IMG/VR virus record: IMGVR_UViG_3300042331_000508
Location: 4,537 to 68,536 of that record
Length of the DNA stretch: 64,000 bases
Origin: a virus
Reading direction: 5' to 3' (one strand)
Each line of letters starts with the position of its first letter. Within the stretch, counting starts at the first letter, position 1. The notes beneath the pieces are model-generated. The model had not been told where the DNA came from, searched no databases, and saw only the letters and a list, made by a program, of their open reading frames with translations. This document shows, piece by piece, positions 1-64,000 of this stretch. The position numbers and the translations under genes were made by a program.

Positions 1-2
1 AA

Positions 3-485
3 ATCGACGCAAGGCAAGAAGCCATTGACGCGCTCAGAGCCGAAGCTGCGGCGAGGGTATCCGCCGAGCGAATCAAGCAGGACCAAGACAATGCCAACAC
101 GGCGCAACGGGTTCGCGGGGAAACTTTGGAGAAGATTGGCGAGGCGACGGGCGACCAAAGCAAAATCCAACAAGGGCGAGACATGCAAGATGAGGCTAAT
201 ATCCGAGAGAAAACAAGCGGCTACATCGCCGAAGGTATGGATGCCGGAGAAGCCGAAAACTTGGCCCGCCAAGAAGTGACGGCGGATCGCTTGCTCAAAG
301 AGCAGCAAAGCTACAGCACATTTGCCAGCGGCATAGGTGCCGTCGGCGGTGCGGCGGGAGAGACAGGCGGGACGGGCAGCACCGAAGAGGCCAGGCTGCT
401 GCGCGAGTTGATAAGGGTTGTAGAGAAAGATCCAGGACAAGCTGCGGCGCCTATGCCCGGCAGTTTGGCGCAAAATCAAAGATAA
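3..485 (+). CDS. C-terminal part of probable tail tape measure protein (runs off window start)
   Basis: Frame open from base 3; helical Ala/Glu/Gln/Arg-rich; directly precedes tail genes. Confidence 0.55.
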   Translation: MDARQEAIDALRAEAAARVSAERIKQDQDNANTAQRVRGETLEKIGEATGDQSKIQQGRDMQDEANIREKTSGYIAEGMDAGEAENLARQEVTADRLLKEQQSYSTFASGIGAVGGAAGETGGTGSTEEARLLRELIRVVEKDPGQAAAPMPGSLAQNQR

Positions 486-486
486 A

Positions 487-1203
487 ATGAACAGAGGTCT
501 TCAGGAAAAGGGCAGCATACCGGTTGAATACTTGGAGCGGTTTAGCATCGACCGCATCGGGTTTGGTATTGCGGTTCGGAAGACGCTGAAAAGATTGGAG
601 GAGGTCACGCAAAATCCAGAGACCGATTTAACCGGGGAGTTCATGGGCATGCCGCACGTGCGCCGTGAAATCGAGGCATCACCCGATGGCGGGGTAGGCG
701 TCATCAGAGATTATTACGAGGGCCTTTTGCAAGACGGCAAGGAGCCCATTGAGGAAGTGGAGGGCTTTTTCGAGCAAGTCCCATTACAGGGACATCCCAA
801 CTTCAAATTTTTATTTGATAAATACGGGGGGTATTTCACGGCCAACGGCAACCTGCGGTGGCCGCCCAATCCGGATGCGACCTCTTCTGAGGGTTTGGTC
901 AGCAATGTTTCCGATGGCAAAAGCCTTGCGGGCATCGAAGGCTTTTTGCGCATGGGGTGCACGATCAGAAAGATATACTCATCGCGCGATGTGCCTGCTG
1001 GTATTTTTAGTGGCGTGGGCATCATATCGGAGCCAGAGGTCAGCAAAGTTCCCGCGCCTGCATCTGGAAGTCGCAACTATCTGTATGCACCGCCCAAGCT
1101 GCGCTGGCGCGGCAATGCATTCGAGATCACCCAAGAATGGATGTATAGCGGCCTGGGCGGATGGGTTGACGACATCTACGACGGCAGCACGGAGACCGGA
1201 TAA
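487..1203 (+). CDS. Putative tail protein (distal-tail position)
   Basis: 238 aa, follows tape measure, coupled to next ORF. Confidence 0.5.
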   Translation: MNRGLQEKGSIPVEYLERFSIDRIGFGIAVRKTLKRLEEVTQNPETDLTGEFMGMPHVRREIEASPDGGVGVIRDYYEGLLQDGKEPIEEVEGFFEQVPLQGHPNFKFLFDKYGGYFTANGNLRWPPNPDATSSEGLVSNVSDGKSLAGIEGFLRMGCTIRKIYSSRDVPAGIFSGVGIISEPEVSKVPAPASGSRNYLYAPPKLRWRGNAFEITQEWMYSGLGGWVDDIYDGSTETG

Positions 1204-1730
1204 TGATCACAGGCGGTCGCGGCGCATTCACTACCACGTTCCCTGATGGCACCACGGGCATCACCTACCAGCCGTTTGCCGAGGACTATGAGCCTGCGTG
1301 GATGGTGAGACATACCAATGAAGGAATGACCGTGGGATTTGGCACCGTCAATCTCATCGAGGCGGTGATAGGCGACAAGAGAATCGGCGGGGTCAATCCT
1401 GACGGCAGCATCTTTAAGCAGCCCACGATAGGGTTCCCCGCGCCCGGACACTATATTTACGTCAAGGTAGTCGTCGGCGACCGGTTAGACAGAATTGAAA
1501 AAGTCGAAATCATGAGTGGGGCGGCGGTAGATTTGACCAATGGTGAATACCCCATTGCTTATTTCTACACCGATCAAGACATGACGCAGGAGGGTTTGGG
1601 TTTTGAAGAGGGCAAGGCCGTAGGCCGGTTTTTGCAAATCGCCCATTTTCACCTGCGCTATCAAGTGAGAAAAAACAAACCGTATATTTTTCCCACCAAT
1701 GGGTTCGGAGGCTGGGCCATCAAAGAATGA
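1203..1730 (+). CDS. Hypothetical tail protein, paralog 1
   Basis: 175 aa; VGFGTVN and YPIAYF..FLQIAHFHLRY motifs shared with next ORF. Confidence 0.55.
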   Translation: MITGGRGAFTTTFPDGTTGITYQPFAEDYEPAWMVRHTNEGMTVGFGTVNLIEAVIGDKRIGGVNPDGSIFKQPTIGFPAPGHYIYVKVVVGDRLDRIEKVEIMSGAAVDLTNGEYPIAYFYTDQDMTQEGLGFEEGKAVGRFLQIAHFHLRYQVRKNKPYIFPTNGFGGWAIKE

Positions 1731-2221
1731 ATAGCGGAGCGATTTTCGAGAAGGATGGCCACGGAATATTCGGCTGTTTCCGGCCGTATTCCGATTTTCA
1801 TCCTGTCTTTCAGGTGACGCCGTTAAGTAAGGGCGTGGTGAGAATTGGCGCGGGTATGATCAACGGGAAATTTATACCACCAACCAAAGCTGCTGGGCCG
1901 ACAAAATACGACATGCAATACAGAGCATGGATGTGCATCAAAACTCGCGTGACCGGCAATTTGGAGGATGGCTATGCTTTTCGTGGCATATCTTATGAAA
2001 GCACCGATTCATTTTTGAGCGAGGTGGAAACGGCGGCGACCGCCATGCGCGCTTTCAAGAGACAAGATGAGTTTGTCTGCTATTATCCCATTGCGATGTT
2101 TCGTCCCAATGGGGAATTCCATCAAATTGTGAATTTTCCCCTCAACTATATGGTGGGAGAGCCGCGCTATGACGGCGTGAGTCGCATCGGAGGCATCAGT
2201 CATTATTGGTTTGCAGCATGA
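1727..2221 (+). CDS. Hypothetical tail protein, paralog 2
   Basis: 164 aa; ATGA overlaps; IGAGMING and YPIAMF..FHQIVNFPLNY. Confidence 0.55.
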   Translation: MNSGAIFEKDGHGIFGCFRPYSDFHPVFQVTPLSKGVVRIGAGMINGKFIPPTKAAGPTKYDMQYRAWMCIKTRVTGNLEDGYAFRGISYESTDSFLSEVETAATAMRAFKRQDEFVCYYPIAMFRPNGEFHQIVNFPLNYMVGEPRYDGVSRIGGISHYWFAA

Positions 2222-3636
2222 AAACATTTTCGAAAGAAGACATCGGTTTCATGGCGGGCAGGTTTGACGAGGATTTCTTCCGTCGTTCCGGCCGCGCCAA
2301 AACTTGGGAGTCTATTGAAAAAACGCTGTCGGGCATTGAAGTGCCCGATTTAGAAATCATCAACCAAGAGCCCGACCCGAGATTGCGCGCCATTGCCAGC
2401 GCAGCCGAGACGGCAATCAACAGCGCGATTAATGGAATCAAAAATATTGCCTTCAAAACAGGTCACATGCTGTCCGAGGTCGGCAGCTACCTCTCCGGAG
2501 TTCAGCAATATGCCGTCAACGGAGGCATTGGTGCGAGCGTGGCTGGTCGCCGTGGTGCATACATCGTAAGCCTGAATGACGAGACGGAATATCAGCACGC
2601 GTGGTATGTCACTGCATGGTATAATAAAGGAAGCGACGAAAAAGAAGCGGGCTGGGAGTTGTCGATCAAGCCAGGGTTTTGCAACGGAATAGATCCCGCC
2701 ATCTACGCGCAGCGGGCCAATGGCTACAATCCGTTTTCCGTTTACAAAACCTTCACCAGCGGGTTGGGCGCTTCCGGAGGAGCCGCTTCCGAATCGGGAG
2801 GCGTCAACGCCCTTTTCACTACGCCTCTGGGCGAAACCAATGCGGCCGATTGGATCGAGCTGTCGCGTGGGCCCGTATCGAAAGTGCAGGGATTTGCCAA
2901 TGATCAACGCTTGCCCGAGTTTTTCGCGCGTCAAAACGGATACAATCCCAACGTGGATCTGGCATCTGGCGCGGAGAGCACGGCGCAGTTACTTGCGCAA
3001 CTTGGTTTCCAAATTACCAACAACGGCGTAACCCAAGATCTTACCTCGGGAAGCAGGGCGGCGAATGCTCGCCAAGTCGTAGCCCAAGATTTTTGGCTGG
3101 AGGTCCCGCGCGCCGCCTATCGGACCACTGTGGACATTATCGCCAATCCACTAACGGGGCAGCTTGTAGACTACAATACGGTGTTTGACACTGGCGTGTT
3201 GGATCAGCGCCAAGGACAGGTGCGAATTTACCAAGGAAAAGTGCCGCAAGGTAGGGATGTTGAGGGAGTGCTGTCGGCTCGTATTTTGAGCGGAGACCTT
3301 GATCCCTCGGACCCCGGCGTGGACATGATACCGTTGTTTACCTTCTATTTGATGCAGCCGCCTGTGGCAAGTCGGCCAAAGGACGATGACGGTAAGCCCA
3401 ACGGATCGTGGGCCCCCTTTGTGCAGTATCACACCACTTGGAACGTCAATCACGGCGTGAGGAATTCTCCACCGATCAACATCAATGCCTCCGCGCCGAT
3501 TGAGTTGACTACGGCATTCTTTGTGGGCCGGTTTACCCTTGCTGCGGGTGCCTTGGGTGCGGTCACAGCTGAATTTGACAGAATTCTCAACACCGCAATG
3601 AACAACATCAACTCTGGGAGGCTGTGGACTAGTTGA
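2218..3636 (+). CDS. Putative tail/baseplate protein
   Basis: ATG 2218 overlaps upstream stop (ATGA); about 472 aa in tail operon. Confidence 0.55.
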   Translation: MKTFSKEDIGFMAGRFDEDFFRRSGRAKTWESIEKTLSGIEVPDLEIINQEPDPRLRAIASAAETAINSAINGIKNIAFKTGHMLSEVGSYLSGVQQYAVNGGIGASVAGRRGAYIVSLNDETEYQHAWYVTAWYNKGSDEKEAGWELSIKPGFCNGIDPAIYAQRANGYNPFSVYKTFTSGLGASGGAASESGGVNALFTTPLGETNAADWIELSRGPVSKVQGFANDQRLPEFFARQNGYNPNVDLASGAESTAQLLAQLGFQITNNGVTQDLTSGSRAANARQVVAQDFWLEVPRAAYRTTVDIIANPLTGQLVDYNTVFDTGVLDQRQGQVRIYQGKVPQGRDVEGVLSARILSGDLDPSDPGVDMIPLFTFYLMQPPVASRPKDDDGKPNGSWAPFVQYHTTWNVNHGVRNSPPININASAPIELTTAFFVGRFTLAAGALGAVTAEFDRILNTAMNNINSGRLWTS

Positions 3637-3878
3637 GCACGGTGCGCCGGTATTGGGCGCCGCCCAATCCAAAAGTCAGAAATTTTGATCAGTTTGGCCT
3701 CAACAAAGGGTCAAGAGTCGCTGCTCAAAACGCGGCAACGAAGGCATCGAAACAGTTGCCGATCAGTCTGAACCGGCCGCTTCCGTATGCGGCGGGAGAA
3801 TTTGACGGCGGCTACTTCAACGCGGTTTATGTGGATAAGATGGAGGAGCTTCCTCCCATCGTGGGTCTCCTTGGTTGA
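3633..3878 (+). CDS. Hypothetical protein
   Basis: 81 aa filling the gap in the operon, TTG start overlapping upstream stop. Confidence 0.45.
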   Translation: MSTVRRYWAPPNPKVRNFDQFGLNKGSRVAAQNAATKASKQLPISLNRPLPYAAGEFDGGYFNAVYVDKMEELPPIVGLLG

Positions 3879-3894
3879 CATAAGAGAGAAGTAA

Positions 3895-6711
3895 ATGGCC
3901 ACCAAGAGCAGGACGATCATCTACGCCGATCTGGCCAAGAGAAAGCCCGCGACCGGTGTCGATGGCGCACCCATGACCCTGCCGGAGATTCAGGCGGGGC
4001 AGGTATGGACAATTGCTCTGCGATTTATCGACATCATCAACTCTCGATATGCGGAGATCACGCCTCGGATCAGAAGCGTCAAGGCGGCCGTTGGTTTCGC
4101 CGACATGCGGCCGTCCGGAGGCGATTTTGCCTTGAGAGTTGGCACGGCGACGACGGCCCCTATTCCGCACTCCGCCGATGCGCGTCGGGTAGAGCGCGAA
4201 CTAAACGGACTCCATTTTGGAACCTACAAAGTCGGTTTTGACAGAGGGACTTACATTGTAGAGCGGCTTGATATTCCAAACCAATACACAATGTCGGTGG
4301 CGGATAACCGACTGTTCCCGCGAACTTTTGTCAATATCAATCAGCGCTTTTACAGTGACGGGCGATTTGTCCAAGAACTGCGCTTGAATCAGTCGCCGCT
4401 TGTTTTCTCAGATTCAGCGGCAGAGGCTTTGCCCGATCCTCCCTTTGTGAGGACGGTGCAGGATGGCTATACAAGCCAAGACGGAACTTGGTATGTGAAC
4501 GAAATTCAGGAACTTGTTATTCCTGCCGACTTCACCAAGGGCACGTATCAGCTCCTATTTTACGATAGAGGCTATGATGCCTTGCCGCGGCGCACTACCT
4601 TGTTGACTCTTTCGGATGGCGCGCCGCAAATTCAAGAAGCGCTGAACCGCATTCTTGCAAGCCTGCCTTACCCTGGGCGAGTCAAAGTAGAAAACCCATC
4701 TAATGGCGTAGCCCGCATCACTTTTGGGCAAGGGGGGCTCAATGACGGAACGGCGGGTGCCGATGTGCCGGAAATGAGGGTTTTCGTGCCGATCGGCGGG
4801 ACGCCTACTCCCGACAGGACGCTCACGCTGAATTTTGATACCCAAGAAGTATGGTCGGCCCTGCGCGAGAAAGAGTCGATTCAAGTTCCTTTCGAGTTGG
4901 AAATTGAGGTGTATAAGGACTCGCGCAATCTCGCCTTGGGCGTCGATGTCGTCAAAGTGTGGAGCCAGCCGCTTACTCTCAAAAGAACCACCCTTTATCC
5001 TGCGCTGGCATCGCCGCAAAACATTGATTGGCTACGCCCTCCGGAGCCGAAAACCTACCTGCCTTTTGATTCAAACTCCATATCCATCGGGCACCGGCAC
5101 TATACGGCCGTCATACCGGCGGGCACTGAACAGATAGAAGTTGATCACAATCTAAATACACCGTATGTGCATGTTACAATGTGGGAAGGTGCCTTCCCAT
5201 CAAGCGGAACACCCAACTACAGTGTAGGGAATGGCGGCATAGGCTTTGTCAGAAAACTAGAAGCTACAGGCTTGAAGCCATTTGGCGAGACGATGCCTGA
5301 AGTCCCAGGCTACTACATATCTCAAGAATCAGCTGATAGTATAAATATACGATTTGGAACGGCTCTTGCTCCTACTTCTAACGTGCCGGGAAGCCCAGAG
5401 TCCGAGTGGAGATGGAGTTTGAAGCCGATTCCAGAGCCAGTGACCGTTGTAATAACCACTGCTTATCAAGCTGGAACTTTCCAGCAACATACTCACACCA
5501 TTGACGATATTCCGGTGGTAGAGGGCTTGTTTGACGAGCTGGGCACTAGAATAACAAAGCTCGAAAGACTTCTGCCGAGAGATGGTGTGGCAAGTGTGAC
5601 GGCGGAGGTTCCGCCCAAACCTGCGGAGTTTAAGGTTCCGTCGGTGGGCGAGGTGCTGCCAGACCTCCTGACTCTTGATTACGTCAACGAAAGGTCGGCG
5701 ACCTTGAGTTCGCAGTTGGTCGTGAAAAACGATCAGCGCAATGAGGTTGCGGCTCCATCTGGGACGAATGTCAAAACACAGCAGGAGCAAGCGCAAACCA
5801 AGCAAGACAACATTAAGAAGGACAAAGACGCTTTGCCCGCCAACACTCTTTTCCGCGCGATTCTTTCGGGAGTCGGCCAGCCCGCTCAGCGCGGACAGTC
5901 GGAAATCAAAGATGCCCAAGGCAACATCCTGCAACCGGCCGTCACGGAAACCAGTGCCAATCCTTCGCTGTGGCCTCCGCGTCCGGCCGGATCGTTGAAA
6001 TACCCTCTATTGCTCAGTTCCGTAGACAAGGAGAATCCATTGGATGTGACTACCCTGCCTTCTACCTCTGGGATTTATCGCAATATTTTGAATGAAACCT
6101 TGGTTATCCCCGGTGGCAGCGGACGCAAATCGCAGAAGGTTCCCAATGGTGGGCTGTTCGTTTGCAATCGCAGCGGCGTCTATTATCGGGTCAACGAATC
6201 AGAGAACGCCTACCATCCCTTAGAATTCGATCGGGAACTGTGGAGAGTCTTCGTTGGATCAGCGCAATTCCCAGTGCAGTCACGAATGTTTGCCGAGGGT
6301 GAATTGCGCGTTCGTTTGGTCGGCGAGTTCTTTGATGACGATGCGCGAGATATTGAGCAGGTTCGCTTGGCCGCCCAATACAAACTAAAGTGCGAGGCCC
6401 TGATCATGGACGCGGATGATTTGATGGGCGAAGTCTTGCAGACGGTGGTTTTGGGTGAGACGCGCGTGGCCCTCAGTCCAGGCTATGAAACGATGCCATG
6501 GCAGCTGAGCATATCGAACACTGCGGAGGGCATTAGCAGCACGTGGACCGCCTACCAGAATTCCTTTTCAAGCGATCTTTTCCGCGTGCCAGCCATTGTC
6601 CGGCTCCGGCTCTGTGAGTTCGACGTTGACAACGAGTCGGATGATACGGTGCCGCGAGGCCAAGTCGCGCTGGTCATGCCGCAAACCACACTTTCAATAA
6701 CAATCATCTAA
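3895..6711 (+). CDS. Large tail/baseplate protein
   Basis: 938 aa; BppU-like N-terminus, VDHNLNT and HTHTIDDI tail motifs. Confidence 0.6.
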   Translation: MATKSRTIIYADLAKRKPATGVDGAPMTLPEIQAGQVWTIALRFIDIINSRYAEITPRIRSVKAAVGFADMRPSGGDFALRVGTATTAPIPHSADARRVERELNGLHFGTYKVGFDRGTYIVERLDIPNQYTMSVADNRLFPRTFVNINQRFYSDGRFVQELRLNQSPLVFSDSAAEALPDPPFVRTVQDGYTSQDGTWYVNEIQELVIPADFTKGTYQLLFYDRGYDALPRRTTLLTLSDGAPQIQEALNRILASLPYPGRVKVENPSNGVARITFGQGGLNDGTAGADVPEMRVFVPIGGTPTPDRTLTLNFDTQEVWSALREKESIQVPFELEIEVYKDSRNLALGVDVVKVWSQPLTLKRTTLYPALASPQNIDWLRPPEPKTYLPFDSNSISIGHRHYTAVIPAGTEQIEVDHNLNTPYVHVTMWEGAFPSSGTPNYSVGNGGIGFVRKLEATGLKPFGETMPEVPGYYISQESADSINIRFGTALAPTSNVPGSPESEWRWSLKPIPEPVTVVITTAYQAGTFQQHTHTIDDIPVVEGLFDELGTRITKLERLLPRDGVASVTAEVPPKPAEFKVPSVGEVLPDLLTLDYVNERSATLSSQLVVKNDQRNEVAAPSGTNVKTQQEQAQTKQDNIKKDKDALPANTLFRAILSGVGQPAQRGQSEIKDAQGNILQPAVTETSANPSLWPPRPAGSLKYPLLLSSVDKENPLDVTTLPSTSGIYRNILNETLVIPGGSGRKSQKVPNGGLFVCNRSGVYYRVNESENAYHPLEFDRELWRVFVGSAQFPVQSRMFAEGELRVRLVGEFFDDDARDIEQVRLAAQYKLKCEALIMDADDLMGEVLQTVVLGETRVALSPGYETMPWQLSISNTAEGISSTWTAYQNSFSSDLFRVPAIVRLRLCEFDVDNESDDTVPRGQVALVMPQTTLSITII

Positions 6712-6713
6712 AT

Positions 6714-7574
6714 ATGGCTCTTTTAACCAGCGGTATTTCTTCGATTGATAGGCTGCCTGCCCCGGCGCTTGGGCTTCTTCCTGCCGTCCACGATGCAACA
6801 GTCGAGCTGTATGTTGGCACGACAATGGTCTACGGAACGTCTAACGGATTAGTCACGGGCACCGCCGTGCTCGCGCCACTGCCTCCATTGAGTAAAAATG
6901 CCGTGATTCAAGTTGCAGAGGACAGTCCGGTTGTAATACTGCCTCCATTTCAGGCATGGCCTTCGGCAAGACTAAGCCCTGGGGAGTATGCAGCCTGTGA
7001 TGGTCGGCTTTGGTATCCGGCAGTCCGGTATAAAAACACCAATTCGTATTACTCAAAAGCTTTTGAGAGACAGCTTTACACTTTTGCCTTCACTGCAATT
7101 TCATTGCCGTTGCGCACTTTCTGGACGCTGACGCGAAATTTTTCTTTCAGGCTCCTTTCCAACAATACGAACTCCGTATGGAACATTGTTTGGGAAGTTG
7201 GAGATCGCGCAACGGAAACCACCCCAGCACCGATTGGGCCCAACTTGCTTGGGTATGTATGGCGCGAGCCCCTGCTAGACGAGCAGGTGCATATCACGGA
7301 TGTAGCCAGCGAGCACAAACTTGGAGTGAGGCTTTATCGACAAGTCGGACAGGAAGATCCCACAAATCCGATTTCTCCCGAGTATTGGACTGGCAGCATC
7401 AATCGTTACGACAAGTGGGTCGCAGTAGGATCTGCACAGTTGCCGCGCACCACTGATTTTGTCCTGCGGGTTAGACTGTCTTGTTTCGATACGCAAAACG
7501 ACGTAGCCGATCCGCGCGGGTATGTAGCTTATTTCGCGTCTGATCCATCACAAACTCAATTCAACTTCAAATAG
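6714..7574 (+). CDS. Tail protein paralogous to C-terminal domain of upstream 938-aa protein
   Basis: 286 aa; FERQLY vs FDRELW, RLSCFD..PRG vs RLCEFD..PRG. Confidence 0.6.
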   Translation: MALLTSGISSIDRLPAPALGLLPAVHDATVELYVGTTMVYGTSNGLVTGTAVLAPLPPLSKNAVIQVAEDSPVVILPPFQAWPSARLSPGEYAACDGRLWYPAVRYKNTNSYYSKAFERQLYTFAFTAISLPLRTFWTLTRNFSFRLLSNNTNSVWNIVWEVGDRATETTPAPIGPNLLGYVWREPLLDEQVHITDVASEHKLGVRLYRQVGQEDPTNPISPEYWTGSINRYDKWVAVGSAQLPRTTDFVLRVRLSCFDTQNDVADPRGYVAYFASDPSQTQFNFK

Positions 7575-7577
7575 GCA

Positions 7578-8354
7578 ATGGCTGTTCCTGTAATATCTTC
7601 GACGCAAAGTGTTCTGGTTTACGGAGTGGGCCAGCAGTTTACTTATCAGCTGACGGCGACCAATAGTCCTTTTGAGTGGGGGTTTGGGTCTTCCGAGGCG
7701 GTCCCCACCGGAGTGTTTTTTGATACACTCACAGGCGCCATCACGGGTGCGGGGACTACTCCAGGCATTTACAATTTGACGGTGGCCGCGCGCAATTCCT
7801 CCGGCTGGAGCGTTCCAGTAAGCATAACCATCGGCATCTTCGAACCGGCATCGGGCGACGTGACCAGAGATGTCACGATCAACACTACCACATGGTCAGT
7901 GACAGCTTCCGACCCAGAAGCTGCCGTGGCGGCGGCGAGCAATTCCTCAGACCCATCGTTTGCTGCCGCAATTATCGCAGCGCGTTACGGCGATGATATT
8001 TTGTTCAAGGTGAACTTCAGCACGGCTGTGCCTTTGGTCATGGCCAAGTTTGCGCTGCGGGGGGCGGCCTCTGATCCGCCGTTCATCGAGACGGACGAGT
8101 TGGCCTTCCGCAAAATCACCACACAGACCGGCTCGACGTTTGCAACGGCGGCTTACGTTTATGTGTCGCTGGCCAATGCGCCGAGCTTGGCCTCATGGCT
8201 GGAGGACAAAGAGACCGAAACCACGATGCAAAACAATGTGACCTGTGAGTTTGAATTGGAGCTGGAGACTCCGGCGCAGACTCCAGGACCGGCGACACAG
8301 ATCATCACAACCCGCTCCTTTTTGATGAGGGTGGTCAAAGACACCATTAAGTGA
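7578..8354 (+). CDS. Putative Ig-domain (He_PIG-like) virion protein
   Basis: FTYQLTATNSP..PTGVFFDTLTGAITG..PGIYNLTVAARN motif. Confidence 0.7.
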   Translation: MAVPVISSTQSVLVYGVGQQFTYQLTATNSPFEWGFGSSEAVPTGVFFDTLTGAITGAGTTPGIYNLTVAARNSSGWSVPVSITIGIFEPASGDVTRDVTINTTTWSVTASDPEAAVAAASNSSDPSFAAAIIAARYGDDILFKVNFSTAVPLVMAKFALRGAASDPPFIETDELAFRKITTQTGSTFATAAYVYVSLANAPSLASWLEDKETETTMQNNVTCEFELELETPAQTPGPATQIITTRSFLMRVVKDTIK

Positions 8355-8357
8355 GCT

Positions 8358-8954
8358 ATGCCTGTTTCGATACCAAGCGGCGGAACGGGGGCCAACTTCA
8401 TTGCGAGTGCCTTGTATGCGGGCCGCATCGAAATCATCAGAGCGCGGGTGCTGGTGGGCGTCGATGATGGTCCGATAGCGACTGAGTATCTGGTTGATCG
8501 GCGTTTTAATGGTCAGTTTTTTCAAAACGCCCGCTTCAAGCGGCTGGGTTTTCTTCCTCCAGGCATCAGCTTTTTACCCGACAGCACCGGCATCAGGTTC
8601 TATGGGGTTCCGCAGGCCAGCGGGACGTATGAGGCGCTATTTGAAGGGCCGTATCCGGATAACTTTGTAGGCACAAGCACAGACGGCAACGCGCAAGTTG
8701 TGTGTCAAGCAACGCCACAGACGCCAAACGTGGGCATTCAGACGGGGCAGGTGTTCAGTTGGCTGGTCAGGTTTGTCGTGACCACGGTCAATGCGTTCGC
8801 CGTGCCCTTCGGTGTGGCTTACAGCTACATGCTTTCTTCAGACTCGGCTACCCACACTGCGAAGCGGGAGAGTTGGGGCAGCTCCAACGGATCTTCAACA
8901 TTTGCCACCGGAGTGCCCTCGGCTCCTGTGGTCCGTAATGTGACAATATCATGA
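8358..8954 (+). CDS. Ig-like virion protein
   Basis: 198 aa; LPPGISF..FYGVPQASGTY. Confidence 0.55.
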   Translation: MPVSIPSGGTGANFIASALYAGRIEIIRARVLVGVDDGPIATEYLVDRRFNGQFFQNARFKRLGFLPPGISFLPDSTGIRFYGVPQASGTYEALFEGPYPDNFVGTSTDGNAQVVCQATPQTPNVGIQTGQVFSWLVRFVVTTVNAFAVPFGVAYSYMLSSDSATHTAKRESWGSSNGSSTFATGVPSAPVVRNVTIS

Positions 8955-10516
8955 ACCTCCAAGTAAGAGCCTATATTGACCCGCCGCAAAGTGACGGCGG
9001 CTCGCCTATCACGGGGTATCAAGCCCGTGCGCCGTTCGCGACTTCCAATTGGTCGAACATCACGCGCGCGGCTGATGGTTTGGTCACAATCAATTTTGCC
9101 GCAAACGATGGCGATGCGTTGGATGTTTCGGTGCGGGCCGTGAACGCGACCGGCGCAGGCCAAGCAGGCACCTTGGTCTCGGGCCGTTTGACGAATACGG
9201 GCACGACCAACAATCCCGTTTGGCAAATAATCGGGGGTGTTTCCGATGGAACGCTGGTCATCGACATCAATACAGGAATCGACGTTCCGGTCAGCGGAGG
9301 CGAGGGTAGCGGCGATCCTCATTGGAGGATTTACATTGGGGGATCTTGTTACCATGAAGTCTTTGCCGCGGCGGTCGGCGGGCGGTGTGCTGATCGAAGC
9401 GCCGATGCGGAGGCGTATCAGTTGGCGAATGGCACGGCGGTTTCCATAGCGCAGTCATCCGTGGCCAACATCAATTTGCCGGTGGCACGATCGCGTTATC
9501 GGCTGCATGAGTTGTATCATGATCCTTACGCACCGTGGGCAGTAAATGCGTTTGGAGGGGGCGGGATTTCGCGGCAAGGAGCAAACGTCACTGTGTCCGC
9601 AGTGGGCCGCTCGCCATCGGTCGCTCCGGCGCCGGCCAATCACTATACCGCCGCCATTTACTATAGCGTTGACGGCACTAACCCGCAGGGCGGAGGTGGC
9701 AGGGCGGCCATGGGTCAAGTGGCGTCCATGATTTACATGGGTTCAGCGGAAATGGGAGATGTATGGCAAGCTACTATTCCTGCAACTGCCAAATACAAAA
9801 TAGGCGTGCATCGCAGCGTGGCTGACGCCGCTGCGCCACGCCAGTATTTTGCCACGTTCGATGACAACGCGGGCACGGATGAAATCTTGTATTTCTACGG
9901 AGAAAAAGACGGCGAATGGATGGCGGTCTATTACACATGCGTCGGAGACTTTCCCCTGACGGGCGGCATTGCCTATGTGATCAGTTCGGTAAGGGTTGAG
10001 ACTCACGCCGGACCTCAGACATTGCCCTTCACATGGAACGGCATCACCGCGCGCGGCGGCAATGGCTTTTGCGCTGTGGATGTTGGGACTTCTCTCAATT
10101 TGGATGTAATTGGCGGCGGCTATGCCATCATTCTCAAGCTGGCGACCAGTGGCGTGTCATTGCCGTGGTATGGCGGGTGGGGAGGAAGCATTGACGGTTT
10201 CGGCAATGCGGCGGTAGCGATTGGCTTGGATATTACCCGGGCAGATTTGGAAGCGGCGGCGGTCGATGGGCGAGGATCAGCTGCTTTTGACAAGGTGTGT
10301 TTTAACCGTGGCGAGTGGGCGCTGAATCCCGCCAGTGTCCCATGCATGGTAGGCAGGCCTCATCGGTTTGATGATGTGGAGCGCGCTTTTTGGCCGGTGC
10401 CTCCAGGGGGATGGGGCGGTTGGAAACCGGAGGACTGGCAGCTTGACCCGAATGATCCTTGGCAGCCCGATCCGCGAGACAACCCTGTGAGCGGGATGCC
10501 TGTTGGTCGGCCATGA
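8951..10516 (+). CDS. Fibronectin type III-containing virion/tail protein
   Basis: PPQSDGGSPITGY..VRAVNATGAG FN3 signature; 521 aa. Confidence 0.65.
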   Translation: MNLQVRAYIDPPQSDGGSPITGYQARAPFATSNWSNITRAADGLVTINFAANDGDALDVSVRAVNATGAGQAGTLVSGRLTNTGTTNNPVWQIIGGVSDGTLVIDINTGIDVPVSGGEGSGDPHWRIYIGGSCYHEVFAAAVGGRCADRSADAEAYQLANGTAVSIAQSSVANINLPVARSRYRLHELYHDPYAPWAVNAFGGGGISRQGANVTVSAVGRSPSVAPAPANHYTAAIYYSVDGTNPQGGGGRAAMGQVASMIYMGSAEMGDVWQATIPATAKYKIGVHRSVADAAAPRQYFATFDDNAGTDEILYFYGEKDGEWMAVYYTCVGDFPLTGGIAYVISSVRVETHAGPQTLPFTWNGITARGGNGFCAVDVGTSLNLDVIGGGYAIILKLATSGVSLPWYGGWGGSIDGFGNAAVAIGLDITRADLEAAAVDGRGSAAFDKVCFNRGEWALNPASVPCMVGRPHRFDDVERAFWPVPPGGWGGWKPEDWQLDPNDPWQPDPRDNPVSGMPVGRP

Positions 10517-11334
10517 TTTACCTGCAGTCTTATTTGCAACTCGCGCCGTCCGAGGTTGCCGGGGTCAATGCTGTAAGTTTCCGCGATTCAGGCAAGTCCG
10601 CGCAACAGGCAGATTGTTGGAGGTTAAGCAATTTGCGCTTGCGGAATCTGCCGCAAAGCGAGGTCGTGTTTTACGGATCGGATAGGGACTTGATCGACGG
10701 AGTGAGTTATGGCGCCGTGCATGAATTTCCCAAAGAAATCAAGGAACTGCCGCCGCGCTGTTGGTCTGTCGGGAAACTGTATGCGGCAAGTATGCAAACC
10801 GAGCCCTTTCTGCATGTGGACATGGACTGTTTTCTCGGGCTGCCCGTAACCCTTACGGGTTTTACCGTGCAAAGCGAAGAGCACTATTTCGAGCCGCGAG
10901 CTTGGGGCTGGTTTTACGGATTGATGGCCTGCTTGCTCAAAAAAGGAATCAAGCATCCCTTGCTCGAAGAAGTGTGGGAGGCAGCGCACGCCTCCAGAGG
11001 ACCGGTGCTGTGGAACTTCGGTGTATTTGGCGGCAGTTCGCCCTTGGTGCCGCAGGCGTGCGGTGATGTCGTTGAGTTCTGCTTGGAGCACAAATCTGTC
11101 TGGCAGGACATACCCCCGTATATTTTCGTGACCTGTGCTTTGGAGCAGATTTTCGTTCCGCTTTTGTGCCTTTCGCGCGGCGTCTCACCCAAGCCTTTGC
11201 TGCGGCGTGGTTTCGAGGAAGCGGATTCCGCGCAGTTGGCGTATTGCCACCTGATTGCTGATAGTAAACATGATCCGAAAAATATCGAGGCGGTCAAAGT
11301 TCGACTGGCAGAGTTGACTTTGACCGACAACTGA
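10513..11334 (+). CDS. Glycosyltransferase-like protein (DUF6734-like)
   Basis: ATG 10513 overlaps upstream stop; WSVGKLYA..QTEPFLHVDMDCFL (DxD), NFGVFGG, LEQ, YCHLIADSK. Confidence 0.6.
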   Translation: MIYLQSYLQLAPSEVAGVNAVSFRDSGKSAQQADCWRLSNLRLRNLPQSEVVFYGSDRDLIDGVSYGAVHEFPKEIKELPPRCWSVGKLYAASMQTEPFLHVDMDCFLGLPVTLTGFTVQSEEHYFEPRAWGWFYGLMACLLKKGIKHPLLEEVWEAAHASRGPVLWNFGVFGGSSPLVPQACGDVVEFCLEHKSVWQDIPPYIFVTCALEQIFVPLLCLSRGVSPKPLLRRGFEEADSAQLAYCHLIADSKHDPKNIEAVKVRLAELTLTDN

Positions 11335-13376
11335 TGGGTTCTCGATTGCTGACATTTCGGGTAAGCATGCACGAGCCGCGGGACGAAGGCGTCTTCGGGA
11401 CGGCTTCGACGGTTTCTGTGCGCGGCACGTTCAGCAATTGGGAGCCAATCTACAATCTTTTAGACAATGACGGCGATGGCATTTACTCCGTGACCTTTCC
11501 GGTTTTCGGGACGGCGGGAGAGACGATTTCCTACAAATATGCCATCAGCACGGATGCCGGCCAAGATGTTTGGGAGTCTTTGGCGGATCGGACTTACGTC
11601 TTGGGGCCGGACGATGTGACAGTCAATGTTTCATCGCTCCCGCATCTTTTCAATAATTTGCAGGGCACGCGTCCAAGAAATCTGCAGTTGGGCGACAGAA
11701 AGCTCATGTTGGCTCAGTGGGTAGGCGCCGCCGCCAGACCGGCTCCGGATGCTCAAGACGGCGCATACTTGTGGCTGTGGGACAATGTCGTGGGCTACCG
11801 CGGCTACGCTGACACGTTTGTAGCCCCGCCACCTTCGGCCGTCGGCAGCACTCAGTTCCTACAGCTCACACTGGAGGCGACCCCGACAGAAGGAAGTGTC
11901 ATCACATTTGGGATCTCTGAAACCGGTCAGCGGGCAGCTGGCCGCTTGGACTTTGGCAAGCAGTATTCATTGCGCCTGAAAGCAACCAACTTTTTCGGGA
12001 CTAGTTATTCGGAATCTTTACAAATCACGACCCCTCCGCAGCCTACTGGAAATCCGGCATGGGCCGGATCAATTAGTGAGAGCAGCAATGCGGAACGCAA
12101 GGCCTTTGAAATCACGCAAGCACAGGGACTGGTCGCCTACAAAGTGTTTAGCAGCGGATATGGAACTATCAACATCCCCGCCAACCCATACACTGATCTG
12201 ACTTTTGCAGGGGAAAGCATCGAGTATTTTATCGGATCACCAAATGGCTGGTTTCGCCGCCAACAAGTGACGGCCAGCGCGTGGTCAAACCCCACGATCC
12301 CGCTGGTGACCGGAAGTAGCACGCTAGACGGGACCGCCATCTTGCAATGGTATGCAGACCCAAGCGCGCTGTTTTACATGGTGCAGATGCCGCAAGGGGC
12401 GCTGACCACCAATCCCAACAGGATCACGCTCGGGCAAGTAGGCAACCCCATGCTCTTTACGGCCAACAACTTGATTCCTTCGCCCCCGCCGATTCTTTCT
12501 TTCATACTCAGCAATGTTCCAGGGCACAGCTATTTGACCAGCAATGAAGGCGGCGCGCAGCTGAACTCACTGCCCTTCAAGGTCATTGCGGTGAATGGCG
12601 GCGGGTTAGTCGGCGAACCGACCGCTTGGAGCAGCATCAATCTGGGGACGCCGACGGGAAGGCCGGGCGGAGCGGCGGCCATCACACTTTTGCCCGCCAG
12701 TGACACAAGAACGACCAGCGGCACGGCGCGCACATTTTCCACGGCCTCCAACCGGAGAATGTGGGCAAAACCCACCAGCGGCAGCACTCAATTCACAGTG
12801 GGCGGGGCGAGCGTGCCAACGCGTTGGATCTTGCCCGAGGACTTGGCTGATGTCGATTGGCTGATCAATGGCGTGGGAATGAACACCATCGACCGCACTT
12901 TGACCGGCAAGCTCAACAGTTACGCTGCGCCCATTGCCAAGAAGCGTTTCGCGGACAGCAATTTTTCCGGTTCTTACTCGGGTCACTTCATTGATGGGCG
13001 CCGCTACAAGGTAATTTGCAACTGCAAAATTTACAACGTGAAGTCGGCAGCCAGTGATTACTACACAGAGGCGTATCTGATCCCCGGCAACGATTTCACT
13101 TTGAAAGTGCTCTTTTACACCATGTTCCGGCAAACGGTTTTGCAAGTCGGCGGGCCTACGCTGCACTACACTTTGGAGAAAAAAGTCGGGATTTATTCTT
13201 CGGACCTGGCGCGGCGCGGATCGCAGTATATGTCTCCTTTGGTGGGTGGCGGAGACGGGCCTTGTTTTGTCCGCACGACGGTGCCTGCTTCCGAGGAAGA
13301 AGTCGTTTCGCTGAGAATCAAAGTGCCTGCTGGAATGCAGGGGAGTGTTACAACGCTAGTGGTTGCTGCCGTATGA
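11334..13376 (+). CDS. Virion protein with N-terminal carbohydrate-binding (CBM20/48-like) domain
   Basis: VSVRGTFSNW..LLDNDGDGIYSVT..YKY..WES..R; 680 aa. Confidence 0.6.
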   Translation: MGSRLLTFRVSMHEPRDEGVFGTASTVSVRGTFSNWEPIYNLLDNDGDGIYSVTFPVFGTAGETISYKYAISTDAGQDVWESLADRTYVLGPDDVTVNVSSLPHLFNNLQGTRPRNLQLGDRKLMLAQWVGAAARPAPDAQDGAYLWLWDNVVGYRGYADTFVAPPPSAVGSTQFLQLTLEATPTEGSVITFGISETGQRAAGRLDFGKQYSLRLKATNFFGTSYSESLQITTPPQPTGNPAWAGSISESSNAERKAFEITQAQGLVAYKVFSSGYGTINIPANPYTDLTFAGESIEYFIGSPNGWFRRQQVTASAWSNPTIPLVTGSSTLDGTAILQWYADPSALFYMVQMPQGALTTNPNRITLGQVGNPMLFTANNLIPSPPPILSFILSNVPGHSYLTSNEGGAQLNSLPFKVIAVNGGGLVGEPTAWSSINLGTPTGRPGGAAAITLLPASDTRTTSGTARTFSTASNRRMWAKPTSGSTQFTVGGASVPTRWILPEDLADVDWLINGVGMNTIDRTLTGKLNSYAAPIAKKRFADSNFSGSYSGHFIDGRRYKVICNCKIYNVKSAASDYYTEAYLIPGNDFTLKVLFYTMFRQTVLQVGGPTLHYTLEKKVGIYSSDLARRGSQYMSPLVGGGDGPCFVRTTVPASEEEVVSLRIKVPAGMQGSVTTLVVAAV

Positions 13377-14623
13377 GCTTGGGATGCTGCTATATCAGAA
13401 GGACCGAGGCGGGTTGCCCTGTTCCTCCTATCACCGATCCGGGCGGAGGAACGGTGACGGTGCCTACCGTTCAGGGTCTGTGGTTTGAGTGCGCGTTGCC
13501 AGGCGGCGGCTGCCACCATGGCATTGGCTTCGTGCGGATGTATAACGGGAACGATGTGTTGATGTATCATGGGTGCCCGAGCACAACCGGAACCAACAGG
13601 ACTTACATCACTTTTGATGCTTCACTGCTCAACTACGGATCAAGGATTCACATTGATTATGTGCACCAGAGAGGGGGGCAGCGGGGCGGGTTGTCTGTGC
13701 CTTGCGCGGGCGGACACGTGTGCAATAGCGGTCTTTTTCGCGCGGGCCTTGGCGCTCACGCGATAGGGACAGCCAACATTAACAACGCTGGGCAGGATGG
13801 CGCTAACGATGGCTCGCCGGGTTCGGACCGTTACAACCGGTTTACCATTGCCAACAACATCATCGACGACTTTTTGGGTTCGATCGGCGGCAATCCCGGC
13901 AATCCCACAACGCCTTCCGGCGTGGCCGCCACCTACATGAATCAGCAGCGGATCGTCATCGTGTGGAATGACCTTTCGGCGTCTGAAACCGGTTACGAGA
14001 TCGAGCGTTCCATCAATTTTGGCGCATGGTCCACTATTACCACGACGCCTCCCAACACTGCTATTTATGCCGATACCGCCCCTCCCGGCGGATCTTTTGG
14101 TTACAACACGCGCGTGGCTTACCGGCTGCGTGAGGTTCGGGCTTCCGGCGGGCCATTCCCATGGGCCGAGGCCGTGGTGACAACGCCCTTGCCCCCCGAC
14201 CCGTCAAGTCGGCAAGTCTGCTGGCTGGAATCTGATGTCTGCACGGGATGGACCGAAGCAATCAGCAATCCGGTGGCGGCAGTCAATTACGTGCCTGTCG
14301 GCTACACTTTTGCCACCGTTCCGGCAAATAAGGTCTTTCGTATCGCGCTGATCAACTACGCCACTCTTGGGTCGGCGAATGTGTCGCGCGGGGCGCAGCT
14401 GGAAGTGCATTTAAACAACGCGGTGGTGGCCACATATCCGCTGTCGCTTAATTCCAACGGGTCGGCGCTGTCGCCCTTCCCATTCGACGGACTCAGCATC
14501 GACGGCGTGCCGTTTTCTATCGCCAACATTTGGGGCGCTCCTGTTGAAATCAAGGCTGCGGGTGGCGTCCCAGGCTCCCCCGGGATCTACTTCGACGATA
14601 GCGTCGCCATACAAATACTATGA
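13373..14623 (+). CDS. FN3-containing Cys-rich virion protein
   Basis: ATG 13373 overlaps upstream stop; WNDLSASETGYEIERS..YADT..YRLR FN3 motif. Confidence 0.6.
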   Translation: MSLGCCYIRRTEAGCPVPPITDPGGGTVTVPTVQGLWFECALPGGGCHHGIGFVRMYNGNDVLMYHGCPSTTGTNRTYITFDASLLNYGSRIHIDYVHQRGGQRGGLSVPCAGGHVCNSGLFRAGLGAHAIGTANINNAGQDGANDGSPGSDRYNRFTIANNIIDDFLGSIGGNPGNPTTPSGVAATYMNQQRIVIVWNDLSASETGYEIERSINFGAWSTITTTPPNTAIYADTAPPGGSFGYNTRVAYRLREVRASGGPFPWAEAVVTTPLPPDPSSRQVCWLESDVCTGWTEAISNPVAAVNYVPVGYTFATVPANKVFRIALINYATLGSANVSRGAQLEVHLNNAVVATYPLSLNSNGSALSPFPFDGLSIDGVPFSIANIWGAPVEIKAAGGVPGSPGIYFDDSVAIQIL

Positions 14624-14871
14624 ACCGAGGCATGTTGGCAGATGCGTATCGAGCGGCCAAAGAGGTGGGGCAGTGGGCCGCGTCGGGATTCCCGATGACG
14701 GAACTTTCAAAGAACCGTCTAGCGATTTGCGAGGCATGTCCGCACTTCAGTGGCGGTCGCTGCTCAATCTGTGGCTGCTACATGGCGGCGAAGACGATGA
14801 TGTCCACCTCGAAGTGTCCGATCGGCAAATGGGATGCGGTAAGCGGGGCTGGTAAGTGTTGCCACGGTTGA
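14620..14871 (+). CDS. Small Cys-rich protein (DUF6171-like)
   Basis: RLAICEACP..RCSICGCYM.AKT..CPIGKW. Confidence 0.65.
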   Translation: MNRGMLADAYRAAKEVGQWAASGFPMTELSKNRLAICEACPHFSGGRCSICGCYMAAKTMMSTSKCPIGKWDAVSGAGKCCHG

Positions 14872-14887
14872 CATTGCGCCCATTGCA

Positions 14888-16330
14888 ATGGGCGCGATCG
14901 ACGTCAACTTGCTCAAGATCTTCGGCAACACGCAACGGCAGGCATATCAAACGCCTGTTTTCACGCGTGGTGACGTTCGTCGCTTGGAGTTCTTGTTTTT
15001 TGATGATGAGGGAGTTCTCCCTTTGTCCCGCGAGGATCAAGCCAAGGCATTTTTGCTCGGTCCAGCCAACCAGATGCTCGCTTCCGCTGTTGGTGGGCCC
15101 GATGGGGTGGGCGATACCGCATCTTATATTTTTGATCTGGCTCTGACGACTCAAGCCATTAGCGACTTATTCTCTAATGCCACTACAACAACTGTCGCCG
15201 TGCGCCTCGTTGTGGTGTTCAGCTTGGCGGGCCGCCATTGCACGACGGATCCCATCGCGACCGAGTTGCGGCGCAATTACGTCACTGTTTGGGACAATCC
15301 TCCTCCAGGGCCGCCCGATTTGTCGGGTCGAGCCACTGCCGCGCAAGCGCTGGAGGGGGCGGACAACAACACGTGGATGACGCCACTGCGGACCAAAGAG
15401 GCCTTTACCGCACTCTCTGGAAATGTTTCGCTAAACTACAACCCTTCGGCCAGCGATACCGTGCAAAGCGTGGAGGTTGGCGGCGCCGATCCATTGGCGG
15501 CCAGTGGTTGGCGGGTGTTGAATCTTTCGCAAGCGCTCGATCGCATATTATTCCCGACGCTCTTGCCAACCATCAGCACGCCCAAGTCTGCGACTTTGAC
15601 AGTCTCAGGAGCTTCCGGCGTGCAAGAGGTCGGTTCGCCGGTCGCGCGTGTGCTGACCGCAGTTTTTGCTCGCGGGCGCATTACCAATGGCAACGGCTCG
15701 CTCGGACCTGAGTTGGTTGGCGCCGCCACAAACTATACCTACTCTGGCCCCGGACTCACCACGACTACAATTACTTCGCCAACCCAATCCGTCTCCACGG
15801 ATGTGGTGCCCGGCAATAACCAATGGACAGTCAGTGTGGCACACGCCGCGGGTAGCGGCGCTTATGCCGACAACAAGGGCAACAACAGCACGGCGCTGGA
15901 TGGCAGCCGCGGGCAAGGCACCGCCAGCGCGAGCACGGCGGGATTTCTCGGTGTCTATCCTTGGTATCGGCTGGAATCTCCCGTGATTTTCACGGCGGAG
16001 CAGTTTGCCGCCGCGATCGAAGCGGGGAACGCCAGCGCGATTCACGCCAGCGCTGTCCTAACCAAATATGTGGCCGATGCCGCAGGCACCATCGCGGTGC
16101 CTTACAATCTGAGCGGAAAATTTCTTGGAGTTGCCTACGAAGCCAGCCTGACGACCAAAACGCGTTACTACGTGGATGCTCTGGATAACGGAAACATCGG
16201 CTTGGTCTTTTCCGCCGCACAAAGCCTTGCGGATGTCGCGACCACCTTGTGGGAAAGAGACTACACCGTCCACATCAGCAAGAATACGCTGACCAACTCC
16301 AACGTAACGATTGAATTGAGGACCATCTAA
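14888..16330 (+). CDS. Tail fibre / baseplate-associated protein
   Basis: 480 aa; BppU-like N-terminus; ATAAQALEGADNNTWMTPLRTKEA fibre motif. Confidence 0.65.
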   Translation: MGAIDVNLLKIFGNTQRQAYQTPVFTRGDVRRLEFLFFDDEGVLPLSREDQAKAFLLGPANQMLASAVGGPDGVGDTASYIFDLALTTQAISDLFSNATTTTVAVRLVVVFSLAGRHCTTDPIATELRRNYVTVWDNPPPGPPDLSGRATAAQALEGADNNTWMTPLRTKEAFTALSGNVSLNYNPSASDTVQSVEVGGADPLAASGWRVLNLSQALDRILFPTLLPTISTPKSATLTVSGASGVQEVGSPVARVLTAVFARGRITNGNGSLGPELVGAATNYTYSGPGLTTTTITSPTQSVSTDVVPGNNQWTVSVAHAAGSGAYADNKGNNSTALDGSRGQGTASASTAGFLGVYPWYRLESPVIFTAEQFAAAIEAGNASAIHASAVLTKYVADAAGTIAVPYNLSGKFLGVAYEASLTTKTRYYVDALDNGNIGLVFSAAQSLADVATTLWERDYTVHISKNTLTNSNVTIELRTI

Positions 16331-17667
16331 TGCCAAGCGGAATACAACTTTCAAGTGGAGTGCTCGTAGGCCAGCCGGTGCCTTTGGACGCAAAGTTCGG
16401 GCCTTACGATACTGTCGCGCTCGCCCTTGCGGACCTCACATCCGGCTTTCGTTATCAGGGCTTAACCGTCGGTATCAAAAGTGGCAACTCTATCGTGGAG
16501 TATTGGTTCAAAGACGGCGTCGCGGACGCTAATTTTGTCGAAAAGGTAGTCGCGGCCAACTGGAATACGCTGCTGAACAAGCCCTCGACTTTCCCTCCCT
16601 CGACCCACACGCACCAGATAAGCGAAGTAACGGGCTTGCAGACGGCGCTGGACGGCAAGCAGCCCCCCGCCACACGGTCATCTATTGATCTCACGGGCAA
16701 CTTCCAGCTGCCCTCCGGAAGAAACCGAAGAGTTGTTATGCAACCCTCGGTGTCCTCGCCGACCGTCGATTTGCCCTACGAAGGCAATCAAAGCGGAGAC
16801 GTAATCACTTTGATTGGCTTTTGGCCTATTTCCTCAACGATCACTATCCGAAGGGCGTTGACGGTAATAAATGGAGTGGCCGGATTTTCCGCCATTGCGA
16901 CCATGAGTGGAGTTACTGGTGAAGATGCCAAGTCGCTGACATTCATATCCGACGGAACAGCGATTGGCTGGACATTAGTCACAGTTGATACTCACACGCA
17001 CCCCGCTTCGGATATCTCCGACAGCACCGCCGCAGGCCGCGCTTTGCTTACTGCGGCCACAGTTCAAGCGCAAAGAACGGCGTTGGAGACATTCGTCTCA
17101 GCCGCCAATCTGACAGCGATCCAAGCACTCACTGGTAATTTTCAGCGAGTGTATATCGCTCAAGACACACGGAAAATCTATGCGTGGAGTGGCACTGGTT
17201 CTGTCTACACCGAGATAAGCCCCCACATTAAGTCCGATTGGAACGCCAACAGCGGGGACGCGCAAATCCTGAACAAACCACGGTCTCCCTATCAACTTAT
17301 AGCAGCGTGTTCGGATGAAACTAGTCTTTTGACAACGGGCACGAAATTAGTGTTTCGCGTTTTTGAGATGATGTTTATCAACACGTTTCGCGCTTCTGTG
17401 ACACAGGCACCAACTGGATCCTCCCTAGTCGTTCAATTGCGAGCACCCGCGCCTGGGAACCCCGCTAACCTACAAGTGTATGGAACTGTCACAATTCCAG
17501 CGGGTTCCACAGCGAGTAGCACTAGTCTTAACGATGCGGTAATTGAGTATATCTCGGACATGATAGGAGAAGCATCCCCAGAGTTCCACATACACGTTCA
17601 CCAAATAGGAAGCACCTCCGCTGGCAGGGGTCTCAAAATATATTTGGAAGGAAATCGCATTTTATGA
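16330..17667 (+). CDS. Tail fibre protein
   Basis: WNTLLNKPSTFPPSTHTHQISEVTGLQTALDGK, HTHPASDISDS, SDWNA..ILNKP fibre repeats. Confidence 0.75.
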   Translation: MPSGIQLSSGVLVGQPVPLDAKFGPYDTVALALADLTSGFRYQGLTVGIKSGNSIVEYWFKDGVADANFVEKVVAANWNTLLNKPSTFPPSTHTHQISEVTGLQTALDGKQPPATRSSIDLTGNFQLPSGRNRRVVMQPSVSSPTVDLPYEGNQSGDVITLIGFWPISSTITIRRALTVINGVAGFSAIATMSGVTGEDAKSLTFISDGTAIGWTLVTVDTHTHPASDISDSTAAGRALLTAATVQAQRTALETFVSAANLTAIQALTGNFQRVYIAQDTRKIYAWSGTGSVYTEISPHIKSDWNANSGDAQILNKPRSPYQLIAACSDETSLLTTGTKLVFRVFEMMFINTFRASVTQAPTGSSLVVQLRAPAPGNPANLQVYGTVTIPAGSTASSTSLNDAVIEYISDMIGEASPEFHIHVHQIGSTSAGRGLKIYLEGNRIL

Positions 17668-18200
17668 GCTTTATCATTGACCCGTATCGGTTTCAGAGAA
17701 CCAACCTGATCCAGAACGGCGACTTCAGTAATGTCTCTGGAATGGGGGTTACTGGAGGTGGATGGTATAACGGTGTTCCGCCGATGTGGTCAACCCAATC
17801 TAATGTTGCCAATGCAGGATATTCCGTGCTGCTTCTTGAGGGCAAGTATTATGCCAACCTCAATACGCTTTCTGTTACAGAAGGCATCACCACAACTACA
17901 AAGTTTCAACCGCTTTATCAGGAGAGCGCAGCACTGCCGATACAAACCACCCTCACGGCGACTTGGACGATTAGATCGTTGAACGGGTATTCTTACACTA
18001 TGGGCGCGGCGTTTTACGTTGGCGCATGGAACCCCAACAACAACTTTGTCGCGGTTTACACCTCGCCCTTTGACGCAAATACTCGCACTGTCTCGTTGGT
18101 TACCAGCAACTTTCCTGCAAACACTTTGATCACGTTTGCAATGTGGCAAGCTGGCAATACCGCACCGGGCGTGACTGATTTGACGATATACGCAGACTAA
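17664..18200 (+). CDS. Tail-associated protein, carbohydrate-binding-like
   Basis: MSFIIDPYRF start and NLIQNGDFS motif. Confidence 0.55.
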   Translation: MSFIIDPYRFQRTNLIQNGDFSNVSGMGVTGGGWYNGVPPMWSTQSNVANAGYSVLLLEGKYYANLNTLSVTEGITTTTKFQPLYQESAALPIQTTLTATWTIRSLNGYSYTMGAAFYVGAWNPNNNFVAVYTSPFDANTRTVSLVTSNFPANTLITFAMWQAGNTAPGVTDLTIYAD

Positions 18201-18204
18201 CATT

Positions 18205-18678
18205 ATGAAACTCCTCTACGACACGGTTAACGAAACTGTCCTTGCTTGGCCCCGTATTGACGACGAGCCAGTAGTCGGCCTTGAGCCGCATCTACTCGAA
18301 ATGACCGTCATCCAAGAGAATGCGCCGTCTTACAATTCCGAAACCCAAATGTTGGTGCTAGCCCAAACCATCGACATCGAGGCCAAGACCGTAACACGTG
18401 GCTGGAACGTGGTAGATCTCCCGCCCAAGCTCTATTCGGCTGAAGAATGGCTCAATGCCCAAGGAGTGGGCGGGGCACGGCAACCAACCCTGCTCTATCT
18501 TCGTCAAAGTCTTGCAGCGGCATCCAAGGAAAGCCCTTTACTCAACGCCTTGGAGCAGTATCTCCAGACAATCTTGGCTCTCTATGCTACTGATCCCAGC
18601 CCCCGCGGCGATTGGCCACAGCCGCCCACGACGTTTGAGGCCGCAGTTCAGGAATCTATGGAGGTGTTAAATGGATAA
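18205..18678 (+). CDS. Tail fibre assembly-like protein
   Basis: 157 aa after fibres; PSYNSETQ..TVTRGWNVVDL. Confidence 0.5.
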   Translation: MKLLYDTVNETVLAWPRIDDEPVVGLEPHLLEMTVIQENAPSYNSETQMLVLAQTIDIEAKTVTRGWNVVDLPPKLYSAEEWLNAQGVGGARQPTLLYLRQSLAAASKESPLLNALEQYLQTILALYATDPSPRGDWPQPPTTFEAAVQESMEVLNG

Positions 18679-18958
18679 TGTAATCGAGACGGCAAACTTT
18701 GCGGCGCAGCAATCGGATCGGTGGCTATTCGTCGCGTTGTTGGTGATAGGGCTACTCTGTATTGGTGTGCTGTTCCGGTATTTTACTGGGAGGCTGGATT
18801 CCTTGCAGTCTCGGATGGATACACAAACAGCGGAATTTTTGAGCCATCTAAAAAGCGCCAACAAAGAGATGTTGGACATCATTGCTTTGGCGAACGCCAC
18901 CATCACTAAAAACTCTACCCTGCTGGAGCGGTTGGAGCGCAAGCTTGCCGGAGATTGA
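18671..18958 (+). CDS. Putative holin
   Basis: One N-terminal TM helix plus coiled coil; start of lysis cluster. Confidence 0.5.
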   Translation: MDNVIETANFAAQQSDRWLFVALLVIGLLCIGVLFRYFTGRLDSLQSRMDTQTAEFLSHLKSANKEMLDIIALANATITKNSTLLERLERKLAGD

Positions 18959-18973
18959 CAGCAGATTAAGGGT

Positions 18974-19252
18974 GTGAGCGCCCTTCTTGCCCGAATGCTT
19001 GGCATTAGCCGAGCCTTGCTTGAGTTCTATCTGCCGATTCTCCGCCGGATCTTGGCTACTGGCTTTGCCGCCCTTCTTCCCCTTGCTTTGGAAATCGTGC
19101 GCAATCTGGCCACGACAGACAAAACCGGCGCGGAAAAACGGACGCAAGCTCTGGATGCCCTACGTGTTGCGGCGGTCGAGCGTGGCCTTGAAGCCAGTGA
19201 AAACTTACTGCGCTACACCATCGAGGCAGCGGTGCAAAAGCTGAAATCATGA
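18974..19252 (+). CDS. Holin-like membrane protein
   Basis: 92 aa; hydrophobic stretch then TGAEKR..IEAAV. Confidence 0.5.
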   Translation: MSALLARMLGISRALLEFYLPILRRILATGFAALLPLALEIVRNLATTDKTGAEKRTQALDALRVAAVERGLEASENLLRYTIEAAVQKLKS

Positions 19253-19569
19253 AAAATTGGGCGCTTCGTTTTTTGGTAAGTAAGGCCGGTGGCGTGTTAA
19301 CGCCGATCATTGCCGGTGTCGTGGGATCTGTGGTCGCCAAGCTGGCAGCCTTTGACCCGTCCCTGGCTCAAAGCGTGGACGCGCCTGCCATAACGGCCTT
19401 TATCGTGGCGGCGGTAATGAGCGCGGTGAACTACGCGACCAATGCGGCGCAAACGGACAACATCAAGCATATCCAAGCTATCGTAAATGTGCCGCAGGAT
19501 GGTGTGTTTGGTCCGGTGACCTACACCGAGGTGCGGAAGGCAATCCCAGTGGTTCGCGATGAGGTATGA
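19249..19569 (+). CDS. Membrane lysis protein with C-terminal peptidoglycan-binding-like motif
   Basis: Two TM segments; IQAIVNVPQDGVFGPVT. Confidence 0.5.
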   Translation: MKNWALRFLVSKAGGVLTPIIAGVVGSVVAKLAAFDPSLAQSVDAPAITAFIVAAVMSAVNYATNAAQTDNIKHIQAIVNVPQDGVFGPVTYTEVRKAIPVVRDEV

Positions 19570-19723
19570 CGACCGGCAAAAAAATGAGGCGTGTTTTCAC
19601 AGACCTAATCAGCGGCGGCCATGGTGGAAGCAGCTGCTCAATTCCCTGCGGGTGCGGGTGAAGTGGCAGGCTAAAAAATGCCCAGTCAAATCAGTGGAGA
19701 TAACCGGTGGATTCGATTTTTGA
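19559..19723 (+). CDS. Small hypothetical protein in lysis cluster (54 aa, below ORF track cutoff)
   Basis: Read manually: MRYDDRQ..RPWWKQLLNSLRVRVKW..ITGGFDF. Confidence 0.4.
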   Translation: MRYDDRQKNEACFHRPNQRRPWWKQLLNSLRVRVKWQAKKCPVKSVEITGGFDF

Positions 19724-19850
19724 ACAATGAAATGGATGTCAAATCTTTTGCAAAAACTCTTCGGGGTTGGCCCCAAGCCCAGCTTGCCGAACTCATCGCG
19801 GAACTTGTCGAAATCCTCCGTCAAAAGCAAACGGACAAAAAAAACCAAAA

Positions 19851-20360
19851 ATGACGCACCTGCTACCAGAGATCGCCGAGCAAGAACTCGGAAAAAAGGA
19901 GACTAGCGGCAACAATCTGGGTGCCGGGGTCCGCAAATACCAGCGGAGCACAAATTTGGCGCCCGGCGCGTGGCCCTGGTGCGCTGCGTTCCAATGCTGG
20001 CTGCTGGAGGAATGGCTCAAAAAAACCGAGGTTTTGGCTTGGCTAAACCTTAAGCGCTCTAAACCAGAGAGCTGGAGGCCCAGAACGGCTTTGGCCTACG
20101 GCTTTCTTAAGTGGGCGAAAGACCGGCCCAACACGGCTGATATTTACTCTGATTCGATAACGCCAAAGCCCGGAGACTTGGTCGTCTATGATTTCAGCCA
20201 CATTGGAGTGGTCAAGCAATGCGCAGGCTCCCGTTTCTGGGCAATAGAGGGCAATACCAATGGCGAGGGTTCCCGCGATGGGGACGGGGTTTACTTGAAG
20301 CTGCGGCCGAGAAGCTTGGCCCGCGCCTTTATCCGAATCAAGGCATCTCGGGCATCGTAA
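19851..20360 (+). CDS. Endolysin, CHAP-family amidase/peptidase
   Basis: PWCAAF, PKPGDLVVYDFSHIGVV, IEGNTN catalytic motifs. Confidence 0.85.
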   Translation: MTHLLPEIAEQELGKKETSGNNLGAGVRKYQRSTNLAPGAWPWCAAFQCWLLEEWLKKTEVLAWLNLKRSKPESWRPRTALAYGFLKWAKDRPNTADIYSDSITPKPGDLVVYDFSHIGVVKQCAGSRFWAIEGNTNGEGSRDGDGVYLKLRPRSLARAFIRIKASRAS

Positions 20361-20517
20361 GCTTGTATTCAATGCGCCATTTGTTGGCCGCGGCCAGCTC
20401 GATCAGCTCGCGGAGGTATTGAGCGCGGGACTTGCCTTGAGAGCTTGCCACCGCGTCCAAGCGCGCTAGAAGCTCCGCCTCCAACCTTATCGACAGAGAT
20501 TCAGTTTTCGTTTTCAC
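20338..20517 (-). CDS. Ribbon-helix-helix (CopG/Arc-like) regulator, 59 aa, not in ORF track
   Basis: Read manually: MKTKTESLSIRLEAELLARLDAVASSQGKSRAQYLRELIE. Confidence 0.75.
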   Translation of the reverse strand: MKTKTESLSIRLEAELLARLDAVASSQGKSRAQYLRELIELAAANKWRIEYKLTMPEMP

Positions 20518-20523
20518 CCGTGA

Positions 20524-20547
20524 GCAATCGCAAAATTTTGTGATTGC
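20524..20547. promoter_or_regulatory. 24-bp near-perfect palindrome between divergent regulators (candidate operator)
   Basis: gcaatcgcaaaa/ttttgtgattgc, one mismatch; TTGAC elements on both strands nearby. Confidence 0.55.
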
Positions 20548-20602
20548 GTCAAGGAAAATGTGTGTTGACCGATCTTAAAAACGCGATACAAAGGCATCTC
20601 AA

Positions 20603-20785
20603 ATGGAAGTCATCTCACTGGCACTTGGAGCAGATATGATAAACGAACTGAGAGATCAGGCGTCATATCGTGGTATCACTGTTGACACGTTTGTATCGCA
20701 TTTGTTGAACATTTCACTGGGTAATTCTGACATAGAAATGCCTAAAGTGCCCAAAAGTGAGTATGGGGAGAACACCCTATCATGA
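20603..20785 (+). CDS. Small RHH-like regulator
   Basis: ISLALGADMINELRDQASYRGITVDTFVSHLL; divergent from 20338-20517. Confidence 0.5.
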   Translation: MEVISLALGADMINELRDQASYRGITVDTFVSHLLNISLGNSDIEMPKVPKSEYGENTLS

Positions 20786-21093
20786 CCGAAGCAAAGCAAA
20801 GATGGGTGGAAAACCTACCCGTGAATTTAGCCCAGTTGGCTGAGGCGCAGGGGATCAGCTACGAGAGCGCGCGGACTTTGGCGAGGATGCCCGGCTTCCC
20901 GAAGGTCGGGCGGTTGATTTGGCCGGAAGATTTTCTTCGGTGGCGCAAGGAGCTGGTGGTGAAACGCGATCAGCCCAGCCGCCAAGATCATCAAGACGAA
21001 CGCGCTGGTAAATCCGGTGGATCGCGGTCGAAGCATGATTCACCAAACGCATGGCCACGGCGAGCGGCGCGCCTTCGCGCGCAAGCCGCGTAA
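20782..21093 (+). CDS. Excisionase-like HTH protein
   Basis: NLAQLAEAQGISYESARTL..GFP..IWPEDFLRW; convergent with integrase. Confidence 0.6.
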   Translation: MTEAKQRWVENLPVNLAQLAEAQGISYESARTLARMPGFPKVGRLIWPEDFLRWRKELVVKRDQPSRQDHQDERAGKSGGSRSKHDSPNAWPRRAARLRAQAA

Positions 21094-21970
21094 TAAAAGT
21101 CACCCTGGAACAATGAAAGCAAAGATGCTCCAAGTCCAAGCGTTCGAAAAACAAACCCCATTGCCGCGAGGGCTGGAAGGGAAATTCGAAGGCGGGCTTT
21201 TTGCTGCGGACAATTTCTGCGCAAAGCGGTTTGATCACGGCGGGCATCGGAATGGCATAAGCTTTTTTGCGCCCGCCTTTGGGCGAGGAAAAATCAATCG
21301 TGCCCATGGCCATGTTGATTTGTCGCGGGGCAAGTCGCGTCTCGCGCAATCGACATCCGGTCGCCATGGCAATCGCCCAGCTGCGCTGCATCCACAGCGG
21401 CTCGTTGACCAGCGCGGCCTCGATCCGGCGCTGCTCCTCGATGGTAATCTCGGGTTTCTCGGCGGGGTCCTCTTTCCGCAGCTTAAGCCCATCCAAAGTA
21501 TTTTTGTCGGCCATTTCTCGCGCTACGGCTTGGCTCATGATCGTCTTCAGAAGCTTGATCTCGGCGATGGCCGTATTCCGACTGATCGGCTTGCCGGAAC
21601 GAGGGCGCGCGTGTTCCATACGCCATTCAAGGTAGTCCTGACCGTGTTCGTGCCGCAGGGCTTGGGGATGCCCAATCTTTCGGAGGGCCAAAAATCGGGC
21701 CAAGTGTCGCCAGCGAAGTTCGTAGCACTCCAGGGTTTTTCCAGTGGCCGTAGCGCGCAGCCACTTCGGAACCCAGATCCATCCATCGGAGAGCTTGAGC
21801 GGCTTGCTCTGGGCCTCAAGGTAGCTTCGCTCGGCGACGAGGATCTTGGCCTTCTTGGTGTCGGCCGCGTTGTCGTGCCGCAGTCCGGTGTTCTCACAGC
21901 GCCACACACCCTCAATGCGGGTGCGCAGCTGCCAAAAGGGGGAGCGTGCGCGGCGATAAAGCGAGGCCAT
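20855..21970 (-). CDS. int: Tyrosine recombinase / integrase
   Basis: ATGCRLRE (R), FHCSR (HxxR), NH..HRIY (H,Y); N-terminal MASLYRR..SPFW arm-binding domain. Confidence 0.92.
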   Translation of the reverse strand: MASLYRRARSPFWQLRTRIEGVWRCENTGLRHDNAADTKKAKILVAERSYLEAQSKPLKLSDGWIWVPKWLRATATGKTLECYELRWRHLARFLALRKIGHPQALRHEHGQDYLEWRMEHARPRSGKPISRNTAIAEIKLLKTIMSQAVAREMADKNTLDGLKLRKEDPAEKPEITIEEQRRIEAALVNEPLWMQRSWAIAMATGCRLRETRLAPRQINMAMGTIDFSSPKGGRKKAYAIPMPAVIKPLCAEIVRSKKPAFEFPFQPSRQWGLFFERLDLEHLCFHCSRVTFITRLAREGAPLAVAMRLVNHASTAIHRIYQRVRLDDLGGWADRVSPPAPCATEENLPAKSTARPSGSRASSPKSARSRS

Positions 21971-22072
21971 GGCGAAAGTGTAGCAAAGTTGTGTAGCAAA
22001 CTGCAACCCGCGCGACCCCATTTCTCTGTGTAAAATCCATGATAAACCGCATAAAAAACAGCAAACCTATAG

Positions 22073-22100
22073 CGTCGGTTCGATTCCGACCCTCGCCTCC
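22073..22100 (+). other. attP core copy 1, tRNA 3' end (tRNA-Cys-like)
   Basis: cgtcggttcgattccgaccctcgcctcc = T-arm plus acceptor 3' strand; adjacent to int. Confidence 0.75.
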
Positions 22101-22195
22101 CTCTGTTAGTGAAGCAAAAACAGGGGGAGAGTGTAGCAAGTCGAAAAACCCCGCGAAATCAGCGGCTTCAGGCAGCTTTCCCGCAACACCCATAA

Positions 22196-22221
22196 CGTCG
22201 GTTCGATTCCGACCCTCGCCT
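22196..22221 (+). other. attP core copy 2 (26-bp exact direct repeat)
   Basis: cgtcggttcgattccgaccctcgcct identical to 22073-22098. Confidence 0.7.
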
Positions 22222-22274
22222 GCCTCTAATAGTGTAGCAAAAAGAGGCCGCAAGTGTAGCAAACCTCGCTGGAG

Positions 22275-22460
22275 GTGGGGCCGGTGAAGGACCCGCGCCG
22301 CCATTGGCTTTTGGCCGTTCAGCGCATGATGGCAGAGACCCGCCTGCCTTTCCGCGAGTGCTGCCGCCGGATAGGTCATCGAGGCGGCTTGGCGGCTTCT
22401 GCGCGCCAGAAGGCCGTGAACGCACGCCGCACGAAAGAGGAGGCCATGCGACTGTCTTGA
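22275..22460 (+). CDS. Small basic hypothetical protein
   Basis: About 60 aa, stop overlaps next ATG; start uncertain. Confidence 0.4.
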   Translation: MGPVKDPRRHWLLAVQRMMAETRLPFRECCRRIGHRGGLAASARQKAVNARRTKEEAMRLS

Positions 22461-23128
22461 TGGACGCAGACGCTCACATGCTGGAGTGGCTGGATTCCCT
22501 CGACACGTGGGAGAGGGCGGTGGCCCTTGGTCGCCATGTTGAGTGGGAGCAGCTTTCTTCATCGGAGAAGTTGCGGATCATTCGATTTGAACACTCTTCT
22601 GAGCTGACTGGGGATCAGGACGATGCCGCGAATCTCTGCATGGCGTCCTACTCGGTGAATTTCGCCGAAATTGTGGATTGTGAGGCGGATCACTGGCAGG
22701 AGGAGTTTGATCTGGCAAGGGACGAAGCGGAGGCTTTTGCCAAGATAGAGTCCGATTGGCGGGCGGCGGACTATGAGCGCCATACGCAAGACATTGTCAG
22801 AAGCATCGCCGAAATCGCTTCGGCGCCGGCCAACATGCGCGTGCAGTGCGTGGCTCTCGCTTTCGCTTTAGGGCACGCGCCCGTTTACCTCAAAATTCGA
22901 GAGGGCACGCCGGGGCATTACCTTTACCGAGAGGTCGTGTGCAATACGCAGAGCGAGGCAGCGCTCGCTCTCAACACTTCGCGCCAAAATCTGAACAAGG
23001 AAGTTCAGCGGCATTGCCGTCGTTACGGCATCAAGCATGGCGTTCATCTCAAAAGTCCGGAGGCGCGCGCAAGCTTTTCGGTAGCGCAAGCGGCCAATCA
23101 CTGGAGGCACCGCAGCTATGCTGTATAA
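22460..23128 (+). CDS. Hypothetical protein with C-terminal HTH
   Basis: TQSEAALALNTSRQNLNKEV. Confidence 0.55.
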   Translation: MDADAHMLEWLDSLDTWERAVALGRHVEWEQLSSSEKLRIIRFEHSSELTGDQDDAANLCMASYSVNFAEIVDCEADHWQEEFDLARDEAEAFAKIESDWRAADYERHTQDIVRSIAEIASAPANMRVQCVALAFALGHAPVYLKIREGTPGHYLYREVVCNTQSEAALALNTSRQNLNKEVQRHCRRYGIKHGVHLKSPEARASFSVAQAANHWRHRSYAV

Positions 23129-23486
23129 ATACGACTCCAGGCACGCGGAGAAGGTCCAGCAGGCGATGCGCCAGCTGGGGTTTGGCTCCGCCCTTGCGGA
23201 GGAGCTTGTCGCCTCTCACGAGCTAAAATTGGAAGCAGAGGCCCGCAGTCACGATGCTTGGGTCTTGGGCAAGCTGCTCCGCCGCCTTTGTGAAGTCGAA
23301 GAGCCAAAGCTTGTGGCGCTCTCGATGATCGTCGTTCTCAGCGGCTACCAAAAACTTTTTGCCGGTTCGCGTTTGCTCATTGGAGTTGACGCCATCGCCA
23401 GCCACTACGGCGTGAGTAAGGCCGACCTGATGCAGGAAATCTCATTAAGCGCCCACTTTTTGGAGCGCCCAGTTCCCAATTTATGA
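23118..23486 (+). CDS. Hypothetical protein, possible HTH
   Basis: 122 aa; VDAIASHYGVSKA. Confidence 0.5.
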   Translation: MLYKYDSRHAEKVQQAMRQLGFGSALAEELVASHELKLEAEARSHDAWVLGKLLRRLCEVEEPKLVALSMIVVLSGYQKLFAGSRLLIGVDAIASHYGVSKADLMQEISLSAHFLERPVPNL

Positions 23487-24154
23487 CAACGCCCAGTAAT
23501 ACCACAGTCGAACTGGCTCTCGCCGGTTCTCAGTCAAAGTTCGCGCTCACTGAGAGCGGACTTCAAATCCAAAACGACCTCACTCTGGATGAATACCGAC
23601 ACTTGCTGTCGATGTTCAAGGTGTTTGCGGATCGCTACAACCTCAACTTTGCCGGGGCAATTCGTTACGGCGAGATGCACTTTGGGACAGCGGCAGTGCA
23701 AGACATGCTGGTTCAGTTGGAGTTTCCCCATGTGAAAGTCAGCCGCGCCATGAGCATTGCGGGGCTGTTGGGAGATCAGCTTGAACTGAAGTTTGAGACC
23801 TTCACCGGCCTGACGGACGAGCACTACGCCATTCTTGGCCGTGAGTTCAAAGATCATGAGGAATTGGTCGGCAAATGGGCCGGATTAGCGCAGGAGCACC
23901 AACTGACGCCGCGCGCGCTGGTGCGCTCCATCGAGAAAGGTGCGGTCGTTACCGATGCCGAGCTGAAGGGGACCAAGGACAGCACTTTGGCCTATTTCGA
24001 TGAAATGGAGCTGGCCTTTCGCATGTGGCTGCACCGAGTGGGTGGCGAAGAGCGTGTGCTTGGTTTGGATAATGAGCACCTGCGCGACCTCTACGGCCAT
24101 TTCAAGGCGCTGGAGGCATTCATCTTGAAGCTGAAGGAGGCCTGCCATGAGTGA
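23483..24154 (+). CDS. Hypothetical protein
   Basis: 223 aa, ATGA-coupled on both sides. Confidence 0.55.
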   Translation: MTTPSNTTVELALAGSQSKFALTESGLQIQNDLTLDEYRHLLSMFKVFADRYNLNFAGAIRYGEMHFGTAAVQDMLVQLEFPHVKVSRAMSIAGLLGDQLELKFETFTGLTDEHYAILGREFKDHEELVGKWAGLAQEHQLTPRALVRSIEKGAVVTDAELKGTKDSTLAYFDEMELAFRMWLHRVGGEERVLGLDNEHLRDLYGHFKALEAFILKLKEACHE

Positions 24155-24362
24155 GTTGCAAAACTATCATTTTGAGTCAGCGGCCGAATTTGCCGTCGTT
24201 AGAGAGTTCATCCGAACAACAGTCGATTTGGTAAGAACGCCTGAAGCAATTCGTGCCGCCGCGCGTGCTGTCGACGGAAAGCAGAACTTTTCCGACGAAC
24301 AAAAACGCTATGCCAAGGATTTTCTGGAGGCGGCAGCGCAACTTATTCAAGAGCAGCCCTAA
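24147..24362 (+). CDS. Hypothetical protein
   Basis: 71 aa, GGAGG RBS, coupled. Confidence 0.5.
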   Translation: MSELQNYHFESAAEFAVVREFIRTTVDLVRTPEAIRAAARAVDGKQNFSDEQKRYAKDFLEAAAQLIQEQP

Positions 24363-24574
24363 TGAAGCGCAATCCAGACGACCTCATCGGTATAGCGTCG
24401 AGAGTTGCCGCCCTGCGCGCAGCGGAGCGGCGTTTGCCAGAGGTGTCCTTTGACGGCTTAGACACAGAAGATTCGGATCGAATTTTGCAAGCTGGTAAGG
24501 CCGCTGCTGCGGCTGAAATACGCGCTCTCCTGCGCGAGGCCAACGATCAATGGGAAAAAGAGTTTGCCAACTAA
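24362..24574 (+). CDS. Hypothetical protein
   Basis: 70 aa, coupled. Confidence 0.45.
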   Translation: MKRNPDDLIGIASRVAALRAAERRLPEVSFDGLDTEDSDRILQAGKAAAAAEIRALLREANDQWEKEFAN

Positions 24575-25169
24575 AATCACCCCCCGCGCCGATCACATCG
24601 TATTCTATCTGAGTGGCTTTGAATGCTGCGCGGATAGTGTCGATTCTCAGCTAGTCAGCGAAGGCAAATGGCAGCTATGGAAACATGGCATAGTAAATGC
24701 GGTTTCCAAGCGGTTGCTGGCAAAGGAGATTACCGGTTATAGATCGCTAAGCTATATTAATGGAGATAAGCTTGATCTGCGCCGTCGCAATTTAAGGAAT
24801 GCCAAAACTGCCTTCTGGCGCGCGCAGTGCGCTATCCGATCAAAGGCCAAAGTTGCTTTTTGTCTAAACAGAATGCGCTGGATTGTGCGCCGACAAGTCA
24901 GCGGCGTTCGCTTGTGGAAATCGTGCAAAAGCGAGGCGGAAGCCAAGGCGTATGCGCACATTTTTTCCGCTGTTGGGGCTGCTGAACTCAGCAAAAACAA
25001 ACGGCGATCGTGTTTGGACGAGCAGTTCATGTGGCTACATGAAGATATATCTCAACACATAGTGCAACGGTGTGAAAGCAAGGTCGAAATAGCACAAAAA
25101 GCATTTGCCGCCGGTGTGTTGGCCCGGGACATCATTGGTAAACGTAACGCGGAGGCTTTATGCGTGTAA
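24564..25169 (+). CDS. Degenerate HNH/AP2-type homing endonuclease-like protein
   Basis: SYINGDKLDLRRRNLR resembles DHINGxxLDNRxxNLR with catalytic H/N lost; AP2-like W..R..EAEA segment. Confidence 0.5.
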   Translation: MPTKITPRADHIVFYLSGFECCADSVDSQLVSEGKWQLWKHGIVNAVSKRLLAKEITGYRSLSYINGDKLDLRRRNLRNAKTAFWRAQCAIRSKAKVAFCLNRMRWIVRRQVSGVRLWKSCKSEAEAKAYAHIFSAVGAAELSKNKRRSCLDEQFMWLHEDISQHIVQRCESKVEIAQKAFAAGVLARDIIGKRNAEALCV

Positions 25170-26230
25170 GTGAAAGACTTGCAGAGCTAAAGCGAAGAGT
25201 GAGCCTGCGCGATATCTTGGTAAGAGATAATGTTCAGATTCGGCGCGCAGGTGGGTCGCGCTATGCCGCGCTGTGTCCATTTCATCAAGAACGGACGCCT
25301 TCATTTTACATTTTTAGCACACACGCTGGCGATCGCTATAAGTGTTTTGGCTGTGGAGCAAGCGGCGATGTTTTTGACTATTGGATGCAAACCAGGAACA
25401 AAAGCTTGGCTGAAGCTGAAAACGAACTTTGTTCAAGCGAGGGCATCCCCCAGTCGCAAAGAACATTAAAACCAGTGCCCCTTGCGCAAGATGTGGTTGG
25501 GCCCTTGACGGGTCGCGCTTTGGATATTTGGGAGGAGGGGGTCAAATACTTAGCGCGTTCCGAGAGCGATCAAATTCGCATCGCCGAGTGGCGCGGTTTT
25601 GAGCCCACGACTATTGCGGCCATGGCAGGGTTTGGTTTGATGGCCATGCCAATATATCGAGGCACAAGGAGTGAAGCTTTTGCCGTAAATATTCCCAATG
25701 ACAGCGGCATATATTTGGCGGGCTATCACGTTCATACACCTAATCTAAAGGGCAGATATCGTTTTGAGCCCCAAGGTATAGGCTCGTGGCCATTTGTCAT
25801 CGGCAACATCACGGAGTGCCATGCGTTAGTAATTTTGGAAGGGCAGTGGGATGCTATCGCTTTTTGGGATGCCATTGGCGCACACGATGAGCCAATTAAC
25901 GGCGTTGCGATTGTTGGGGTAAGGGGGGCAAGTTCGTGGCGCAAGCTACTCGATTATGATTGGTCGCAAGAAGTGCAGGCCTTCGTATTTGCCGATGGGG
26001 ATGAGGCGGGGATTCAGTGGTCTGAGCCGGACTCATTAAGCGGCGCGCTCAATCTTCGCTGTCGCGCGCTTCACTTTTTTACCTATGAGCAGGGGGAAGA
26101 CGGCGTGAAAGATTTTAACGATTGGATAAAAAAGGATTGGGGCGTCGATGCCTGTGTTCTTCGCGAATTCATGCGCGAAAAATACAAATCGGGACTACAA
26201 ACAAGGAGGCGCAAGTGGCAGAAAAAGTAA
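25160..26230 (+). CDS. DnaG-type primase (CHC2 zinc finger + TOPRIM)
   Basis: CPFHQERTPSF..KCFGCGASGDVFDY; ILEGQWDA; FADGDEAG; KDFND. Confidence 0.88.
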   Translation: MRVSERLAELKRRVSLRDILVRDNVQIRRAGGSRYAALCPFHQERTPSFYIFSTHAGDRYKCFGCGASGDVFDYWMQTRNKSLAEAENELCSSEGIPQSQRTLKPVPLAQDVVGPLTGRALDIWEEGVKYLARSESDQIRIAEWRGFEPTTIAAMAGFGLMAMPIYRGTRSEAFAVNIPNDSGIYLAGYHVHTPNLKGRYRFEPQGIGSWPFVIGNITECHALVILEGQWDAIAFWDAIGAHDEPINGVAIVGVRGASSWRKLLDYDWSQEVQAFVFADGDEAGIQWSEPDSLSGALNLRCRALHFFTYEQGEDGVKDFNDWIKKDWGVDACVLREFMREKYKSGLQTRRRKWQKK

Positions 26231-27555
26231 AGCCGAGGGGCAAAAATCCCCTTATTCAGATTACTGGTGCAGGCAAGGATCGCTTTGACGAATCAAAGGT
26301 GTATCAGTCGCTTATGCTCAAGATCCCGCCAATCCTTGTGTATGAAGATGATTGGTATAAGTATGATGGCAAAGCTTGGAGGCCTACAAGGCGTAAGGCC
26401 TACAGCAAGGATGCGATGCAAGTGCTTCCTTTGGCCTTCCGCACTGCGCGATTGGCTGGCAATTTACTTAATCACGTAGAAGCCAATAATCAGCTTAAGG
26501 AGGAGCAACTCCTTGGTGCGGTAAAGATGGATCAAGGTGCAGTTTGGATCAACGTGAATAATGGAGTGCTGCGAGTCACATCTGCCGATGTTCAATTGCA
26601 TCCACACAATCCCGATTATTTATTCACCGGTTGCCTTCCCTCCTCTTGGGTGCCCAATGTCGAATCGGACACCTTCCAAGAAGCTTTAAAAAACATTTTG
26701 CATGGGCCGAAAGATATTGCTTTGTTGCAGTGGTTTGCGGGCTATTGCCTGTATCCTGATTGCAAGCAGCACGAAGTATTTTTGATATGCTACGGTCCGG
26801 GCGGCACCGGAAAAAGCACGTTGGCAGAAGGCATTGTCGCAGCTTTTGACGATGACGTTTTGGTTAGAAAGCTTTCTTTAAATCAAATATGCAGTTCTGG
26901 CCCAGGTAGCTATTCTCTGCCAACACTTGAGAGAGCGATGATTAACCTTGGAACTGAGCTAGACACAGTTGAGGTAGATGAGTCTGGAACTTTTAAACAG
27001 TTAATTTCCGGCGAGAGCATTGTAGCCAGAAGTATTTACGGCAAGCCATTTACAATGAAAAGCACATGTAAGCATTGGTTTTTGTCCAATGTTATGCCCC
27101 GATTTAAACACGGCACCGATGCAGAGCTGCGGCGCGCTCGTTTTCTTTCTTTTGCAAAAAAACCTTCAGTGTTGGACCGACAATTGAAGGACAAGCTCAT
27201 CTTGCAAAAAGATGCAATTCTGGCTTGGGCTGTTTATGGCCTTCAGGCCATTCTTGATGGGATTGAAGCTCCGCATGGCGGCACGGAAAGCACCAATATC
27301 ATGAGGAGGTTTCAAACTTCAAACGACCCCGTGCAGTGCTTTGTTTCTGAAATGTGTGAATTCGGCCCCTATGAAGAAACAAAGGATGCAGTCATGGAAG
27401 CATTTGGCCAATATCTTGATGCCAACCAGTTTGGCCACAAAACAAGAGAGTATTTCTTTCGCGCCTTGTATGAGCGTAATCCAGATATTCAAGTGCATCG
27501 CTATCGCAATCGCAGCCCAGAATACTACCTGCAAGGAATTCGCCTCAAACCCTAG
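26215..27555 (+). CDS. D5/P4-type SF3 helicase
   Basis: GTG with AGGAGG RBS; INVNNG, HNPDYLFT, Walker A GPGGTGKST, FKQLISGE, LRR. Confidence 0.88.
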   Translation: MAEKVKPRGKNPLIQITGAGKDRFDESKVYQSLMLKIPPILVYEDDWYKYDGKAWRPTRRKAYSKDAMQVLPLAFRTARLAGNLLNHVEANNQLKEEQLLGAVKMDQGAVWINVNNGVLRVTSADVQLHPHNPDYLFTGCLPSSWVPNVESDTFQEALKNILHGPKDIALLQWFAGYCLYPDCKQHEVFLICYGPGGTGKSTLAEGIVAAFDDDVLVRKLSLNQICSSGPGSYSLPTLERAMINLGTELDTVEVDESGTFKQLISGESIVARSIYGKPFTMKSTCKHWFLSNVMPRFKHGTDAELRRARFLSFAKKPSVLDRQLKDKLILQKDAILAWAVYGLQAILDGIEAPHGGTESTNIMRRFQTSNDPVQCFVSEMCEFGPYEETKDAVMEAFGQYLDANQFGHKTREYFFRALYERNPDIQVHRYRNRSPEYYLQGIRLKP

Positions 27556-27638
27556 GCAAGCTATCTCCTTGCGATCCTCTTAAGAACGCAAATCTTCAGT
27601 AGAATCTGATGACACGTGTATCATATTTGCCTAACTTG

Positions 27639-27741
27639 TCCCAACTTTCCTACCATTTTCCTGTATGTTGTTTGAAAACAATGAGTGAACATATATAAGA
27701 GAGAGCATAGGGAATTCCTTAGGCGCTTGGGAAAGTTGGGA
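27639..27741. repeat. 12-bp inverted repeat around AT-rich spacer; candidate origin or packaging site
   Basis: tcccaactttcc (27639) / ggaaagttggga (27730) between helicase and terS. Confidence 0.4.
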
Positions 27742-27866
27742 ATAGTTAGAAGCCACCATGGTGGTTAAGGAATCTATTACCCCTGCAATTCAACAGGTTA
27801 GCTGCAAAGCACCCTTACATTAACCCGCGACCAGTGGTTTAGTTGACATGTTAAGTTTAGCAGGGC

Positions 27867-28490
27867 ATGGAAGAAAATGATCACAAGCCCCCAACTTTGG
27901 CCGCCATTGCGGCAGATTGGGGCACCAGCGTTGCCTACGTCTCGCGCATGAAGTCTCAAAAAGGCTGTCCGGTCCATAGTCTGGAGGCAGCCCGAGCTTG
28001 GCGAGCCGAGCGCGCCCGGGGCGGTGTGGGGTTCCGGTCCAAGTTGGTCAGATCAGACGAGCAAGATGCTCCTCCAGTTCGTTTGCCCCGCCGCAAAAGC
28101 CTCAAAGGCATGGAACAAAGTCTGGCAGCGTCAATTGAGATTGAGGAACAGGCCAAGTATCTGGTTGAGGCAGCGATTGCGGCCGATTCGGTAGAAAAGC
28201 TGCCGCTACTCCTCCAGACCTACAACAAGGCGAAGGAAGGTCGCATGGCGTCCGAAAAAATGGTTTTGGAGATTCAAGAGAAAGCGCGGGTCTTGGTCCC
28301 ATTGGATGAAGCCCGAGAGATGTTTGCCAAAGGCTGGGGAGCCCTGCTGGCTCGGCTGCGCGGCCTTCCAACCATTCTGGCCCCCAAGGTCAATCCGCAA
28401 GACGATGTGACTGCGGCAGAGATCATCCGTCAGGACATCGAGAGGGCCATTGCTGATGGCCAGAAAGCCTATGAGCAAGCGCTGGCATGA
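27867..28490 (+). CDS. terS: Terminase small subunit (Nu1-like)
   Basis: N-terminal HTH (LAAIAADWGTSVAYVSRMK..GCP), LVPLDEA, LRGLP..LAP; directly upstream of terL. Confidence 0.8.
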   Translation: MEENDHKPPTLAAIAADWGTSVAYVSRMKSQKGCPVHSLEAARAWRAERARGGVGFRSKLVRSDEQDAPPVRLPRRKSLKGMEQSLAASIEIEEQAKYLVEAAIAADSVEKLPLLLQTYNKAKEGRMASEKMVLEIQEKARVLVPLDEAREMFAKGWGALLARLRGLPTILAPKVNPQDDVTAAEIIRQDIERAIADGQKAYEQALA

Positions 28491-30285
28491 CGAGCCGCTG
28501 AAGAAGCTGGAGGCCTTCTGCAAGGACACCCTTGCTCCAGCCCCAGACTTGCCAGTGTGGAAGTGGTGCGAACAGCATTGCTACATTCGTGGAGACAACG
28601 AGGGCGGGTATTCCACCACCCTGACTCCCTACGTGCGGGAACCCTTGGATTGTTTCAAGGACAAGAAGATCGAGGACTTGGTGCTTTGCTTTGCGGCCCA
28701 AACCGCCAAGACCACCGTTGTCATGGGAGGCACCGCTTGGCTGCTGGTAAACGATGCCAGAGACACCCTTTGGGTTATGCCAGACAAAGAGCTGGGAGGC
28801 TCTTTTTCCAGAAACAGGTGGATTCCGTGGGTCGATGATTGCCGCCCTTTGGCTGACTTGAAGCCATCCAACCGCAATCTGTTCACGACCAGAGAGCAGC
28901 GCTTTGCTCGATGCGCGCTTTTTTTCGTCGGTTCGAACAGCGCCAGCCAGATTTCCTCCCGTCCTTGCGGCGTGGTTCTGATGGATGAGGTCGACAAGTT
29001 CGGCCTTCGCAATGACAGGGAGGCCGGTGCCCTCAAGAATGCCGAGGAGCGGACGAAAAGCTTTAATTTCCCGAAACGTATTAAAACTTCGACCCCTACC
29101 ATTTACTATGGGGAAATCTGGCAAGAGTTTATCAAGGGGGATGCCCGATACTTCTACGTGCCTTGTCCATGCTGCAAGACCCCGATCCGGCTTTTGTGGA
29201 AGCAAATCCGGTGGTGGAAAGATGATCCTGAAGAGGCCAAAACCGATGGGGACTGGGATATGGAAAAAGTGCGAAAGAACACGCACTACGTCTGCCAAGA
29301 GTGCAACCAAAGCTTCACGGATGCCTACAAGACCGGCATGTTGCAGGCTGGTGAGTGGCGCCCGAGCAATCCGCAAGCGGAACCCACCCGCCGCAGCTAC
29401 CATTTGAGTGCGCTCTATGCGCCCTGGAAGCAAACCCGCTGGGGCAACTTGGCTGTTCGATGGCTTCAGAGCAAAGCCACGATCGACGGACGCCAGAATT
29501 TCATCAATTCGACGCTGGCAGAGCCATTCGACGGCGAAAACGCCTACGATGAGGATCCGATAGCCACCGAGGCCTACATACCGGCAGACATCCAGCGCGA
29601 CCGCGTGCCGTTGATGACGGTGGACGTTCAGCAGCCGGGATTTTGGTGTGTGATCCGCGCTTGGGCCAAGTCTGGAGAGAGTTGGTTGCTGCATGCGGGG
29701 TATGTCCACACCATCGAGGAGCTGGACGAGCTGCAAAGGAAGTATGCCGTGGAAGCAAATCACGTGCTGATAGACGTCGCTGACCAAACCAACCTCGTTT
29801 GCAAATGGGTTGTTGATAGAGACTGGCGCGGTGCGTGGGGCAGTAGCAAAAATGGCTTCGTCCACAGCCTGCCCAACGGCAACAAAGTGCAAAAACTGAT
29901 TTCCCCAGTCCAGTGGCGTGATCCGCAGCTCGGAACTGTCCACCAGAGCGAGCGAAACCCCCGCGCCCGCTACGTTTTCTGGGCCAACGACCCCGTGAAA
30001 GACATTTTGGCGGTGATGAGGCATCAAGAGCCCCGCCGCTGGCACGTCCATGGCGATATTCCTCCCGAATACACCAAGCATTTGAACGCCGAGATCAAAA
30101 TCATGCGCCAGAACCCGCGCACCGGCCGTTATCAGGTGGTTTGGAAGCAAGTCCGCCGCGCCAACCACCTTTTAGACTGTGAGGCCATGCAAATCGTCTG
30201 CGCTTTGGCAGGAGGCCTGATTGTGGAGGACAACGAGAAGTATGCCAACGCGCAGGGGGCGCTCAAGCTGCACGAAATGAATTGA
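28471..30285 (+). CDS. terL: Terminase large subunit, lambda GpA family
   Basis: TPYVREPLD, AAQTAKT, LMDEVDK, TSTPT, YVPCPCC, SYHLSALYAPW, TVDVQ, NHLLDCE. Confidence 0.95.
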   Translation: MSKRWHDEPLKKLEAFCKDTLAPAPDLPVWKWCEQHCYIRGDNEGGYSTTLTPYVREPLDCFKDKKIEDLVLCFAAQTAKTTVVMGGTAWLLVNDARDTLWVMPDKELGGSFSRNRWIPWVDDCRPLADLKPSNRNLFTTREQRFARCALFFVGSNSASQISSRPCGVVLMDEVDKFGLRNDREAGALKNAEERTKSFNFPKRIKTSTPTIYYGEIWQEFIKGDARYFYVPCPCCKTPIRLLWKQIRWWKDDPEEAKTDGDWDMEKVRKNTHYVCQECNQSFTDAYKTGMLQAGEWRPSNPQAEPTRRSYHLSALYAPWKQTRWGNLAVRWLQSKATIDGRQNFINSTLAEPFDGENAYDEDPIATEAYIPADIQRDRVPLMTVDVQQPGFWCVIRAWAKSGESWLLHAGYVHTIEELDELQRKYAVEANHVLIDVADQTNLVCKWVVDRDWRGAWGSSKNGFVHSLPNGNKVQKLISPVQWRDPQLGTVHQSERNPRARYVFWANDPVKDILAVMRHQEPRRWHVHGDIPPEYTKHLNAEIKIMRQNPRTGRYQVVWKQVRRANHLLDCEAMQIVCALAGGLIVEDNEKYANAQGALKLHEMN

Positions 30286-30309
30286 CCCCAGCCCACTCGG
30301 GCTGGGGTC
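30284..30309. terminator. Hairpin between convergent terL and methylase
   Basis: gaccccagccc-actc-gggctggggtc, 11-bp perfect stem. Confidence 0.65.
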
Positions 30310-30341
30310 TTAGCACAAGCACTGCAAGCAGCGCTTAAGAT

Positions 30342-30998
30342 TCAAGGGTTAGCATGGAAAAACGCTTTGGCAAATCCTAACGGCGTAACAGATCGAATTT
30401 CCTTTGTTTTTTCGCTTTTCCCACCTGTATTCCAGTGTATCGGGCTGTAATTGTCTCCGTTGTAGCAGGTTACACTAACCGGAGCGCAGGGCTTTTTATT
30501 TGGGAACCGAAATTTGCCCCAAAGCCCCGTTTTTTTACGATAGGAATCGTTGGGCGGTATCAAAGGATGCGAATGGGACTTTTGTCCTGGCTCCAACCAC
30601 CCCCCAAATTCATAAGGATGAAAATAGGTGGGGCCATAGAATAGCAAATCGTTGACCAAGCTAGGTAGTCTGCCCACAGGATTTTCAATGACCCACCAAT
30701 GTGGATTGCAGCTGTGAATAATTTGCAGAGTCTTTTGAACTAGCGCGACGCTCTGCGCCGTGCGCCCATCTTGGTCTTTTTGTTTCCAATATTGCGCCCC
30801 GCTCCCCGCAAAATCAGTGCACGGAGGAGCAGCCAGAACTCCATGGACCGGCCCAATGGAGGCAATCCAACGCTGATCAATTTGCAAGATGTCGTGACCG
30901 CGCTTTAAGTCCACGCACACGACATTGTAGCCCGCTTCGGCATAAAAGCTTGGCCAGTTGCCCGTGTAATCAAACAGGGACAAAACGGTGCGCTGCAT
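30342..30998 (-). CDS. DNA cytosine-5 methyltransferase (short phage type)
   Basis: VLSLFD, AAPPCTDF (motif IV PC), WVIENPVGR (motif VI), YRKKTGLWG. Confidence 0.85.
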   Translation of the reverse strand: MQRTVLSLFDYTGNWPSFYAEAGYNVVCVDLKRGHDILQIDQRWIASIGPVHGVLAAPPCTDFAGSGAQYWKQKDQDGRTAQSVALVQKTLQIIHSCNPHWWVIENPVGRLPSLVNDLLFYGPTYFHPYEFGGWLEPGQKSHSHPLIPPNDSYRKKTGLWGKFRFPNKKPCAPVSVTCYNGDNYSPIHWNTGGKSEKTKEIRSVTPLGFAKAFFHANP

Positions 30999-31252
30999 TA
31001 CTCGTCGCCTGTATCAACCTGGTTGGCGATCTTGTCCGTGTCCCAATTAATCAGTCCGGCAAGCACCCATTCTGCCATGGACTGCACAAGCCATTTGTCT
31101 TCAGGCTTTGTGTCGCCCTTGTCTTTGATGATTCGCATCAGATCTTTGACTTTTGGATTGATCTGCTCAAAAAAAACATCGGCAGCCTTTTGGTGCTGCT
31201 TTTGATATTGCGCCTCAATCTTGTCCAGTTGCTTCTTGTAGTTGTTGTTCAT
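30998..31252 (-). CDS. Hypothetical protein
   Basis: 84 aa, coupled. Confidence 0.5.
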   Translation of the reverse strand: MNNNYKKQLDKIEAQYQKQHQKAADVFFEQINPKVKDLMRIIKDKGDTKPEDKWLVQSMAEWVLAGLINWDTDKIANQVDTGDE

Positions 31253-31781
31253 AAAGTCGGTCTAGCTCTTCTTCGTCATCAATACCCAGCTCGTCACGGA
31301 GGGCCTCGGGCGCTTGATCGCGAGGGCTGTAAGTGTTATCGACGCATGTTCCGTCGGGATTGGCAAGAAACTCGCCACAAAAATCATTGCCCGGTTCATC
31401 GAAGGTCAGGCGCAGCGGCTTTTGCACTAGCTTGGACAATGCGGCAATGACAGGAGTAGGAGGCCCCCATGCAGTATTAAATCCAATTCCTTCATCCTGA
31501 ACGTGTCCATCGTATGAGTTCCATTTTGTTCCCCAATGACGGATTCGCCAATCATACCATCCGTCCCCGTTCAGTAAATTTTGAGCCATCGGTATGATTT
31601 TTTGGAAATCCAAAAATGTTTCCGGATATCCGCAATCAGGAGCCAAGCATAGCTCTTCATCGTCGGACAAGGGCACATCGCTGATGAATGGACTTCCACG
31701 CATCTTGGTCGTTAGGTATTGTTCAAACACTGACATATCTCCGTCAGGAGCTTGCAGGTAGTTCCAGCAGTGGTTAGGCAT
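31215..31781 (-). CDS. YubB/DUF1281 ferredoxin-like domain protein
   Basis: MPNHCWN, WYDWRIRHWGTKWN, FNTAWGPP, FDEPGNDFCG. Confidence 0.8.
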   Translation of the reverse strand: MPNHCWNYLQAPDGDMSVFEQYLTTKMRGSPFISDVPLSDDEELCLAPDCGYPETFLDFQKIIPMAQNLLNGDGWYDWRIRHWGTKWNSYDGHVQDEGIGFNTAWGPPTPVIAALSKLVQKPLRLTFDEPGNDFCGEFLANPDGTCVDNTYSPRDQAPEALRDELGIDDEEELDRLYEQQLQEATGQD

Positions 31782-32031
31782 AGGTTGGTATTTGCACCGA
31801 GTGGTGCAGGTCTATTAGTTTAAGGTAGATGGCCAGACGAGTTACGTCGGCCGTGTTACGCGCCCCGAACCGGTCGTGTATCATCTGCCGGAATTTTTCG
31901 ACAGTCTTGACACTGACATCGAGATCAGAAGCGATTTCTTTGTTGGTCTTACCCAAGGCAACAAGTGCGGCTGTTTCAGCCATTCGATCCGTCATAAGCG
32001 GATGAAAACGCGGATTATGAGATATGTTCAT
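31774..32031 (-). CDS. LuxR-type HTH regulator
   Basis: ALGKTNKEIASDLDVSVKTVEKFR..RNTADVTRLA. Confidence 0.8.
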   Translation of the reverse strand: MNISHNPRFHPLMTDRMAETAALVALGKTNKEIASDLDVSVKTVEKFRQMIHDRFGARNTADVTRLAIYLKLIDLHHSVQIPTYA

Positions 32032-32266
32032 TGAACGAAACGCTGTAACCAAGCTGCTCAATAATGTCAGCCACCTCAGGCTCGTCAGCGAAGCCCCGTT
32101 GTATTATTACAGCTTTGTTAGTGTGGTTAATATTGACGATCGTCCCGCTTCGCGGGATAAGCCATGATCCTTTGTCTTTGATGCAAGACATCATCATGCG
32201 CGTCCATTGCTTGGCATTTGCGAGGCCAGCGTCGGTAGTTAGGTCGTAGTTCATGGTTTGTTTCAT
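32015..32266 (-). CDS. Hypothetical protein
   Basis: 83 aa in leftward operon. Confidence 0.5.
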   Translation of the reverse strand: MKQTMNYDLTTDAGLANAKQWTRMMMSCIKDKGSWLIPRSGTIVNINHTNKAVIIQRGFADEPEVADIIEQLGYSVSFNEHIS

Positions 32267-32268
32267 AT

Positions 32269-32874
32269 TCAGAATGCCCAACGATGCTTGACCCAATGTG
32301 TTGTTTCTTCAGATGCAGAACGCAATTGCACTGGGTAGGGAGCATCAGCTCGCTTGGCGACAAGGCCCTCGTAGAGCGATGCGCCAACCGCCCGATTTTC
32401 CGACTGAAGAGTGATGTAGAGTTCATCAATGACCTCAGGGATAAACCCCTCCAAAGTATAGAGGGCGTTCTGAACTGGCGCACCAAACTGCCAAGGCTTC
32501 CAGCTGGGAAGCGCTTTTAAGCGATTTAACAGTAGGGCCTTGCGGTCGGTGTAAGTATCCTTGCGCTGTTTGGGACTGGGAAGGTAGTCAAAGATGACCA
32601 AGCTTCCGCGCCCAAGCTGTAGCCGTCGTTCCAGCGCCTCACAATCCAGCCACTCGGGAACGTCTGCATTGGCAAGAATGTCCAAAACGGGCTTGAAGCA
32701 TTCTTCAATGGAGAGCCTTTCTCCATGTCTGTTATACATGCGGCCGCTGGGAGCGTGGATGATAGCCCGCCACCCATTGAGCTTTGGCTCATACATCCAC
32801 GTCCCAGTTTTTGGTCGCGCCCGCTCCAGCGGCCCGCCGTTAATAGGGCGGGCCGGGTAGGAGGGCATGTCCAT
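32269..32874 (-). CDS. ATP-dependent ligase-like nucleotidyltransferase (adenylation domain only)
   Basis: YEPKLNGWR, YNRHG, LDCE, VIFD, EGLVAKRADAPY, WVKHR. Confidence 0.75.
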   Translation of the reverse strand: MDMPSYPARPINGGPLERARPKTGTWMYEPKLNGWRAIIHAPSGRMYNRHGERLSIEECFKPVLDILANADVPEWLDCEALERRLQLGRGSLVIFDYLPSPKQRKDTYTDRKALLLNRLKALPSWKPWQFGAPVQNALYTLEGFIPEVIDELYITLQSENRAVGASLYEGLVAKRADAPYPVQLRSASEETTHWVKHRWAF

Positions 32875-33545
32875 CAGTCCTTTTTCCTGCCCTTGGTTTT
32901 GACTGCAGCCACAATGGGGCAAATCAGATCGACTGCACGATTCTCATCGACAGTTAGAGCTGTGTGCCTGGCCACATGGAAATCAGCCGTGGGCTTGATT
33001 ACGGATTTTGCCGTTAAGGCATCGCTGGCGCCGTATTTGGTAAAGATTGCCTGCAAGTCTTCAATCAGCTCTTGCGCGCTGTCTTGGGGCAACTTATCGC
33101 CATCGACTTTGAGTTCAAATGATTGCCGGAAAAAGCGCTGCGTGCGCTCTTCCCCCAGTGTCTCGATCAGGTCGGATTCCGCCTTCTCTGTGATGGCCCT
33201 GTATCGGCCTTTGTCGCCAAACGACACCAGCAATGAATTGCCGGAGTTGTCTCGCGCTTCTATGGAAGAGGCAACATCATGCCTTCCGCTGAACAGCTCA
33301 AAATAGTGCTCTTGAGCGCGTCCACGGATTTCGCTTTTTTTGATGTTGGCCGATGCTTCCAAAGCCTCCAACTCTTCGGTTTCGCTGAGAATGTCAGAGA
33401 CAAGCTTAGCGATGTCGCCATCAGGGTCCGGCAAAACAGGATACTCTGTCTTGGTTTTTCCAGACGATTTGCTGGCGATGCCACCGAGGTTGAGCTTCAC
33501 GATGCCCGCCGGTTTTGCCGGGGGCTTTTTGGTTGCTGTAGCCAT
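32874..33545 (-). CDS. Conserved-looking hypothetical phage protein
   Basis: 223 aa, coupled to ligase-like gene. Confidence 0.6.
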   Translation of the reverse strand: MATATKKPPAKPAGIVKLNLGGIASKSSGKTKTEYPVLPDPDGDIAKLVSDILSETEELEALEASANIKKSEIRGRAQEHYFELFSGRHDVASSIEARDNSGNSLLVSFGDKGRYRAITEKAESDLIETLGEERTQRFFRQSFELKVDGDKLPQDSAQELIEDLQAIFTKYGASDALTAKSVIKPTADFHVARHTALTVDENRAVDLICPIVAAVKTKGRKKD

Positions 33546-33578
33546 GGTTGTTAAATGGGGCGAGTGCCCCGAAAGTTT

Positions 33579-33875
33579 TTAATCACCCCTCCATTCTTGC
33601 GCGAACTCCTCTGGCGTCCCGCGCCAAACAAATGGCGGCTCGCAGACAAGATCGGCATGAGCGGTAACGACAACTTCCTCAGACCCTTGCAATCGCATCA
33701 GGAGTTCTTTGTCGTTAACCACATCGCCAATGACGATGTGAGGGTAAGTGATGCGGCCGGTGTGCAGCGGAAAGCCAGATGCTTCTTTTGCCAAGCTTTT
33801 GACGGCCACGGCGTTGAATGGTGTCTCCATCGCAAGGCTGCAGTAATCGGAGAGATCGTTGCTAATTGTGCTCAT
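33579..33875 (-). CDS. Hypothetical protein
   Basis: 98 aa. Confidence 0.5.
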   Translation of the reverse strand: MSTISNDLSDYCSLAMETPFNAVAVKSLAKEASGFPLHTGRITYPHIVIGDVVNDKELLMRLQGSEEVVVTAHADLVCEPPFVWRGTPEEFAQEWRGD

Positions 33876-33878
33876 AGG

Positions 33879-34349
33879 TTAGTAGTTGTTGGTGTTAGAA
33901 AAAGGCCTCTGCTTAGACTTGCCCATGCTGTGCTCGTGGATTGTGCGCTGCACAAATCCAAACGGGAACCTGGATTGGGAGTGTTTGAGAACCCACAAGT
34001 GGTATTGGTTGGCCGTGTCAGTCAGGCGCGACTCGGCCGGATACAGCTCGACCGCCTCGTGTTCCGTCCCAACCAGCATGTTTTTGATGGTTTGAAGCTC
34101 TCGCCAGTCGTGGATTGGCTCCCGATCAATTCTTTTAATCGACAACCAAATCATTTCCGGCCAGCCCTCGGCATACACCTCGGCATCGCGCCGCAACACC
34201 TGATATGTGTCGTTTAAGAATACCTCGCCGCGCGTGCTATCGGCAATGAACTCCAAAGCTTTTTCGCGGGTCAGTTTACCGACCGTCATGACGGCTTGGA
34301 TTGTGTCCTCGTCAGTAGGCTCATACAGAGCCGGTTTGAATGGGGTCAT
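33879..34349 (-). CDS. Conserved phage protein
   Basis: WLSIKR..HDWRELQ.IKN..G.EHEAVELYPAESRL.D.ANQYHLW motif. Confidence 0.7.
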   Translation of the reverse strand: MTPFKPALYEPTDEDTIQAVMTVGKLTREKALEFIADSTRGEVFLNDTYQVLRRDAEVYAEGWPEMIWLSIKRIDREPIHDWRELQTIKNMLVGTEHEAVELYPAESRLTDTANQYHLWVLKHSQSRFPFGFVQRTIHEHSMGKSKQRPFSNTNNY

Positions 34350-34552
34350 AGAGTAGTGCCCTTGGATGGGTGTTTATCGACATGGGTGCGGCAGGCTTGG
34401 CGGATGATTGATTCCAGCTTGTCGAGGGTGTCCGCGCTGACACGGGCGAACTTGTGGTGGCGGGACTTTTTGGCGTGGTCAAGCAGGTAGGCTTTGACCT
34501 TGGAGCGGCAAAGCAGACTGCTACTGATGCGGGTGGTTTCGGTGGTTTCCAT
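34346..34552 (-). CDS. Histone-fold-like small basic protein (68 aa)
   Basis: LLCRSKVKAYL..RVSADTLDKLESIIRQAC..KGTTL resembles short bacterial histones; ATG at 34552. Confidence 0.55.
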   Translation of the reverse strand: METTETTRISSSLLCRSKVKAYLLDHAKKSRHHKFARVSADTLDKLESIIRQACRTHVDKHPSKGTTL

Positions 34553-34574
34553 AAGTTGACAGAGAGAAAATGGT

Positions 34575-34898
34575 ATGGCTTTCAATCCTGCTCCTACTGT
34601 GTTCTTCGGAACGACGTATTCTGAGAACGGAACTGTTATGAGTGTTCCTATCAGCGCGTTTCCAGAGCTTTCGGCGGCAGAAGCCGATGCTGCGACGGGC
34701 GATAGCCGCAAACTTATTTGGGCCTTGATCGACAAGCTCTGCACGACCTATACGAATCTTCCGACTGCAGATCGTCCTTCGAAAATGCGTTTGTCAAAAT
34801 CTTACGGACAGGTTGATCCTGCTACCGGAGCTTTCACGGCGAGCTACAGCATGACCTTCAACCTGACGGCGTCGGGTCTGGAGTTGGCTGACGAGTAA
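34575..34898 (+). CDS. Isolated rightward gene, virion-protein-like
   Basis: 107 aa; FPELSAAEADAATGDSRK; preceded by TTGACA motif. Confidence 0.6.
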   Translation: MAFNPAPTVFFGTTYSENGTVMSVPISAFPELSAAEADAATGDSRKLIWALIDKLCTTYTNLPTADRPSKMRLSKSYGQVDPATGAFTASYSMTFNLTASGLELADE

Positions 34899-35106
34899 AG
34901 TGCGGCCACCGCACCCGAAAGTGCGATGACCGCTGATCAAGCAGACTTAGTCTGTTTGACCTTCCTCCGAGCTGGAGGTTGGCGTGGTCGGAGTTCCGGC
35001 CACAGCTCGCGGACGAGCCGCAATGACAGCACGGCATCTATAGCCAAGGCGATTAGCCTCGACTTAAGACGCTTAGCGTCAGCGTGCTCCCAGGGTCCAT
35101 GGTCGC

Positions 35107-35469
35107 TCATAGAAGGTCGCAGGCGATGTTACGCGCGCTAACCTTCAGCTTGAGGAAAGATTTTTGGAGCTTGATTCCATTGCGGAACCATTGAGCCGGA
35201 ATGTTTTCCACAAAGTCGTCTCCGCCAATGTGGCCGTCTTCGGGTCGGCAGCCATCAGCATAGCACACTTCATGGTAGCCATTAGCCGATTTGAGATCGG
35301 GATCTGTGCAGGCCATGATGTATGCGCCGCTGTCTTTAACCAAATACAAAGTATCAGGCTTGAGCCGCTCGCGGCCGGTGTATGCCTCGCTGCAAGTCTC
35401 GGAGTGAGCCGTTGTGTGTTCGACTATGGCCCGCAACGAGGGGTCGTTAAGGTCAAACAAATATATCAT
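35107..35469 (-). CDS. DUF3085-like protein
   Basis: LYLVKDSGAYIM, YADGCRP, GGDDFVENIP. Confidence 0.7.
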   Translation of the reverse strand: MIYLFDLNDPSLRAIVEHTTAHSETCSEAYTGRERLKPDTLYLVKDSGAYIMACTDPDLKSANGYHEVCYADGCRPEDGHIGGDDFVENIPAQWFRNGIKLQKSFLKLKVSARNIACDLL

Positions 35470-35626
35470 GGCCTAAACCACCTCTTGGCGATTCGCCGAG
35501 CGCGCAGCCAGCGCTGGACGACATTGAGTCGGCGCGGCAGTGCAGGCTTCCACAGCCTCATGTAAAACGAGGCCGGATAGATGTTGTCGCCGTAAGACTC
35601 GCGGACGATTGGAACTTCAGGCAGCC

Positions 35627-35893
35627 TCATTGGATGTGACGACGCGTAAGGTTATACTCAGCGTCTTTCATGAGTTCCATCATTCGCGGCATTTGATTGG
35701 CGAGCGAGTAGTAAGGCTCAAAGATCAGGCCTATTAGTTCCATGTCGGCAGCATTGCTTGGCTCTGACTCAGCGATTTGAGCTTTGGCAAGAGCCAGAGC
35801 CTGACCGACAATATAACGCCCACGCATCGAACCAAACAACTCGATGGCGGCATTTTGACGTTGCTCATGATTGAGCGATGCGTATTTGTTCAT
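35627..35893 (-). CDS. Hypothetical protein
   Basis: 88 aa, coupled. Confidence 0.5.
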   Translation of the reverse strand: MNKYASLNHEQRQNAAIELFGSMRGRYIVGQALALAKAQIAESEPSNAADMELIGLIFEPYYSLANQMPRMMELMKDAEYNLTRRHIQ

Positions 35894-36126
35894 GGTAAAA
35901 ATGAGGGGCCGTAGCCCAAGTAGTAGCGGCCATTAGAGTAGCCGGAATGAAAGCCAGTCTTCGGGTTGTATGTGCCGAAATACGCGCCGCCATCCCTGCC
36001 ACGCCCGGAAAAAAATCCGGATCGCGTGTCGTATTGCCCAAACGAATAGAGGCCGTCGCTAACGGATGAATACATCTGTGCATGGCCGAGGTGAGCCAAG
36101 GCCAACAAGATTGCCAATGCTTTCAT
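35890..36126 (-). CDS. Small secreted Gly/Tyr-rich protein
   Basis: Signal peptide MKALAILLALAHLGHA. Confidence 0.5.
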   Translation of the reverse strand: MKALAILLALAHLGHAQMYSSVSDGLYSFGQYDTRSGFFSGRGRDGGAYFGTYNPKTGFHSGYSNGRYYLGYGPSFLP

Positions 36127-36368
36127 TTGCGCTCCAAGATTTCTATGGCGTCAGCAATAGCCCGCCCGTAGCCGGCCGCACTTTGTGCAAACGCTTCTTT
36201 AAGAACGGCAAGTGCGCTGGCAGTGGCAAGATTGTCCACTACGTAGGCCTCGTTTGTTCTTGAAATTTGCTCGGCCGCAACAGCAAGCCGCTCGACTTGT
36301 TTGACCAAAGCGGGCACCGTGCCCTCAATAAATCGGACTCCCCGATTAGTTGACCAAAAATCAATCAT
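36123..36368 (-). CDS. Hypothetical protein
   Basis: MIDFWSTNRGVRFIEGTVP. Confidence 0.5.
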   Translation of the reverse strand: MIDFWSTNRGVRFIEGTVPALVKQVERLAVAAEQISRTNEAYVVDNLATASALAVLKEAFAQSAAGYGRAIADAIEILERK

Positions 36369-36765
36369 CGTCGGCCTCCGTTTCCCATGTAAGTTGTAGT
36401 GGTTCAGTTGTGCCAGGATAGTCGCGGCGTTCATATTGGTAGTAGTCTACGCGGGCTTCGTTTTTCACGAGGTCGTAGACAACGGTGTCGCCATAGTCGC
36501 TGCCGTCTCCGGCTCCGGAATAGCTGTAGTTGTCCCACGCCCAAGTGTCGATTTCCTGCTCGAATTCGATAACCTTGGCGGGTCGCTGCGGAAAAGCCAC
36601 ATACGCAGACTTTTTCTTGCGCGATTTGCGCGGTTTTTCGTGACATCGAACAGTAAGGTATGACTCATCGCTGCCGCCGCTGAAGTGCAAGGCGATTTGC
36701 TCAACCCGCAGCTTCTTTGCTGTGGCGACGAACCTTCGTGGTAGCGGTTGTGGTTCTATGTTCAT
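36361..36765 (-). CDS. DUF6878-like protein
   Basis: IALHFSGGSDES..G.GDG..YG.TVVYDL. Confidence 0.55.
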   Translation of the reverse strand: MNIEPQPLPRRFVATAKKLRVEQIALHFSGGSDESYLTVRCHEKPRKSRKKKSAYVAFPQRPAKVIEFEQEIDTWAWDNYSYSGAGDGSDYGDTVVYDLVKNEARVDYYQYERRDYPGTTEPLQLTWETEADDD

Positions 36766-37144
36766 TGGTAATGATTAGAGGGTGAATGATGCTTTTTGTT
36801 CCGACCCGCAGCATCCAGTTGGCGGGTTGTTGTGCCAGCGGCAGCAGCCAGTCCTTGGGCGTGGGTATGAACCCGCAGTCCTCAATAACATGCTGTTCTG
36901 CCAGCAGTTTGGTCGGCACTCCGCGCTGTCTTTGTGTAGCGCATCGTGCCGACCTCGGATAAATAACGTGCCCAAATTTGTCACAAGCCCACTGCACGCC
37001 AGCGCTGTGGTGCCGAAGCGCCCGGTGAGTCCAGTCGCCGGTGAATTGCTTGGTTTCGTCAAACCACTCGTGCAACTCGATGTAATCATCGGCATGGCCG
37101 CCATACTTGGCAGCACTGCTTTGAGCGTGTTTGTATGGCGTCAT
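36701..37144 (-). CDS. DUF6915-like His-rich protein
   Basis: HAQSSAAKYGG..DYIELHEWFD, HRALRHHSAG, AEQHVIEDCGFIP. Confidence 0.7.
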   Translation of the reverse strand: MTPYKHAQSSAAKYGGHADDYIELHEWFDETKQFTGDWTHRALRHHSAGVQWACDKFGHVIYPRSARCATQRQRGVPTKLLAEQHVIEDCGFIPTPKDWLLPLAQQPANWMLRVGTKSIIHPLIITNEHRTTTATTKVRRHSKEAAG

Positions 37145-37728
37145 ACACGGGCAATGGCGTCAAGACCGACCTTGTCTAAATCCACGGGATCGCTTCCATC
37201 GGAATTTTTAATTCCCCCGCAAACCCCTTGTGCGGTGTGGCAGAGCTTCATTTTGCCCTTGGGCTGTATCCAGTCCTCAAAGTAGATTGCCCCGTCGTTT
37301 CCTCGGCGAAACGGACATTGAGCCATGCGGGTGGTCTGTCCGTTCTCAATCAGCAACAACATGATTGCTTCCTTGCGATCCGGCCGTTCGCTGGGTGCGC
37401 GCAGTTCGCCTTTGACGTAAGGAGCAAACCACACTTCTTGCACGGTGACAAACCACGGCATGCTTTGTGCCATGAATGCCAATGCCTGCCGCTGGCGCTC
37501 TTTGTCTCCAGGCAAACCAATGACGGCGACACCTATATCTTTAGCTTGTTGCTGCAACGCTTCCGGCAAGTGAGCGACCGCCGTCATTGCAACGGGGTCT
37601 AAAGTCCCCGCTTGCGACAGAATATGCTGGGCAGTCTTTTTAGCCTGCCTGAATGTTCTGAATTTCATCGTTTTCATAGAAAAATCCAAGTAATCCAATT
37701 CTTCGGCCCATACTGCTTGTTGGTTCAT
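37141..37728 (-). CDS. Hypothetical protein
   Basis: 195 aa; EVW..PSERPDRKEA. Confidence 0.55.
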   Translation of the reverse strand: MNQQAVWAEELDYLDFSMKTMKFRTFRQAKKTAQHILSQAGTLDPVAMTAVAHLPEALQQQAKDIGVAVIGLPGDKERQRQALAFMAQSMPWFVTVQEVWFAPYVKGELRAPSERPDRKEAIMLLLIENGQTTRMAQCPFRRGNDGAIYFEDWIQPKGKMKLCHTAQGVCGGIKNSDGSDPVDLDKVGLDAIARV

Positions 37729-38123
37729 TAGTTGGACCGAGTGAGTGTTTCAGTAAGAAAAACAGCACACGTGTTGTTGGTAAGGACCAATACGTAAAAG
37801 CCGTCCGCGGGCGGCGGCGGAAGATGCGGCATGTCAAAATTGCCGCGCCATTCATTGATGTATTCGCGGTTTGCCATGGCCAGCATAATGGGAGTCGGTT
37901 CATCGCCAGGGTCGAATGACTGGCGATACTCATCGACTTCGTCTTGGCCGCGCATGGTATACGCTGCCGTCAGCCCCGTATCGTCATGCAAGTCGCAGAC
38001 CAAGAAGACGGCATCTTTCTGAGATGATGCCTTGAACCGCGCTTCGTTTTTGAAGCGGGTGTAAAGCTCAACTGCCGGTTGCAGTCTAGTAATCGTCTGG
38101 CTCGATAGGTTCGCAGGTTTCAT
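37728..38123 (-). CDS. Hypothetical protein
   Basis: 131 aa. Confidence 0.5.
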   Translation of the reverse strand: MKPANLSSQTITRLQPAVELYTRFKNEARFKASSQKDAVFLVCDLHDDTGLTAAYTMRGQDEVDEYRQSFDPGDEPTPIMLAMANREYINEWRGNFDMPHLPPPPADGFYVLVLTNNTCAVFLTETLTRSN

Positions 38124-38280
38124 AGAAGGGGTTGTAAAGGACTTCTGCCCGATAACATTTGAGGCGTTCGTCGTGACACTTGGAGCAAGTGCCGGTCAGG
38201 TAAATGCCGCGCGCATCGTATTGGGCCTCGCCGGTAAGCCCGCTTCCACAGGAGCAAGGAATGGAGTTGAGCGTGGTCAT
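38086..38280 (-). CDS. Small Zn-finger-like protein
   Basis: CSCGSG..YDARGIYL..CSKC. Confidence 0.55.
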   Translation of the reverse strand: MTTLNSIPCSCGSGLTGEAQYDARGIYLTGTCSKCHDERLKCYRAEVLYNPFYETCEPIEPDDY

Positions 38281-38492
38281 AGTTCGTATGAGTAAGAAGC
38301 GTCAAGTTCCTCCACGTAAGAACGCATGGAGGAGTTAAGCTGTGTTTGATCTTCGGCGAAATGCATCGCCCTGATCAGCCCGTCAGCATCAGACGGGACG
38401 TAGGTGCTGATAATGCGAAACCCGAGCAATCGGCTTCCGGCGTAGGCCAAGGCAAACCCCAGCCAGATACGTAGTTCGTGTAGCAGTGTCAT
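38277..38492 (-). CDS. Hypothetical protein
   Basis: 71 aa, coupled. Confidence 0.45.
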   Translation of the reverse strand: MTLLHELRIWLGFALAYAGSRLLGFRIISTYVPSDADGLIRAMHFAEDQTQLNSSMRSYVEELDASYSYEL

Positions 38493-40519
38493 TTGGAAAG
38501 AACGCGGGTGACGAACGAGACAAGCATCGGAACAATCTTGTCAGCATCATCCCAGCTAACACTGACGAAGCGACCCTTGCCAAACGATCGCTCGCCGTTG
38601 CGACCGCCGATAACAATGCCATACACCTCGATGCTCATGCGTCGGCACAGATCGACGATTTCTTTGAGCTTTTGGATGTCGGTTTCGCCATCACCGATAC
38701 AGATCATGATTTTGCGCGGCGCCTTGTCGATGGAGTCCATGTGCTTGGCCGCCGCAGCAAGAGCGATATCCTCTTTTGTGCCTCCACCCATGCAGTCGAT
38801 CGTCACTTGTGGCGTAGAGCCGTAGTAGTGCACATCGTTGCTGTGTCCATAAGAATGGACACGCACGGCATTACCTCCACGCCGCAGCGCCTCCGAGAGC
38901 AGGCAAGCCGCCCTCTTGAGCGGGACAGAAGCAGTCTGATGCTGAAGCGCCTTGAGGCGCTCGACGCGCTCTGCCACGGTGATGTTGACATCGGGGTCAG
39001 CCCAAGTGCCGCGATCCAAGTCACAGCCGGTCGATCCGCTCAAGTCGGTCAGGATACCAATGGCGATTTCGCGGGACTCGGTAACAACATCGTTACGGTA
39101 AAACACGGATGTTTCACCGCACGGGATTTCCCACAGCTTGCCAGGATCCAAGTGACCGCTTTGGCGGCCGAAGCTCGGCGTGATTTCATCATGGCTGTAA
39201 ATTCGACACAGCTGCGACAGCCGGTCGATGACGCCTTCGTAACCTCGCAAGAGAGCCTGCACCGCCATTTGTGCGTGCACCGGAGTGCGGCTTGACCAGT
39301 CACTGAAGTGAGTTTTCTTGGCGCGAGTGGCCAGTTTGCCACCAGCCTTGCTGGAATCATCTTGGTCTGCCAAGTCACTTACGTCGTGCGCCCTGCCGTC
39401 AATATCTCCTAGCGCTGTATCGTTGGTAATGCTCTCCCCCGAGATGTCAGAGGTGCCGATTCTGCCGCGCGCCTTATCAAGCAAATCTTTGCTTGGCTTG
39501 GGCCGCGCCGGAGGAGGAGGTTGCGGCGCTCCGTCACCACTACCGCTGCCACTTCCGCCTTGCGGGTTTGGCTGCGGCTGTTTCTTGGGTGGCGGTTTAG
39601 GCGGATCAAGCTTGCGCAAGATTTCCGCTGCGCGCTGGGCAGCAGCCCACCGCTCGTGCGATGTAGTGGCAGAGCCAAACTCCGCCATCGCTTGCCCGAT
39701 CACTTCCGCGATATCTTGCGGTGCAACAATAGGCTTGCTGGGATGCAGGATGTTCCATGCCATGGCCGCCGCCGCACATTGCGATGGCGGCGGGCCTTGT
39801 GGCATGTCATCGGGAACCACTACGCCATTGCTGGGACTCGGAGCCGCCTTGACAAGCCCCGCCTCGATCTCGGCACGATAAGACTCGTCCGAGTTAAATG
39901 CGTTGGAGGCCGCAAAATATACGGCCGCCCCGCGATAGTCTGTTAACAGCTCACTTTGCGCAATGTCAGCCTCGACGGCCGACCAGACAACACGAGCGTG
40001 TTTGTCTGTGCTTGCGGCCGCCGCTTGGCGCACCGCTTTGGCGGTGGTGCGTTTCTTGGCCGCCGCGGTCAGCGCTTCGCCGACAAGTGCATCGCTGCGC
40101 TTGTCTTCGTTCCACTCGGCGCGGGCGTCACCACGAGTGATGGTGTCGGGCGACAAGACAACGAGATCATCGTCGTTTGTCGCGTTCCCATCCGACCATG
40201 CCACCTTGAGCGTTTTGTCCACGCCTGTGACGGATGTGCGGATTGCGTTGGTGGACCGCGCTACTGCGGCCAGTGCCGTCTCCAGCTTGTCGGCTGTAGA
40301 AGACCGCTTTTTACGTGAGCTGTAGCCACCCCAATAATTACGCAAGTGTGAGGAAGCGGAATACTTCGACTTGCTGTATTCATCGGAGTCAAAGAGATAG
40401 TCGTCAGACCAGTCAGACCATCCCTTGTCGTCGTAGGAGTATTTTTCAGAACGCTCACGCCTAGCCTTGTCGGCTCCTTGTGCACGTTGCTTGTAATAGT
40501 CCAGATAGCTATTAGCCAT
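38489..40519 (-). CDS. vWA-domain protein (CobT/NorD-like partner)
   Basis: SGHLDPGKL, LTDLSGS (MIDAS), GGT, IGDGE; Pro-rich linker. Confidence 0.8.
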   Translation of the reverse strand: MANSYLDYYKQRAQGADKARRERSEKYSYDDKGWSDWSDDYLFDSDEYSKSKYSASSHLRNYWGGYSSRKKRSSTADKLETALAAVARSTNAIRTSVTGVDKTLKVAWSDGNATNDDDLVVLSPDTITRGDARAEWNEDKRSDALVGEALTAAAKKRTTAKAVRQAAAASTDKHARVVWSAVEADIAQSELLTDYRGAAVYFAASNAFNSDESYRAEIEAGLVKAAPSPSNGVVVPDDMPQGPPPSQCAAAAMAWNILHPSKPIVAPQDIAEVIGQAMAEFGSATTSHERWAAAQRAAEILRKLDPPKPPPKKQPQPNPQGGSGSGSGDGAPQPPPPARPKPSKDLLDKARGRIGTSDISGESITNDTALGDIDGRAHDVSDLADQDDSSKAGGKLATRAKKTHFSDWSSRTPVHAQMAVQALLRGYEGVIDRLSQLCRIYSHDEITPSFGRQSGHLDPGKLWEIPCGETSVFYRNDVVTESREIAIGILTDLSGSTGCDLDRGTWADPDVNITVAERVERLKALQHQTASVPLKRAACLLSEALRRGGNAVRVHSYGHSNDVHYYGSTPQVTIDCMGGGTKEDIALAAAAKHMDSIDKAPRKIMICIGDGETDIQKLKEIVDLCRRMSIEVYGIVIGGRNGERSFGKGRFVSVSWDDADKIVPMLVSFVTRVLSK

Positions 40520-40576
40520 GTTTGATGTTTGCCCGATGCCTGCAAGCAGGCGATCCGGTCGGGCGCCGGATTTGCA

Positions 40577-41581
40577 TTACAGCCCGCAGGTGAGCTGTAT
40601 GGTTTGCAAGACCTGTGCTCGCTCGGAGGACTCGCCCCCTTCGGTGTCGAACTTCGGAACAACGGTGAAGTTCATCGCTTGGCCCGGCGTCATGCCCATG
40701 GCAATGAGCCAGCCAGCAGCGAGGAGCTGCCTTGTCGAGACCGCTTTGGACAATGTCCCGCCGAAGCCGCTGGCCTTGGCACGAATTGTCTCGGCGACAG
40801 TGGCCAATGCATTGGCATCGGCGGTCTTGATACCGCACCGATCGCTGAGCAGTTTGGACTCCTCCTTGCGGGTGAGGTAGTTGACCTCCAGGTGATACGG
40901 GAACCGCGACTCCAGCGCTTCGTCCAGCCGGTATGTGCCGGTGAATTGGGCGCCGATGTTGGCAGTGCCGATAAACGTGACGTTATCGGCAACACGGACA
41001 ATGCGCTGCAGACCCTCGACGTGAACTTCTTTGCGATGGTCGAGCAGCGGCATGAGTGCATTCCATACCGGAGGAGTGGCGCGGTTCACTTCGTCAAGAA
41101 GTATGACAGCACCGGGTGTCTCAATGGCGCGAACAAATTCGCTCGGCGCGAAGAAGGTTTGGCCATTGGCCACACCCTTCTCACCGAAGATGTCGATAGG
41201 TTCGCGATAGAGCACGAGGTTGAACTCGAAAAACGGCGCGCGGCCGATTGCCGAGGTGTAGCGGGCAAGATCCGTCTTGCCGCAACCGGCGGGGCCGGTC
41301 AGCAGCACGTTGCGGATTTTGCCATTGGGTATCTTGAGCACTGCTTCGAGCAGCGTCTTGGCGATGTCCGACACGACAAAGGTCTTGTCGATGTCGGGAA
41401 CAACGAGCAGTTGCGCGTTAGCAGACGCCGCGGCAACACGACCGAGGCGCACGGCCTCGGTCAGTTCGTCACGGGTTGCTTGAACGCGCCACGCTCCATT
41501 GCCGATACCAAGCTGTTTGACCAGCTTGCGGAGTTGCGCGACATTGAGTGCATCAATGTCGGGCAGCGTGGTTGTGTCCAT
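40577..41581 (-). CDS. MoxR-type AAA+ ATPase (CobS/CbbQ/NorQ-like)
   Basis: GPAGCGKT, LLDEVNRA, TANIGAQFTGTYRLDEALESRF, STRQL. Confidence 0.9.
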   Translation of the reverse strand: MDTTTLPDIDALNVAQLRKLVKQLGIGNGAWRVQATRDELTEAVRLGRVAAASANAQLLVVPDIDKTFVVSDIAKTLLEAVLKIPNGKIRNVLLTGPAGCGKTDLARYTSAIGRAPFFEFNLVLYREPIDIFGEKGVANGQTFFAPSEFVRAIETPGAVILLDEVNRATPPVWNALMPLLDHRKEVHVEGLQRIVRVADNVTFIGTANIGAQFTGTYRLDEALESRFPYHLEVNYLTRKEESKLLSDRCGIKTADANALATVAETIRAKASGFGGTLSKAVSTRQLLAAGWLIAMGMTPGQAMNFTVVPKFDTEGGESSERAQVLQTIQLTCGL

Positions 41582-41907
41582 CAGTTGTTGGTGAAGGGGC
41601 GCAGCTCTTCCGAGACTTCGCCCAAAGCGGCTTTGAATCCGCGCGCAGCCAATGCTTGATGCGTTTGACACATCGAGACAATGAGCTTGATGGCGTGGGC
41701 TGCCTTGCGGACAGCTTCATCGCCCTCGCGCGGACTGAAGGCAAACACAGCGAGTTGCAAAACATAACGAGGAAGGGACGCTTCATCGAAAGCCCCCCTG
41801 TCGATCATGGCTTGCACCAGCCCGCTGTCATCAGGGAACATCTCGTTGAACTTGTTCAGCGCGAGTTCCGCCATTTCATCCATCATGGCTTCAGTGGGTA
41901 GTTCCAT
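41581..41907 (-). CDS. Hypothetical protein
   Basis: MELPTEAMM.., coupled to ATPase. Confidence 0.5.
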   Translation of the reverse strand: MELPTEAMMDEMAELALNKFNEMFPDDSGLVQAMIDRGAFDEASLPRYVLQLAVFAFSPREGDEAVRKAAHAIKLIVSMCQTHQALAARGFKAALGEVSEELRPFTNN

Positions 41908-42033
41908 TGTTGGTTTGTGGGTTGCGTCGGTTCTTCCGACAAAAAATTGGTGGGCCGCCTCGCCCCACCGCGAGACGGCCCTGTGCAAACGCAGCGATTG
42001 CTGCGGCCCATGCACAAAAAAATCAAAAAATTC

Positions 42034-42318
42034 TTACGTAAGAGGGGACGGGACCTGGATCAGCAGATCCTCAATCTCAAAATGCGGAGCACCGCAAAGC
42101 GGGCAATCGGCCACATAATGTCCGGTCTGCCCGCTTACGGATACCGGCGTCACGTAAAGGCCTTTGTTGGACGATTCAAGCGCTTCAAGCAGTTCGTAAG
42201 CATAGGCCAAGGCCGCCCTGAAATGCTCGGTGCGGTATTGTCCAGGGCAATTTTCATCTGCTTGATTTGCCAGTTCGCGCAACGCGTTTTGCAATGCGAT
42301 GGTGGCGTCGTGGTTCAT
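42034..42318 (-). CDS. Hypothetical protein
   Basis: MNHDATIAL..DCPLCG. Confidence 0.45.
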   Translation of the reverse strand: MNHDATIALQNALRELANQADENCPGQYRTEHFRAALAYAYELLEALESSNKGLYVTPVSVSGQTGHYVADCPLCGAPHFEIEDLLIQVPSPLT

Positions 42319-42566
42319 AAGGCTCTCCCATTGGCAACGATGACGTTGCGCAAGATGCTTTGTTGGCCCCGCCGATTGGTCAGCTTCTTGTGCCGCTTGT
42401 ATTCGTCGGGACTCATTAGGCAAATGGACGAAGTGGTTTTGTCGTTGTAAATCATGGCGCCCCTGTAGCGCGCGGTCGGCAGCGCTTGAGCACAGGCCAG
42501 ACACGTAGACAAACCGAGGTTGGCGCGCGCCGATTGCACGCGCCCTCCGCAAGTGTTACAGCTCAT
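42315..42566 (-). CDS. Small Zn-finger protein
   Basis: CNTCG..R..LGLSTCLAC. Confidence 0.55.
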   Translation of the reverse strand: MSCNTCGGRVQSARANLGLSTCLACAQALPTARYRGAMIYNDKTTSSICLMSPDEYKRHKKLTNRRGQQSILRNVIVANGRAL

Positions 42567-42912
42567 TGACTAGGGTCGGACGCCAGTAGACATCGACTTC
42601 CATTCCGATGCCAAGGGGACCTGGAACGCTGGACAACTCCTCCAGACTAAAGTCGCCTCGCTCGGACTCAAAGCCTTTGACAAGGCCGTAGGCGATGTTG
42701 TTGTCGGGGTCCCACTCGCAGACATACCATGTCCACGAGCCGCACGGGTCGAAAATTTTGACGCGCGCCAGCTCAGTGTTGTAGTTTGCGCAGACGGGAA
42801 CGCCGCGCAGGAAGCAAGCTTGGCGGAAAATCTCCAGCTTGCGCGGGCCGTAGGTAATACCACTCTGGTCGATGTGGTGATACAGCCCTTCGGTATCAGG
42901 GATGATGGTCAT
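42556..42912 (-). CDS. DUF2958-like protein
   Basis: KIFDPCGSWTWYVCEWD..YGLVKGFESERGDFSLEEL..EVDVYW. Confidence 0.8.
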   Translation of the reverse strand: MTIIPDTEGLYHHIDQSGITYGPRKLEIFRQACFLRGVPVCANYNTELARVKIFDPCGSWTWYVCEWDPDNNIAYGLVKGFESERGDFSLEELSSVPGPLGIGMEVDVYWRPTLVNEL

Positions 42913-43014
42913 GCGAACTGGCGCCACACGGCGCGATTGACAAGCAGATCGAACGGACGCCAGGTCAGCAAAGACCAAGGCTTGCGGATGGGATGTTTGC
43001 CCTTGCGCGGAAGG

Positions 43015-43221
43015 TTATTGCGTTTGGGCCAGTGGTGGCGGGTTTTGTGTTTGCCCATAGTGGTGATTGAGTATTCGTAGGTTGTGGATGGACTGACGGA
43101 GGTGATGACGCACAGTGGTCCGCACCTCGGGTTTGGGATGATGGCGAGCAGCAAGCAAGGCGGTGACGCGCTTGGCTGTCTGCTCGTGATTGAACGGAGT
43201 GGGCAGGACGATGATGTTCAT
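43015..43221 (-). CDS. Hypothetical protein
   Basis: 68 aa, coupled. Confidence 0.4.
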   Translation of the reverse strand: MNIIVLPTPFNHEQTAKRVTALLAARHHPKPEVRTTVRHHLRQSIHNLRILNHHYGQTQNPPPLAQTQ

Positions 43222-43466
43222 GCCCACGTTTTGCTTCCCACAGCGGTGACGTTGGCGCCCACCTGCAACTTGATGGGGTCGCCGGTATCCAAGGCCACTT
43301 CATGCAAAGAGACTTTGCCAGTGAAGTGATAGCCCACGGAGCCGCTCTGGAATTGACGCGCCGTAGCGGTGAGAGTGCCGACAGCGACATCGCGGCCATC
43401 GTGACCGGCGTAGCTGACGCTCACTTTCAACGCGGGCGCTGAAGCAATAAACAGCGCTTTGTTCAT
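43218..43466 (-). CDS. Small beta-rich hypothetical protein
   Basis: ARQFQSGSVGYHFTGK..LQVGANVTAVGSK. Confidence 0.6.
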   Translation of the reverse strand: MNKALFIASAPALKVSVSYAGHDGRDVAVGTLTATARQFQSGSVGYHFTGKVSLHEVALDTGDPIKLQVGANVTAVGSKTWA

Positions 43467-43870
43467 GGTTTTGGTTTTCTAAAAACGCTCTTACGTAAGA
43501 GCGCGTTGGGCCTGGCATGCGTGATCCGCAACAGGCAAAAATTTGGCAGGCGGCCGAAGCCGCAACGCCCGATGAAAGATTCATCTCGGCCCGAGCAAAC
43601 TTTCCATCGCCGCTCGGGTTGACTCCCCGTGTTACGCGCGTGGTCCACGGGTAACTGCCAAAGTGACAGACAGCGCGCTTTTCAGAGGGTCATAGCCAGA
43701 TGCCCTGTGCAGGGTCTGTCCTCTGCCGATATACGCGCGGCACGGTGTTGCCGCCAGCGATGGCTGGCTGTCTGAAAAATCACGGACGGTGCCGCGACAA
43801 AAAATGGGTGGCGCGGGGGTTTGCGTTCCCCCCGCGCCCAATCGCGCGATTACATCACGCGCGGCGGCGA

Positions 43871-44587
43871 CTAAGCCGCTTTCTTGCGGGACTGCTTGGG
43901 CGCAGCTTCGCCGTCGAGCACTTTCATGAGTGCCTCGATGACGGGCGCCGGATTGTCCAGCTTTTCGAGGACTTTGGCGAGGCGTCGGACGCATTTGAGT
44001 CCTTCTTCCTCGATGTCCTCTTGTGACTTGCCGTCGGGATTGAAGTCTCCCTGCACGACATTGTCGGGTGTCGCCGTGTCGGCCGTGTCGTCGGCCTTCT
44101 TCTCCTCCGTCTGGGCGGCGGGCTTGTCCTTCTTGGGCTTGTTATAGTCAGCCAGGGACATGCCGTTGTCGGCCCAGCAGTTCAGCTCGCCTTCGTTGCC
44201 GTTGGTCACGGCATCTTGGATGAGCTGGAACGCCTGCTTGGGCTTGGCCGCCGCGATCTTGGCGATCCCAACGCAGTTCTTGAACGTCAGCCCGTCGTAT
44301 TCGGCCTCGGTGAAAGCACCGGACTCGACATACGCATAGGCCTTGTGTCCATACGTTGCGTTGGAAATCGTGCCGCTGCTGATACCAGCATCGCGCAAGA
44401 CTTTGGTGACGGATTCACCGCGCGGCACTTGCAGCGCGATAAAGTGGAACAGCTTGCCCAGTTCGCTGAACATGCGACGATACGCCTTGTCGCGGCTCGC
44501 AAACTCGGAGATGCGCTGTTCCTGCTTCATTTGAACGATTGCGGACGCCTGAAGCGGAACGTCTGCGTTGGTGGTGGCTTTGGCCAT
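43871..44587 (-). CDS. Hypothetical early protein
   Basis: GGAGGT RBS before ATG 44587; strong codon bias; 238 aa. Confidence 0.65.
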   Translation of the reverse strand: MAKATTNADVPLQASAIVQMKQEQRISEFASRDKAYRRMFSELGKLFHFIALQVPRGESVTKVLRDAGISSGTISNATYGHKAYAYVESGAFTEAEYDGLTFKNCVGIAKIAAAKPKQAFQLIQDAVTNGNEGELNCWADNGMSLADYNKPKKDKPAAQTEEKKADDTADTATPDNVVQGDFNPDGKSQEDIEEEGLKCVRRLAKVLEKLDNPAPVIEALMKVLDGEAAPKQSRKKAA

Positions 44588-45252
44588 TGTTACCTCCAAT
44601 AAACAGCAAGCCCTTACGTAAGAGCTTGGCTGTCGGTTTTGGCGCGATACGCGCAAAGTGGCAAATGGCCGCCACAGCGACAGAGACAAGGAGGCCATAA
44701 CGTCAGAGACGATCTGACGGACGGCGCTTGCCTCCCGCGCGACCCGGAAAACGCGGGTCGCGCGGGAAACAAGAGATGGGCCGTCCATCGGGCGCGGGGG
44801 AGCTGACGCTGTTGTTAACTGACAGCCGCCGAGGCTCTCTGGCTCCTATCAACACGCTTTCGGCGTGCCTACGGACGCTGGTCGATTCTCCCTCATTTTT
44901 GTCGTGAGGATCGCTCACGCCTGCGATTAGCAGGCGCGGAGTCGGTGATCGTCCGATGCGATCTGACCAGCGGGGCCAAGCCCGCGCCCGTGTGAATTGC
45001 GAGCGGGGCGAGCATGGCGACCATGCAGGCTTGGCCGTGCAATTTCACGGACGGCGGAGACTTCCGGCAGATTGCGCTCGATAGAGCGTGAAGCCAGTGT
45101 AAGCAAGTGCGCGGTCTTGAACCTATGGTAGGCGCCGCGCGCCCGGATACAGCCGTGGCCAGGGTTGCCGGAAACATCCCCGCGCGCAAACTCTTACGTA
45201 AGAGCCTGCGCGCGAAAACGCTTGCGTTCCCCGGAAACTTAATTCCTCTCTT

Positions 45253-45426
45253 TCCACAATAGAGAGGCGATCCTGCCAATTAGATAGCGCATTATCGCCG
45301 GTAGGCGGCAATGCGCGTGTCCATTTAGCGGAGGGAGCAACCTTCCCGCAAATCCGCGCGCAAGCGCGCGGGGGGAAAATCTTTTCACACTCTCCACAAT
45401 AGAGAGGCGATCCCGCCAATTAGATA
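45253..45426. repeat. 34-bp direct repeat, 140-bp period
   Basis: tccacaatagagaggcgatcc(t/c)gccaattagata at 45253 and 45393. Confidence 0.8.
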
Positions 45427-45532
45427 ATGGCTTATCGCCCGGCAAGGCCGCGCCGGATCGGGACAAAAAGAGGCCGCGCGGGATCACTCCCGCGCGGCCG
45501 TGCGTTGCGCGCTTGCGTGCGCGCTTGCGTGC

Positions 45533-46657
45533 CTATGCTTGCGCTTCCGCGCGCGCGCGCTCTTCCGCGCGCGTTGCAAGCCAATGCGCGGCCGTTGCGC
45601 GCGTTATGGGTGCAACTCCCAAACGCGCGCACGTGCGCGCAAAGGATAGTTGCATGCGGTTCCATGCGGTTTGCTCTTCCGGCGCGCGTCCTCCGCGCTT
45701 TCCGGCGGGAGATACTCCGAACGCATGGCGCAAGCTATATCCGCGCCCATCTACTTGCGCGCGCATGTAACGGAACGCGCGCATGATCCATTGCAAATCC
45801 GCGCGCAAGGCCGCGCGCGCTTTCGCGCGCGCAACGTCCGGCCTCTTCCCGCGCGCATCTTCGCAAGCGCGCGCGAACACGTAGAACGCGCGCGCACGTA
45901 GAACGCGCGCACGCTTCACGATTGCCGCGCGCATGGCATAGGCTCCCGCGCCGGAAGAATCTTCCGGCCGATCCGACACTTGCGGGAGAAACGCAAGCGC
46001 GGCCGGATCGGTTGCTTCCGCCGTGGACATTTTCCGCAACGTGCGCGCCCCCGCGCGTGCTCCGGCCGCAACTATCGCGCGCGGCGTGCATGGGTGAACC
46101 GCGCAAGCGCGCGCGGCCATGCGCGCATGGCGCGCGGGCGCGTTGCTTGCAATGTCAAACGCGCGCAACGCGCGCGCCAACTCTTCACGCATGGCGGAAG
46201 CAACCTCTTCCTTGTAATCCCACGATGCGAGCGGAAACGCACGGCCGCCCCCCTCAAACTTCACGCGCGCGCGTTGCGTTATCGCATGCGCGGTTGCTTC
46301 GATTTGCGGGAGTGTCGGAACGTGCGCGCCGGACACGATCACTTCCCACGGCCGCGCGTAGAAGCGTGCCGCGCGAACGTGCGCGCTTGCGTCATGGGTG
46401 ACGCTAACGGCCGCGCGCGGTTCTATGTCCCGCACGTGCGTTACCAGCGGATTTGCGCGCTTCCGGCCGCGCATGCGCGGGAAAGGTTGCGCGCTTTTCG
46501 GCCATGCAACCGATCCGGCCGCGCCGATAGCATCACACTCGAAAAGCGTGCTTCCGGCGATTGACGCATAAAGATCCGGCGTCACGGATTTGCGGGAGAT
46601 ACGTCCCGCGCGTGCCGCGCTTGCGCGGCCTTGCGTTGCTTGTGCTTTGCTTTTCAT
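45533..46657 (-). CDS. Ala/Arg-rich hypothetical protein in compositionally extreme tract
   Basis: 374 aa open frame; first gene of leftward block. Confidence 0.45.
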   Translation of the reverse strand: MKSKAQATQGRASAARAGRISRKSVTPDLYASIAGSTLFECDAIGAAGSVAWPKSAQPFPRMRGRKRANPLVTHVRDIEPRAAVSVTHDASAHVRAARFYARPWEVIVSGAHVPTLPQIEATAHAITQRARVKFEGGGRAFPLASWDYKEEVASAMREELARALRAFDIASNAPARHARMAARACAVHPCTPRAIVAAGARAGARTLRKMSTAEATDPAALAFLPQVSDRPEDSSGAGAYAMRAAIVKRARVLRARAFYVFARACEDARGKRPDVARAKARAALRADLQWIMRAFRYMRAQVDGRGYSLRHAFGVSPAGKRGGRAPEEQTAWNRMQLSFARTCARLGVAPITRATAAHWLATRAEERARAEAQA

Positions 46658-46840
46658 AAGCGTGCCGATCCTACCGCAAGCGCGCGCGCGAAACGAGACG
46701 AATAACATACAAAACGCGCAAAATAACATACACGCTTATAATTACTTATGAATAACCAAGAATACCTGGCGCACGACCCACCGAGATATTTTTTTTGACC
46801 GGCCCAGGCAAAATCCCAGGTAAAAATCGCCGTCCGTAAT

Positions 46841-47149
46841 TTTTGCCCGTCCGTCCGCAATTTTGCCCGTCCAGCAAATTTACAGTGGCGCAAAACAAGG
46901 ACGAGTGACGATTTACAACTACGTGCAAGGGATACTACGCGAAATTGTCGGGGCATGCTCGCAGGCCGAGGCCGCCAGCATGGAATTCACCATCCCCAAG
47001 GCCATCCACATCGCTCTGGACACTGATAAAGACGGCAAGGTGGCGGGGCCGGACATGGCCGTCGGACATATCGAGTTCACAATTCTGCTGGTCGGCCGTC
47101 CGGAGGCCGCCTGCCACAACTGACCGTCCGGCAAATTTACAGTGGTGCA
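46841..47149. repeat. Repeat cluster at the transcription divergence point
   Basis: ttttgcccgtcc at 46841 and 46861; 26-bp ccgtcc(a/g)gcaaatttacagtgg(c/t)gca at 46867 and 47124. Confidence 0.7.
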
Positions 47150-47159
47150 TGATTAGAGC

Positions 47160-47372
47160 ATGAGCAACTGGTCACCGAGGGTTTGGTATATGTGCCTCAA
47201 CCCATTTTTCGAAGGCGACAAGCCGCAAGTCCGTCATGAGACGTTCGAGGAGGCCAAGACGGAAGCAGGCCGTCTGGCGCTCAAAACGGGCCGCAAAATT
47301 CACGTGCTGCAATTGATCGGCACAATGCATCCGCCGCACATTCCGGCCCCGATCTGGGAGCAAAGAGCATGA
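47160..47372 (+). CDS. Hypothetical protein
   Basis: PQVRHETFEEAKTEAGRLA. Confidence 0.55.
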   Translation: MSNWSPRVWYMCLNPFFEGDKPQVRHETFEEAKTEAGRLALKTGRKIHVLQLIGTMHPPHIPAPIWEQRA

Positions 47373-47662
47373 CCCAAAGTCTTTTTGAAACAGAAGTTCT
47401 CCCGCGCCTGGAGGCCAAGCGTGCCGATTGGCTCGCCGAGGCGCGCGCGGTCGCCAGACAACTGGGCCGCAGCGGGCCGGTCAATATCAACGACGTGCGC
47501 CGGTTGTGTCCTTTACCGCCCAGCATTGATCCGCGGGTCATGGGCGCCGTCTTTAACAAATCTGAGTGGGTCTGTGTGGGCTACAAGCGGTCATCCCGAT
47601 CTACGTGCCATAACCGTCCGATAGGGACATTTGTGCTCCGAGACCCACTCAAAAACTTATGA
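47369..47662 (+). CDS. Hypothetical protein
   Basis: 97 aa; DPRVMGAVF..GYKRS.R..CHNRPI. Confidence 0.6.
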   Translation: MTQSLFETEVLPRLEAKRADWLAEARAVARQLGRSGPVNINDVRRLCPLPPSIDPRVMGAVFNKSEWVCVGYKRSSRSTCHNRPIGTFVLRDPLKNL

Positions 47663-47940
47663 TGACCTACGACACCGACCCCGCGCTCCGCAAGTTGCGG
47701 CGCCGTTATCCCGGCTTGGAAATTGTGGACCGATGGGAGTCGCACTCCGACCGTCCGGTAAACGAGAAGTATAGCTGGCTGCGCTTCCAGGCGCATGAGC
47801 TGGTGACCGAGGACGTGCATTTGGACGCCATCCCCCGCGTGCGCGAGAGCGTCCACGAAACCGTGACCTTCCGCAAATTGGTCGCTTTTGGCGAGACGCC
47901 GGATGCGCTGGAGAAGTCGCTGATGGAGGCAACCCTATGA
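47659..47940 (+). CDS. Hypothetical protein
   Basis: 93 aa, coupled. Confidence 0.5.
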   Translation: MMTYDTDPALRKLRRRYPGLEIVDRWESHSDRPVNEKYSWLRFQAHELVTEDVHLDAIPRVRESVHETVTFRKLVAFGETPDALEKSLMEATL

Positions 47941-48290
47941 GACAAAACGACAAAACTAAAGCCACACGCAAAAAGAACACTGCCCCCAAACAGAGCGCCC
48001 ACCAAATCATCCAAGGGCAGCAAGCCGAGATCGCATTGTTGGAAGATGCGTTGCAGGAAGCCCTCAACGCGACCGGCCTTGAGCTAAAAGAAAAAGCGCC
48101 CCGCCGCCCACGAACATCTGCCTCGCATCGTCGTGTGCTGCGTTCCTACGCCAATGCTGCGTTGACAGGATTGTTGAGTGGATATGCCTCCAGAGAAGGT
48201 AACACAGGACTAACGGCCGACGAAATCGCCCAAGCCGCATGGAAGGTCGCCGCAGCCATGAAAAGCCATGAAGATCAAGTTTCGCGATAA
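47937..48290 (+). CDS. Hypothetical protein
   Basis: YANAALTGLL..IAQAAWKVAAAM. Confidence 0.55.
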   Translation: MRQNDKTKATRKKNTAPKQSAHQIIQGQQAEIALLEDALQEALNATGLELKEKAPRRPRTSASHRRVLRSYANAALTGLLSGYASREGNTGLTADEIAQAAWKVAAAMKSHEDQVSR

Positions 48291-48508
48291 TCGTGGCTAC
48301 AGCTTTGAGGTCGAGGGCGATATGTCCGTCGAGAAGCTGCTGGAACTGGGCATCAACCGCTTCAAGCTGGTGCATCCAGACAAGCCGCTGGAACAGGGCG
48401 AGTGGCGAGCGGAGGAGCCGGAAAAGTGATGGATCACCTCATTCCCGCCTATCTGACCTTGGCCGCGTTTTTGACCTGCCTGTTGGTCTGCATTTTTGAC
48501 TCCGACAA

Positions 48509-48790
48509 ATGGTAAGAACGTGGACTTGCACGGTGTCCAATACACCGCCGTTTCTCAAGATCACCGGCTGGAAGCCGATCGTGGATGACGCTGCCACGGG
48601 GGCTGCCGCCAAGAGCTACCGTCAACAGCACGGGATCAAGGGCCGTGCCGTGGCGCGCAAAATGGGTATGTGTCCCTCGCATTTTTCCGAAATCGAGTCC
48701 GGCAAGCGGGGGTGGAACGGCGACAAAGCGGTGCGCTACTGGCACGCCGTGGAAGCCCTGAAAGGAGAATCAAATGGCACGGCAAACTGA
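48509..48790 (+). CDS. XRE-family HTH protein
   Basis: RQQHGIKGRAVARKMGMCPSHFSEIESGKR. Confidence 0.7.
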   Translation: MVRTWTCTVSNTPPFLKITGWKPIVDDAATGAAAKSYRQQHGIKGRAVARKMGMCPSHFSEIESGKRGWNGDKAVRYWHAVEALKGESNGTAN

Positions 48791-49898
48791 AGTTCTCAAG
48801 GATTACGCCGGTCACGGGCTGGAATTCAAGGCTGGCGAGCGGTATCTTTTGGAAGATCCGACTCTGGCGCATCTGCTGATGATGGGGGTGGCAGGCAAGG
48901 TCACGGATGTCGAGATTCAGAGTGATCCGTCCAGCAAGGATGTTCTGATCACTCGCAGCGGCGGCTTCGGTGACATTCTATTTATGACGCCGACGATCAA
49001 GGCGTTTCTCGCTTTGGGCAGCAAAGTCACCGTTTGCTGCCATCGCAATTACGCTGATGCCCTCTCGGCTTTTCCGCAAATAGGTTACATTCCATATCCG
49101 ATGCGGATGGGCCAAGTGATGCCCTACGGCTACCATGTTTGGCTGGAGGGGGTCATTGAGTTTGCGCCGGAACCAGAGCGACACGCCGTGGACCTGATCG
49201 CGGAGCGAGCTGGCGTGGAACTGGTCAGCAAAGAGCTTCTTTACTCCGTTCGCCCTGCCGATATGCAGTGGGCCAAGGAGAACTTTCCCCGCAATCGCAA
49301 GCCACGGGTAGGCGTGCAGCTCATGGCCTCCGCGCCGACGCGCACGTATCCGCACGAACTTATGCACAAAGCCCTGCTGGGTCTGCTCATGCATAATGTG
49401 GAAATCGCGATCTTTGGAAGTCCCGGCAGCGTAGAACTGACCGACGTCAATCCCAGTGTCTACAACATCGCCGCCGCCGCCAAGACGTTCGGGCAATCCT
49501 GCGCGGTATTGGCTGATTGCGATGTTGTCCTCGCGCCGGATTCGGCCATGTGCCATGTGGCCGGTGCGCTGGGCCTGCCGACTGTTGCTTTGTATGCGCC
49601 ATTTCCTTGGAAAGCGCGCACGGCTTATGCGCCGTCCATCCGTGCCTTGAGTGGCAATCTTAAGTGCGCGCCTTGCTATTGGCATGGACGCGGCTCGGCT
49701 TACCCGGCGCACGGGCCTTGCGCGCAGACGGGGAAATGCGAAGCGCTGGCGACAATCGAGCCGGAACGCATCGTGCGCGAAACTATGCGACTGCTGGAGG
49801 AGAAACGGACTCGGGGGGGTCAAGTGGCTTCTGGCAGCGCGGGCGGCATCTCATCTGGGGATGAGGTGCCGCCCACAACTTTGCCTTACGAGCTATGA
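48774..49898 (+). CDS. Glycosyltransferase family 9 (heptosyltransferase-like)
   Basis: RSGGFGDILFMTP, ASAPTRTYP, CDVVLAPDSAMCHVAGALGLPTVALY, CAPC. Confidence 0.88.
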   Translation: MARQTEVLKDYAGHGLEFKAGERYLLEDPTLAHLLMMGVAGKVTDVEIQSDPSSKDVLITRSGGFGDILFMTPTIKAFLALGSKVTVCCHRNYADALSAFPQIGYIPYPMRMGQVMPYGYHVWLEGVIEFAPEPERHAVDLIAERAGVELVSKELLYSVRPADMQWAKENFPRNRKPRVGVQLMASAPTRTYPHELMHKALLGLLMHNVEIAIFGSPGSVELTDVNPSVYNIAAAAKTFGQSCAVLADCDVVLAPDSAMCHVAGALGLPTVALYAPFPWKARTAYAPSIRALSGNLKCAPCYWHGRGSAYPAHGPCAQTGKCEALATIEPERIVRETMRLLEEKRTRGGQVASGSAGGISSGDEVPPTTLPYEL

Positions 49899-50242
49899 AT
49901 GCGATGTGTCCTAATTGCGAGGGCATGGGCGTGATTCACGCTCAGTTTGGTTTTCCTTCCGATCAGGACAACGAGGACGCGGCATTTGTCATGCCAGAGC
50001 GATGCTGCGACCGCTGCGAAGGGCAGGGGCATCTCTTTGGCGACCAGGCTAAGCAGGTTCTTGCCGGCCGCGAGTTGTTCAAAGCGCGTCACGCCCGCGA
50101 CATCTCGATGCGCAAAGCGGCTAACGATCTTGGGGTTGTTCCATTTTGGAACTGGCAAGAGGCCGAATGGGGGATGTGGCCCTTGGCAAAGATCCAAGAG
50201 TTGAAAAACAAACTGGAGGAAAAATGGCCGCTCGATGGATAG
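49895..50242 (+). CDS. Zn-finger + HTH protein
   Basis: CPNCEGMG, CDRCEGQG, ISMRKAANDLGV. Confidence 0.6.
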   Translation: MNAMCPNCEGMGVIHAQFGFPSDQDNEDAAFVMPERCCDRCEGQGHLFGDQAKQVLAGRELFKARHARDISMRKAANDLGVVPFWNWQEAEWGMWPLAKIQELKNKLEEKWPLDG

Positions 50243-50463
50243 CCGTAGGACTGCTTGCCGCCGGTTATGCGGGTTGCGCCCATCCAATTTGGCGCGACAC
50301 CGCGCCGTGGAACTTTCCTCCCGCCGAGGAGTGGAACAAGCCTCTGGAGTTTTCTTGGCAGAACGCGGTGGACAAATACCGGGAATGGACGGCGCCGGAA
50401 GGTATGGAGTGGGACTTCTTAACCCGCAGCTACCGGCCGATTTTGACCGAATGGCATGACTAG
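50224..50463 (+). CDS. Putative lipoprotein
   Basis: MAARWIAVGLLAAGYAGC lipobox-like. Confidence 0.45.
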   Translation: MAARWIAVGLLAAGYAGCAHPIWRDTAPWNFPPAEEWNKPLEFSWQNAVDKYREWTAPEGMEWDFLTRSYRPILTEWHD

Positions 50464-50608
50464 CGCGATCCTTATAGCTCTCACGGGCCTTGCTTACGCG
50501 GTGATCGGCGTCGAGCAGGCCATCAACGGCAAAATCCCACAGGCCATGATCTGGTTTGGCTACAGTTTTGCCCAAGCGGGGCTGTGGTGGGTAACGATCA
50601 AATTATGA
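50456..50608 (+). CDS. Small membrane protein (50 aa)
   Basis: Read manually: MTSAILIALTGLAYAVIGVEQ..MIWFGYSFAQAGLW. Confidence 0.5.
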   Translation: MTSAILIALTGLAYAVIGVEQAINGKIPQAMIWFGYSFAQAGLWWVTIKL

Positions 50609-50706
50609 CTTTGGCGGCAACAAGGAATGCGGCGGTGTGTTCACTTTCACTGGTCATTCATATCCCTTGTTCCGTAACCGCATAAAACGGAACCCGCCAA
50701 CTACTT

Positions 50707-51306
50707 ATGTTTGCACTCGAAACCATCTATCGTCGAATCTGGGGCGGCCAGCCGCGCTTGGTCGCTGAAGTAGGAGTCAATGAACCGGAGAAATGCTCCG
50801 TAGCGCCGTGGCTGCGCAAGGGCGTGGAAGGCATCTTGGTCGAACCGCTGCCTTGGTGCTGCGCCCGCTTGCGCGAAGCATTTCCGACCGCCAAGGTTGT
50901 TGAAGGCGTGGTAGGAGCGACCAGAGGCGAGGTCAAACTCTACGACCGTGGCGAGGGGAGCTGGATCGAAGACGTTCCCAAAGGCCAAGCGCCGGATGAG
51001 CACCACAAACATTCGGCCATGAATCGCGACAGCTTCGATCCGCAGTTTGTGCGGACAGTGACCAGCTATCCTTGGTGGAGCTTGGAAAAGCACCAGCTTG
51101 ATGTGCTTTGCGTGGATACCGAAGGCGCCGAATGGTTTGTCATCCGCGACATGCGGACGGAGCCAAAGCTGATCCGGCTGGAGATGCACTTTACCCACAC
51201 CGGATGGCGCAACCCGTTCTATCAGGAAATTTGCGACAGCCTTCATTCTTGCGGCTACGAGATTTTGGGCGAGGATGTCAGCGATATTTTATGGGCGAAA
51301 TACTAA
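50707..51306 (+). CDS. FkbM-family methyltransferase
   Basis: AEVGVN, GILVEP, LDVLCVDTEGAEWFVI, PKLIRLE. Confidence 0.8.
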   Translation: MFALETIYRRIWGGQPRLVAEVGVNEPEKCSVAPWLRKGVEGILVEPLPWCCARLREAFPTAKVVEGVVGATRGEVKLYDRGEGSWIEDVPKGQAPDEHHKHSAMNRDSFDPQFVRTVTSYPWWSLEKHQLDVLCVDTEGAEWFVIRDMRTEPKLIRLEMHFTHTGWRNPFYQEICDSLHSCGYEILGEDVSDILWAKY

Positions 51307-51650
51307 ATTCGAGCGAAGAAATTCACCACGGGGCAAAATCCGTTCGCGCGGGCTACCACATCTATTGGAAGTGGCGGAAACAGCGCAAATACTTCGCGGG
51401 CACAACGAGGTGCGGATTGACAATCCATGACTTTATCAACGCAGGGCTGGGCTACAAAGAGGCGGGGATTGCCTTGGCAACAGCCACAATGCCCATGTGG
51501 ACCTTGGATCGAGCGCAAGCACAGTTCTTTTCGGCCTCTTATTTGGAAATGCTGAGTTGGGATCTGGATTACATAACGAAGGATAAAAAGCATAAGCTGC
51601 ATTTGGAAAAAGCCGTCAAAGTGAAAAAAGAACGCCATCGTCCGAATTGA
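51291..51650 (+). CDS. Hypothetical protein
   Basis: 119 aa from ATG 51291. Confidence 0.45.
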   Translation: MGEILNSSEEIHHGAKSVRAGYHIYWKWRKQRKYFAGTTRCGLTIHDFINAGLGYKEAGIALATATMPMWTLDRAQAQFFSASYLEMLSWDLDYITKDKKHKLHLEKAVKVKKERHRPN

Positions 51651-51665
51651 CACGCCTCCTTCGAC

Positions 51666-51911
51666 ATGGCGGCGGCTGACTGGGCAGAAATTTATGCGAG
51701 CTACACAGATGCGGAGCTTGCGTCCGAGATTGAGGATTTGAAAAAGCTGGCCTCGCCCTTTGCCAGCCAACAGGTCGGGAGCAAGTCCTACACCAAGGAT
51801 CTGCGCGAAGTGCGCGACCGGCTTCAGGCCGCCAACAGAGTAAAACGGATGAGAAACTATCGGGAAGAGGACTTCACCGCCGTTGCCGATTTTTCGGGAG
51901 TCACTGTTTAA
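51666..51911 (+). CDS. Head completion protein (gpW-like)
   Basis: 81 aa immediately before portal; SQQVGSKSYTKDL. Confidence 0.65.
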   Translation: MAAADWAEIYASYTDAELASEIEDLKKLASPFASQQVGSKSYTKDLREVRDRLQAANRVKRMRNYREEDFTAVADFSGVTV

Positions 51912-53648
51912 GTGGAGCAAAAAATCACATTTTTCGACAAAGCACTGGCCGCCGTCTCACCTGAGGCGGCTGTTCGTCGTTTAACGGCTCGCTACTGGCT
52001 GACCGAATTTGAGCGCGGGGATTGGAAGGCCGAGCAGCGGGGTTACAGCGGTGGCCGCAGCCGTCACGCCGCCTCCGAATCCGCTCGCCGCAACCGGCAG
52101 CGGATTGACCGCGTTTGGGAGGCACGGGACATGGAGGAGAAGTTTCCGTTTGTGCGCGGCCTGCTCGACAAGCTGGTGCAATATACTTGCGGGTCAATTA
52201 CTTACCAAAGCCGCACGGGAGACACGGAGATGGATGCGGCCTATCAAGACTACTTCCACGATTGGTGCGGACGAGCGGATCTAACCGGACGCTTCCGCTT
52301 GGTGGAGCTTCTTCAGCTCGGTTTTCGCGGCATGGTGAGGGATGGCGAGTATGGCTGGATTCTTGTTCCTGACGGCGACGAATTGCGCCTCCAGCCCATC
52401 GAAGCCGACCGGATCGGCGGCCCCGACCGGATTAATTCCGACGAGTCCAATATCCAGGGCATCAAGATCGACGAATACGGAAGGGTGGTGGGTTACGAGA
52501 TCTACAAGCGATCCCGCATGGGCCAATACAACTTGGAGATGGAGATCGGGCCGGATTCCTTCCTGCACCTTTTCCGTCCCATCCGCGCCGACCAATATCA
52601 CGGCGAGAGTTGGATGAGCTGCGCCCTTCCGCACGCGCGGGACATTCACGAACTTTTTGGCTTTGAGAAGCAGGCCATGAAATTCGCGGCGGCGTTTGCG
52701 GGCTTTATTCGCCGCAAGGACAGCGTTCCGACCGGCTCCGGTCTGGATTGGCTGACGAAGAAAGACGGATCGGGCTCAACCAATTCGATGCGAGTCGAGG
52801 CCGGAATGATCAAGCGGCTTCAGGAAGGCGAAGACATTACGTTCCCCGGCAGCACGGGCCGTCCTTCTGCCAACCTCATGCAGTTTGTCCAGATTCTCGT
52901 CAGGGAAATCGCCTTGGGCATGAACTTGCCCTACGGGTTTGTTTACGACATGGCCCAGCTTGGCGGCGTGACCGCCCGCATCGAAGTCATGCAGGCCATG
53001 CGCGCCATCGCGACTTACCAGCAGCTCATGGTGGACAAGGTGCTCAATCGGCTGCGCGACATCGTGATCGAGCGCGGCATCGCCATGGGCGCGGTTCCGT
53101 GGCATCCCGATTGGCAGCAGGGTAGCTGGAACTTCGGCGCCCGCTTGACCGGCGATACCGGCAACTATGTTCAAGAACAACTGCTCCTTTTGCAGAACGG
53201 CCTGATCACGCGCGGCAAGATTGTCGAGGAGATCGACGGCAGCAGCAGCTTGGAAATCAGCCGCACCTTGGCTCGCGAAGTCAAAGAGCTTCAGGAAGTT
53301 GCGGCCCAGAGCGCCGTGCCAATCGAACTCATCTCGCCGTCGCTCAGCAATGCGACCCAGATGCTGGCGGCCATCAACATGCCGCCCGCCCCGCCCCCGC
53401 CAGCGCCCAAGGGCTACATTGCCAAGGTCGGCGAGAAGCCCGCCGCGCAACTCATCGAAGTGCTGACGGCCTATGCCGAAGGCAAGCTGGAGCGCGAAAG
53501 CGCGATCCAAAGCCTGGTCTTCGTTTACGGCGTCCCGCGCACCAAGGCCGAAGCCCTTGTGCCGGAAAAGCGCCCCAAAGTGGAGCAAACTAATGGAAGC
53601 GGAAATTCAAACAGCGGAAGCGTCACAGCAAGCGGCGGCGATGAATGA
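51912..53648 (+). CDS. Portal protein, lambda family
   Basis: RDGE, LQPIEADRI, GIKIDEYGRVVGY, HLF..RADQYHGES, IALGMNLPY. Confidence 0.92.
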   Translation: MEQKITFFDKALAAVSPEAAVRRLTARYWLTEFERGDWKAEQRGYSGGRSRHAASESARRNRQRIDRVWEARDMEEKFPFVRGLLDKLVQYTCGSITYQSRTGDTEMDAAYQDYFHDWCGRADLTGRFRLVELLQLGFRGMVRDGEYGWILVPDGDELRLQPIEADRIGGPDRINSDESNIQGIKIDEYGRVVGYEIYKRSRMGQYNLEMEIGPDSFLHLFRPIRADQYHGESWMSCALPHARDIHELFGFEKQAMKFAAAFAGFIRRKDSVPTGSGLDWLTKKDGSGSTNSMRVEAGMIKRLQEGEDITFPGSTGRPSANLMQFVQILVREIALGMNLPYGFVYDMAQLGGVTARIEVMQAMRAIATYQQLMVDKVLNRLRDIVIERGIAMGAVPWHPDWQQGSWNFGARLTGDTGNYVQEQLLLLQNGLITRGKIVEEIDGSSSLEISRTLAREVKELQEVAAQSAVPIELISPSLSNATQMLAAINMPPAPPPPAPKGYIAKVGEKPAAQLIEVLTAYAEGKLERESAIQSLVFVYGVPRTKAEALVPEKRPKVEQTNGSGNSNSGSVTASGGDE

Positions 53649-53772
53649 GTTGCGGTCCCTCGTGGACCGCGCTGACAAGCTGACGATGGACTTGGCCATT
53701 GCCCGCCGTGATCTGCAGCAGCTTCGGAACGGGATGCAGATGTTTATTCACAGGTGGGGGACAGTGGTATGA
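53593..53772 (+). CDS. Small coiled-coil protein
   Basis: 59 aa; stop overlaps ATG 53769. Confidence 0.45.
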   Translation: MEAEIQTAEASQQAAAMNELRSLVDRADKLTMDLAIARRDLQQLRNGMQMFIHRWGTVV

Positions 53773-56700
53773 AATTGGTGCGCCACGAATTGGCCGGAAA
53801 GTTTCGTATTTCGCGGGAATACATTAAGTGGAAGTCGCAGGCGGCAACAATGACTCCCGCTGACTTTCTGAAAAAGGCTTTGCCTTTTGGGAAAGGAGGC
53901 GCGCATGGACCGGCTGTAGAGAAATACCGAAAGGCTATCCGGTCAGGGGAAAAGATTGATGCGCCGCAACTTTTTGTAAACCGCGCGCGCGGCGGCGGAT
54001 TCAATCATCCGGCGAATTTCAAAGTCACCGGCCATGAGGGAAGGCATCGCATGGTGGCTGCACAGCAAGAGGGCATCACTAAGGTTCCGGTGGAAATCGT
54101 GGCCTACCAAGAGCCGCGCTTTCCCGATCGTTCCCCAGCGTTGCGTAAAGCCATGAAGATGCCGAGGCACTTCAAGCCGGAGAACAAAGAAAGCAGGTTT
54201 GCCCGAATTGACAGGGGACGACTTGAGATGAGTAGTCGCCGCCAAGAGCCATTGCCAATTGGATATGAAGCTGGGATTCCACTGACCGGCAGGGTTCCAA
54301 GAGATCGTTGGGTCAAAAAGATCAGAGATGAGGACTTGGACCGGCGCGATGCCAATTTGCTTCGCGCGGGCGTGGCCGGAGCAGTCGGAGGCGCACTCTT
54401 ACGTAAGAGTTACCGGCCCGGAAAACTTATTCCAAGCGGCGCAAAAGTAGGTCCTGCGCGCGCCTATTTGCGCGCAATGCCGACGGGCAGTGCCGCAGGT
54501 TTCGGCGCGGCGGCCGGAATTGCTGGCGTTTTAGGCATTCGACAGTTGACCAAGCACCGCCGCGATCCTTACGGAGAGCGTCAGAGAGGAGACAAAAAGG
54601 CCGAAAGCGTTCCGGCTCTTGCCGGTATAGGGGCAGCTGGATATGGCGCTTACAGGATCTTACGTAAGAAGTTCAAGATGTCGGATGGACGTTTTGAATT
54701 TGCCGAAAAGAAAAAGAAGGAGATAAACCCATATCTAACCGCGGGCCTTTCTGGTGCTGCATCCGGCGCCGGTCTTGGCGGCCTAGCCCTGCTTCGCAGG
54801 GGAGTAGGTCTCGGCGGCGCCCTTAAAACCGGCGCTCTGGGAGCCTTGTTTACCGGCGGGGTTGTTGGCGGTGGCAGCATTGTAGGAAGCAAAATCGTAG
54901 GCGAACCCAAACCCAAGGAGCGCGCGCCCTTTGCCATCCGTTCTGCGGTTGGCGGTGCCATCGTTGGCACGGCGGCGGGGGCTGCGGGCGGCCTGCTCAT
55001 GCGCCGAGTTCCCAAAATTAACCGCAAAATTGCCGGTCTCGCCAATGAATGGCGTCCAGCTAATTGGCTAACCAAATCTGGCTCTCTCAAAGCCACGGGC
55101 GTCGGTGCAGTGGCCGGTGGCGGCTATGGCGCATTTACCGGAGCCGATGAAGGACAACAGGTGGACACCATTCGCAATCTTCGCAAAGACATCCGCAAAA
55201 TGTCGGCAACTAGCCGCACCATTGAACTGGCTGGATGTTGCAACAGCTGCATGAAGCAGCGGATTCAACGCTCGACAGAGTTCATCAAAAGCAAACTCAA
55301 GAACAAAGTAAAGATGCAATCGACTTCTGAAACCATTGAGCTGGAAAAACCGTTTCATGGCTACAACAAGAAGCGCCATGCCAAGACCGGCGGCCTGAAC
55401 GACAGCTACCGCAAGCAATACAACCGAGAAAATGGCAGCAACCTCAAGCGTCCGGTCACGACCGAGCCGAGCAAACTCAAGCCGGGTAGCAAGTCGGCCA
55501 AGCGGCGCGCCAGCTTTTGTGCGCGCATGGGAGGTATGCCGGGTCCTACGAGCAAGGATGGCAAGCTGACGCCAAAGGGAGCCGCTTTGAAGCGGTGGAA
55601 TTGTTCCACCGAGCAAAAACTTGTGGAGTTCGGCATTGCGGGGAGAGCTTTGCAAAAATCGCTCTTCATCGGAAAGGCCAAGCCCCCGATCCGCCTCCCG
55701 TATCCTAAGGGAGAAATCATCAATCCACTTGTTGACAATGTAAAGCACCCGACAAAGCAAGCAATGCTTGTCGATATGCGCAAGCGTCAGCCCTCGTGGA
55801 ACCGTGGCATCAAAAATAAACTTCGCAACTTCGTCGAAGACTATTTGATGTCCGACAAATCGCAGCCGTTGGAATTTCAACTGACGGAAGAACAGCGTCA
55901 GCTGCGCAACGCCGCCCTTATTGCCGGAGGTGTCGCGGTTCCGGTCGGCACGGCCGCTTATCTTGGCATTCGCTCAATCAAAAAAGCCAATGCCGCAAAT
56001 GAGGCCATGTATAAAACCGCGGTTGCCGGTGGGGCCCGCCCCGCCGATGTCCTCGGCAAATACGTCACGGGCAAAGATCGCAAAGTGGCTCGCGGCACCC
56101 CGCTGGCGCTCCCGCCGTCTGAATTCGCCAAACAGTCTTTGCGCAAGCGCGGCCTCGGAGAAAATGGGCCAGCCATTAGTAAAGTAGACCGCTACCGCCG
56201 CATTGCCGCTGAGCGGGCAACCTTAACGTCCCGCAGAGGGCAAATCAGCCTTCCGCTCGGCTCAAAATTGCGCGGGGAACTTATCATGCGCAAGTCCGCC
56301 GATCGCGGCCGCATGCGGGCAGGCAGACAATTGCGAACAGACCGCTCGTCCGCCCTTCGTCCGATCATCAAAGATTCGTTGCCCGAAGGTCGCAAGTCTG
56401 TGCCCGTTGGCAGCAGCAAAGTTACCCTGAAGTCTGGCGCCGTGGGTCAGGTTGAGCATGCCCCACTCATGAGTTCGGAGCGTATGATCTCCACAGGTAA
56501 AAATCTGCAAGAGGGTATTAGAAATCCCGCTTTGCACAGCAGGGGCGAGCGCAAAAATATGATTGCTGCCTTGGCGTTGCTGCGCCGCAAATTCAAATTT
56601 GCATCTAATCAGCCGACTCACGCTTTTGATATTTGGGTCCGCAACGAAAGAACTGGCCGGGCTTCAGGCTTTAAAGACTACGTGCGCGGCGAAGACTTGG

Positions 56701-58139
56701 TGGATCGCGAGGGCCGCGCCGCCACCGTCACACTTCCTACGTTTATCAGCTCTGCTCGCCGTGAAGCAGAAAAAGGATTCCGCACAGCGCGCCGCACCGC
56801 TCGCCTCGGGAAAGATGTGACAGAGGTTGTGCAGGGCAGGAAGACCAAAAAGAGAGAATGGGAGAAGGGATACTTTCAGAAAGCTGTCGCCGTCGCGGCT
56901 CTGACCGGAGGACTTGCCGCCCATGGCCTTGTCATGCGCCGCGCCCTGCGGCCAAACGCCCCCAAATGGGTGAGCGGTTACTCCGATAGCGTGAAGGGCG
57001 CCACCAAATACGTTGTAGATCAGAAGAATAAAATGCGGGATTCGGTAACGAAGAGCGTTGGCCTGATGAGCGCGCGACTCAACCACACGATCGTGCTTTT
57101 TGAGGACAAGCCCAAGAGCACTTGGAAAAAAGCGGCAGGCGTGGCGGCAGGGCTGGGAACAGCCGCGCTCGGCGCGAGCATGCTGCCAGCCGCCTACAAA
57201 ATGGCAAAAATCCAAATTCGCCATGGCGGCAACGTCGCAAAAAGAAAAGTGTTTAAGTCGCCGAAAAGCGACCCCTATAACGGCGGGCGATTTGTTTCTG
57301 ACTATCTCGATGCATCGCAGGCCGCTCTTAACAGCGGCATTCATGGAAAAGTGATTGGCAAAGTTCTGCAAACGGCGAAGCAAAAGCCAGGCGGAATGAC
57401 AGCTGCCGTATTGCGCAAAACGGGCGTTGCCGGAGACGATTTCAAGGTCAGTCATTATGCCAGGTTCAGGGCGGGTCAAAAAGAAGCTCTTGGCCATTGG
57501 GACTGGGAGGTTGGCCAAAGAGTCAAAAGCAAGTCCGGTCACGCCCGGATGGCTAAACGCCGCGATGCGGCTCAGAAAGAAATACAAGACCGACTCTACA
57601 ATTACGGTCAAAATGAAAAAGAGGCCATACGCCATGTAGCGACGAGCACGCGCAACAAGGATGTTCGCGATTATTTCGATCAATTGGCCGCCCATAAAAA
57701 GGGCGCGGCAAAAATGTATGCGCGGCGCCTTGCCTTGGCTCCCGTGGCCGTTGTCGGCGGCGCGGGCGTAGCGGCAGCTTCCAGCCGCAAGGAGTTTTCC
57801 TATTACGATGCAGATATGGAAGGGTGGGATCTTCGCGATGCACGCGGCCGCAGCGCCCGAGTGTTTGCGCCCAACAGCAAGCGGAGGGTCCGGCGAGAAT
57901 CCAAATGGCATGAGCGCAAGCGGAACCAGCGCAATTTGCTTATCGGGGGCGGCCTTGTTGCTGCCATTGGCACTGGCGCAGGCGCCTTGGCCATTGGCGG
58001 GGCGGGCCGCGCAAAAGCAGTAAGTGCAGTCAAAAACCGCATGATGGGCATGATCAACAGGGTTCGGCGCAACCGTAGCATTCGGCCCAAGCCGAGCAAA
58101 GAGTGGCAGCCCACGCTGCTTCCCGCCGCGACGGCATAG
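53769..58139 (+). CDS. 1,456-aa modular basic protein: ParB-like N-terminal module, DUF6321-like module, Gly/Ala-rich hydrophobic modules; putative internal virion polyprotein
   Basis: GHEGRHRMVAA..KVPV; GGLN..YNRENGSNLK.PV..RRASFCARM..ALKRWNC; repeated (M/F)S-x-(I/L/V)E(F/L) linkers; between portal and protease. Confidence 0.7.
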   Translation: MKLVRHELAGKFRISREYIKWKSQAATMTPADFLKKALPFGKGGAHGPAVEKYRKAIRSGEKIDAPQLFVNRARGGGFNHPANFKVTGHEGRHRMVAAQQEGITKVPVEIVAYQEPRFPDRSPALRKAMKMPRHFKPENKESRFARIDRGRLEMSSRRQEPLPIGYEAGIPLTGRVPRDRWVKKIRDEDLDRRDANLLRAGVAGAVGGALLRKSYRPGKLIPSGAKVGPARAYLRAMPTGSAAGFGAAAGIAGVLGIRQLTKHRRDPYGERQRGDKKAESVPALAGIGAAGYGAYRILRKKFKMSDGRFEFAEKKKKEINPYLTAGLSGAASGAGLGGLALLRRGVGLGGALKTGALGALFTGGVVGGGSIVGSKIVGEPKPKERAPFAIRSAVGGAIVGTAAGAAGGLLMRRVPKINRKIAGLANEWRPANWLTKSGSLKATGVGAVAGGGYGAFTGADEGQQVDTIRNLRKDIRKMSATSRTIELAGCCNSCMKQRIQRSTEFIKSKLKNKVKMQSTSETIELEKPFHGYNKKRHAKTGGLNDSYRKQYNRENGSNLKRPVTTEPSKLKPGSKSAKRRASFCARMGGMPGPTSKDGKLTPKGAALKRWNCSTEQKLVEFGIAGRALQKSLFIGKAKPPIRLPYPKGEIINPLVDNVKHPTKQAMLVDMRKRQPSWNRGIKNKLRNFVEDYLMSDKSQPLEFQLTEEQRQLRNAALIAGGVAVPVGTAAYLGIRSIKKANAANEAMYKTAVAGGARPADVLGKYVTGKDRKVARGTPLALPPSEFAKQSLRKRGLGENGPAISKVDRYRRIAAERATLTSRRGQISLPLGSKLRGELIMRKSADRGRMRAGRQLRTDRSSALRPIIKDSLPEGRKSVPVGSSKVTLKSGAVGQVEHAPLMSSERMISTGKNLQEGIRNPALHSRGERKNMIAALALLRRKFKFASNQPTHAFDIWVRNERTGRASGFKDYVRGEDLVDREGRAATVTLPTFISSARREAEKGFRTARRTARLGKDVTEVVQGRKTKKREWEKGYFQKAVAVAALTGGLAAHGLVMRRALRPNAPKWVSGYSDSVKGATKYVVDQKNKMRDSVTKSVGLMSARLNHTIVLFEDKPKSTWKKAAGVAAGLGTAALGASMLPAAYKMAKIQIRHGGNVAKRKVFKSPKSDPYNGGRFVSDYLDASQAALNSGIHGKVIGKVLQTAKQKPGGMTAAVLRKTGVAGDDFKVSHYARFRAGQKEALGHWDWEVGQRVKSKSGHARMAKRRDAAQKEIQDRLYNYGQNEKEAIRHVATSTRNKDVRDYFDQLAAHKKGAAKMYARRLALAPVAVVGGAGVAAASSRKEFSYYDADMEGWDLRDARGRSARVFAPNSKRRVRRESKWHERKRNQRNLLIGGGLVAAIGTGAGALAIGGAGRAKAVSAVKNRMMGMINRVRRNRSIRPKPSKEWQPTLLPAATA

Positions 58140-58159
58140 TTGACTAGAAAGAGCAATTT

Positions 58160-58792
58160 ATGGACGAGATCAAAAGCAAGCTGGTTGCCTTGGAGGCAAA
58201 AATTGATGAGAAGCTCTTTGCCACTTATCGTGGCCCTGACGGTCGTTTGTATCAGGAAGAAGATGGCTCGCTTCTGAAAACCGGCGCCGCTGGCGTTGGC
58301 GTTGGAGCCGCGGGGTATGGAGCCGTTAAAGCGGATCGCGCCATCATGGGAAAATATGGCCGCCGCAATTTGCTGCCGGTCGGTGACATGGAGCCCGGCA
58401 GCCCACGCTCCATTGCCAACCGGGCCGCAGCTCCTCTGCGTCCCACGTTCGGATCTGACGGTCCTCGCTTTACTTCCGAGGTCAATCGCCGCGAGGCCTA
58501 TGGCTCTATGCTGAACAGCCTGCGCAACAAAGCGGAAGCAGGTGCCTCTCAAGCAGGAGCTATCGGTCAAAAAATTCAAGACCGCGTCGGCGGCTATGCT
58601 GCTCGCGCTGGAGAGATTGCTCAAGAAATGCCCGGGCGCTTCAAGAGAGCAGGGCGGCTTGGCCCCAAAATGGTCAAGTCAGAAGGCCTTATGGGCGGTC
58701 TCCGCGGCATCGCCCGAATTCTTACGGCAGGCAGGCTAAAGTTTTCCGCAAAAGATCGTTTGGTAAAGCTGACGGAACAGCTGGATCGCTAA
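58160..58792 (+). CDS. Basic Gly-rich protein, putative internal virion protein
   Basis: 210 aa; EKLFA and LKFSA motifs bracket the body. Confidence 0.6.
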   Translation: MDEIKSKLVALEAKIDEKLFATYRGPDGRLYQEEDGSLLKTGAAGVGVGAAGYGAVKADRAIMGKYGRRNLLPVGDMEPGSPRSIANRAAAPLRPTFGSDGPRFTSEVNRREAYGSMLNSLRNKAEAGASQAGAIGQKIQDRVGGYAARAGEIAQEMPGRFKRAGRLGPKMVKSEGLMGGLRGIARILTAGRLKFSAKDRLVKLTEQLDR

Positions 58793-58793
58793 C

Positions 58794-59351
58794 ATGGATT
58801 CCGCGCTTCGCCCAAGCATGATCGAGTTTGTCGATCCGCGCCCGCGCAACGACATGGGTCAGTATGTGGCGAATGAGACGGGCGGGGTGGATCCGAATTC
58901 CATGGCGGCGGCTTACGGGAACGTGGACGCCGAGAAAGCCCAGCGCCGCTCGATGATCGCGCAACGGCTCAAACAAATGATTGGCATGGCCAGTAAGAAA
59001 GAAATGAATGCGTTGACGCCTAAAATTGAGCTTGGAGTTGGCCGTGCCGCTCTAGCCGGAGGCGCCGTGCTCGGCGGCGCGGGACTGATCAAGGGTCTGG
59101 CAGGCGGCGCCGTATTAGGAGGCGCGCTGGGGGCTATCAAGGGCGCATTCAAAAAGGATCAAAGTATTTGGCAGGGCATGAAACAGGGCGCTGGAACCGG
59201 CGCTGGACTAGGCGCTGCTGCGGGCGGTATCGCAGGAGCCGGACTGGGCGCTGGACTAGGCGCTTCATTATTCAAGAGGGGAATGATTAACCCGAAATTC
59301 GCTGGTGCGCGCCCTTGGCCGGGGACTAAATCCGCCGCTTTTGGAGCATGA
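58794..59351 (+). CDS. Glycine-zipper protein, putative internal virion protein
   Basis: 185 aa; SMIEFV, EMNA..KIELG; long GxxxG runs. Confidence 0.6.
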   Translation: MDSALRPSMIEFVDPRPRNDMGQYVANETGGVDPNSMAAAYGNVDAEKAQRRSMIAQRLKQMIGMASKKEMNALTPKIELGVGRAALAGGAVLGGAGLIKGLAGGAVLGGALGAIKGAFKKDQSIWQGMKQGAGTGAGLGAAAGGIAGAGLGAGLGASLFKRGMINPKFAGARPWPGTKSAAFGA

Positions 59352-59842
59352 CGGAAAAGCAACGGCGCGGCGTGACGATCAAAACGCCACAGGGGGATAG
59401 TGCGCTGAGCCTGCTTTACAAGTGGGAGCAGTTGGCGAACACGGGCTTCTCGCTCGACAACTTGTATGTGAAGCATTCCCCGGGCAAGGGCTTGGGGGTC
59501 TTTGCCCGCCGTGAAATTGCGGAGGACGAATACATCGAGTTCTGTCACTGCATCACTTGCGATACGCCACGCCAGTTTTTGGCTGAGCCCCAGATCAGCC
59601 GCTACGCTTACGGCAACGACAATATCGCCATGCTCCTTCTGGGATTCGGGTCGATCTACAATTCAGCGCAAAGCGCTGAGACGGCCAACGCGCAGTATGC
59701 GGTGTTTTCCCAGAACAAGCTGGTGGTGTTCTGGGCCTCCCGCCTAATCGAAGCTCATGAGGAAATCTGCGTCTACCACGGAGAGGGATTCTTCAACAAG
59801 TGGTGCAAGCCATCGCAACCGATGGTGGCCATGACGGTCTAA
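59348..59842 (+). CDS. SET-domain protein (lysine methyltransferase-like)
   Basis: VKHSPGKGLGVFARREI..EYIE, LGFGSIYNS..ANA, ASRLIEAHEEICVYHG. Confidence 0.8.
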   Translation: MTEKQRRGVTIKTPQGDSALSLLYKWEQLANTGFSLDNLYVKHSPGKGLGVFARREIAEDEYIEFCHCITCDTPRQFLAEPQISRYAYGNDNIAMLLLGFGSIYNSAQSAETANAQYAVFSQNKLVVFWASRLIEAHEEICVYHGEGFFNKWCKPSQPMVAMTV

Positions 59843-59862
59843 ATTGACACGGCTCTCTGGGC

Positions 59863-61128
59863 ATGGGCTCAGAGATCATTCAATTCAACTGTAACACGAT
59901 CAGCGGTCGTGTGGACCGCGACAGCGGCGTTATTCGCGGCGTAGCTGTTATTACCGGCGGCGTCACAGCGCGCGGTCACAATCTGGAGGTCGATGACAAA
60001 ACGCTCAAACAGATTGTCGAGTGCGGTAACGACAAGGGGCGGGTCCAGGTCAAGCTGAACCACAAGGATCCGCAAGCCTTACAATCCATTTGCGGGTTTT
60101 TGGAGGGATTTCGTCGCGAGGGCAACAAGGTTGTCGCCGATTGGCATCTCTTAAAGTCCCACGAGGAATACGACAAGATCATCGAGCGGGCAGAGCGGAT
60201 GCCCGACTGCTTCGGCTTGAGCGCGGCATTCGCCGGACCTCCCAAGGGAGAAAAGCTCAAAAACGGCAAAGCCGCGGCGCGTTGCGAAGAACTCCTCGCC
60301 GTCGATTGCGTGCCGATGCCTGCGGCTAATCCAGCGGGCCTTTTTTCGGCGCTAGTTGACAGCGAGCAAAAAGAAAACCTTATGGACCAAAAAGAAGCCA
60401 ACCAAGCAACAGAGCCGACGCTGACTGACGTTATCGCCGCTCTCCAACAGGTGCAGGAAACGGTCAACGCTGTGGCTAATCGCCAAGCCGAGATCGACGC
60501 CCTTATTGAAGCCAACACGCCCCTTTCCGCCGAGGAACTGGAGCAGCTTGCCGCGATGAGCGACGAGGAGTTGGCCGCGCAAGGGATTGACCGCACCGAA
60601 GTCAACGAAGCCATCGCCGCTTACAACGCCGCCGTCGAGGCTGGTGAAGGCGACGAAGCGGAAGGCGAGGCTGGCGAAGCCGAAGCGGCTCCCGCTGAAG
60701 CTGCCGCACCTGCCGGTGCCGCGCTGTCCGCGCTGCGCAAGCGTGTGGTTGAACTTGAGGCCAAGCTGGCCGGTGAAAAGGAAGACAAGGAATCCGCCGA
60801 GATCATGCATGCGTTCGATGTGCTTGAGCAGAAGCAGGCGGCCCTGATCGCGCAGAACGAAGCCCTTCAGCGGACCATCCGCCTCCAAGGCATCAAAGCC
60901 GCGACTCCTGGGACCGAGTCTTTCCGCATGTTCTCCGCCGATCAAGGCGACGACAAGGTGACTGAGTTTGACCGCTTGGTGAGCGCGAAAGCCACCGAGC
61001 TGGAATCGCAGGGTAAAGCGAAGGCGGCGGCTCGCGCCGAAGCCATCCGCTTCACGATGAAAAGCAATCCCCGCTCGTATGCGGAACACAACGCCGCCCG
61101 CGGCATCGTGACACTGGCCGACAAATAA
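59863..61128 (+). CDS. Prohead protease / scaffold fusion
   Basis: VIRGVAVIT.G..ARGH, KLNH, FGLS, AVDCV..PAANPAGLFS; acidic coiled-coil C-terminal half. Confidence 0.85.
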   Translation: MGSEIIQFNCNTISGRVDRDSGVIRGVAVITGGVTARGHNLEVDDKTLKQIVECGNDKGRVQVKLNHKDPQALQSICGFLEGFRREGNKVVADWHLLKSHEEYDKIIERAERMPDCFGLSAAFAGPPKGEKLKNGKAAARCEELLAVDCVPMPAANPAGLFSALVDSEQKENLMDQKEANQATEPTLTDVIAALQQVQETVNAVANRQAEIDALIEANTPLSAEELEQLAAMSDEELAAQGIDRTEVNEAIAAYNAAVEAGEGDEAEGEAGEAEAAPAEAAAPAGAALSALRKRVVELEAKLAGEKEDKESAEIMHAFDVLEQKQAALIAQNEALQRTIRLQGIKAATPGTESFRMFSADQGDDKVTEFDRLVSAKATELESQGKAKAAARAEAIRFTMKSNPRSYAEHNAARGIVTLADK

Positions 61129-61139
61129 GGAGCAAATTT

Positions 61140-61493
61140 ATGGCATACATCGACGACAGCAAGGCGAGTTTCCTCGCACTCGGGACCAGCGGAATCGCCG
61201 GCAATGTGCGAGTCAAACTCGACAGCACCGGAAAGATCACTCTCGCGGGTCAAGGCGACCAGGAGATCGGCGTGACCGATTTCAAGGTCAACGACAACAC
61301 AACTCCGGTCAAAGTTCACCTGACCAACGGTGGCGGATCGCTGGAAGTCATTGCAGGCAGCGCAGTCGCTGTCGGCAGCGTCGTCAAGCGTGCGGCCAAC
61401 GGCAAGGTGGCTGCAACCGGCGGCACCGATTACGGCATCGCCGCGCAAGCCGCTTCGGCTGACGGCGATACGATCGAAGTTTTCCCGCTCTAA
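61140..61493 (+). CDS. Capsid decoration/cement protein (DUF2190-like)
   Basis: 117 aa before MCP; IGVT, ANGKV, GIAAQAASADGDTIEV. Confidence 0.75.
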   Translation: MAYIDDSKASFLALGTSGIAGNVRVKLDSTGKITLAGQGDQEIGVTDFKVNDNTTPVKVHLTNGGGSLEVIAGSAVAVGSVVKRAANGKVAATGGTDYGIAAQAASADGDTIEVFPL

Positions 61494-61511
61494 TCAAGGA
61501 GGTAACAATCT

Positions 61512-62489
61512 ATGTATACAAATGCTGACGCACTAATCCGCCCGGAACTCCAGGCGGTTGTTCAAGAGGCCTTGGAAGCTGAAAAGTTTTTCATTGCCGA
61601 CATGGTTTTCCCTCCTTTCGCGAGCAACACCAAAACTGGCGAATATAGGAAAATCAAGAAGGGCACGGGCAACATCTTGGCGAGCAACAGCTCCGACGAG
61701 ACGCTGCGTGCACCCCGCACGGCCTACAAAGAGGTCGACAGAACTTATGAAAAAGCGAGCTACGCTTGCCGCGATCGCGGTTTGACCGAAGTGGTCGATG
61801 ACAGCGATCAGCACGACTTGGCCCGCTTCTTCGACGCCGAGCAGGTGAGCACCAAGCTCCTCCTCTCCAACATCCTCCGCGCTCAAGAAGCGCGCGTGGC
61901 CGCCAAGGTCATGAACGAGGCAACCTGGGGCAAGGTGGATGCATCGGTGGCTTACACTGAAGCGAACATCAACACGCTTGACGTTCCGCTTGACTTCGAA
62001 GAGGCCATCGCGCGAGTCCAGAAACGCGGGGAGATGGTCAACACGATCATCATGAGCCGCAACATTTGGAAGCGTCTGCGCCGCTCGACTCAGCTGCGCA
62101 AATACATCTACGGCGACAATGCCGGTGGAAAAATCATCACCAAGGACGTTTTCTTGGCGACCTTCCAAGACAGCGCTCCGATCACCAACCTTTTCATCGC
62201 CGAGGCTGTTGTCTCGACCGCGAAGAAAGGCGAGGTCGTGGCTGACAACAAACTCAGCTACATCTGGGGCGACGATTATGTTTGGATGGGTTCGATCGCT
62301 GGCGGAGATCCGTCGATGGGCGGCGCGGGCCGCACCATCTACTGGGCCGAGGACGTCGAGTTCAACTATGTGGTGGAGAGCTTCCGCGACGAAGCGCGCC
62401 GCAGCGACGTGATCCGTGTTCGTCAGTATAACGAAGAGCACGTGGTGAACGAGTGTGCCGGAACGCTGATCAAGACGAACTACGCATAA
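61512..62489 (+). CDS. Major capsid protein
   Basis: 325 aa; FIADMVFP, LRAP, E.RVAA, GRT..W, DVIRVR; position and terminator. Confidence 0.88.
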   Translation: MYTNADALIRPELQAVVQEALEAEKFFIADMVFPPFASNTKTGEYRKIKKGTGNILASNSSDETLRAPRTAYKEVDRTYEKASYACRDRGLTEVVDDSDQHDLARFFDAEQVSTKLLLSNILRAQEARVAAKVMNEATWGKVDASVAYTEANINTLDVPLDFEEAIARVQKRGEMVNTIIMSRNIWKRLRRSTQLRKYIYGDNAGGKIITKDVFLATFQDSAPITNLFIAEAVVSTAKKGEVVADNKLSYIWGDDYVWMGSIAGGDPSMGGAGRTIYWAEDVEFNYVVESFRDEARRSDVIRVRQYNEEHVVNECAGTLIKTNYA

Positions 62490-62514
62490 CACTTCTGGTG
62501 TGGGTTGGGACTGC

Positions 62515-62550
62515 AAAAAAACACCCGTCAGCAATGGCGGGTGTTTTTTT
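62515..62550 (+). terminator. Rho-independent (bidirectional-type) terminator after capsid gene
   Basis: aaaaaaacacccgtca-gcaa-tggcgggtgttttttt. Confidence 0.85.
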
Positions 62551-62576
62551 GCGTTAGTTGACGGGCGCCTACCAAT

Positions 62577-62936
62577 GTGTTTGACGAGGCGTTTACAAGC
62601 TCGGACGAGGAGGCTTTCAAGATCCTTTCGCCTGATACGGTAAAGGTGTGGCAATCCTCGGCGCCCCAGGCTGTGCGCGTGGCCCGGGCCATTGAGATGC
62701 CACGGGAATTGTCCGGTGATTTTCGCGAGGGCGGCCGGCAAAAGGTGATCAACTTCGAACTGGAGGCCGACGCGGCTCCGCTGAGAGCAAGCACCGGCCT
62801 GACGGTTTTGCCGGAAGTAACCGATGGCTGGCTGGCCGAATGGCGCACGGTGCAGTATCGGATTCTGGCCGTGGTATGGCAGGGCGGCACGGCGACTCTG
62901 CGCCTCGGACCAGTATCTGATCCATCCGGGTGGTAA
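62577..62936 (+). CDS. Putative head-tail joining protein
   Basis: 119 aa after MCP; YRILAV. Confidence 0.5.
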   Translation: MFDEAFTSSDEEAFKILSPDTVKVWQSSAPQAVRVARAIEMPRELSGDFREGGRQKVINFELEADAAPLRASTGLTVLPEVTDGWLAEWRTVQYRILAVVWQGGTATLRLGPVSDPSGW

Positions 62937-62937
62937 T

Positions 62938-63360
62938 ATGAATGCAAGCATTGAAATGGAATTGATGGTGGCCGGGGCGCTGCGCGGTATGCAGCCGCCG
63001 CTCGGTGTGCCGGTGCTCGAAGGGCGGGCCAAAACGACCAGACCCGCGACCTACATCGCGGTGAACGCGGTCGAGGAAGAGTATCTGGTCAATCAGCTTA
63101 TGAAGGTGACGGTCGAAATCCTGCATGTATCGCAGATGGATGACTCTCTAACTGAGACGGCGCGCGCGGCGCTGCAGCGCATCTACGGATTTTTTGCCGA
63201 CGAGAGCAGCGTGTTGTCGGCCATTCGGGAGGCAGGGACGCCCCAGATGTCCAGCTGGCCGCACTTCGTGTATTTTGGTAAGGGTGAGCACAAGAAGAAG
63301 GACCGCTCACAGGGGGAGAGCATTACCATGGTGTTCGGGGTGGAGAACCAAGACGTCTAA
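62938..63360 (+). CDS. Putative neck/tail completion protein
   Basis: 140 aa from ATG 62938. Confidence 0.5.
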   Translation: MNASIEMELMVAGALRGMQPPLGVPVLEGRAKTTRPATYIAVNAVEEEYLVNQLMKVTVEILHVSQMDDSLTETARAALQRIYGFFADESSVLSAIREAGTPQMSSWPHFVYFGKGEHKKKDRSQGESITMVFGVENQDV

Positions 63361-63361
63361 T

Positions 63362-63434
63362 TGCGGGGCAGAACTCCGGTGAGTTCAGGTGTCTCATAAG
63401 CATCTATAGGTGGGTTCGACTCCCACCCCCGCTA
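63362..63434 (+). tRNA. tRNA with CAT anticodon (Met or Ile2)
   Basis: Cloverleaf: gcgggg/ccccgc, gaac/gttc, ggtgt-ctCATaa-gcatc, gtggg-ttcgact-cccac; no encoded CCA. Confidence 0.8.
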
Positions 63435-63501
63435 ATCGACCTTTTCCGGCGCTTATCTATCTACGGGGGCAAGGGGGAGTTGACACCGGTCTTTTCAGAG
63501 T

Positions 63502-64000
63502 ATGGCCAAGACTAATTGGGGCCAGATTGCGCGGGCGGCACACGAGCATGCTCACCGGTCTGTCATCGAAGACTACAAAGCCCAAGTCGAGCGCTACGAA
63601 CAGCGCGTGCAAGAGCTGGAAGACCAGTTGGGCGTGACCGAGGCATTGCGCAGCGTGGAACCCAACCGGGTGCTGGAAGTGAAAAAGACGACCAAAAGCG
63701 AGGCGGTGGCGGTGGCGGTGGCATCCGATTGGCATGTGGAGGAGACGGTGGATTCGGTTTCGGTCAACGGCTTGAATGCCTACAATCTGGGTGTCGCAGA
63801 GAAGCGGATCGACCAGTTTTTCACCAACGTGGTGCGCATGACGGAGATTCAGCGGGCCGGGGTGGACATCAACGATTGCGTGTTGTTTTTGGGCGGCGAC
63901 CTGATGTCCGGCTACATACATGAGGAGCTGCAAGAGACCAACAGCTTAAGCCCCACGGAGACGATTTTGTGGCTGCAGGAGCGCCTAACGGCAGGCATTG
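63502..64000 (+). CDS. Metallophosphoesterase (calcineurin-like), runs off window end
   Basis: Read manually from ATG 63502: coiled coil then VASDWHVEE, LGGDLMSGYIH. Confidence 0.75.
   Translation, partial: MAKTNWGQIARAAHEHAHRSVIEDYKAQVERYEQRVQELEDQLGVTEALRSVEPNRVLEVKKTTKSEAVAVAVASDWHVEETVDSVSVNGLNAYNLGVAEKRIDQFFTNVVRMTEIQRAGVDINDCVLFLGGDLMSGYIHEELQETNSLSPTETILWLQERLTAGI

What the first reader, a model, noticed from the sequence alone, without database searches (positions are those of the whole stretch)
34346..34552. Phage-encoded histone-fold-like protein
Seen: a 68-aa basic protein hidden inside a longer ORF call, with helix 1 LLCRSKVKAYLLDHAKK, loop RVS, helix 2 ADTLDKLESIIRQACRTHVDK, then KGTTL and no helix 3. 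Known: short bacterial histones such as Bdellovibrio Bd0055 show a SKVK..SAET..L..RKTV pattern, and archaeal histones have RVS in loop 1. Inference: a truncated-type histone that coats phage or host DNA.
Basis: partly seen in the sequence, partly recalled or inferred. Interest (0 to 1): 0.7.

Follow-up and report, generated by a model that had tools for sequence, protein, structure and literature searches.

The report
Minimal two-helix histone-fold protein of a phage
A lake-water phage encodes a tiny, very basic protein that looks like a stripped-down relative of the short histones recently found in archaea and bacteria, and it belongs to a sizeable unnamed family carried by phages and mobile islands.

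Summary
Window 34346-34552 (minus strand) encodes a 68-aa protein (pI 9.9). It is conserved at that length in relatives and is under purifying selection (dN/dS 0.10-0.32). The 132-aa ORF around it is an artefact.

It belongs to an unannotated family: 161 clusters at 50% identity, median pI 10.4, and no Pfam match. A core-only family profile hits one solved protein in the PDB, the alpha3-truncated archaeal histone HTkC (E 3.1e-5, nearly full length).

AlphaFold models of two members (pLDDT 88.9 and 95.6) show helix-loop-helix plus an extended tail. Their best structural matches are HTkC, HLp and HBb/Bd0055 (Z 4.7-5.6, rmsd 1.8-2.0 A, 18-31% identity) and other histone folds. A homodimer model scores 0.65 against 0.00 for controls, with handshake-like contacts.

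Differences from known short histones:
- There is no alpha3 at all; half the family ends at G-K-T-L/I.
- The Arg-Asp clamp is missing.
- Loop 1 is six residues longer.

Relatives sit on phages and on tRNA-integrated islands of Verrucomicrobiota, next to the integrase.

DNA binding is inferred, not shown. Phage-encoded alpha3-type histone folds are already in print, so this is a new variant of a known kind.

The parts
34346..34552 (-). Gene for the 68-aa basic histone-fold-like protein (P0001), stop codon included
   Evidence: Translation. Same-length homologues. dN/dS 0.10-0.32. pI 9.93.
34508..34552 (-). Residues 1-15: Thr/Glu/Ser-rich N-terminal tail (lower pLDDT) ending in L14-C15
   Evidence: pLDDT 67 for residues 1-10. 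The Met-Glu-Thr-rich start is shared with the 45%-identical island subfamily. Residues 13-15 touch their counterparts in the dimer model.
34463..34507 (-). Residues 16-30: helix alpha1, beginning R-S-K-V-K
   Evidence: DSSP H16-30. Aligned to the K-S-K-V-K start of HTkC.
34436..34462 (-). Residues 31-39: loop L1 (R31, F35, R37, V38 nearly invariant), six residues longer than in HTkC, ending in R-V-S
   Evidence: Conservation. Six-residue gap in the HTkC alignment. Residues 30-39 lie in the dimer interface.
34376..34435 (-). Residues 40-59: helix alpha2, the dimerisation helix
   Evidence: DSSP H40-59. Self-contacts 49-49 and 50-50, plus 46-53/54/57, in the dimer model.
34349..34375 (-). Residues 60-68: L2-like extended tail K-H-P-S-K-G-T-T-L. 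The protein ends here, with no alpha3.
   Evidence: No helix after residue 59. P62, S63, G65 and T67 are nearly invariant. 76 of 150 family representatives end at this motif and 38 have one more residue.
34553..34744 (-). Upstream part of the 132-aa ORF: not part of the gene
   Evidence: Not present in homologues. Overlaps the conserved plus-strand gene 34575-34898.
33879..34349 (-). Downstream 156-aa gene (DUF7694). Its ATG overlaps the stop of the histone-like gene (ATGA, 34346-34349).
   Evidence: ORF list and sequence. Pfam DUF7694 E 1.8e-15. Replaced by an unrelated gene in relative L001, so it is not a conserved partner.
34575..34898 (+). Divergent 107-aa gene of unknown function, 22 bp from the start codon of the histone-like gene
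   Evidence: Conserved beside the histone-like gene in L001-L004 at 35-55% identity.

Best explanation
The gene encodes a minimal histone-fold protein of the alpha3-truncated type, reduced to alpha1, a long loop L1, alpha2 and an extended L2-like tail, with no alpha3. Two chains are predicted to pair antiparallel through alpha2 (the histone handshake). This places L1 of one chain beside the L2 tail of the other, and puts the basic N-terminal ends of the two alpha1 helices on one face. By analogy with HBb, HLp and HTkC, that face would bind the DNA backbone without sequence preference and bend or compact the DNA. The protein would then act as a small architectural protein that phages and integrative islands bring with them. 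Shown here: the gene is real and conserved; the sequence and predicted fold are related to solved alpha3 histones; a dimer model passes its controls. Inferred: DNA binding, bending or coating, and which DNA (phage or host) is the target.
For: - Sequence: a core-only family profile (A4, 89 sequences) finds one protein at E<1 among 177,635 distinct PDB sequences. That protein is HTkC (9f2c_A): E 3.1e-5, 27.4 bits, profile positions 4-58 against chain residues 4-53. S-K-V-K, R-V-S and G-(R)-K-T are in register. The wider profiles A1 and A2 gave the same single hit at E 0.02 and 0.0017. The paper that solved 9F2C calls HTkC a face-to-face alpha3 histone (PMC11390915, passages read).
- Structure: the AF2 model of P0001 has pLDDT 88.9. 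Its top all-against-all matches are 9f2c_A (Z 5.2, rmsd 1.9 A, 52 aligned, 25% id), 9qt0_A HLp (Z 4.8, rmsd 2.0 A, 50 aligned, 28% id) and 8cmp_A HBb (Z 4.7, rmsd 1.9 A, 50 aligned, 30% id), among TAF and nucleosomal histone folds.
- Replicate with a 58-aa member: P0143 has pLDDT 95.6. All of the top 16 rows are histone-fold entries, with HTkC Z 5.6, rmsd 1.8 A, 52 aligned, 31% id.
- Dimer: score 0.65 in three runs against 0.00 for the best of 3 controls. The runs agree in 100% of contacts and the partner's pLDDT is at least 77. In calibration the mark was reached by 20 of 30 proteins solved as pairs and 1 of 23 solved as single chains; these counts hold only roughly, because my own alignment was used. 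Contacts are 49-49, 50-50, 46-53/54/57 (alpha2 crossing) and 54/58 with 19-27 (alpha2 on the partner's alpha1). Residues 30-39 and 63-68 lie in the interface.
- Charge: median pI is 10.4, and 147 of 150 representatives have pI >9.
- Conserved loop residues R31, R37, S63, G65 and T67 fall where the HBb paper places DNA contacts: N22, S24, K52 and T53, plus T8, S9, K10 and K12 at the start of alpha1 (PMC11317129, passages).
Against: - The Z scores of 4.7-5.6 are below the level (about 8) at which the tool says a match stands on its own.
- Foldseek found nothing in the PDB or in BFVD.
- None of 150 family members matches any Pfam histone family at E<=0.1.
- The Arg-Asp clamp described for HBb (R51-D58) and HLp (R55-D62) has no counterpart. 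Depending on how the HTkC alignment is read, the Arg is either skipped or replaced by the invariant Gly65, and the chain ends before the Asp position.
- This copy has Thr, not Lys, at the K of the K-T motif.
- The dimer pass may reflect the model's memory of solved histone dimers.
- No experiment or DNA-complex model was run.
Confidence: 0.6

Rival explanations
1. It is a histone-fold protein that no longer binds DNA. It would serve as a small protein-protein adaptor, as TAF-type or DUF1931-type histone folds do, for example recruiting or blocking a host or phage factor.
For: TAF4/TAF12 and TAFII18/28 rank alongside the true histones in both structure searches. The clamp Arg and Asp are lost, and in this copy so is the Lys of K-T. 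Schwab et al. note that some prokaryotic histone-fold categories lack DNA-binding residues (PMC11390915, passage).
Against: The family is uniformly very basic: 147 of 150 have pI >9. The residues that stay nearly invariant sit in L1 and L2 (R31, R37, S63, G65, T67), where histones touch DNA. The alpha1 start S/R-K-V-K is kept.
Confidence: 0.15
2. It is a DNA-bending cofactor for a specific DNA transaction (site-specific recombination, replication-origin or promoter architecture), like IHF or an excisionase, rather than a general DNA-coating protein.
For: In Verrucomicrobiota MAGs the 45%-identical subfamily lies directly downstream of a tyrosine-integrase-like gene, at the tRNA-proximal end of an integrated island. 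An integrase homologue lies within the flank in 25 of the 37 loci compared, L009 itself included. HBb is reported to bend DNA like HU/IHF (PMC11390915, passage).
Against: No integrase turned up among the 63 window ORFs scanned. Here the gene sits among unrelated small accessory genes. The gene downstream of it differs between close relatives. No repeated binding-site motif was looked for or found.
Confidence: 0.15
3. The likeness to histones is convergent. It would be an unrelated helix-loop-helix protein whose two helices happen to superpose on half a histone fold.
For: A two-helix monomer is a very common arrangement. Z is about 5 only. Foldseek and the Pfam histone models are silent.
Against: A sequence-only profile search singles out an alpha3 histone over nearly its whole length at E 3.1e-5. 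The next hit is at E 1. The three solved alpha3 histones are the matches with the highest identity, 18-31%. The dimer model has histone-like contacts.
Confidence: 0.1

Closest known systems
HTkC of Thermococcus kodakarensis (PDB 9F2C), a face-to-face alpha3-truncated histone (Schwab et al. 2024, PMC11390915)
   Same: It is the only significant sequence match in the PDB (E 3.1e-5) and the best structural match (Z 5.2 and 5.6). It has about the same size (59 aa) and shares the S-K-V-K start of alpha1, R-V-S entering alpha2 and G-x-K-T after alpha2.
   Different: HTkC keeps a short alpha3 and the RxT...D motif, and forms a torus-shaped tetramer. The phage protein ends at T-L, lacks the Arg and the Asp, and has six extra residues in L1. 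The position aligned to the tetramerisation Arg is not conserved (my reading of the alignment). Tetramer formation was not tested.
HBb (Bd0055) of Bdellovibrio bacteriovorus (PDB 8CMP), 'bacterial dimer' alpha3 histone
   Same: Structural match at Z 4.7-5.1, rmsd 1.8-1.9 A over 50 residues, 18-30% identity. It is a dimer. It has a basic alpha1 start and L1/L2 Ser/Thr/Lys contacts to the DNA backbone.
   Different: HBb has a single-turn alpha3 and the R51-D58 clamp, helped by D49. It is a chromosomal, highly expressed protein of the cell. No HMMER hit between the family profile and HBb at E<=10.
HLp of Leptospira perolatii (PDB 9QT0), tetrameric DNA-wrapping bacterial histone (PMC12701072)
   Same: Structural match at Z 4.8-5.3, rmsd 1.9-2.0 A over 50 residues, 26-28% identity.
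   Different: HLp has the R55-D62 clamp and a tetramer interface. Neither is seen here.
'Phage histones' category of Schwab et al. 2024 (example A0A2E7QIQ9)
   Same: An alpha3-type histone fold on tailed-phage or prophage DNA that lacks the RxTxxxD motif.
   Different: Those proteins carry a C-terminal helical tetramerisation domain. 114 of 150 members of the present family end within one residue of the L2 motif. No sequences were at hand for a direct comparison.
Viral histone-fold proteins of Caudoviricetes in Liu et al. 2025 (PMC13681535): VHHHFP, BBVHFP, VFFHFP, VTTHFP
   Same: Phage-encoded alpha3-type folds without the long C-terminal helix (VHHHFP), or Bd0055-like dimers (BBVHFP), are described there (section 9 read).
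   Different: VHHHFPs are described with conserved K8, K9, K47 and R48 and a 7-residue flexible loop after the fold. BBVHFPs have a C-terminal helix. Neither description fits P-S-K-G-K-T-L at the very end. Their sequence lists are in supplements I could not open, so overlap with this family cannot be excluded.

Membership tests
alpha3-truncated histones (Schwab et al. 2024) | Histone fold alpha1-L1-alpha2-L2 with alpha3 cut to 3-4 residues | tested here: inconclusive
   alpha1 (16-30), L1, alpha2 (40-59) and an L2-like tail are predicted. There is no helical alpha3 at all, and 76 of 150 members end at the L2 motif. The truncation goes further than the definition.
alpha3-truncated histones (Schwab et al. 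2024) | Detectable sequence relationship to members of the family | tested here: met
   Family profile against PDB sequences: HTkC is the only hit below E 1, at E 3.1e-5 over profile positions 4-58 of 60.
alpha3-truncated histones (Schwab et al. 2024) | Handshake homodimer | tested here: met
   Model only: score 0.65 against 0.00 for the best of 3 controls, with alpha2-alpha2 crossing at residues 49/50 and L1 and L2 in the interface. The pass may owe something to solved histone dimers.
alpha3-truncated histones (Schwab et al. 2024) | RxTxxxxD motif (Arg-Asp clamp around L2) | tested here: not met
   The consensus is P-S-K-G-K-T-L/I followed by the chain end. There is no Asp, and Gly stands where the Arg would be. 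The paper's own 'phage histones' category also lacks the motif.
'Phage histones' of Schwab et al. 2024 | C-terminal alpha-helical tetramerisation domain after the histone fold | tested here: not met
   The protein ends at residue 68, right after L2. 114 of 150 representatives have 0 or 1 residue after the motif.
Pfam CBFD_NFYB_HMF (PF00808) and other Pfam histone families | Match to the family HMM | tested here: not met
   0 of 150 members match any histone family at E<=0.1. P0001 has none at E<=1. The language-model search gave only a weak lead: the rank-27 cluster, score 0.87, with 17% of members carrying PF00808.
Bacterial dimer histones (HBb type) | K-T motif in L2 and basic or hydroxyl residues at the start of alpha1 that contact DNA | tested here: inconclusive
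   The family consensus keeps K-T (K66-T67), and S/R-K-V-K starts alpha1. This copy reads T66-T67, with K64 two residues earlier. The residue roles are taken from HBb paper passages.
Any DNA-binding histone | Binds double-stranded DNA | not testable with these tools
   No DNA-complex prediction or experiment was available. Supported only by charge and conserved loop residues.

The most novel reading that the evidence does not exclude
This is the smallest natural histone-fold lineage so far: two helices, with a core of about 58 aa, no alpha3 and no Arg-Asp clamp. It would be a lineage that lives only on mobile DNA (tailed phages and tRNA-integrating islands) and is sporadic in cellular genomes. 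The elements would express it on entry to wrap or bend their own DNA. This could shield that DNA from host nucleases, or organise it for replication and recombination. Alternatively the protein could smother the host nucleoid.
Probability: 0.15. Interest if true: 0.75.

Novelty: new variant of a known kind. Interest (0 to 1): 0.5.

Why it matters
Short alpha3-truncated histones in bacteria and archaea were recognised only in 2023-2025, and their phage versions are known only from surveys built on existing histone profiles. This family is missed by Pfam's histone models, yet it is large: 161 clusters at 50% identity.

It shows how far the fold can be cut down and still keep the handshake interface and the L1/L2 residues. 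It also ties such proteins to mobile elements rather than to chromosomes.

If DNA binding is confirmed, the family offers a 58-68-aa model for the minimal requirements of histone-DNA interaction. It would also give a starting point for asking what phages gain by bringing their own chromatin protein.

Tried and rejected
- Pfam and PHROGs on the protein and its neighbours: nothing for the protein itself.
- Foldseek against the PDB and BFVD: no match with E<=0.001. I attribute this to the open two-helix monomer and do not take it as evidence against the fold.
- blastn of window 32000-37000 against GenBank phages: no match.
The narrower A1 worked, but it biases the cellular hits to one subfamily.
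- PF00808 search in one Verrucomicrobiota genome: no match. It did ring in three archaeal controls, but no loci were returned for these, so I had no histone alignment for a profile-profile comparison.
- The family was not found in the 200 other genomes sampled from that phylum. I read this as sporadic, mobile-element distribution, not as absence.
- Promoter and terminator scan of 33400-35700: no more sites than in shuffles.
- RNA evidence: the one metatranscriptome run holds a single 166-nt contig, at 34597-34762. That is on the neighbouring plus-strand gene, not on the histone-like gene, so it says nothing about the histone-like gene's expression.
- DUF7694 as a partner was rejected, because the downstream gene differs in close relatives.

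Full report
**The observation**

It sits inside a longer GTG-started ORF of 132 aa, 34346-34744.

The short form is the gene:
- The eight closest database relatives are 67-69 aa and start with the same Met-Glu-Thr-rich N-terminus.
- The upstream part of the long ORF overlaps a plus-strand gene (34575-34898) that is itself conserved next to the histone-like gene in four related viral contigs.
- In relative L001 the frame is open for only eight more codons, and these are unrelated.

The stop codon overlaps the ATG of the next minus-strand gene (ATGA at 34346-34349).

Among five close copies (the window and L001-L004), all 10 pairwise dN/dS values over the last 60 codons are 0.10-0.32. The frame is therefore under purifying selection.

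The protein has pI 9.93 and net charge +6.9.

The record holding the window is a 68,536-bp virus genome with direct terminal repeats. It encodes a gpA-type large terminase at 28450-30285 and a lambda-type portal at 51912-53648. It also has primase-like genes at 25160-27555 and a tail-fibre-like protein. 'Phage-encoded' is correct.

**The family**

No Pfam or PHROGs model matches the protein.

A full HMMER scan of 1.84 billion cluster representatives found 161 clusters at E<=1e-3, matching query residues ~11-68. A profile search of the 90% clusters found 505 proteins at E<=1e-3. None of the 120 listed carries a Pfam domain or an informative name. Scanned one by one, 0 of 150 representatives match any Pfam histone family at E<=0.1.

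The consensus of the core is L-I-N-R-x-x-V-K/R ... R-x-H-K-F-T-R-V-S ... P-S-K-G-K-T-L/I. Ten positions are nearly invariant: L24, A27, R31, F35, R37, V38, P62, S63, G65 and T67.

Family properties:
- Median pI is 10.4, and 147 of 150 representatives have pI >9.
- 76 of 150 end exactly at the G-K-T-L/I motif.
- 38 have one more residue.

**Relationship to histones**

Sequence. I searched family profiles against the 177,635 distinct PDB sequences.

| Profile | Hit | E-value |
|---|---|---|
| A1 (20 sequences) | 9f2c_A | 0.02 |
| A2 (150 sequences) | 9f2c_A | 0.0017 |
| A4 (89 naturally short members, core only) | 9f2c_A | 3.1e-5 (27.4 bits) |

The A4 alignment runs from profile position 4 to 58 of 60 and covers chain residues 4-53 of 59. 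The next hit is at E 1. According to the paper that solved it, 9F2C is HTkC of Thermococcus kodakarensis, a face-to-face member of the alpha3-truncated histones (PMC11390915, passages read). The alignment puts S-K-V-K at the start of alpha1, R-V-S before alpha2 and G-(R)-K-T after alpha2 in register. It also needs a six-residue insertion in loop L1 of the phage family.

Structure. The AlphaFold2 model of the window protein, built with the 150-sequence alignment, has mean pLDDT 88.9. Helices are at 16-30 and 40-59, and 60-68 is non-helical.

Foldseek found nothing in the PDB or in BFVD.

The all-against-all VIA search of 48,161 chains gave these matches for the two modelled family members:

| Chain | P0001 model | P0143 model, 58 aa, pLDDT 95.6 |
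|---|---|---|
| 9f2c_A (HTkC) | Z 5.2, rmsd 1.9 A, 52 aligned, 25% id | Z 5.6, rmsd 1.8 A, 52 aligned, 31% id |
| 9qt0_A (HLp) | Z 4.8, rmsd 2.0 A, 50 aligned, 28% id | Z 5.3, rmsd 1.9 A, 50 aligned, 26% id |
| 8cmp_A (HBb/Bd0055) | Z 4.7, rmsd 1.9 A, 50 aligned, 30% id | Z 5.1, rmsd 1.8 A, 50 aligned, 18% id |

For P0001, HTkC ranks first, with TAF4/TAF12 and nucleosomal H3/H4-type chains in between. For P0143, the top 16 rows are all histone-fold entries.

These Z values are low in absolute terms. The tool warns that Z under 8 may mean only a common arrangement. What carries weight is the composition of the list, together with the fact that the three solved alpha3 histones are the matches with the highest sequence identity.

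The language-model atlas search adds only a weak lead: the rank-27 cluster, score 0.87, in which 17% of members carry PF00808.

Dimer. Two copies, folded with the family alignment, scored 0.65 in each of three runs. The best of three controls scored 0.00. The runs agree in 100% of contacts, and the partner's pLDDT is at least 77. In the tool's calibration, 20 of 30 proteins solved as pairs and 1 of 23 solved as single chains reach this mark. These counts hold only roughly here, because my own alignment was used.

The contacts are those of a histone handshake:
- alpha2 crosses its partner at residues 49/50, with 46 against 53, 54 and 57.
- The C-terminal half of alpha2 (54, 58) lies on the partner's alpha1 (19-27).
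- L1 (30-39) and the tail (63-68) are in the interface.

Because histone dimers have been solved, this pass may partly be memory. It shows likeness, not binding.

**How it differs**

- Relative to HTkC, HBb and HLp, the protein has no alpha3 at all and ends at the residue after the L2 Thr.
- It lacks the Arg-Asp clamp (R51-D58 in HBb, R55-D62 in HLp). The invariant Gly65 stands at or next to the Arg position.
- It has a longer L1 with its own conserved residues (R31, H33, K34, F35).
- The window copy also has Thr instead of Lys at the K of the K-T motif, with K64 nearby.
- Relative to the 'phage histones' of Schwab et al., it lacks the C-terminal tetramerisation helix.

Liu et al. 2025 describe several Caudoviricetes histone-fold clusters found with the Schwab profiles (section 9 read). 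Their descriptions of VHHHFP and BBVHFP do not fit this family's C-terminus. Their sequence lists are in supplements that I could not open, so overlap cannot be excluded.

**Context**

In the window, the gene lies in an 18-kb minus-strand block of small genes between the terminase and the portal modules. Recognisable neighbours are:
- DUF7694, DUF3085, DUF6915, DUF2958 and a DUF1281_C domain protein.
- A MoxR-type AAA ATPase.
- A weak ligase-like protein.

From memory, several of these DUFs are common in early or leading regions of phages and plasmids. No call tested that.

The downstream, stop-start-overlapping gene is not a conserved partner. It is replaced by unrelated genes in L001 and L005. 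L005, a 54-kb viral contig, holds two paralogues.

A scan of one genome per species with the narrow alignment A1 returned 32 loci. By their record titles, 28 of the 32 are from the Verrucomicrobiota lineage. The pattern used targets one subfamily, so this does not give the host range of the whole family.

There, the 45%-identical protein lies just downstream of a tyrosine-integrase-like gene (Pfam Phage_integrase, E 6.4e-6, just under the cut-off). It faces a 99-aa gene and a 1206-aa SNF2/ResIII helicase-like gene.

The island boundary lies just upstream of the integrase:
- Similarity between two copies in one genome starts there, at 92.8% identity over integrase plus histone-like gene.
- tRNA-Ser or tRNA-Cys genes lie beside it in three of four loci checked.

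In a sample of 200 other genomes of that phylum, the family was not found. This fits a sporadic, mobile distribution rather than a chromosomal nucleoid protein.

The phage stretch 33500-35500 is held almost whole (0.89 of the sampled words or more) by 23 lake-water metagenome runs, 10 of them marked as possible sources of this DNA. The one RNA run holds only a 166-nt contig, on the neighbouring 107-aa gene.

**Mechanism and verdict**

The best-supported reading is a minimal, alpha3-less histone-fold protein. It would dimerise by the handshake and present two symmetric L1/L2' sites (R37, S39, S63, K64, T67), together with the basic alpha1 N-termini (R16, S17, K18, K20), to the DNA backbone. It would then bend or compact DNA without sequence preference, as reported for HBb.

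That the conserved L1 Arg and L2 Thr correspond to the Arg-Thr pair of archaeal and eukaryotic histone DNA sites is my recollection and was not tested here.

My confidence by step:
- It is a true relative of alpha3 histones: about 0.85.
- It binds DNA: about 0.65.
- Whether it coats phage DNA, remodels the host nucleoid or serves a specific transaction such as recombination is open.

Phage-encoded alpha3-type folds are already in print. This is therefore a new variant of a known kind, of moderate interest.

Noticed in passing
window 34575-34898 (+): A 107-aa gene of unknown function lies head-to-head with the histone-like gene, with only 22 bp between the start codons, inside an otherwise minus-strand block. 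It is conserved in L001-L004 (35-55% identity). The only RNA-library contig on the stretch (166 nt, 34597-34762) lies on it. The atlas finds only unnamed clusters, viral and Cyanobacteriota-labelled.
   Followed up: partly
L009 2400-8200; L019, L013, L008: Verrucomicrobiota MAGs carry an integrated island with the order tRNA (Ser or Cys), tyrosine-integrase-like gene, histone-like gene, 99-aa gene, 1206-aa SNF2/ResIII helicase-like gene. Two copies in one genome are 92.8% identical over integrase plus histone-like gene.
   Followed up: partly
L014 and L015 (same contig): Two 8.2-kb stretches holding the island end are 100% identical and in opposite orientation on one MAG contig. This is either a recent inverted duplication or an assembly artefact.
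   Followed up: no
L005 3935-4183 and 7285-7518: One 54-kb viral contig encodes two paralogues of the histone-like protein, each followed by an overlapping small acidic gene.
   Followed up: no
window 34508-34552 (residues 1-15): The Met-Glu-Thr-Thr-Glu-rich N-terminal tail is shared by the phage subfamily and the 45%-identical island subfamily, but is absent from most of the wider family. Cys15, conserved in these two subfamilies, touches Cys15 of the partner in the dimer model. No explanation.
   Followed up: no
window 30342-48375 (-): An 18-kb leftward block of some 30 small genes separates the terminase (28450-30285) from the portal (51912-53648). It includes DUF7694, DUF3085, DUF6915, DUF2958, a DUF1281_C protein and a MoxR/CbbQ-type AAA ATPase (40577-41671) next to a 676-aa protein with no match.
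   Followed up: partly
window 48774-51306 (+): The phage encodes a family-9 glycosyltransferase-like protein (heptosyltransferase type, E 8.6e-16) and an FkbM-type methyltransferase-like protein just before the portal gene.
   Followed up: no
window 33500-35500: The stretch is held nearly whole (0.89-1.00 of sampled words) by 23 lake-water metagenome runs dated 2020-2025, 10 of them marked as possible sources. Two runs that were laid differ from the window at only 2-3 positions in 2 kb.
   Followed up: partly

Follow-up and report, generated by a model that had tools for sequence, protein, structure and literature searches.

Why does a temperate phage of Verrucomicrobia-type hosts carry a reading frame of 1,456 amino acids among its head genes, and in what form might its product act? 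The window, meaning the whole stretch of DNA analyzed, covers 64,000 nucleotides (bases 4537-68536 of a virus record that is 68,536 bp long and carries a terminal repeat of 127 bp), and all features described here lie on its plus strand. The frame, P0001 (53769..58139), is open from 53754 (GTG) or 53769 (ATG) to 58139, giving 1,461 or 1,456 residues, with AGGTGGGGG 8-16 nt 5' of the ATG. It sits between a 578-residue portal protein of the lambda family (51912..53648; Pfam Phage_portal_2, PF05136, 7.6e-47; phrog_21, 6e-46) and P0005 (59863-61128), a putative prohead protease fused to a scaffold. P0005 is followed by a head decoration or cement-like protein (61140..61493), which has a Pfam Phage_cement_2 match of 1e-4, under the cut-off, and a conserved position in related loci, and then by the 325-residue major capsid protein (61512..62489; phrog_1005, 4e-32). 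In the related loci examined the order is constant: portal, polyprotein, one to three small ORFs, protease/scaffold, decoration protein, and capsid protein. The syntenic viral loci number 59, with 47 protease homologues and 45 capsid protein homologues, the latter 3' of the polyproteins. The original prediction for this locus held that the long frame encodes separate cargo proteins released by the prohead protease at a recurring linker. That interpretation is partly supported by the sequence comparisons described below, and the frame probably encodes a capsid-packaged polyprotein processed at short tags, a combination of T4-style capsid-targeting leaders with the architecture of phage polyvalent proteins.

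What is P0001 made of? Its parts are a leader at the N terminus, some 11 modules, and some 10 junction tags. The 11 inter-linker modules are basic throughout (pI 9.75-11.9), in line with the prediction of dissimilar Lys/Arg-rich modules, although only about 9-10 of these had been counted, and seven of the 11 contain Gly/Ala-rich hydrophobic stretches. The sole domain recognized by Pfam is DUF6321 (PF19846; 55380..55598, aa 543-615), which scores 51 bits (cut-off, 28.5) and is found in 25 of 73 relatives at varying places in the chain. A PHROG scan returned families of unknown function alone, over the DUF6321 stretch, and a tblastn search of 50,697 phage records gave a match confined to aa ~499-624. 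Relatives number about 100, and the long homologues number 43. The last module, M9 (57804..58139, aa 1351-1461), combines a GWDLRDARGRSARVF core with a hydrophobic, Gly-rich segment. Occupying the final position without exception, it serves as the signature of the polyprotein family: its alignment has 16 invariant columns, its core lies no more than 160 aa from the C terminus in 128 of 135 proteins, and a search at E<=1e-3 found it in 280 clusters among 1.84 billion representatives.

P0001 is a mosaic: from phage to phage, modules appear, disappear, and change order, as had been anticipated. Homology to the 43 long relatives comes in blocks of differing order: DUF6321 lies 5' of module M2 in P0018, P0020, P0021, and P0022, M8 is the first module in P0026, and M2 precedes M1 in P0046 and P0047. 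Other domains appear in the family as well, an InPase domain in 6 of 73 relatives and an LRAT domain above cut-off in one. Where do the blocks end? Nine linkers had been quoted in P0001, and all were found where they had been placed, from aa 147-160 to aa 1344-1350. Among 380 internal endpoints of homology segments, 54% fall within 15 aa of these nine, compared to 17% for randomly placed linkers, a share reached in 1 of 10,000 permutations. The expectation that breakpoints coincide with linkers was thus borne out for seven of the nine, each with 11-65 endpoints, and not for those at aa 697-709 and 946-959, which lie at no homology breakpoint.

The tags themselves, most of which end in hydrophobic-Glu-Phe/Leu/Met, differ in how well they are conserved. 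Tag 1, SRFARIDRGRLEMS (54192..54233, aa 147-160), has 11 endpoints within 15 aa and is kept as F[AS]RIDRGxVEM in eight relatives. Tag 2, KFKMSDGRFEFA (54666..54701, aa 305-316), has 45 endpoints within the same distance and an orthologue of the form K[FL]K[ML][SA]D[GA]R[FI]EF in seven relatives; the word x-x-F stands before module M2 in 20 of 22 listed relatives. Tag 3, RKMSATSRTIELA (55194..55232, aa 481-493), fits the predicted pattern and has 39 endpoints within 15 aa. Tag 4, KVKMQSTSETIELE (55305..55346, aa 518-531; 16 endpoints), lies immediately 5' of the DUF6321 module, whose start, KPF, follows x-[EQ]-F/L-[ED] in any upstream context among the relatives listed. Tag 5, WNCSTEQKLVEFG (55593..55634, aa 614-627), has 15 endpoints. 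Candidate tag 6, YLMSDKSQPLEFQ (55842..55880, aa 697-709), fits the pattern and has no endpoint within 15 aa, while candidate tag 7, KFKFASNQPTHAFD (56589..56630, aa 946-959), has one, together with an orthologue, KYKF[SA]RKGxVH[SA]FE, in P0011 and P0013. An extra tag not among the nine, LGSKLRGELIMRK (56250..56288, aa 833-845), coincides with a homology start (q829) in five relatives. Tag 8, GLMSARLNHTIVLFE (57060..57104, aa 1103-1117; 14 endpoints), is nearest to the family consensus, with a profile score of 5.3-6.7 bits. Tag 9, SRKEFSY (57783..57803, aa 1344-1350), precedes the universal M9 and has 65 endpoints, and a full tag occupies its position in nearly every relative. Weak additional sites are possibly present at about aa 507 and 790. 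The N-terminal leader, MKLVRHEL (53769..53792), was absent from the original prediction; it aligns with the ...QKEF end of a tag that lies 5' of the same module in the relative P0027. Across the family, the x-x-F word precedes homologous modules regardless of which module stands upstream.

Is the tag a real code, or one of the short words expected by chance in any basic protein? The predicted formula, (M/F)|S/A...(I/L/V/F)E(F/L/M), is clearly enriched, at about 35-fold over shuffles, but fits only 3-4 of the nine quoted linkers and is therefore too narrow as written for them. Searched literally as [MF][SA]x4-9[ILVF]E[FLM], it has three matches in P0001, or four with Q allowed, compared to 0.08-0.11 in shuffles of P0001, where the observed count was reached in 0 of 2000. 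The greater frequency expected at this locus was confirmed, with 2.05-2.74 matches per 1000 aa in P0001 versus 0.15-0.20 in the phage's other 19,583 aa. The short core word [ILVF]E[FLM] (6 versus 1.62 expected, P=0.0045) and the EF dipeptide (6 versus 1.76 expected) are also overrepresented; the core word alone is not specific, since it occurs 43 times elsewhere in the proteome, once within the capsid protein. A stronger signal comes from the family. A profile trained on the pre-M9 tag alone and iterated three times describes a tag of about 13 aa with the consensus GLSAKLRRLREFD, and at 8 bits or more it has 132 matches in 74 nonredundant polyproteins versus 0 in shuffles. An independent set of 111 family proteins gave 79 matches versus 2 in shuffles, and the uniterated profile gave one match in the phage's other 18,881 aa. 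At least two tags are found in 32 of the 74 proteins, with a maximum of seven and a median spacing of 196 aa. The tag has two words: hydrophobic-Ser/Ala-Ala-Lys/Arg and, a few residues on, hydrophobic-x-(Glu/Gln/Lys)-Phe/Leu, with Asp or Glu frequently coming next. Across the family, E, Q, K, R, F, S, or H can stand before the Phe, which itself stays constant. The tags of P0001 itself are a short, divergent form, scoring at most 5.7 bits (the best match being LGSKLRGELIMRK), which is under the thresholds of 6-8 bits, so their assignment rests on three things: the pattern, which was drawn up post hoc, the orthologous tags that close relatives carry, and the breakpoints.

The same words occur outside the polyprotein, and those quoted from the next two ORFs and from the protease/scaffold were all found in P0002, P0003, and P0005. 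P0002 (58160..58792; 210 aa, pI 10.2) is a cargo-type ORF with a leader, LVALEAKIDEKLFA (58181-58222, aa 8-21), and a C-terminal tag, RLKFSAKDRLVKL (58733-58771, aa 192-204); its homologues begin MNxIKSKLVALEAK[LV]DAKLF. P0003 (58794..59351; 185 aa), also of cargo type, begins with the leader MDSALRPSMIEFV (58794-58832, aa 1-13) and has an internal tag, KKEMNALTPKIELG (58995-59036, aa 68-81). Proteins of relatives start exactly at the end points of tags in this phage: P0003 homologues that have no leader (L006, L009, L026, L027, L025, and L044) start at DPRPRN, and the polyproteins P0021 and L015 begin at the residue equivalent to M159 of tag 1. In L003, L004, L011, L015, and L020, the P0003 homologue carries a Cys-rich module fused on its upstream side via leaders of the MSALxPGMIE[FL] type, such as MSALPGTVEL in L011 and LSALRPGMIAF in L004. 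At the sequence level, the leader appears to be short and dispensable, like that of T4-type cargo. By profile, the N-terminal signal is weak and most leaders were picked out by eye, with matches of at least 4 bits in the first 40 aa of 13 of 145 cargo-region ORFs versus 0 of 321 other ORFs.

What enzyme could cut at the tags? The N-terminal domain of P0005 (59863..60351, aa 1-163) is, by its modeled fold and conserved residues, a prohead protease of the HK97, T4 gp21, and herpesvirus assemblin fold, as had been proposed for this ORF. The AF2 model (pLDDT 81.5, pTM 0.76) places T4 gp21 (5jbl) at ranks 1-3 of the Foldseek search of the PDB (E 5.8e-4 to 2.5e-3, prob 1.00, TM 0.46-0.52), and nearly all the rest of the list are herpesvirus proteases. 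H39, H67, and S120 are invariant in an alignment of 34 sequences. In Pfam, aa 1-176 had nothing at E<=10 but a chance CCDC85 match, and no protease PHROG, NCBIfam, or PDB sequence match was found; with no sequence-family match, the identity rests on the TM-score of about 0.5 and the conserved residues. As predicted, the N terminus, the domain end, and the scaffold tail carry the tag words in nearly all relatives. Near the N terminus, where tag words end the stretch in 33 of 34 sequences, stands EIIQF (59872-59889, aa 4-9), whose Phe is retained in 33 of 34. The end of the domain, AGLFSA here (60334-60351, aa 158-163), is marked by G-L-F-[ES]-A in the family. The scaffold-like, Ala/Glu-rich tail (60352..61128) holds a two-part site, FRMFSADQGDDKVTEFD (60922-60972, aa 354-370), and Phi-F-S-A ... 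x-E-F-[DE] with a spacer of 4-25 aa is present in all 33 nonidentical homologues listed, which agrees with the idea of a two-word site. The portal has a conserved word, VPIEL (about aa 477-481), followed by a conserved C-terminal extension of about 100 aa, and [VI]P[IVLM]E[LMF] is kept in 56 of 56 portal homologues from related loci; this word and those at the end of the protease domain could be structural instead of cleavage sites.

That both the prohead protease and its scaffold contain tag words favors the head protease as the cutter, and most likely the tags of P0001 mark points at which it divides the chain into separate capsid-packed proteins. The chain would co-assemble into the procapsid through its tags, the invariant M9, or both. 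The gp21/HK97-type protease would then cut the chain at the tags, so that each module becomes a separate internal protein of the ejection type, and would clear its own scaffold as well. In this scheme a two-word tag stands before each module, and the same tag serves as the N-terminal leader of stand-alone cargo genes, of the polyprotein, and of the prohead protease while also marking the scaffold tail. Cleavage, the bond at which it would occur, packaging, and ejection are all steps that we infer from sequence. The cut may fall after F, L, or M, in keeping with the original prediction, or after the acidic residue, as with T4-type cargo, where it lies C-terminal to Glu in a Leu/Ile-x-Glu context. 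A more tentative extension, which we regard as possible but not probable, is that the tag is a portable "load-and-cut" address. Any module behind it, whether in a separate gene or anywhere in the chain, would enter the procapsid and be excised by two cuts of the gp21-type protease that discard a linker peptide of about 10 residues, and the tag would be a clade-specific dialect of a wider phage junction code.

How does this compare to known systems? P22 gp7, gp16, and gp20 and the internal core proteins of T7 reside in the capsid, leave it together with the DNA, and lodge in the envelope, a role that the glycine-rich hydrophobic segments found here would suit. To our knowledge, these ejection proteins are encoded by separate genes and have neither a shared tag nor proteolytic release, and the PHROG scan found no sequence similarity between them and P0001. 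That scan matched no T4 proteins either, including the T4 internal proteins, and the likeness to T4 and phiKZ is by analogy and fold only. In T4, as described in PMC9026906, the capsid-targeting sequence, a leader of 10 residues, acts in targeting and is also cleaved by gp21, which itself has a site near its own N terminus. As with IPI-III and Alt in the published accounts, the leader here is short (about 10 residues), has a Met start, ends at a would-be protease site beside an acidic residue, and fronts unrelated, basic proteins that may be capsid internal; the protease fold is shared, too, gp21 being the top structural match. T4, as described, differs in having one gene per cargo with an N-terminal (in Alt also a C-terminal) propeptide removed, whereas here there are up to about 11 modules per ORF with the tag repeated internally, and it is Phe rather than Glu that is most strongly conserved in the tag. 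In phiKZ, 201phi2-1, and SPN3US, a gp21-like protease (gp175/gp245) is reported to cut many head proteins at a short motif that they share, some inner-body or ejection proteins having several sites each (PMC9026906, PMC10052503). For SPN3US, the cuts described in PMC10052503, self-cleavage of the protease aside, remove N-terminal propeptides; no chain of mature modules is set free by them, and the multiple sites serve propeptide degradation. The phiKZ-type giants are also myoviruses of 200 kb or more; the present phage is temperate, measures 68.5 kb, and has a lambda-type portal.

The polyvalent proteins of Iyer, Burroughs, Anand, de Souza, and Aravind (2017) are similar in architecture: a single polypeptide, its gene lying among those for the virion, holds many unrelated domains and is, in their case, predicted to be delivered with the DNA (PMC5512222). 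P0001 likewise contains multiple unrelated domains, and the InPase domain seen in the six relatives is typical of that class, as defined there. The paper predicts release by embedded zincin-like peptidases, notes assemblin-like peptidases just as rare C-terminal domains, and already likens polyvalent proteins to RNA-virus polyproteins; the word "linker" is absent from its main text (PMC5512222). Unlike the proteins as presented there, those described here implicate a junction tag that recurs and a prohead protease encoded separately, and their modules are mostly not enzymes but small segments of basic or membrane type. Effector domains that define the class include InPase, DdrB-like ParB, and ARTs; the domain recognized in P0001 is DUF6321. 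By Pfam and NCBIfam, P0001 matches no peptidase family and so appears to lack an embedded zincin-like metallopeptidase.

Could another enzyme, such as an embedded zincin-like peptidase module or a host protease, nevertheless cut the chain? An HExxH string occurs in 16 of 74 nonredundant family members, in at least three recurrent module types, and in P0001 there is one such string, HEGRH, at aa 94-98. The context of HEGRH presumably also fits a ParB-type box; its N-module has a ParB_N lead in the Atlas (score 0.90, rank 7), with a structure model of low confidence (pLDDT 39.5). That module is rare, being found in just three family proteins, and 58 of the 74 members lack HExxH entirely, even though tags occur throughout the family. 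Despite the precedent of embedded metallopeptidases predicted to process polyvalent proteins (PMC5512222), we consider another cutter improbable. Still less credible is the notion that the tags are gene-fusion scars, in which the start codon and first residues of once-separate genes were retained and are functionless today. Several tags do hold an N-terminus-like Met-Ser or Met-Gln, and stand-alone ORFs start with the same words. Scars would hardly be conserved as protein across less than 50% identity without DNA-level repeats, however, nor would the second word be conserved beside every homologous module whatever its neighbors; the first position is often Leu or Phe rather than Met, and the words are also found in the protease and scaffold.

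A more serious contender, though still an unlikely one, is that the chain is never cut. P0001 would then be a very long, multimodule ejection or membrane protein, comparable in role to the large internal virion proteins of podoviruses, and the tags would be junction helices or peptides that dock on the capsid or scaffold. The tag hydrophobics fall at i, i+4, i+8, and i+11, as in an amphipathic helix, and many tags come after Gly/Ala-rich hydrophobic segments and basic flanks, like the loops of membrane proteins. There is precedent in the virion RNA polymerase of phage N4, which is described as packaged unprocessed (PMC5512222), and docking without cleavage is compatible with most of the data. 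A pure junction role leaves several observations unexplained, namely, the tag at the extreme N terminus of stand-alone ORFs and of the protease, homologues that start exactly after a tag, and the 4-25 variable residues between the two words of the scaffold tail.

If the tags are indeed cut, P0001 and its relatives would be a bacterial-virus counterpart of viral polyproteins, one that uses the capsid-maturation protease and supplies about ten stoichiometric internal proteins per head from a single gene. T4 capsid-targeting leaders and phage polyvalent proteins, so far treated separately, would be joined, and the result would be a defined peptide code that is directly testable with synthetic peptides or reporter fusions. 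Should the load-and-cut reading be true, head cargo could be freely shuffled at the tags, and the phages would possess a natural, programmable system of capsid cargo loading unlike the embedded-peptidase logic of polyvalent proteins. Cutting at the tags, if real, might also make the code useful for packing foreign proteins into capsids, a purpose for which the T4 leader is already employed, and would allow cargo genes to be annotated in the many uncultured phages of Verrucomicrobia in which proteins of the head region belong to no known family. The polyprotein family itself is small, and the value of the finding would lie in a general principle that reaches beyond a single phage.

The head genes of this phage are all on the plus strand, beginning with the portal (51912-53648; Pfam Phage_portal_2, 7.6e-47), which is followed by the polyprotein P0001, a single ORF that ends at 58139 and has 1,456 or 1,461 aa, depending on whether it starts at 53769 or 53754. 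Next come two ORFs of no family, P0002 (210 aa) and P0003 (185 aa), a SET-domain gene (59348-59842; Pfam PF00856, 5.1e-6, above the cut-off), P0005 (421 aa), a cement-like gene, and the major capsid gene (phrog_1005, 4e-32). The SET-domain gene, placed between the cargo-type ORFs and the protease gene P0005, overlaps the P0003 stop with its start and has no leader of the kind described below. The space between portal and polyprotein is taken up by a 43-aa ORF (53641-53772, plus strand; MNELRSLVDRADKLT...) that overlaps the final codons of the former at its start and the ATG of the latter at its stop (ATGA). No such ORF is present in the related loci L016, L022, and L036, where the two genes overlap each other. 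Just upstream of the portal, a family-9 glycosyltransferase of the heptosyltransferase type (48774-49898, plus strand; 8.6e-16) and an FkbM-type methyltransferase (50707-51306, plus strand; 1.1e-9) may be envelope-modifying accessory genes. The terminase genes (27867-30285, plus strand) do not adjoin the portal but lie about 22 kb from it. The parent record measures 68,536 bp and has an exact terminal repeat of 127 bp. Since the genome encodes an integrase (20855-22021, minus strand; phrog_1, 1.4e-32), besides endolysin, primase, and terminase, and since all but one of the 16 large ORFs in the presumed tail region (487-18678, plus strand) lack a PHROG match at 1e-5, the phage is a temperate and very poorly charted one. 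The sole large ORF there with a match (16330-17667) hits tail-fibre families.

What kind of protein is P0001? The original prediction saw a chain of dissimilar, basic modules joined by a recurring junction peptide of two short words, here called the tag. All nine of the linker strings it quoted are present where it had placed them, as are the words quoted for P0002, P0003, and P0005. The literal pattern offered for the linkers was too narrowly written, in that only three of the nine fit it, or four if Gln is accepted at the second position. Yet it is not chance, because its count in P0001 was reached in 0 of 2,000 shuffles (0.08 to 0.11 expected) and compares with 0.15 to 0.20 per 1,000 aa over the 19,583 aa that make up the rest of the proteome. 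One tag had been missed, LGSKLRGELIMRK at aa 833-845, which coincides with a homology boundary at 829. The modules between linkers are basic throughout (pI 9.75-11.9), and seven of the 11 have hydrophobic stretches rich in Gly/Ala. DUF6321 (aa 543-615) is the sole Pfam domain, and in a tblastn comparison of P0001 with 50,697 phage records that stretch alone matched (36 records).

Two of the other modules deserve a brief description. The N-terminal one (53769-54191; aa 6-146) contains an HExxH string, GHEGRHRMVAAQ, which also resembles the GERRxRAA box of ParB. ParB_N was also an Atlas lead for this module (score 0.90, rank 7), a PDB profile search gave a chance-level match only, and an AF2 model built from two sequences was unusable (pLDDT 39.5); the module occurs in only three family proteins. 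The second, a very small Cys-rich module (55233-55304; aa 494-517; GCCNSCMKQ...), is flanked by tags. In the loci L003, L004, L011, L015, and L020, a Cys-rich module (CWKGCxPVPGKKPYSxGSCxC), likewise flanked by tags, lies just downstream of the polyprotein, and these small modules may be zinc knuckles.

Pattern scans of viral contigs that started from P0001 or the capsid protein singly returned no relatives, and an alignment of the last module, M9, was required. This alignment has 16 invariant columns and retrieves 59 viral and 8 genome loci, the latter comprising seven Verrucomicrobiota (among them one isolate, Verrucomicrobium sp. BvORR034, whose locus L066 is a prophage-like region) and one Planctomycetaceae MAG; gene order from portal to capsid is conserved across related loci. 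Among 1.84 billion cluster representatives, M9 matches 280 clusters at an E value of 1e-3 or below. Its distance from the C terminus is at most 160 aa in 128 of 135 proteins; of 136 proteins, 93 are at least 600 aa long. When 5.8 billion proteins were searched, 43 matched (800-2,050 aa), two of them near-identical fragments of P0001. Domains in the relatives include InPase (6/73) and DUF6321 (25/73), with weak matches to LRAT, GNAT, ligase-OB, and zinc-peptidase. At least three recurrent types of HExxH module (RRHE[AI]VHS, YLHEAGHAK, RAHE[AV]GHV) are found in the polyproteins of 15 of 73 relatives (carriers, in three groups, are P0027, P0029, P0030, P0031, P0032, L012, L025, L029, and L018; P0011, P0014, and P0023; and P0013 and P0043). 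Pfam recognizes one of them, weakly (Zn_peptidase_2, 4.8e-4, in P0011), and the cargo may thus include zincin-like peptidases. A search for modules in shorter, stand-alone form gave only 10 proteins (329-794 aa), every one on a contig below 10 kb and probably a fragment.

By BLASTP, the homology between P0001 and its relatives comes in blocks whose order changes. In P0018, P0020, P0021, and P0022, the DUF6321 block lies ahead of block 315-487; in P0046 and P0047, block 304-494 lies ahead of block 154-301; and P0026 has block 1113-1330 (P0001 numbering) in first place. The last block, 1350-1415, is terminal throughout. Do the blocks break at the linkers? The comparison of P0001 with 73 non-redundant relatives yields 380 internal HSP endpoints, of which 54% are no farther than 15 aa from one of the nine linkers. 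Linkers placed at random give 17%, and the observed level was reached in 1 of 10,000 permutations. From the counts per linker (in order 11, 45, 39, 16, 15, 0, 1, 14, and 65), seven of the nine are supported as homolog breakpoints and those at 697-709 (0 endpoints) and 946-959 (1 endpoint) are not; orthologs of the tag at 946-959 are present in P0011 and P0013. Further boundaries in P0001, at about 748, 829, 906, 970, 1045-1060, and 1135-1142, make the module map finer than the nine linkers. That modules are gained, lost, and reordered among relatives, as anticipated, is thus borne out by the altered block order across the 43 relatives and by the clustering of endpoints at linkers. A DNA repeat search found no nucleotide sequence common to the tags of this genome. 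It is thus their peptides that are conserved, and recombination between tags by way of identical DNA is not supported here.

How general is the tag? A profile was trained on 44 sequences of a single tag, the one before the last module. At 8 bits or more and without iteration, it gave 100 matches across the 94,836 aa of 74 non-redundant polyproteins, none in shuffles, and one in the rest of this phage (18,881 aa). Profile and literal pattern alike therefore exceed both shuffles and the remaining proteome, and the motif is indeed commoner here than elsewhere. Three iterations produced the consensus GLSAKLRRLREFD and 132 matches of at least 8 bits versus 0 in shuffles (149 versus 9 at 6 bits or more), and an independent set of 111 family proteins less than 70% identical to the training proteins gave 79 matches versus 2. 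At least one tag is present in 54 of the 74 polyproteins and at least two in 32, with a maximum of seven and a median spacing of 196 aa. The tags of P0001 itself reach 5.7 bits at most, below the profile thresholds. In its clade the dialect is a shorter one, (M/F/L)-(S/A/Q)-x4-7-hydrophobic-E-(F/L/M). A looser pattern matches 23 of 41 relatives, orthologous tags being mostly in the closest ones.

The second tag word precedes homologous modules irrespective of the upstream neighbor. The DUF6321 module always starts ...x-(E/Q)-F/L-(E/D)-KPF, module M2 ...F-x-EKK...NPY, and module M1 ...F-x(4-8)-GIPLTG; the Phe is the most constant residue of the word and the one before it is variable. Stand-alone ORFs between polyprotein and protease frequently start M-x(2-6)-RLxELSA(K/R)-x(5-9)-KEF (judged mostly by eye), and a profile match of at least 4 bits falls in the first 40 aa of 13 of 145 ORFs from this interval versus 0 of 321 other ORFs. 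Short family members with a tag at the start include those of L022 (MKPSLRRIVEF) and L036 (MNPLLRRAVIEF). Three arrangements are informative as natural experiments on the tag. P0003 starts MDSALRPSMIEF-V-DPRPRN, and its homologs in L006, L009, L025, L026, L027, and L044 have M-(x)-D(P/S/N)RPRN at their start instead. In the loci with a downstream Cys-rich mini-module (L003, L004, L011, L015, and L020), this module lies upstream of the P0003 homolog and is joined to it by leaders of the MSALxPGMIE(F/L) type. The polyproteins P0021 and that of L015 start MSQ(P/A)IGYEGG, the equivalent of M159, directly after the ...RLE of tag 1.

What would cut at these tags? P0005 has no sequence match in Pfam (E up to 10), PHROGs, NCBIfam, or PDB sequences, and by fold comparison alone it is identified as a predicted gp21-type prohead protease. 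The top three Foldseek hits of its AF2 model (pLDDT 81.5) are T4 gp21 (E 5.8e-4, prob 1.00, TM about 0.5), herpesvirus proteases coming next, and H39, H67, S120, and PAAN are invariant across its first 176 aa and 33 homologs. The fold and the invariant H39, H67, and S120 uphold the protease assignment made earlier. The second tag word recurs at the N terminus of P0005 and its homologs, 33 of the 34 sequences having the Phe (EIIQF, LKEFF, and LIEFE are examples), and the protease domain ends G-L-F-(E/S)-A. All 33 non-identical scaffold tails listed contain (R/K)-x-F-S-A, then 4-25 residues, then x-E-F-(D/E), and this variable spacer is the best support for what would be two separable sites. Covariation between tag flavor and the N-terminal word of the protease, judged by eye, is not clean. 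The portal C terminus (53330-53648, plus strand) contains [VI]P[IVLM]E[LMF] in 56 of 56 homologs (portals of L002-L060), VPIEL here, after which come NATQxLAA, a stretch rich in Pro, and a C-terminal domain of about 60 aa that is also conserved. VPIEL resembles the tag ending of this phage yet is invariant across tag dialects; it was considered as a cleavage site but, with that conserved domain after it, may be structural.

The most economical reading is a four-step scheme, of which we infer everything from cutting onward. The tags would be leader and junction signals recognized in the procapsid, where the gp21-type protease would cut at them. The cut would probably adjoin the Phe/Leu/Met in the second word, with the bond lying just after that residue or after the acidic one on either side of it, and there may be another cut before the Ser-Ala of the first word. 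The modules would then become separate basic internal proteins, and the same code would clear the scaffold. Of the proposal of a cargo polyprotein, the modular architecture, tag, and protease are supported; cleavage, packaging, and ejection are its putative part. A serious rival is that P0001 is a giant ejection protein left uncut, in which the same conserved tags would be junction or docking helices. Could a zincin embedded in the chain be the general processing enzyme instead? This is unlikely as a general solution, because HExxH is absent from 58 of 74 members.

How does the tag-processing scheme compare with known systems? Full-text literature searches found no description of repeated junction tags in phage head polyproteins; the supplement and FTP files of PMC5512222 could list the family. 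According to PMC9026906, the first 10 residues of T4 IPIII serve as its targeting signal and are cut off by gp21, which has an N-terminal site of its own. Polyvalent-protein architecture is described in PMC5512222, and the InPase domain of that class is the one also found among P0001 relatives. For SPN3US, the cuts reported in PMC10052503 yield, protease self-cleavage aside, N-terminal propeptides and not a series of mature modules, so releasing modules from a chain would put this class of enzyme to a different use. The P0001 system is a variation on two known kinds, T4-type leader-tagged cargo and polyvalent proteins, and the scheme would join the logic of the T4 capsid-targeting sequence with polyvalent-protein architecture.
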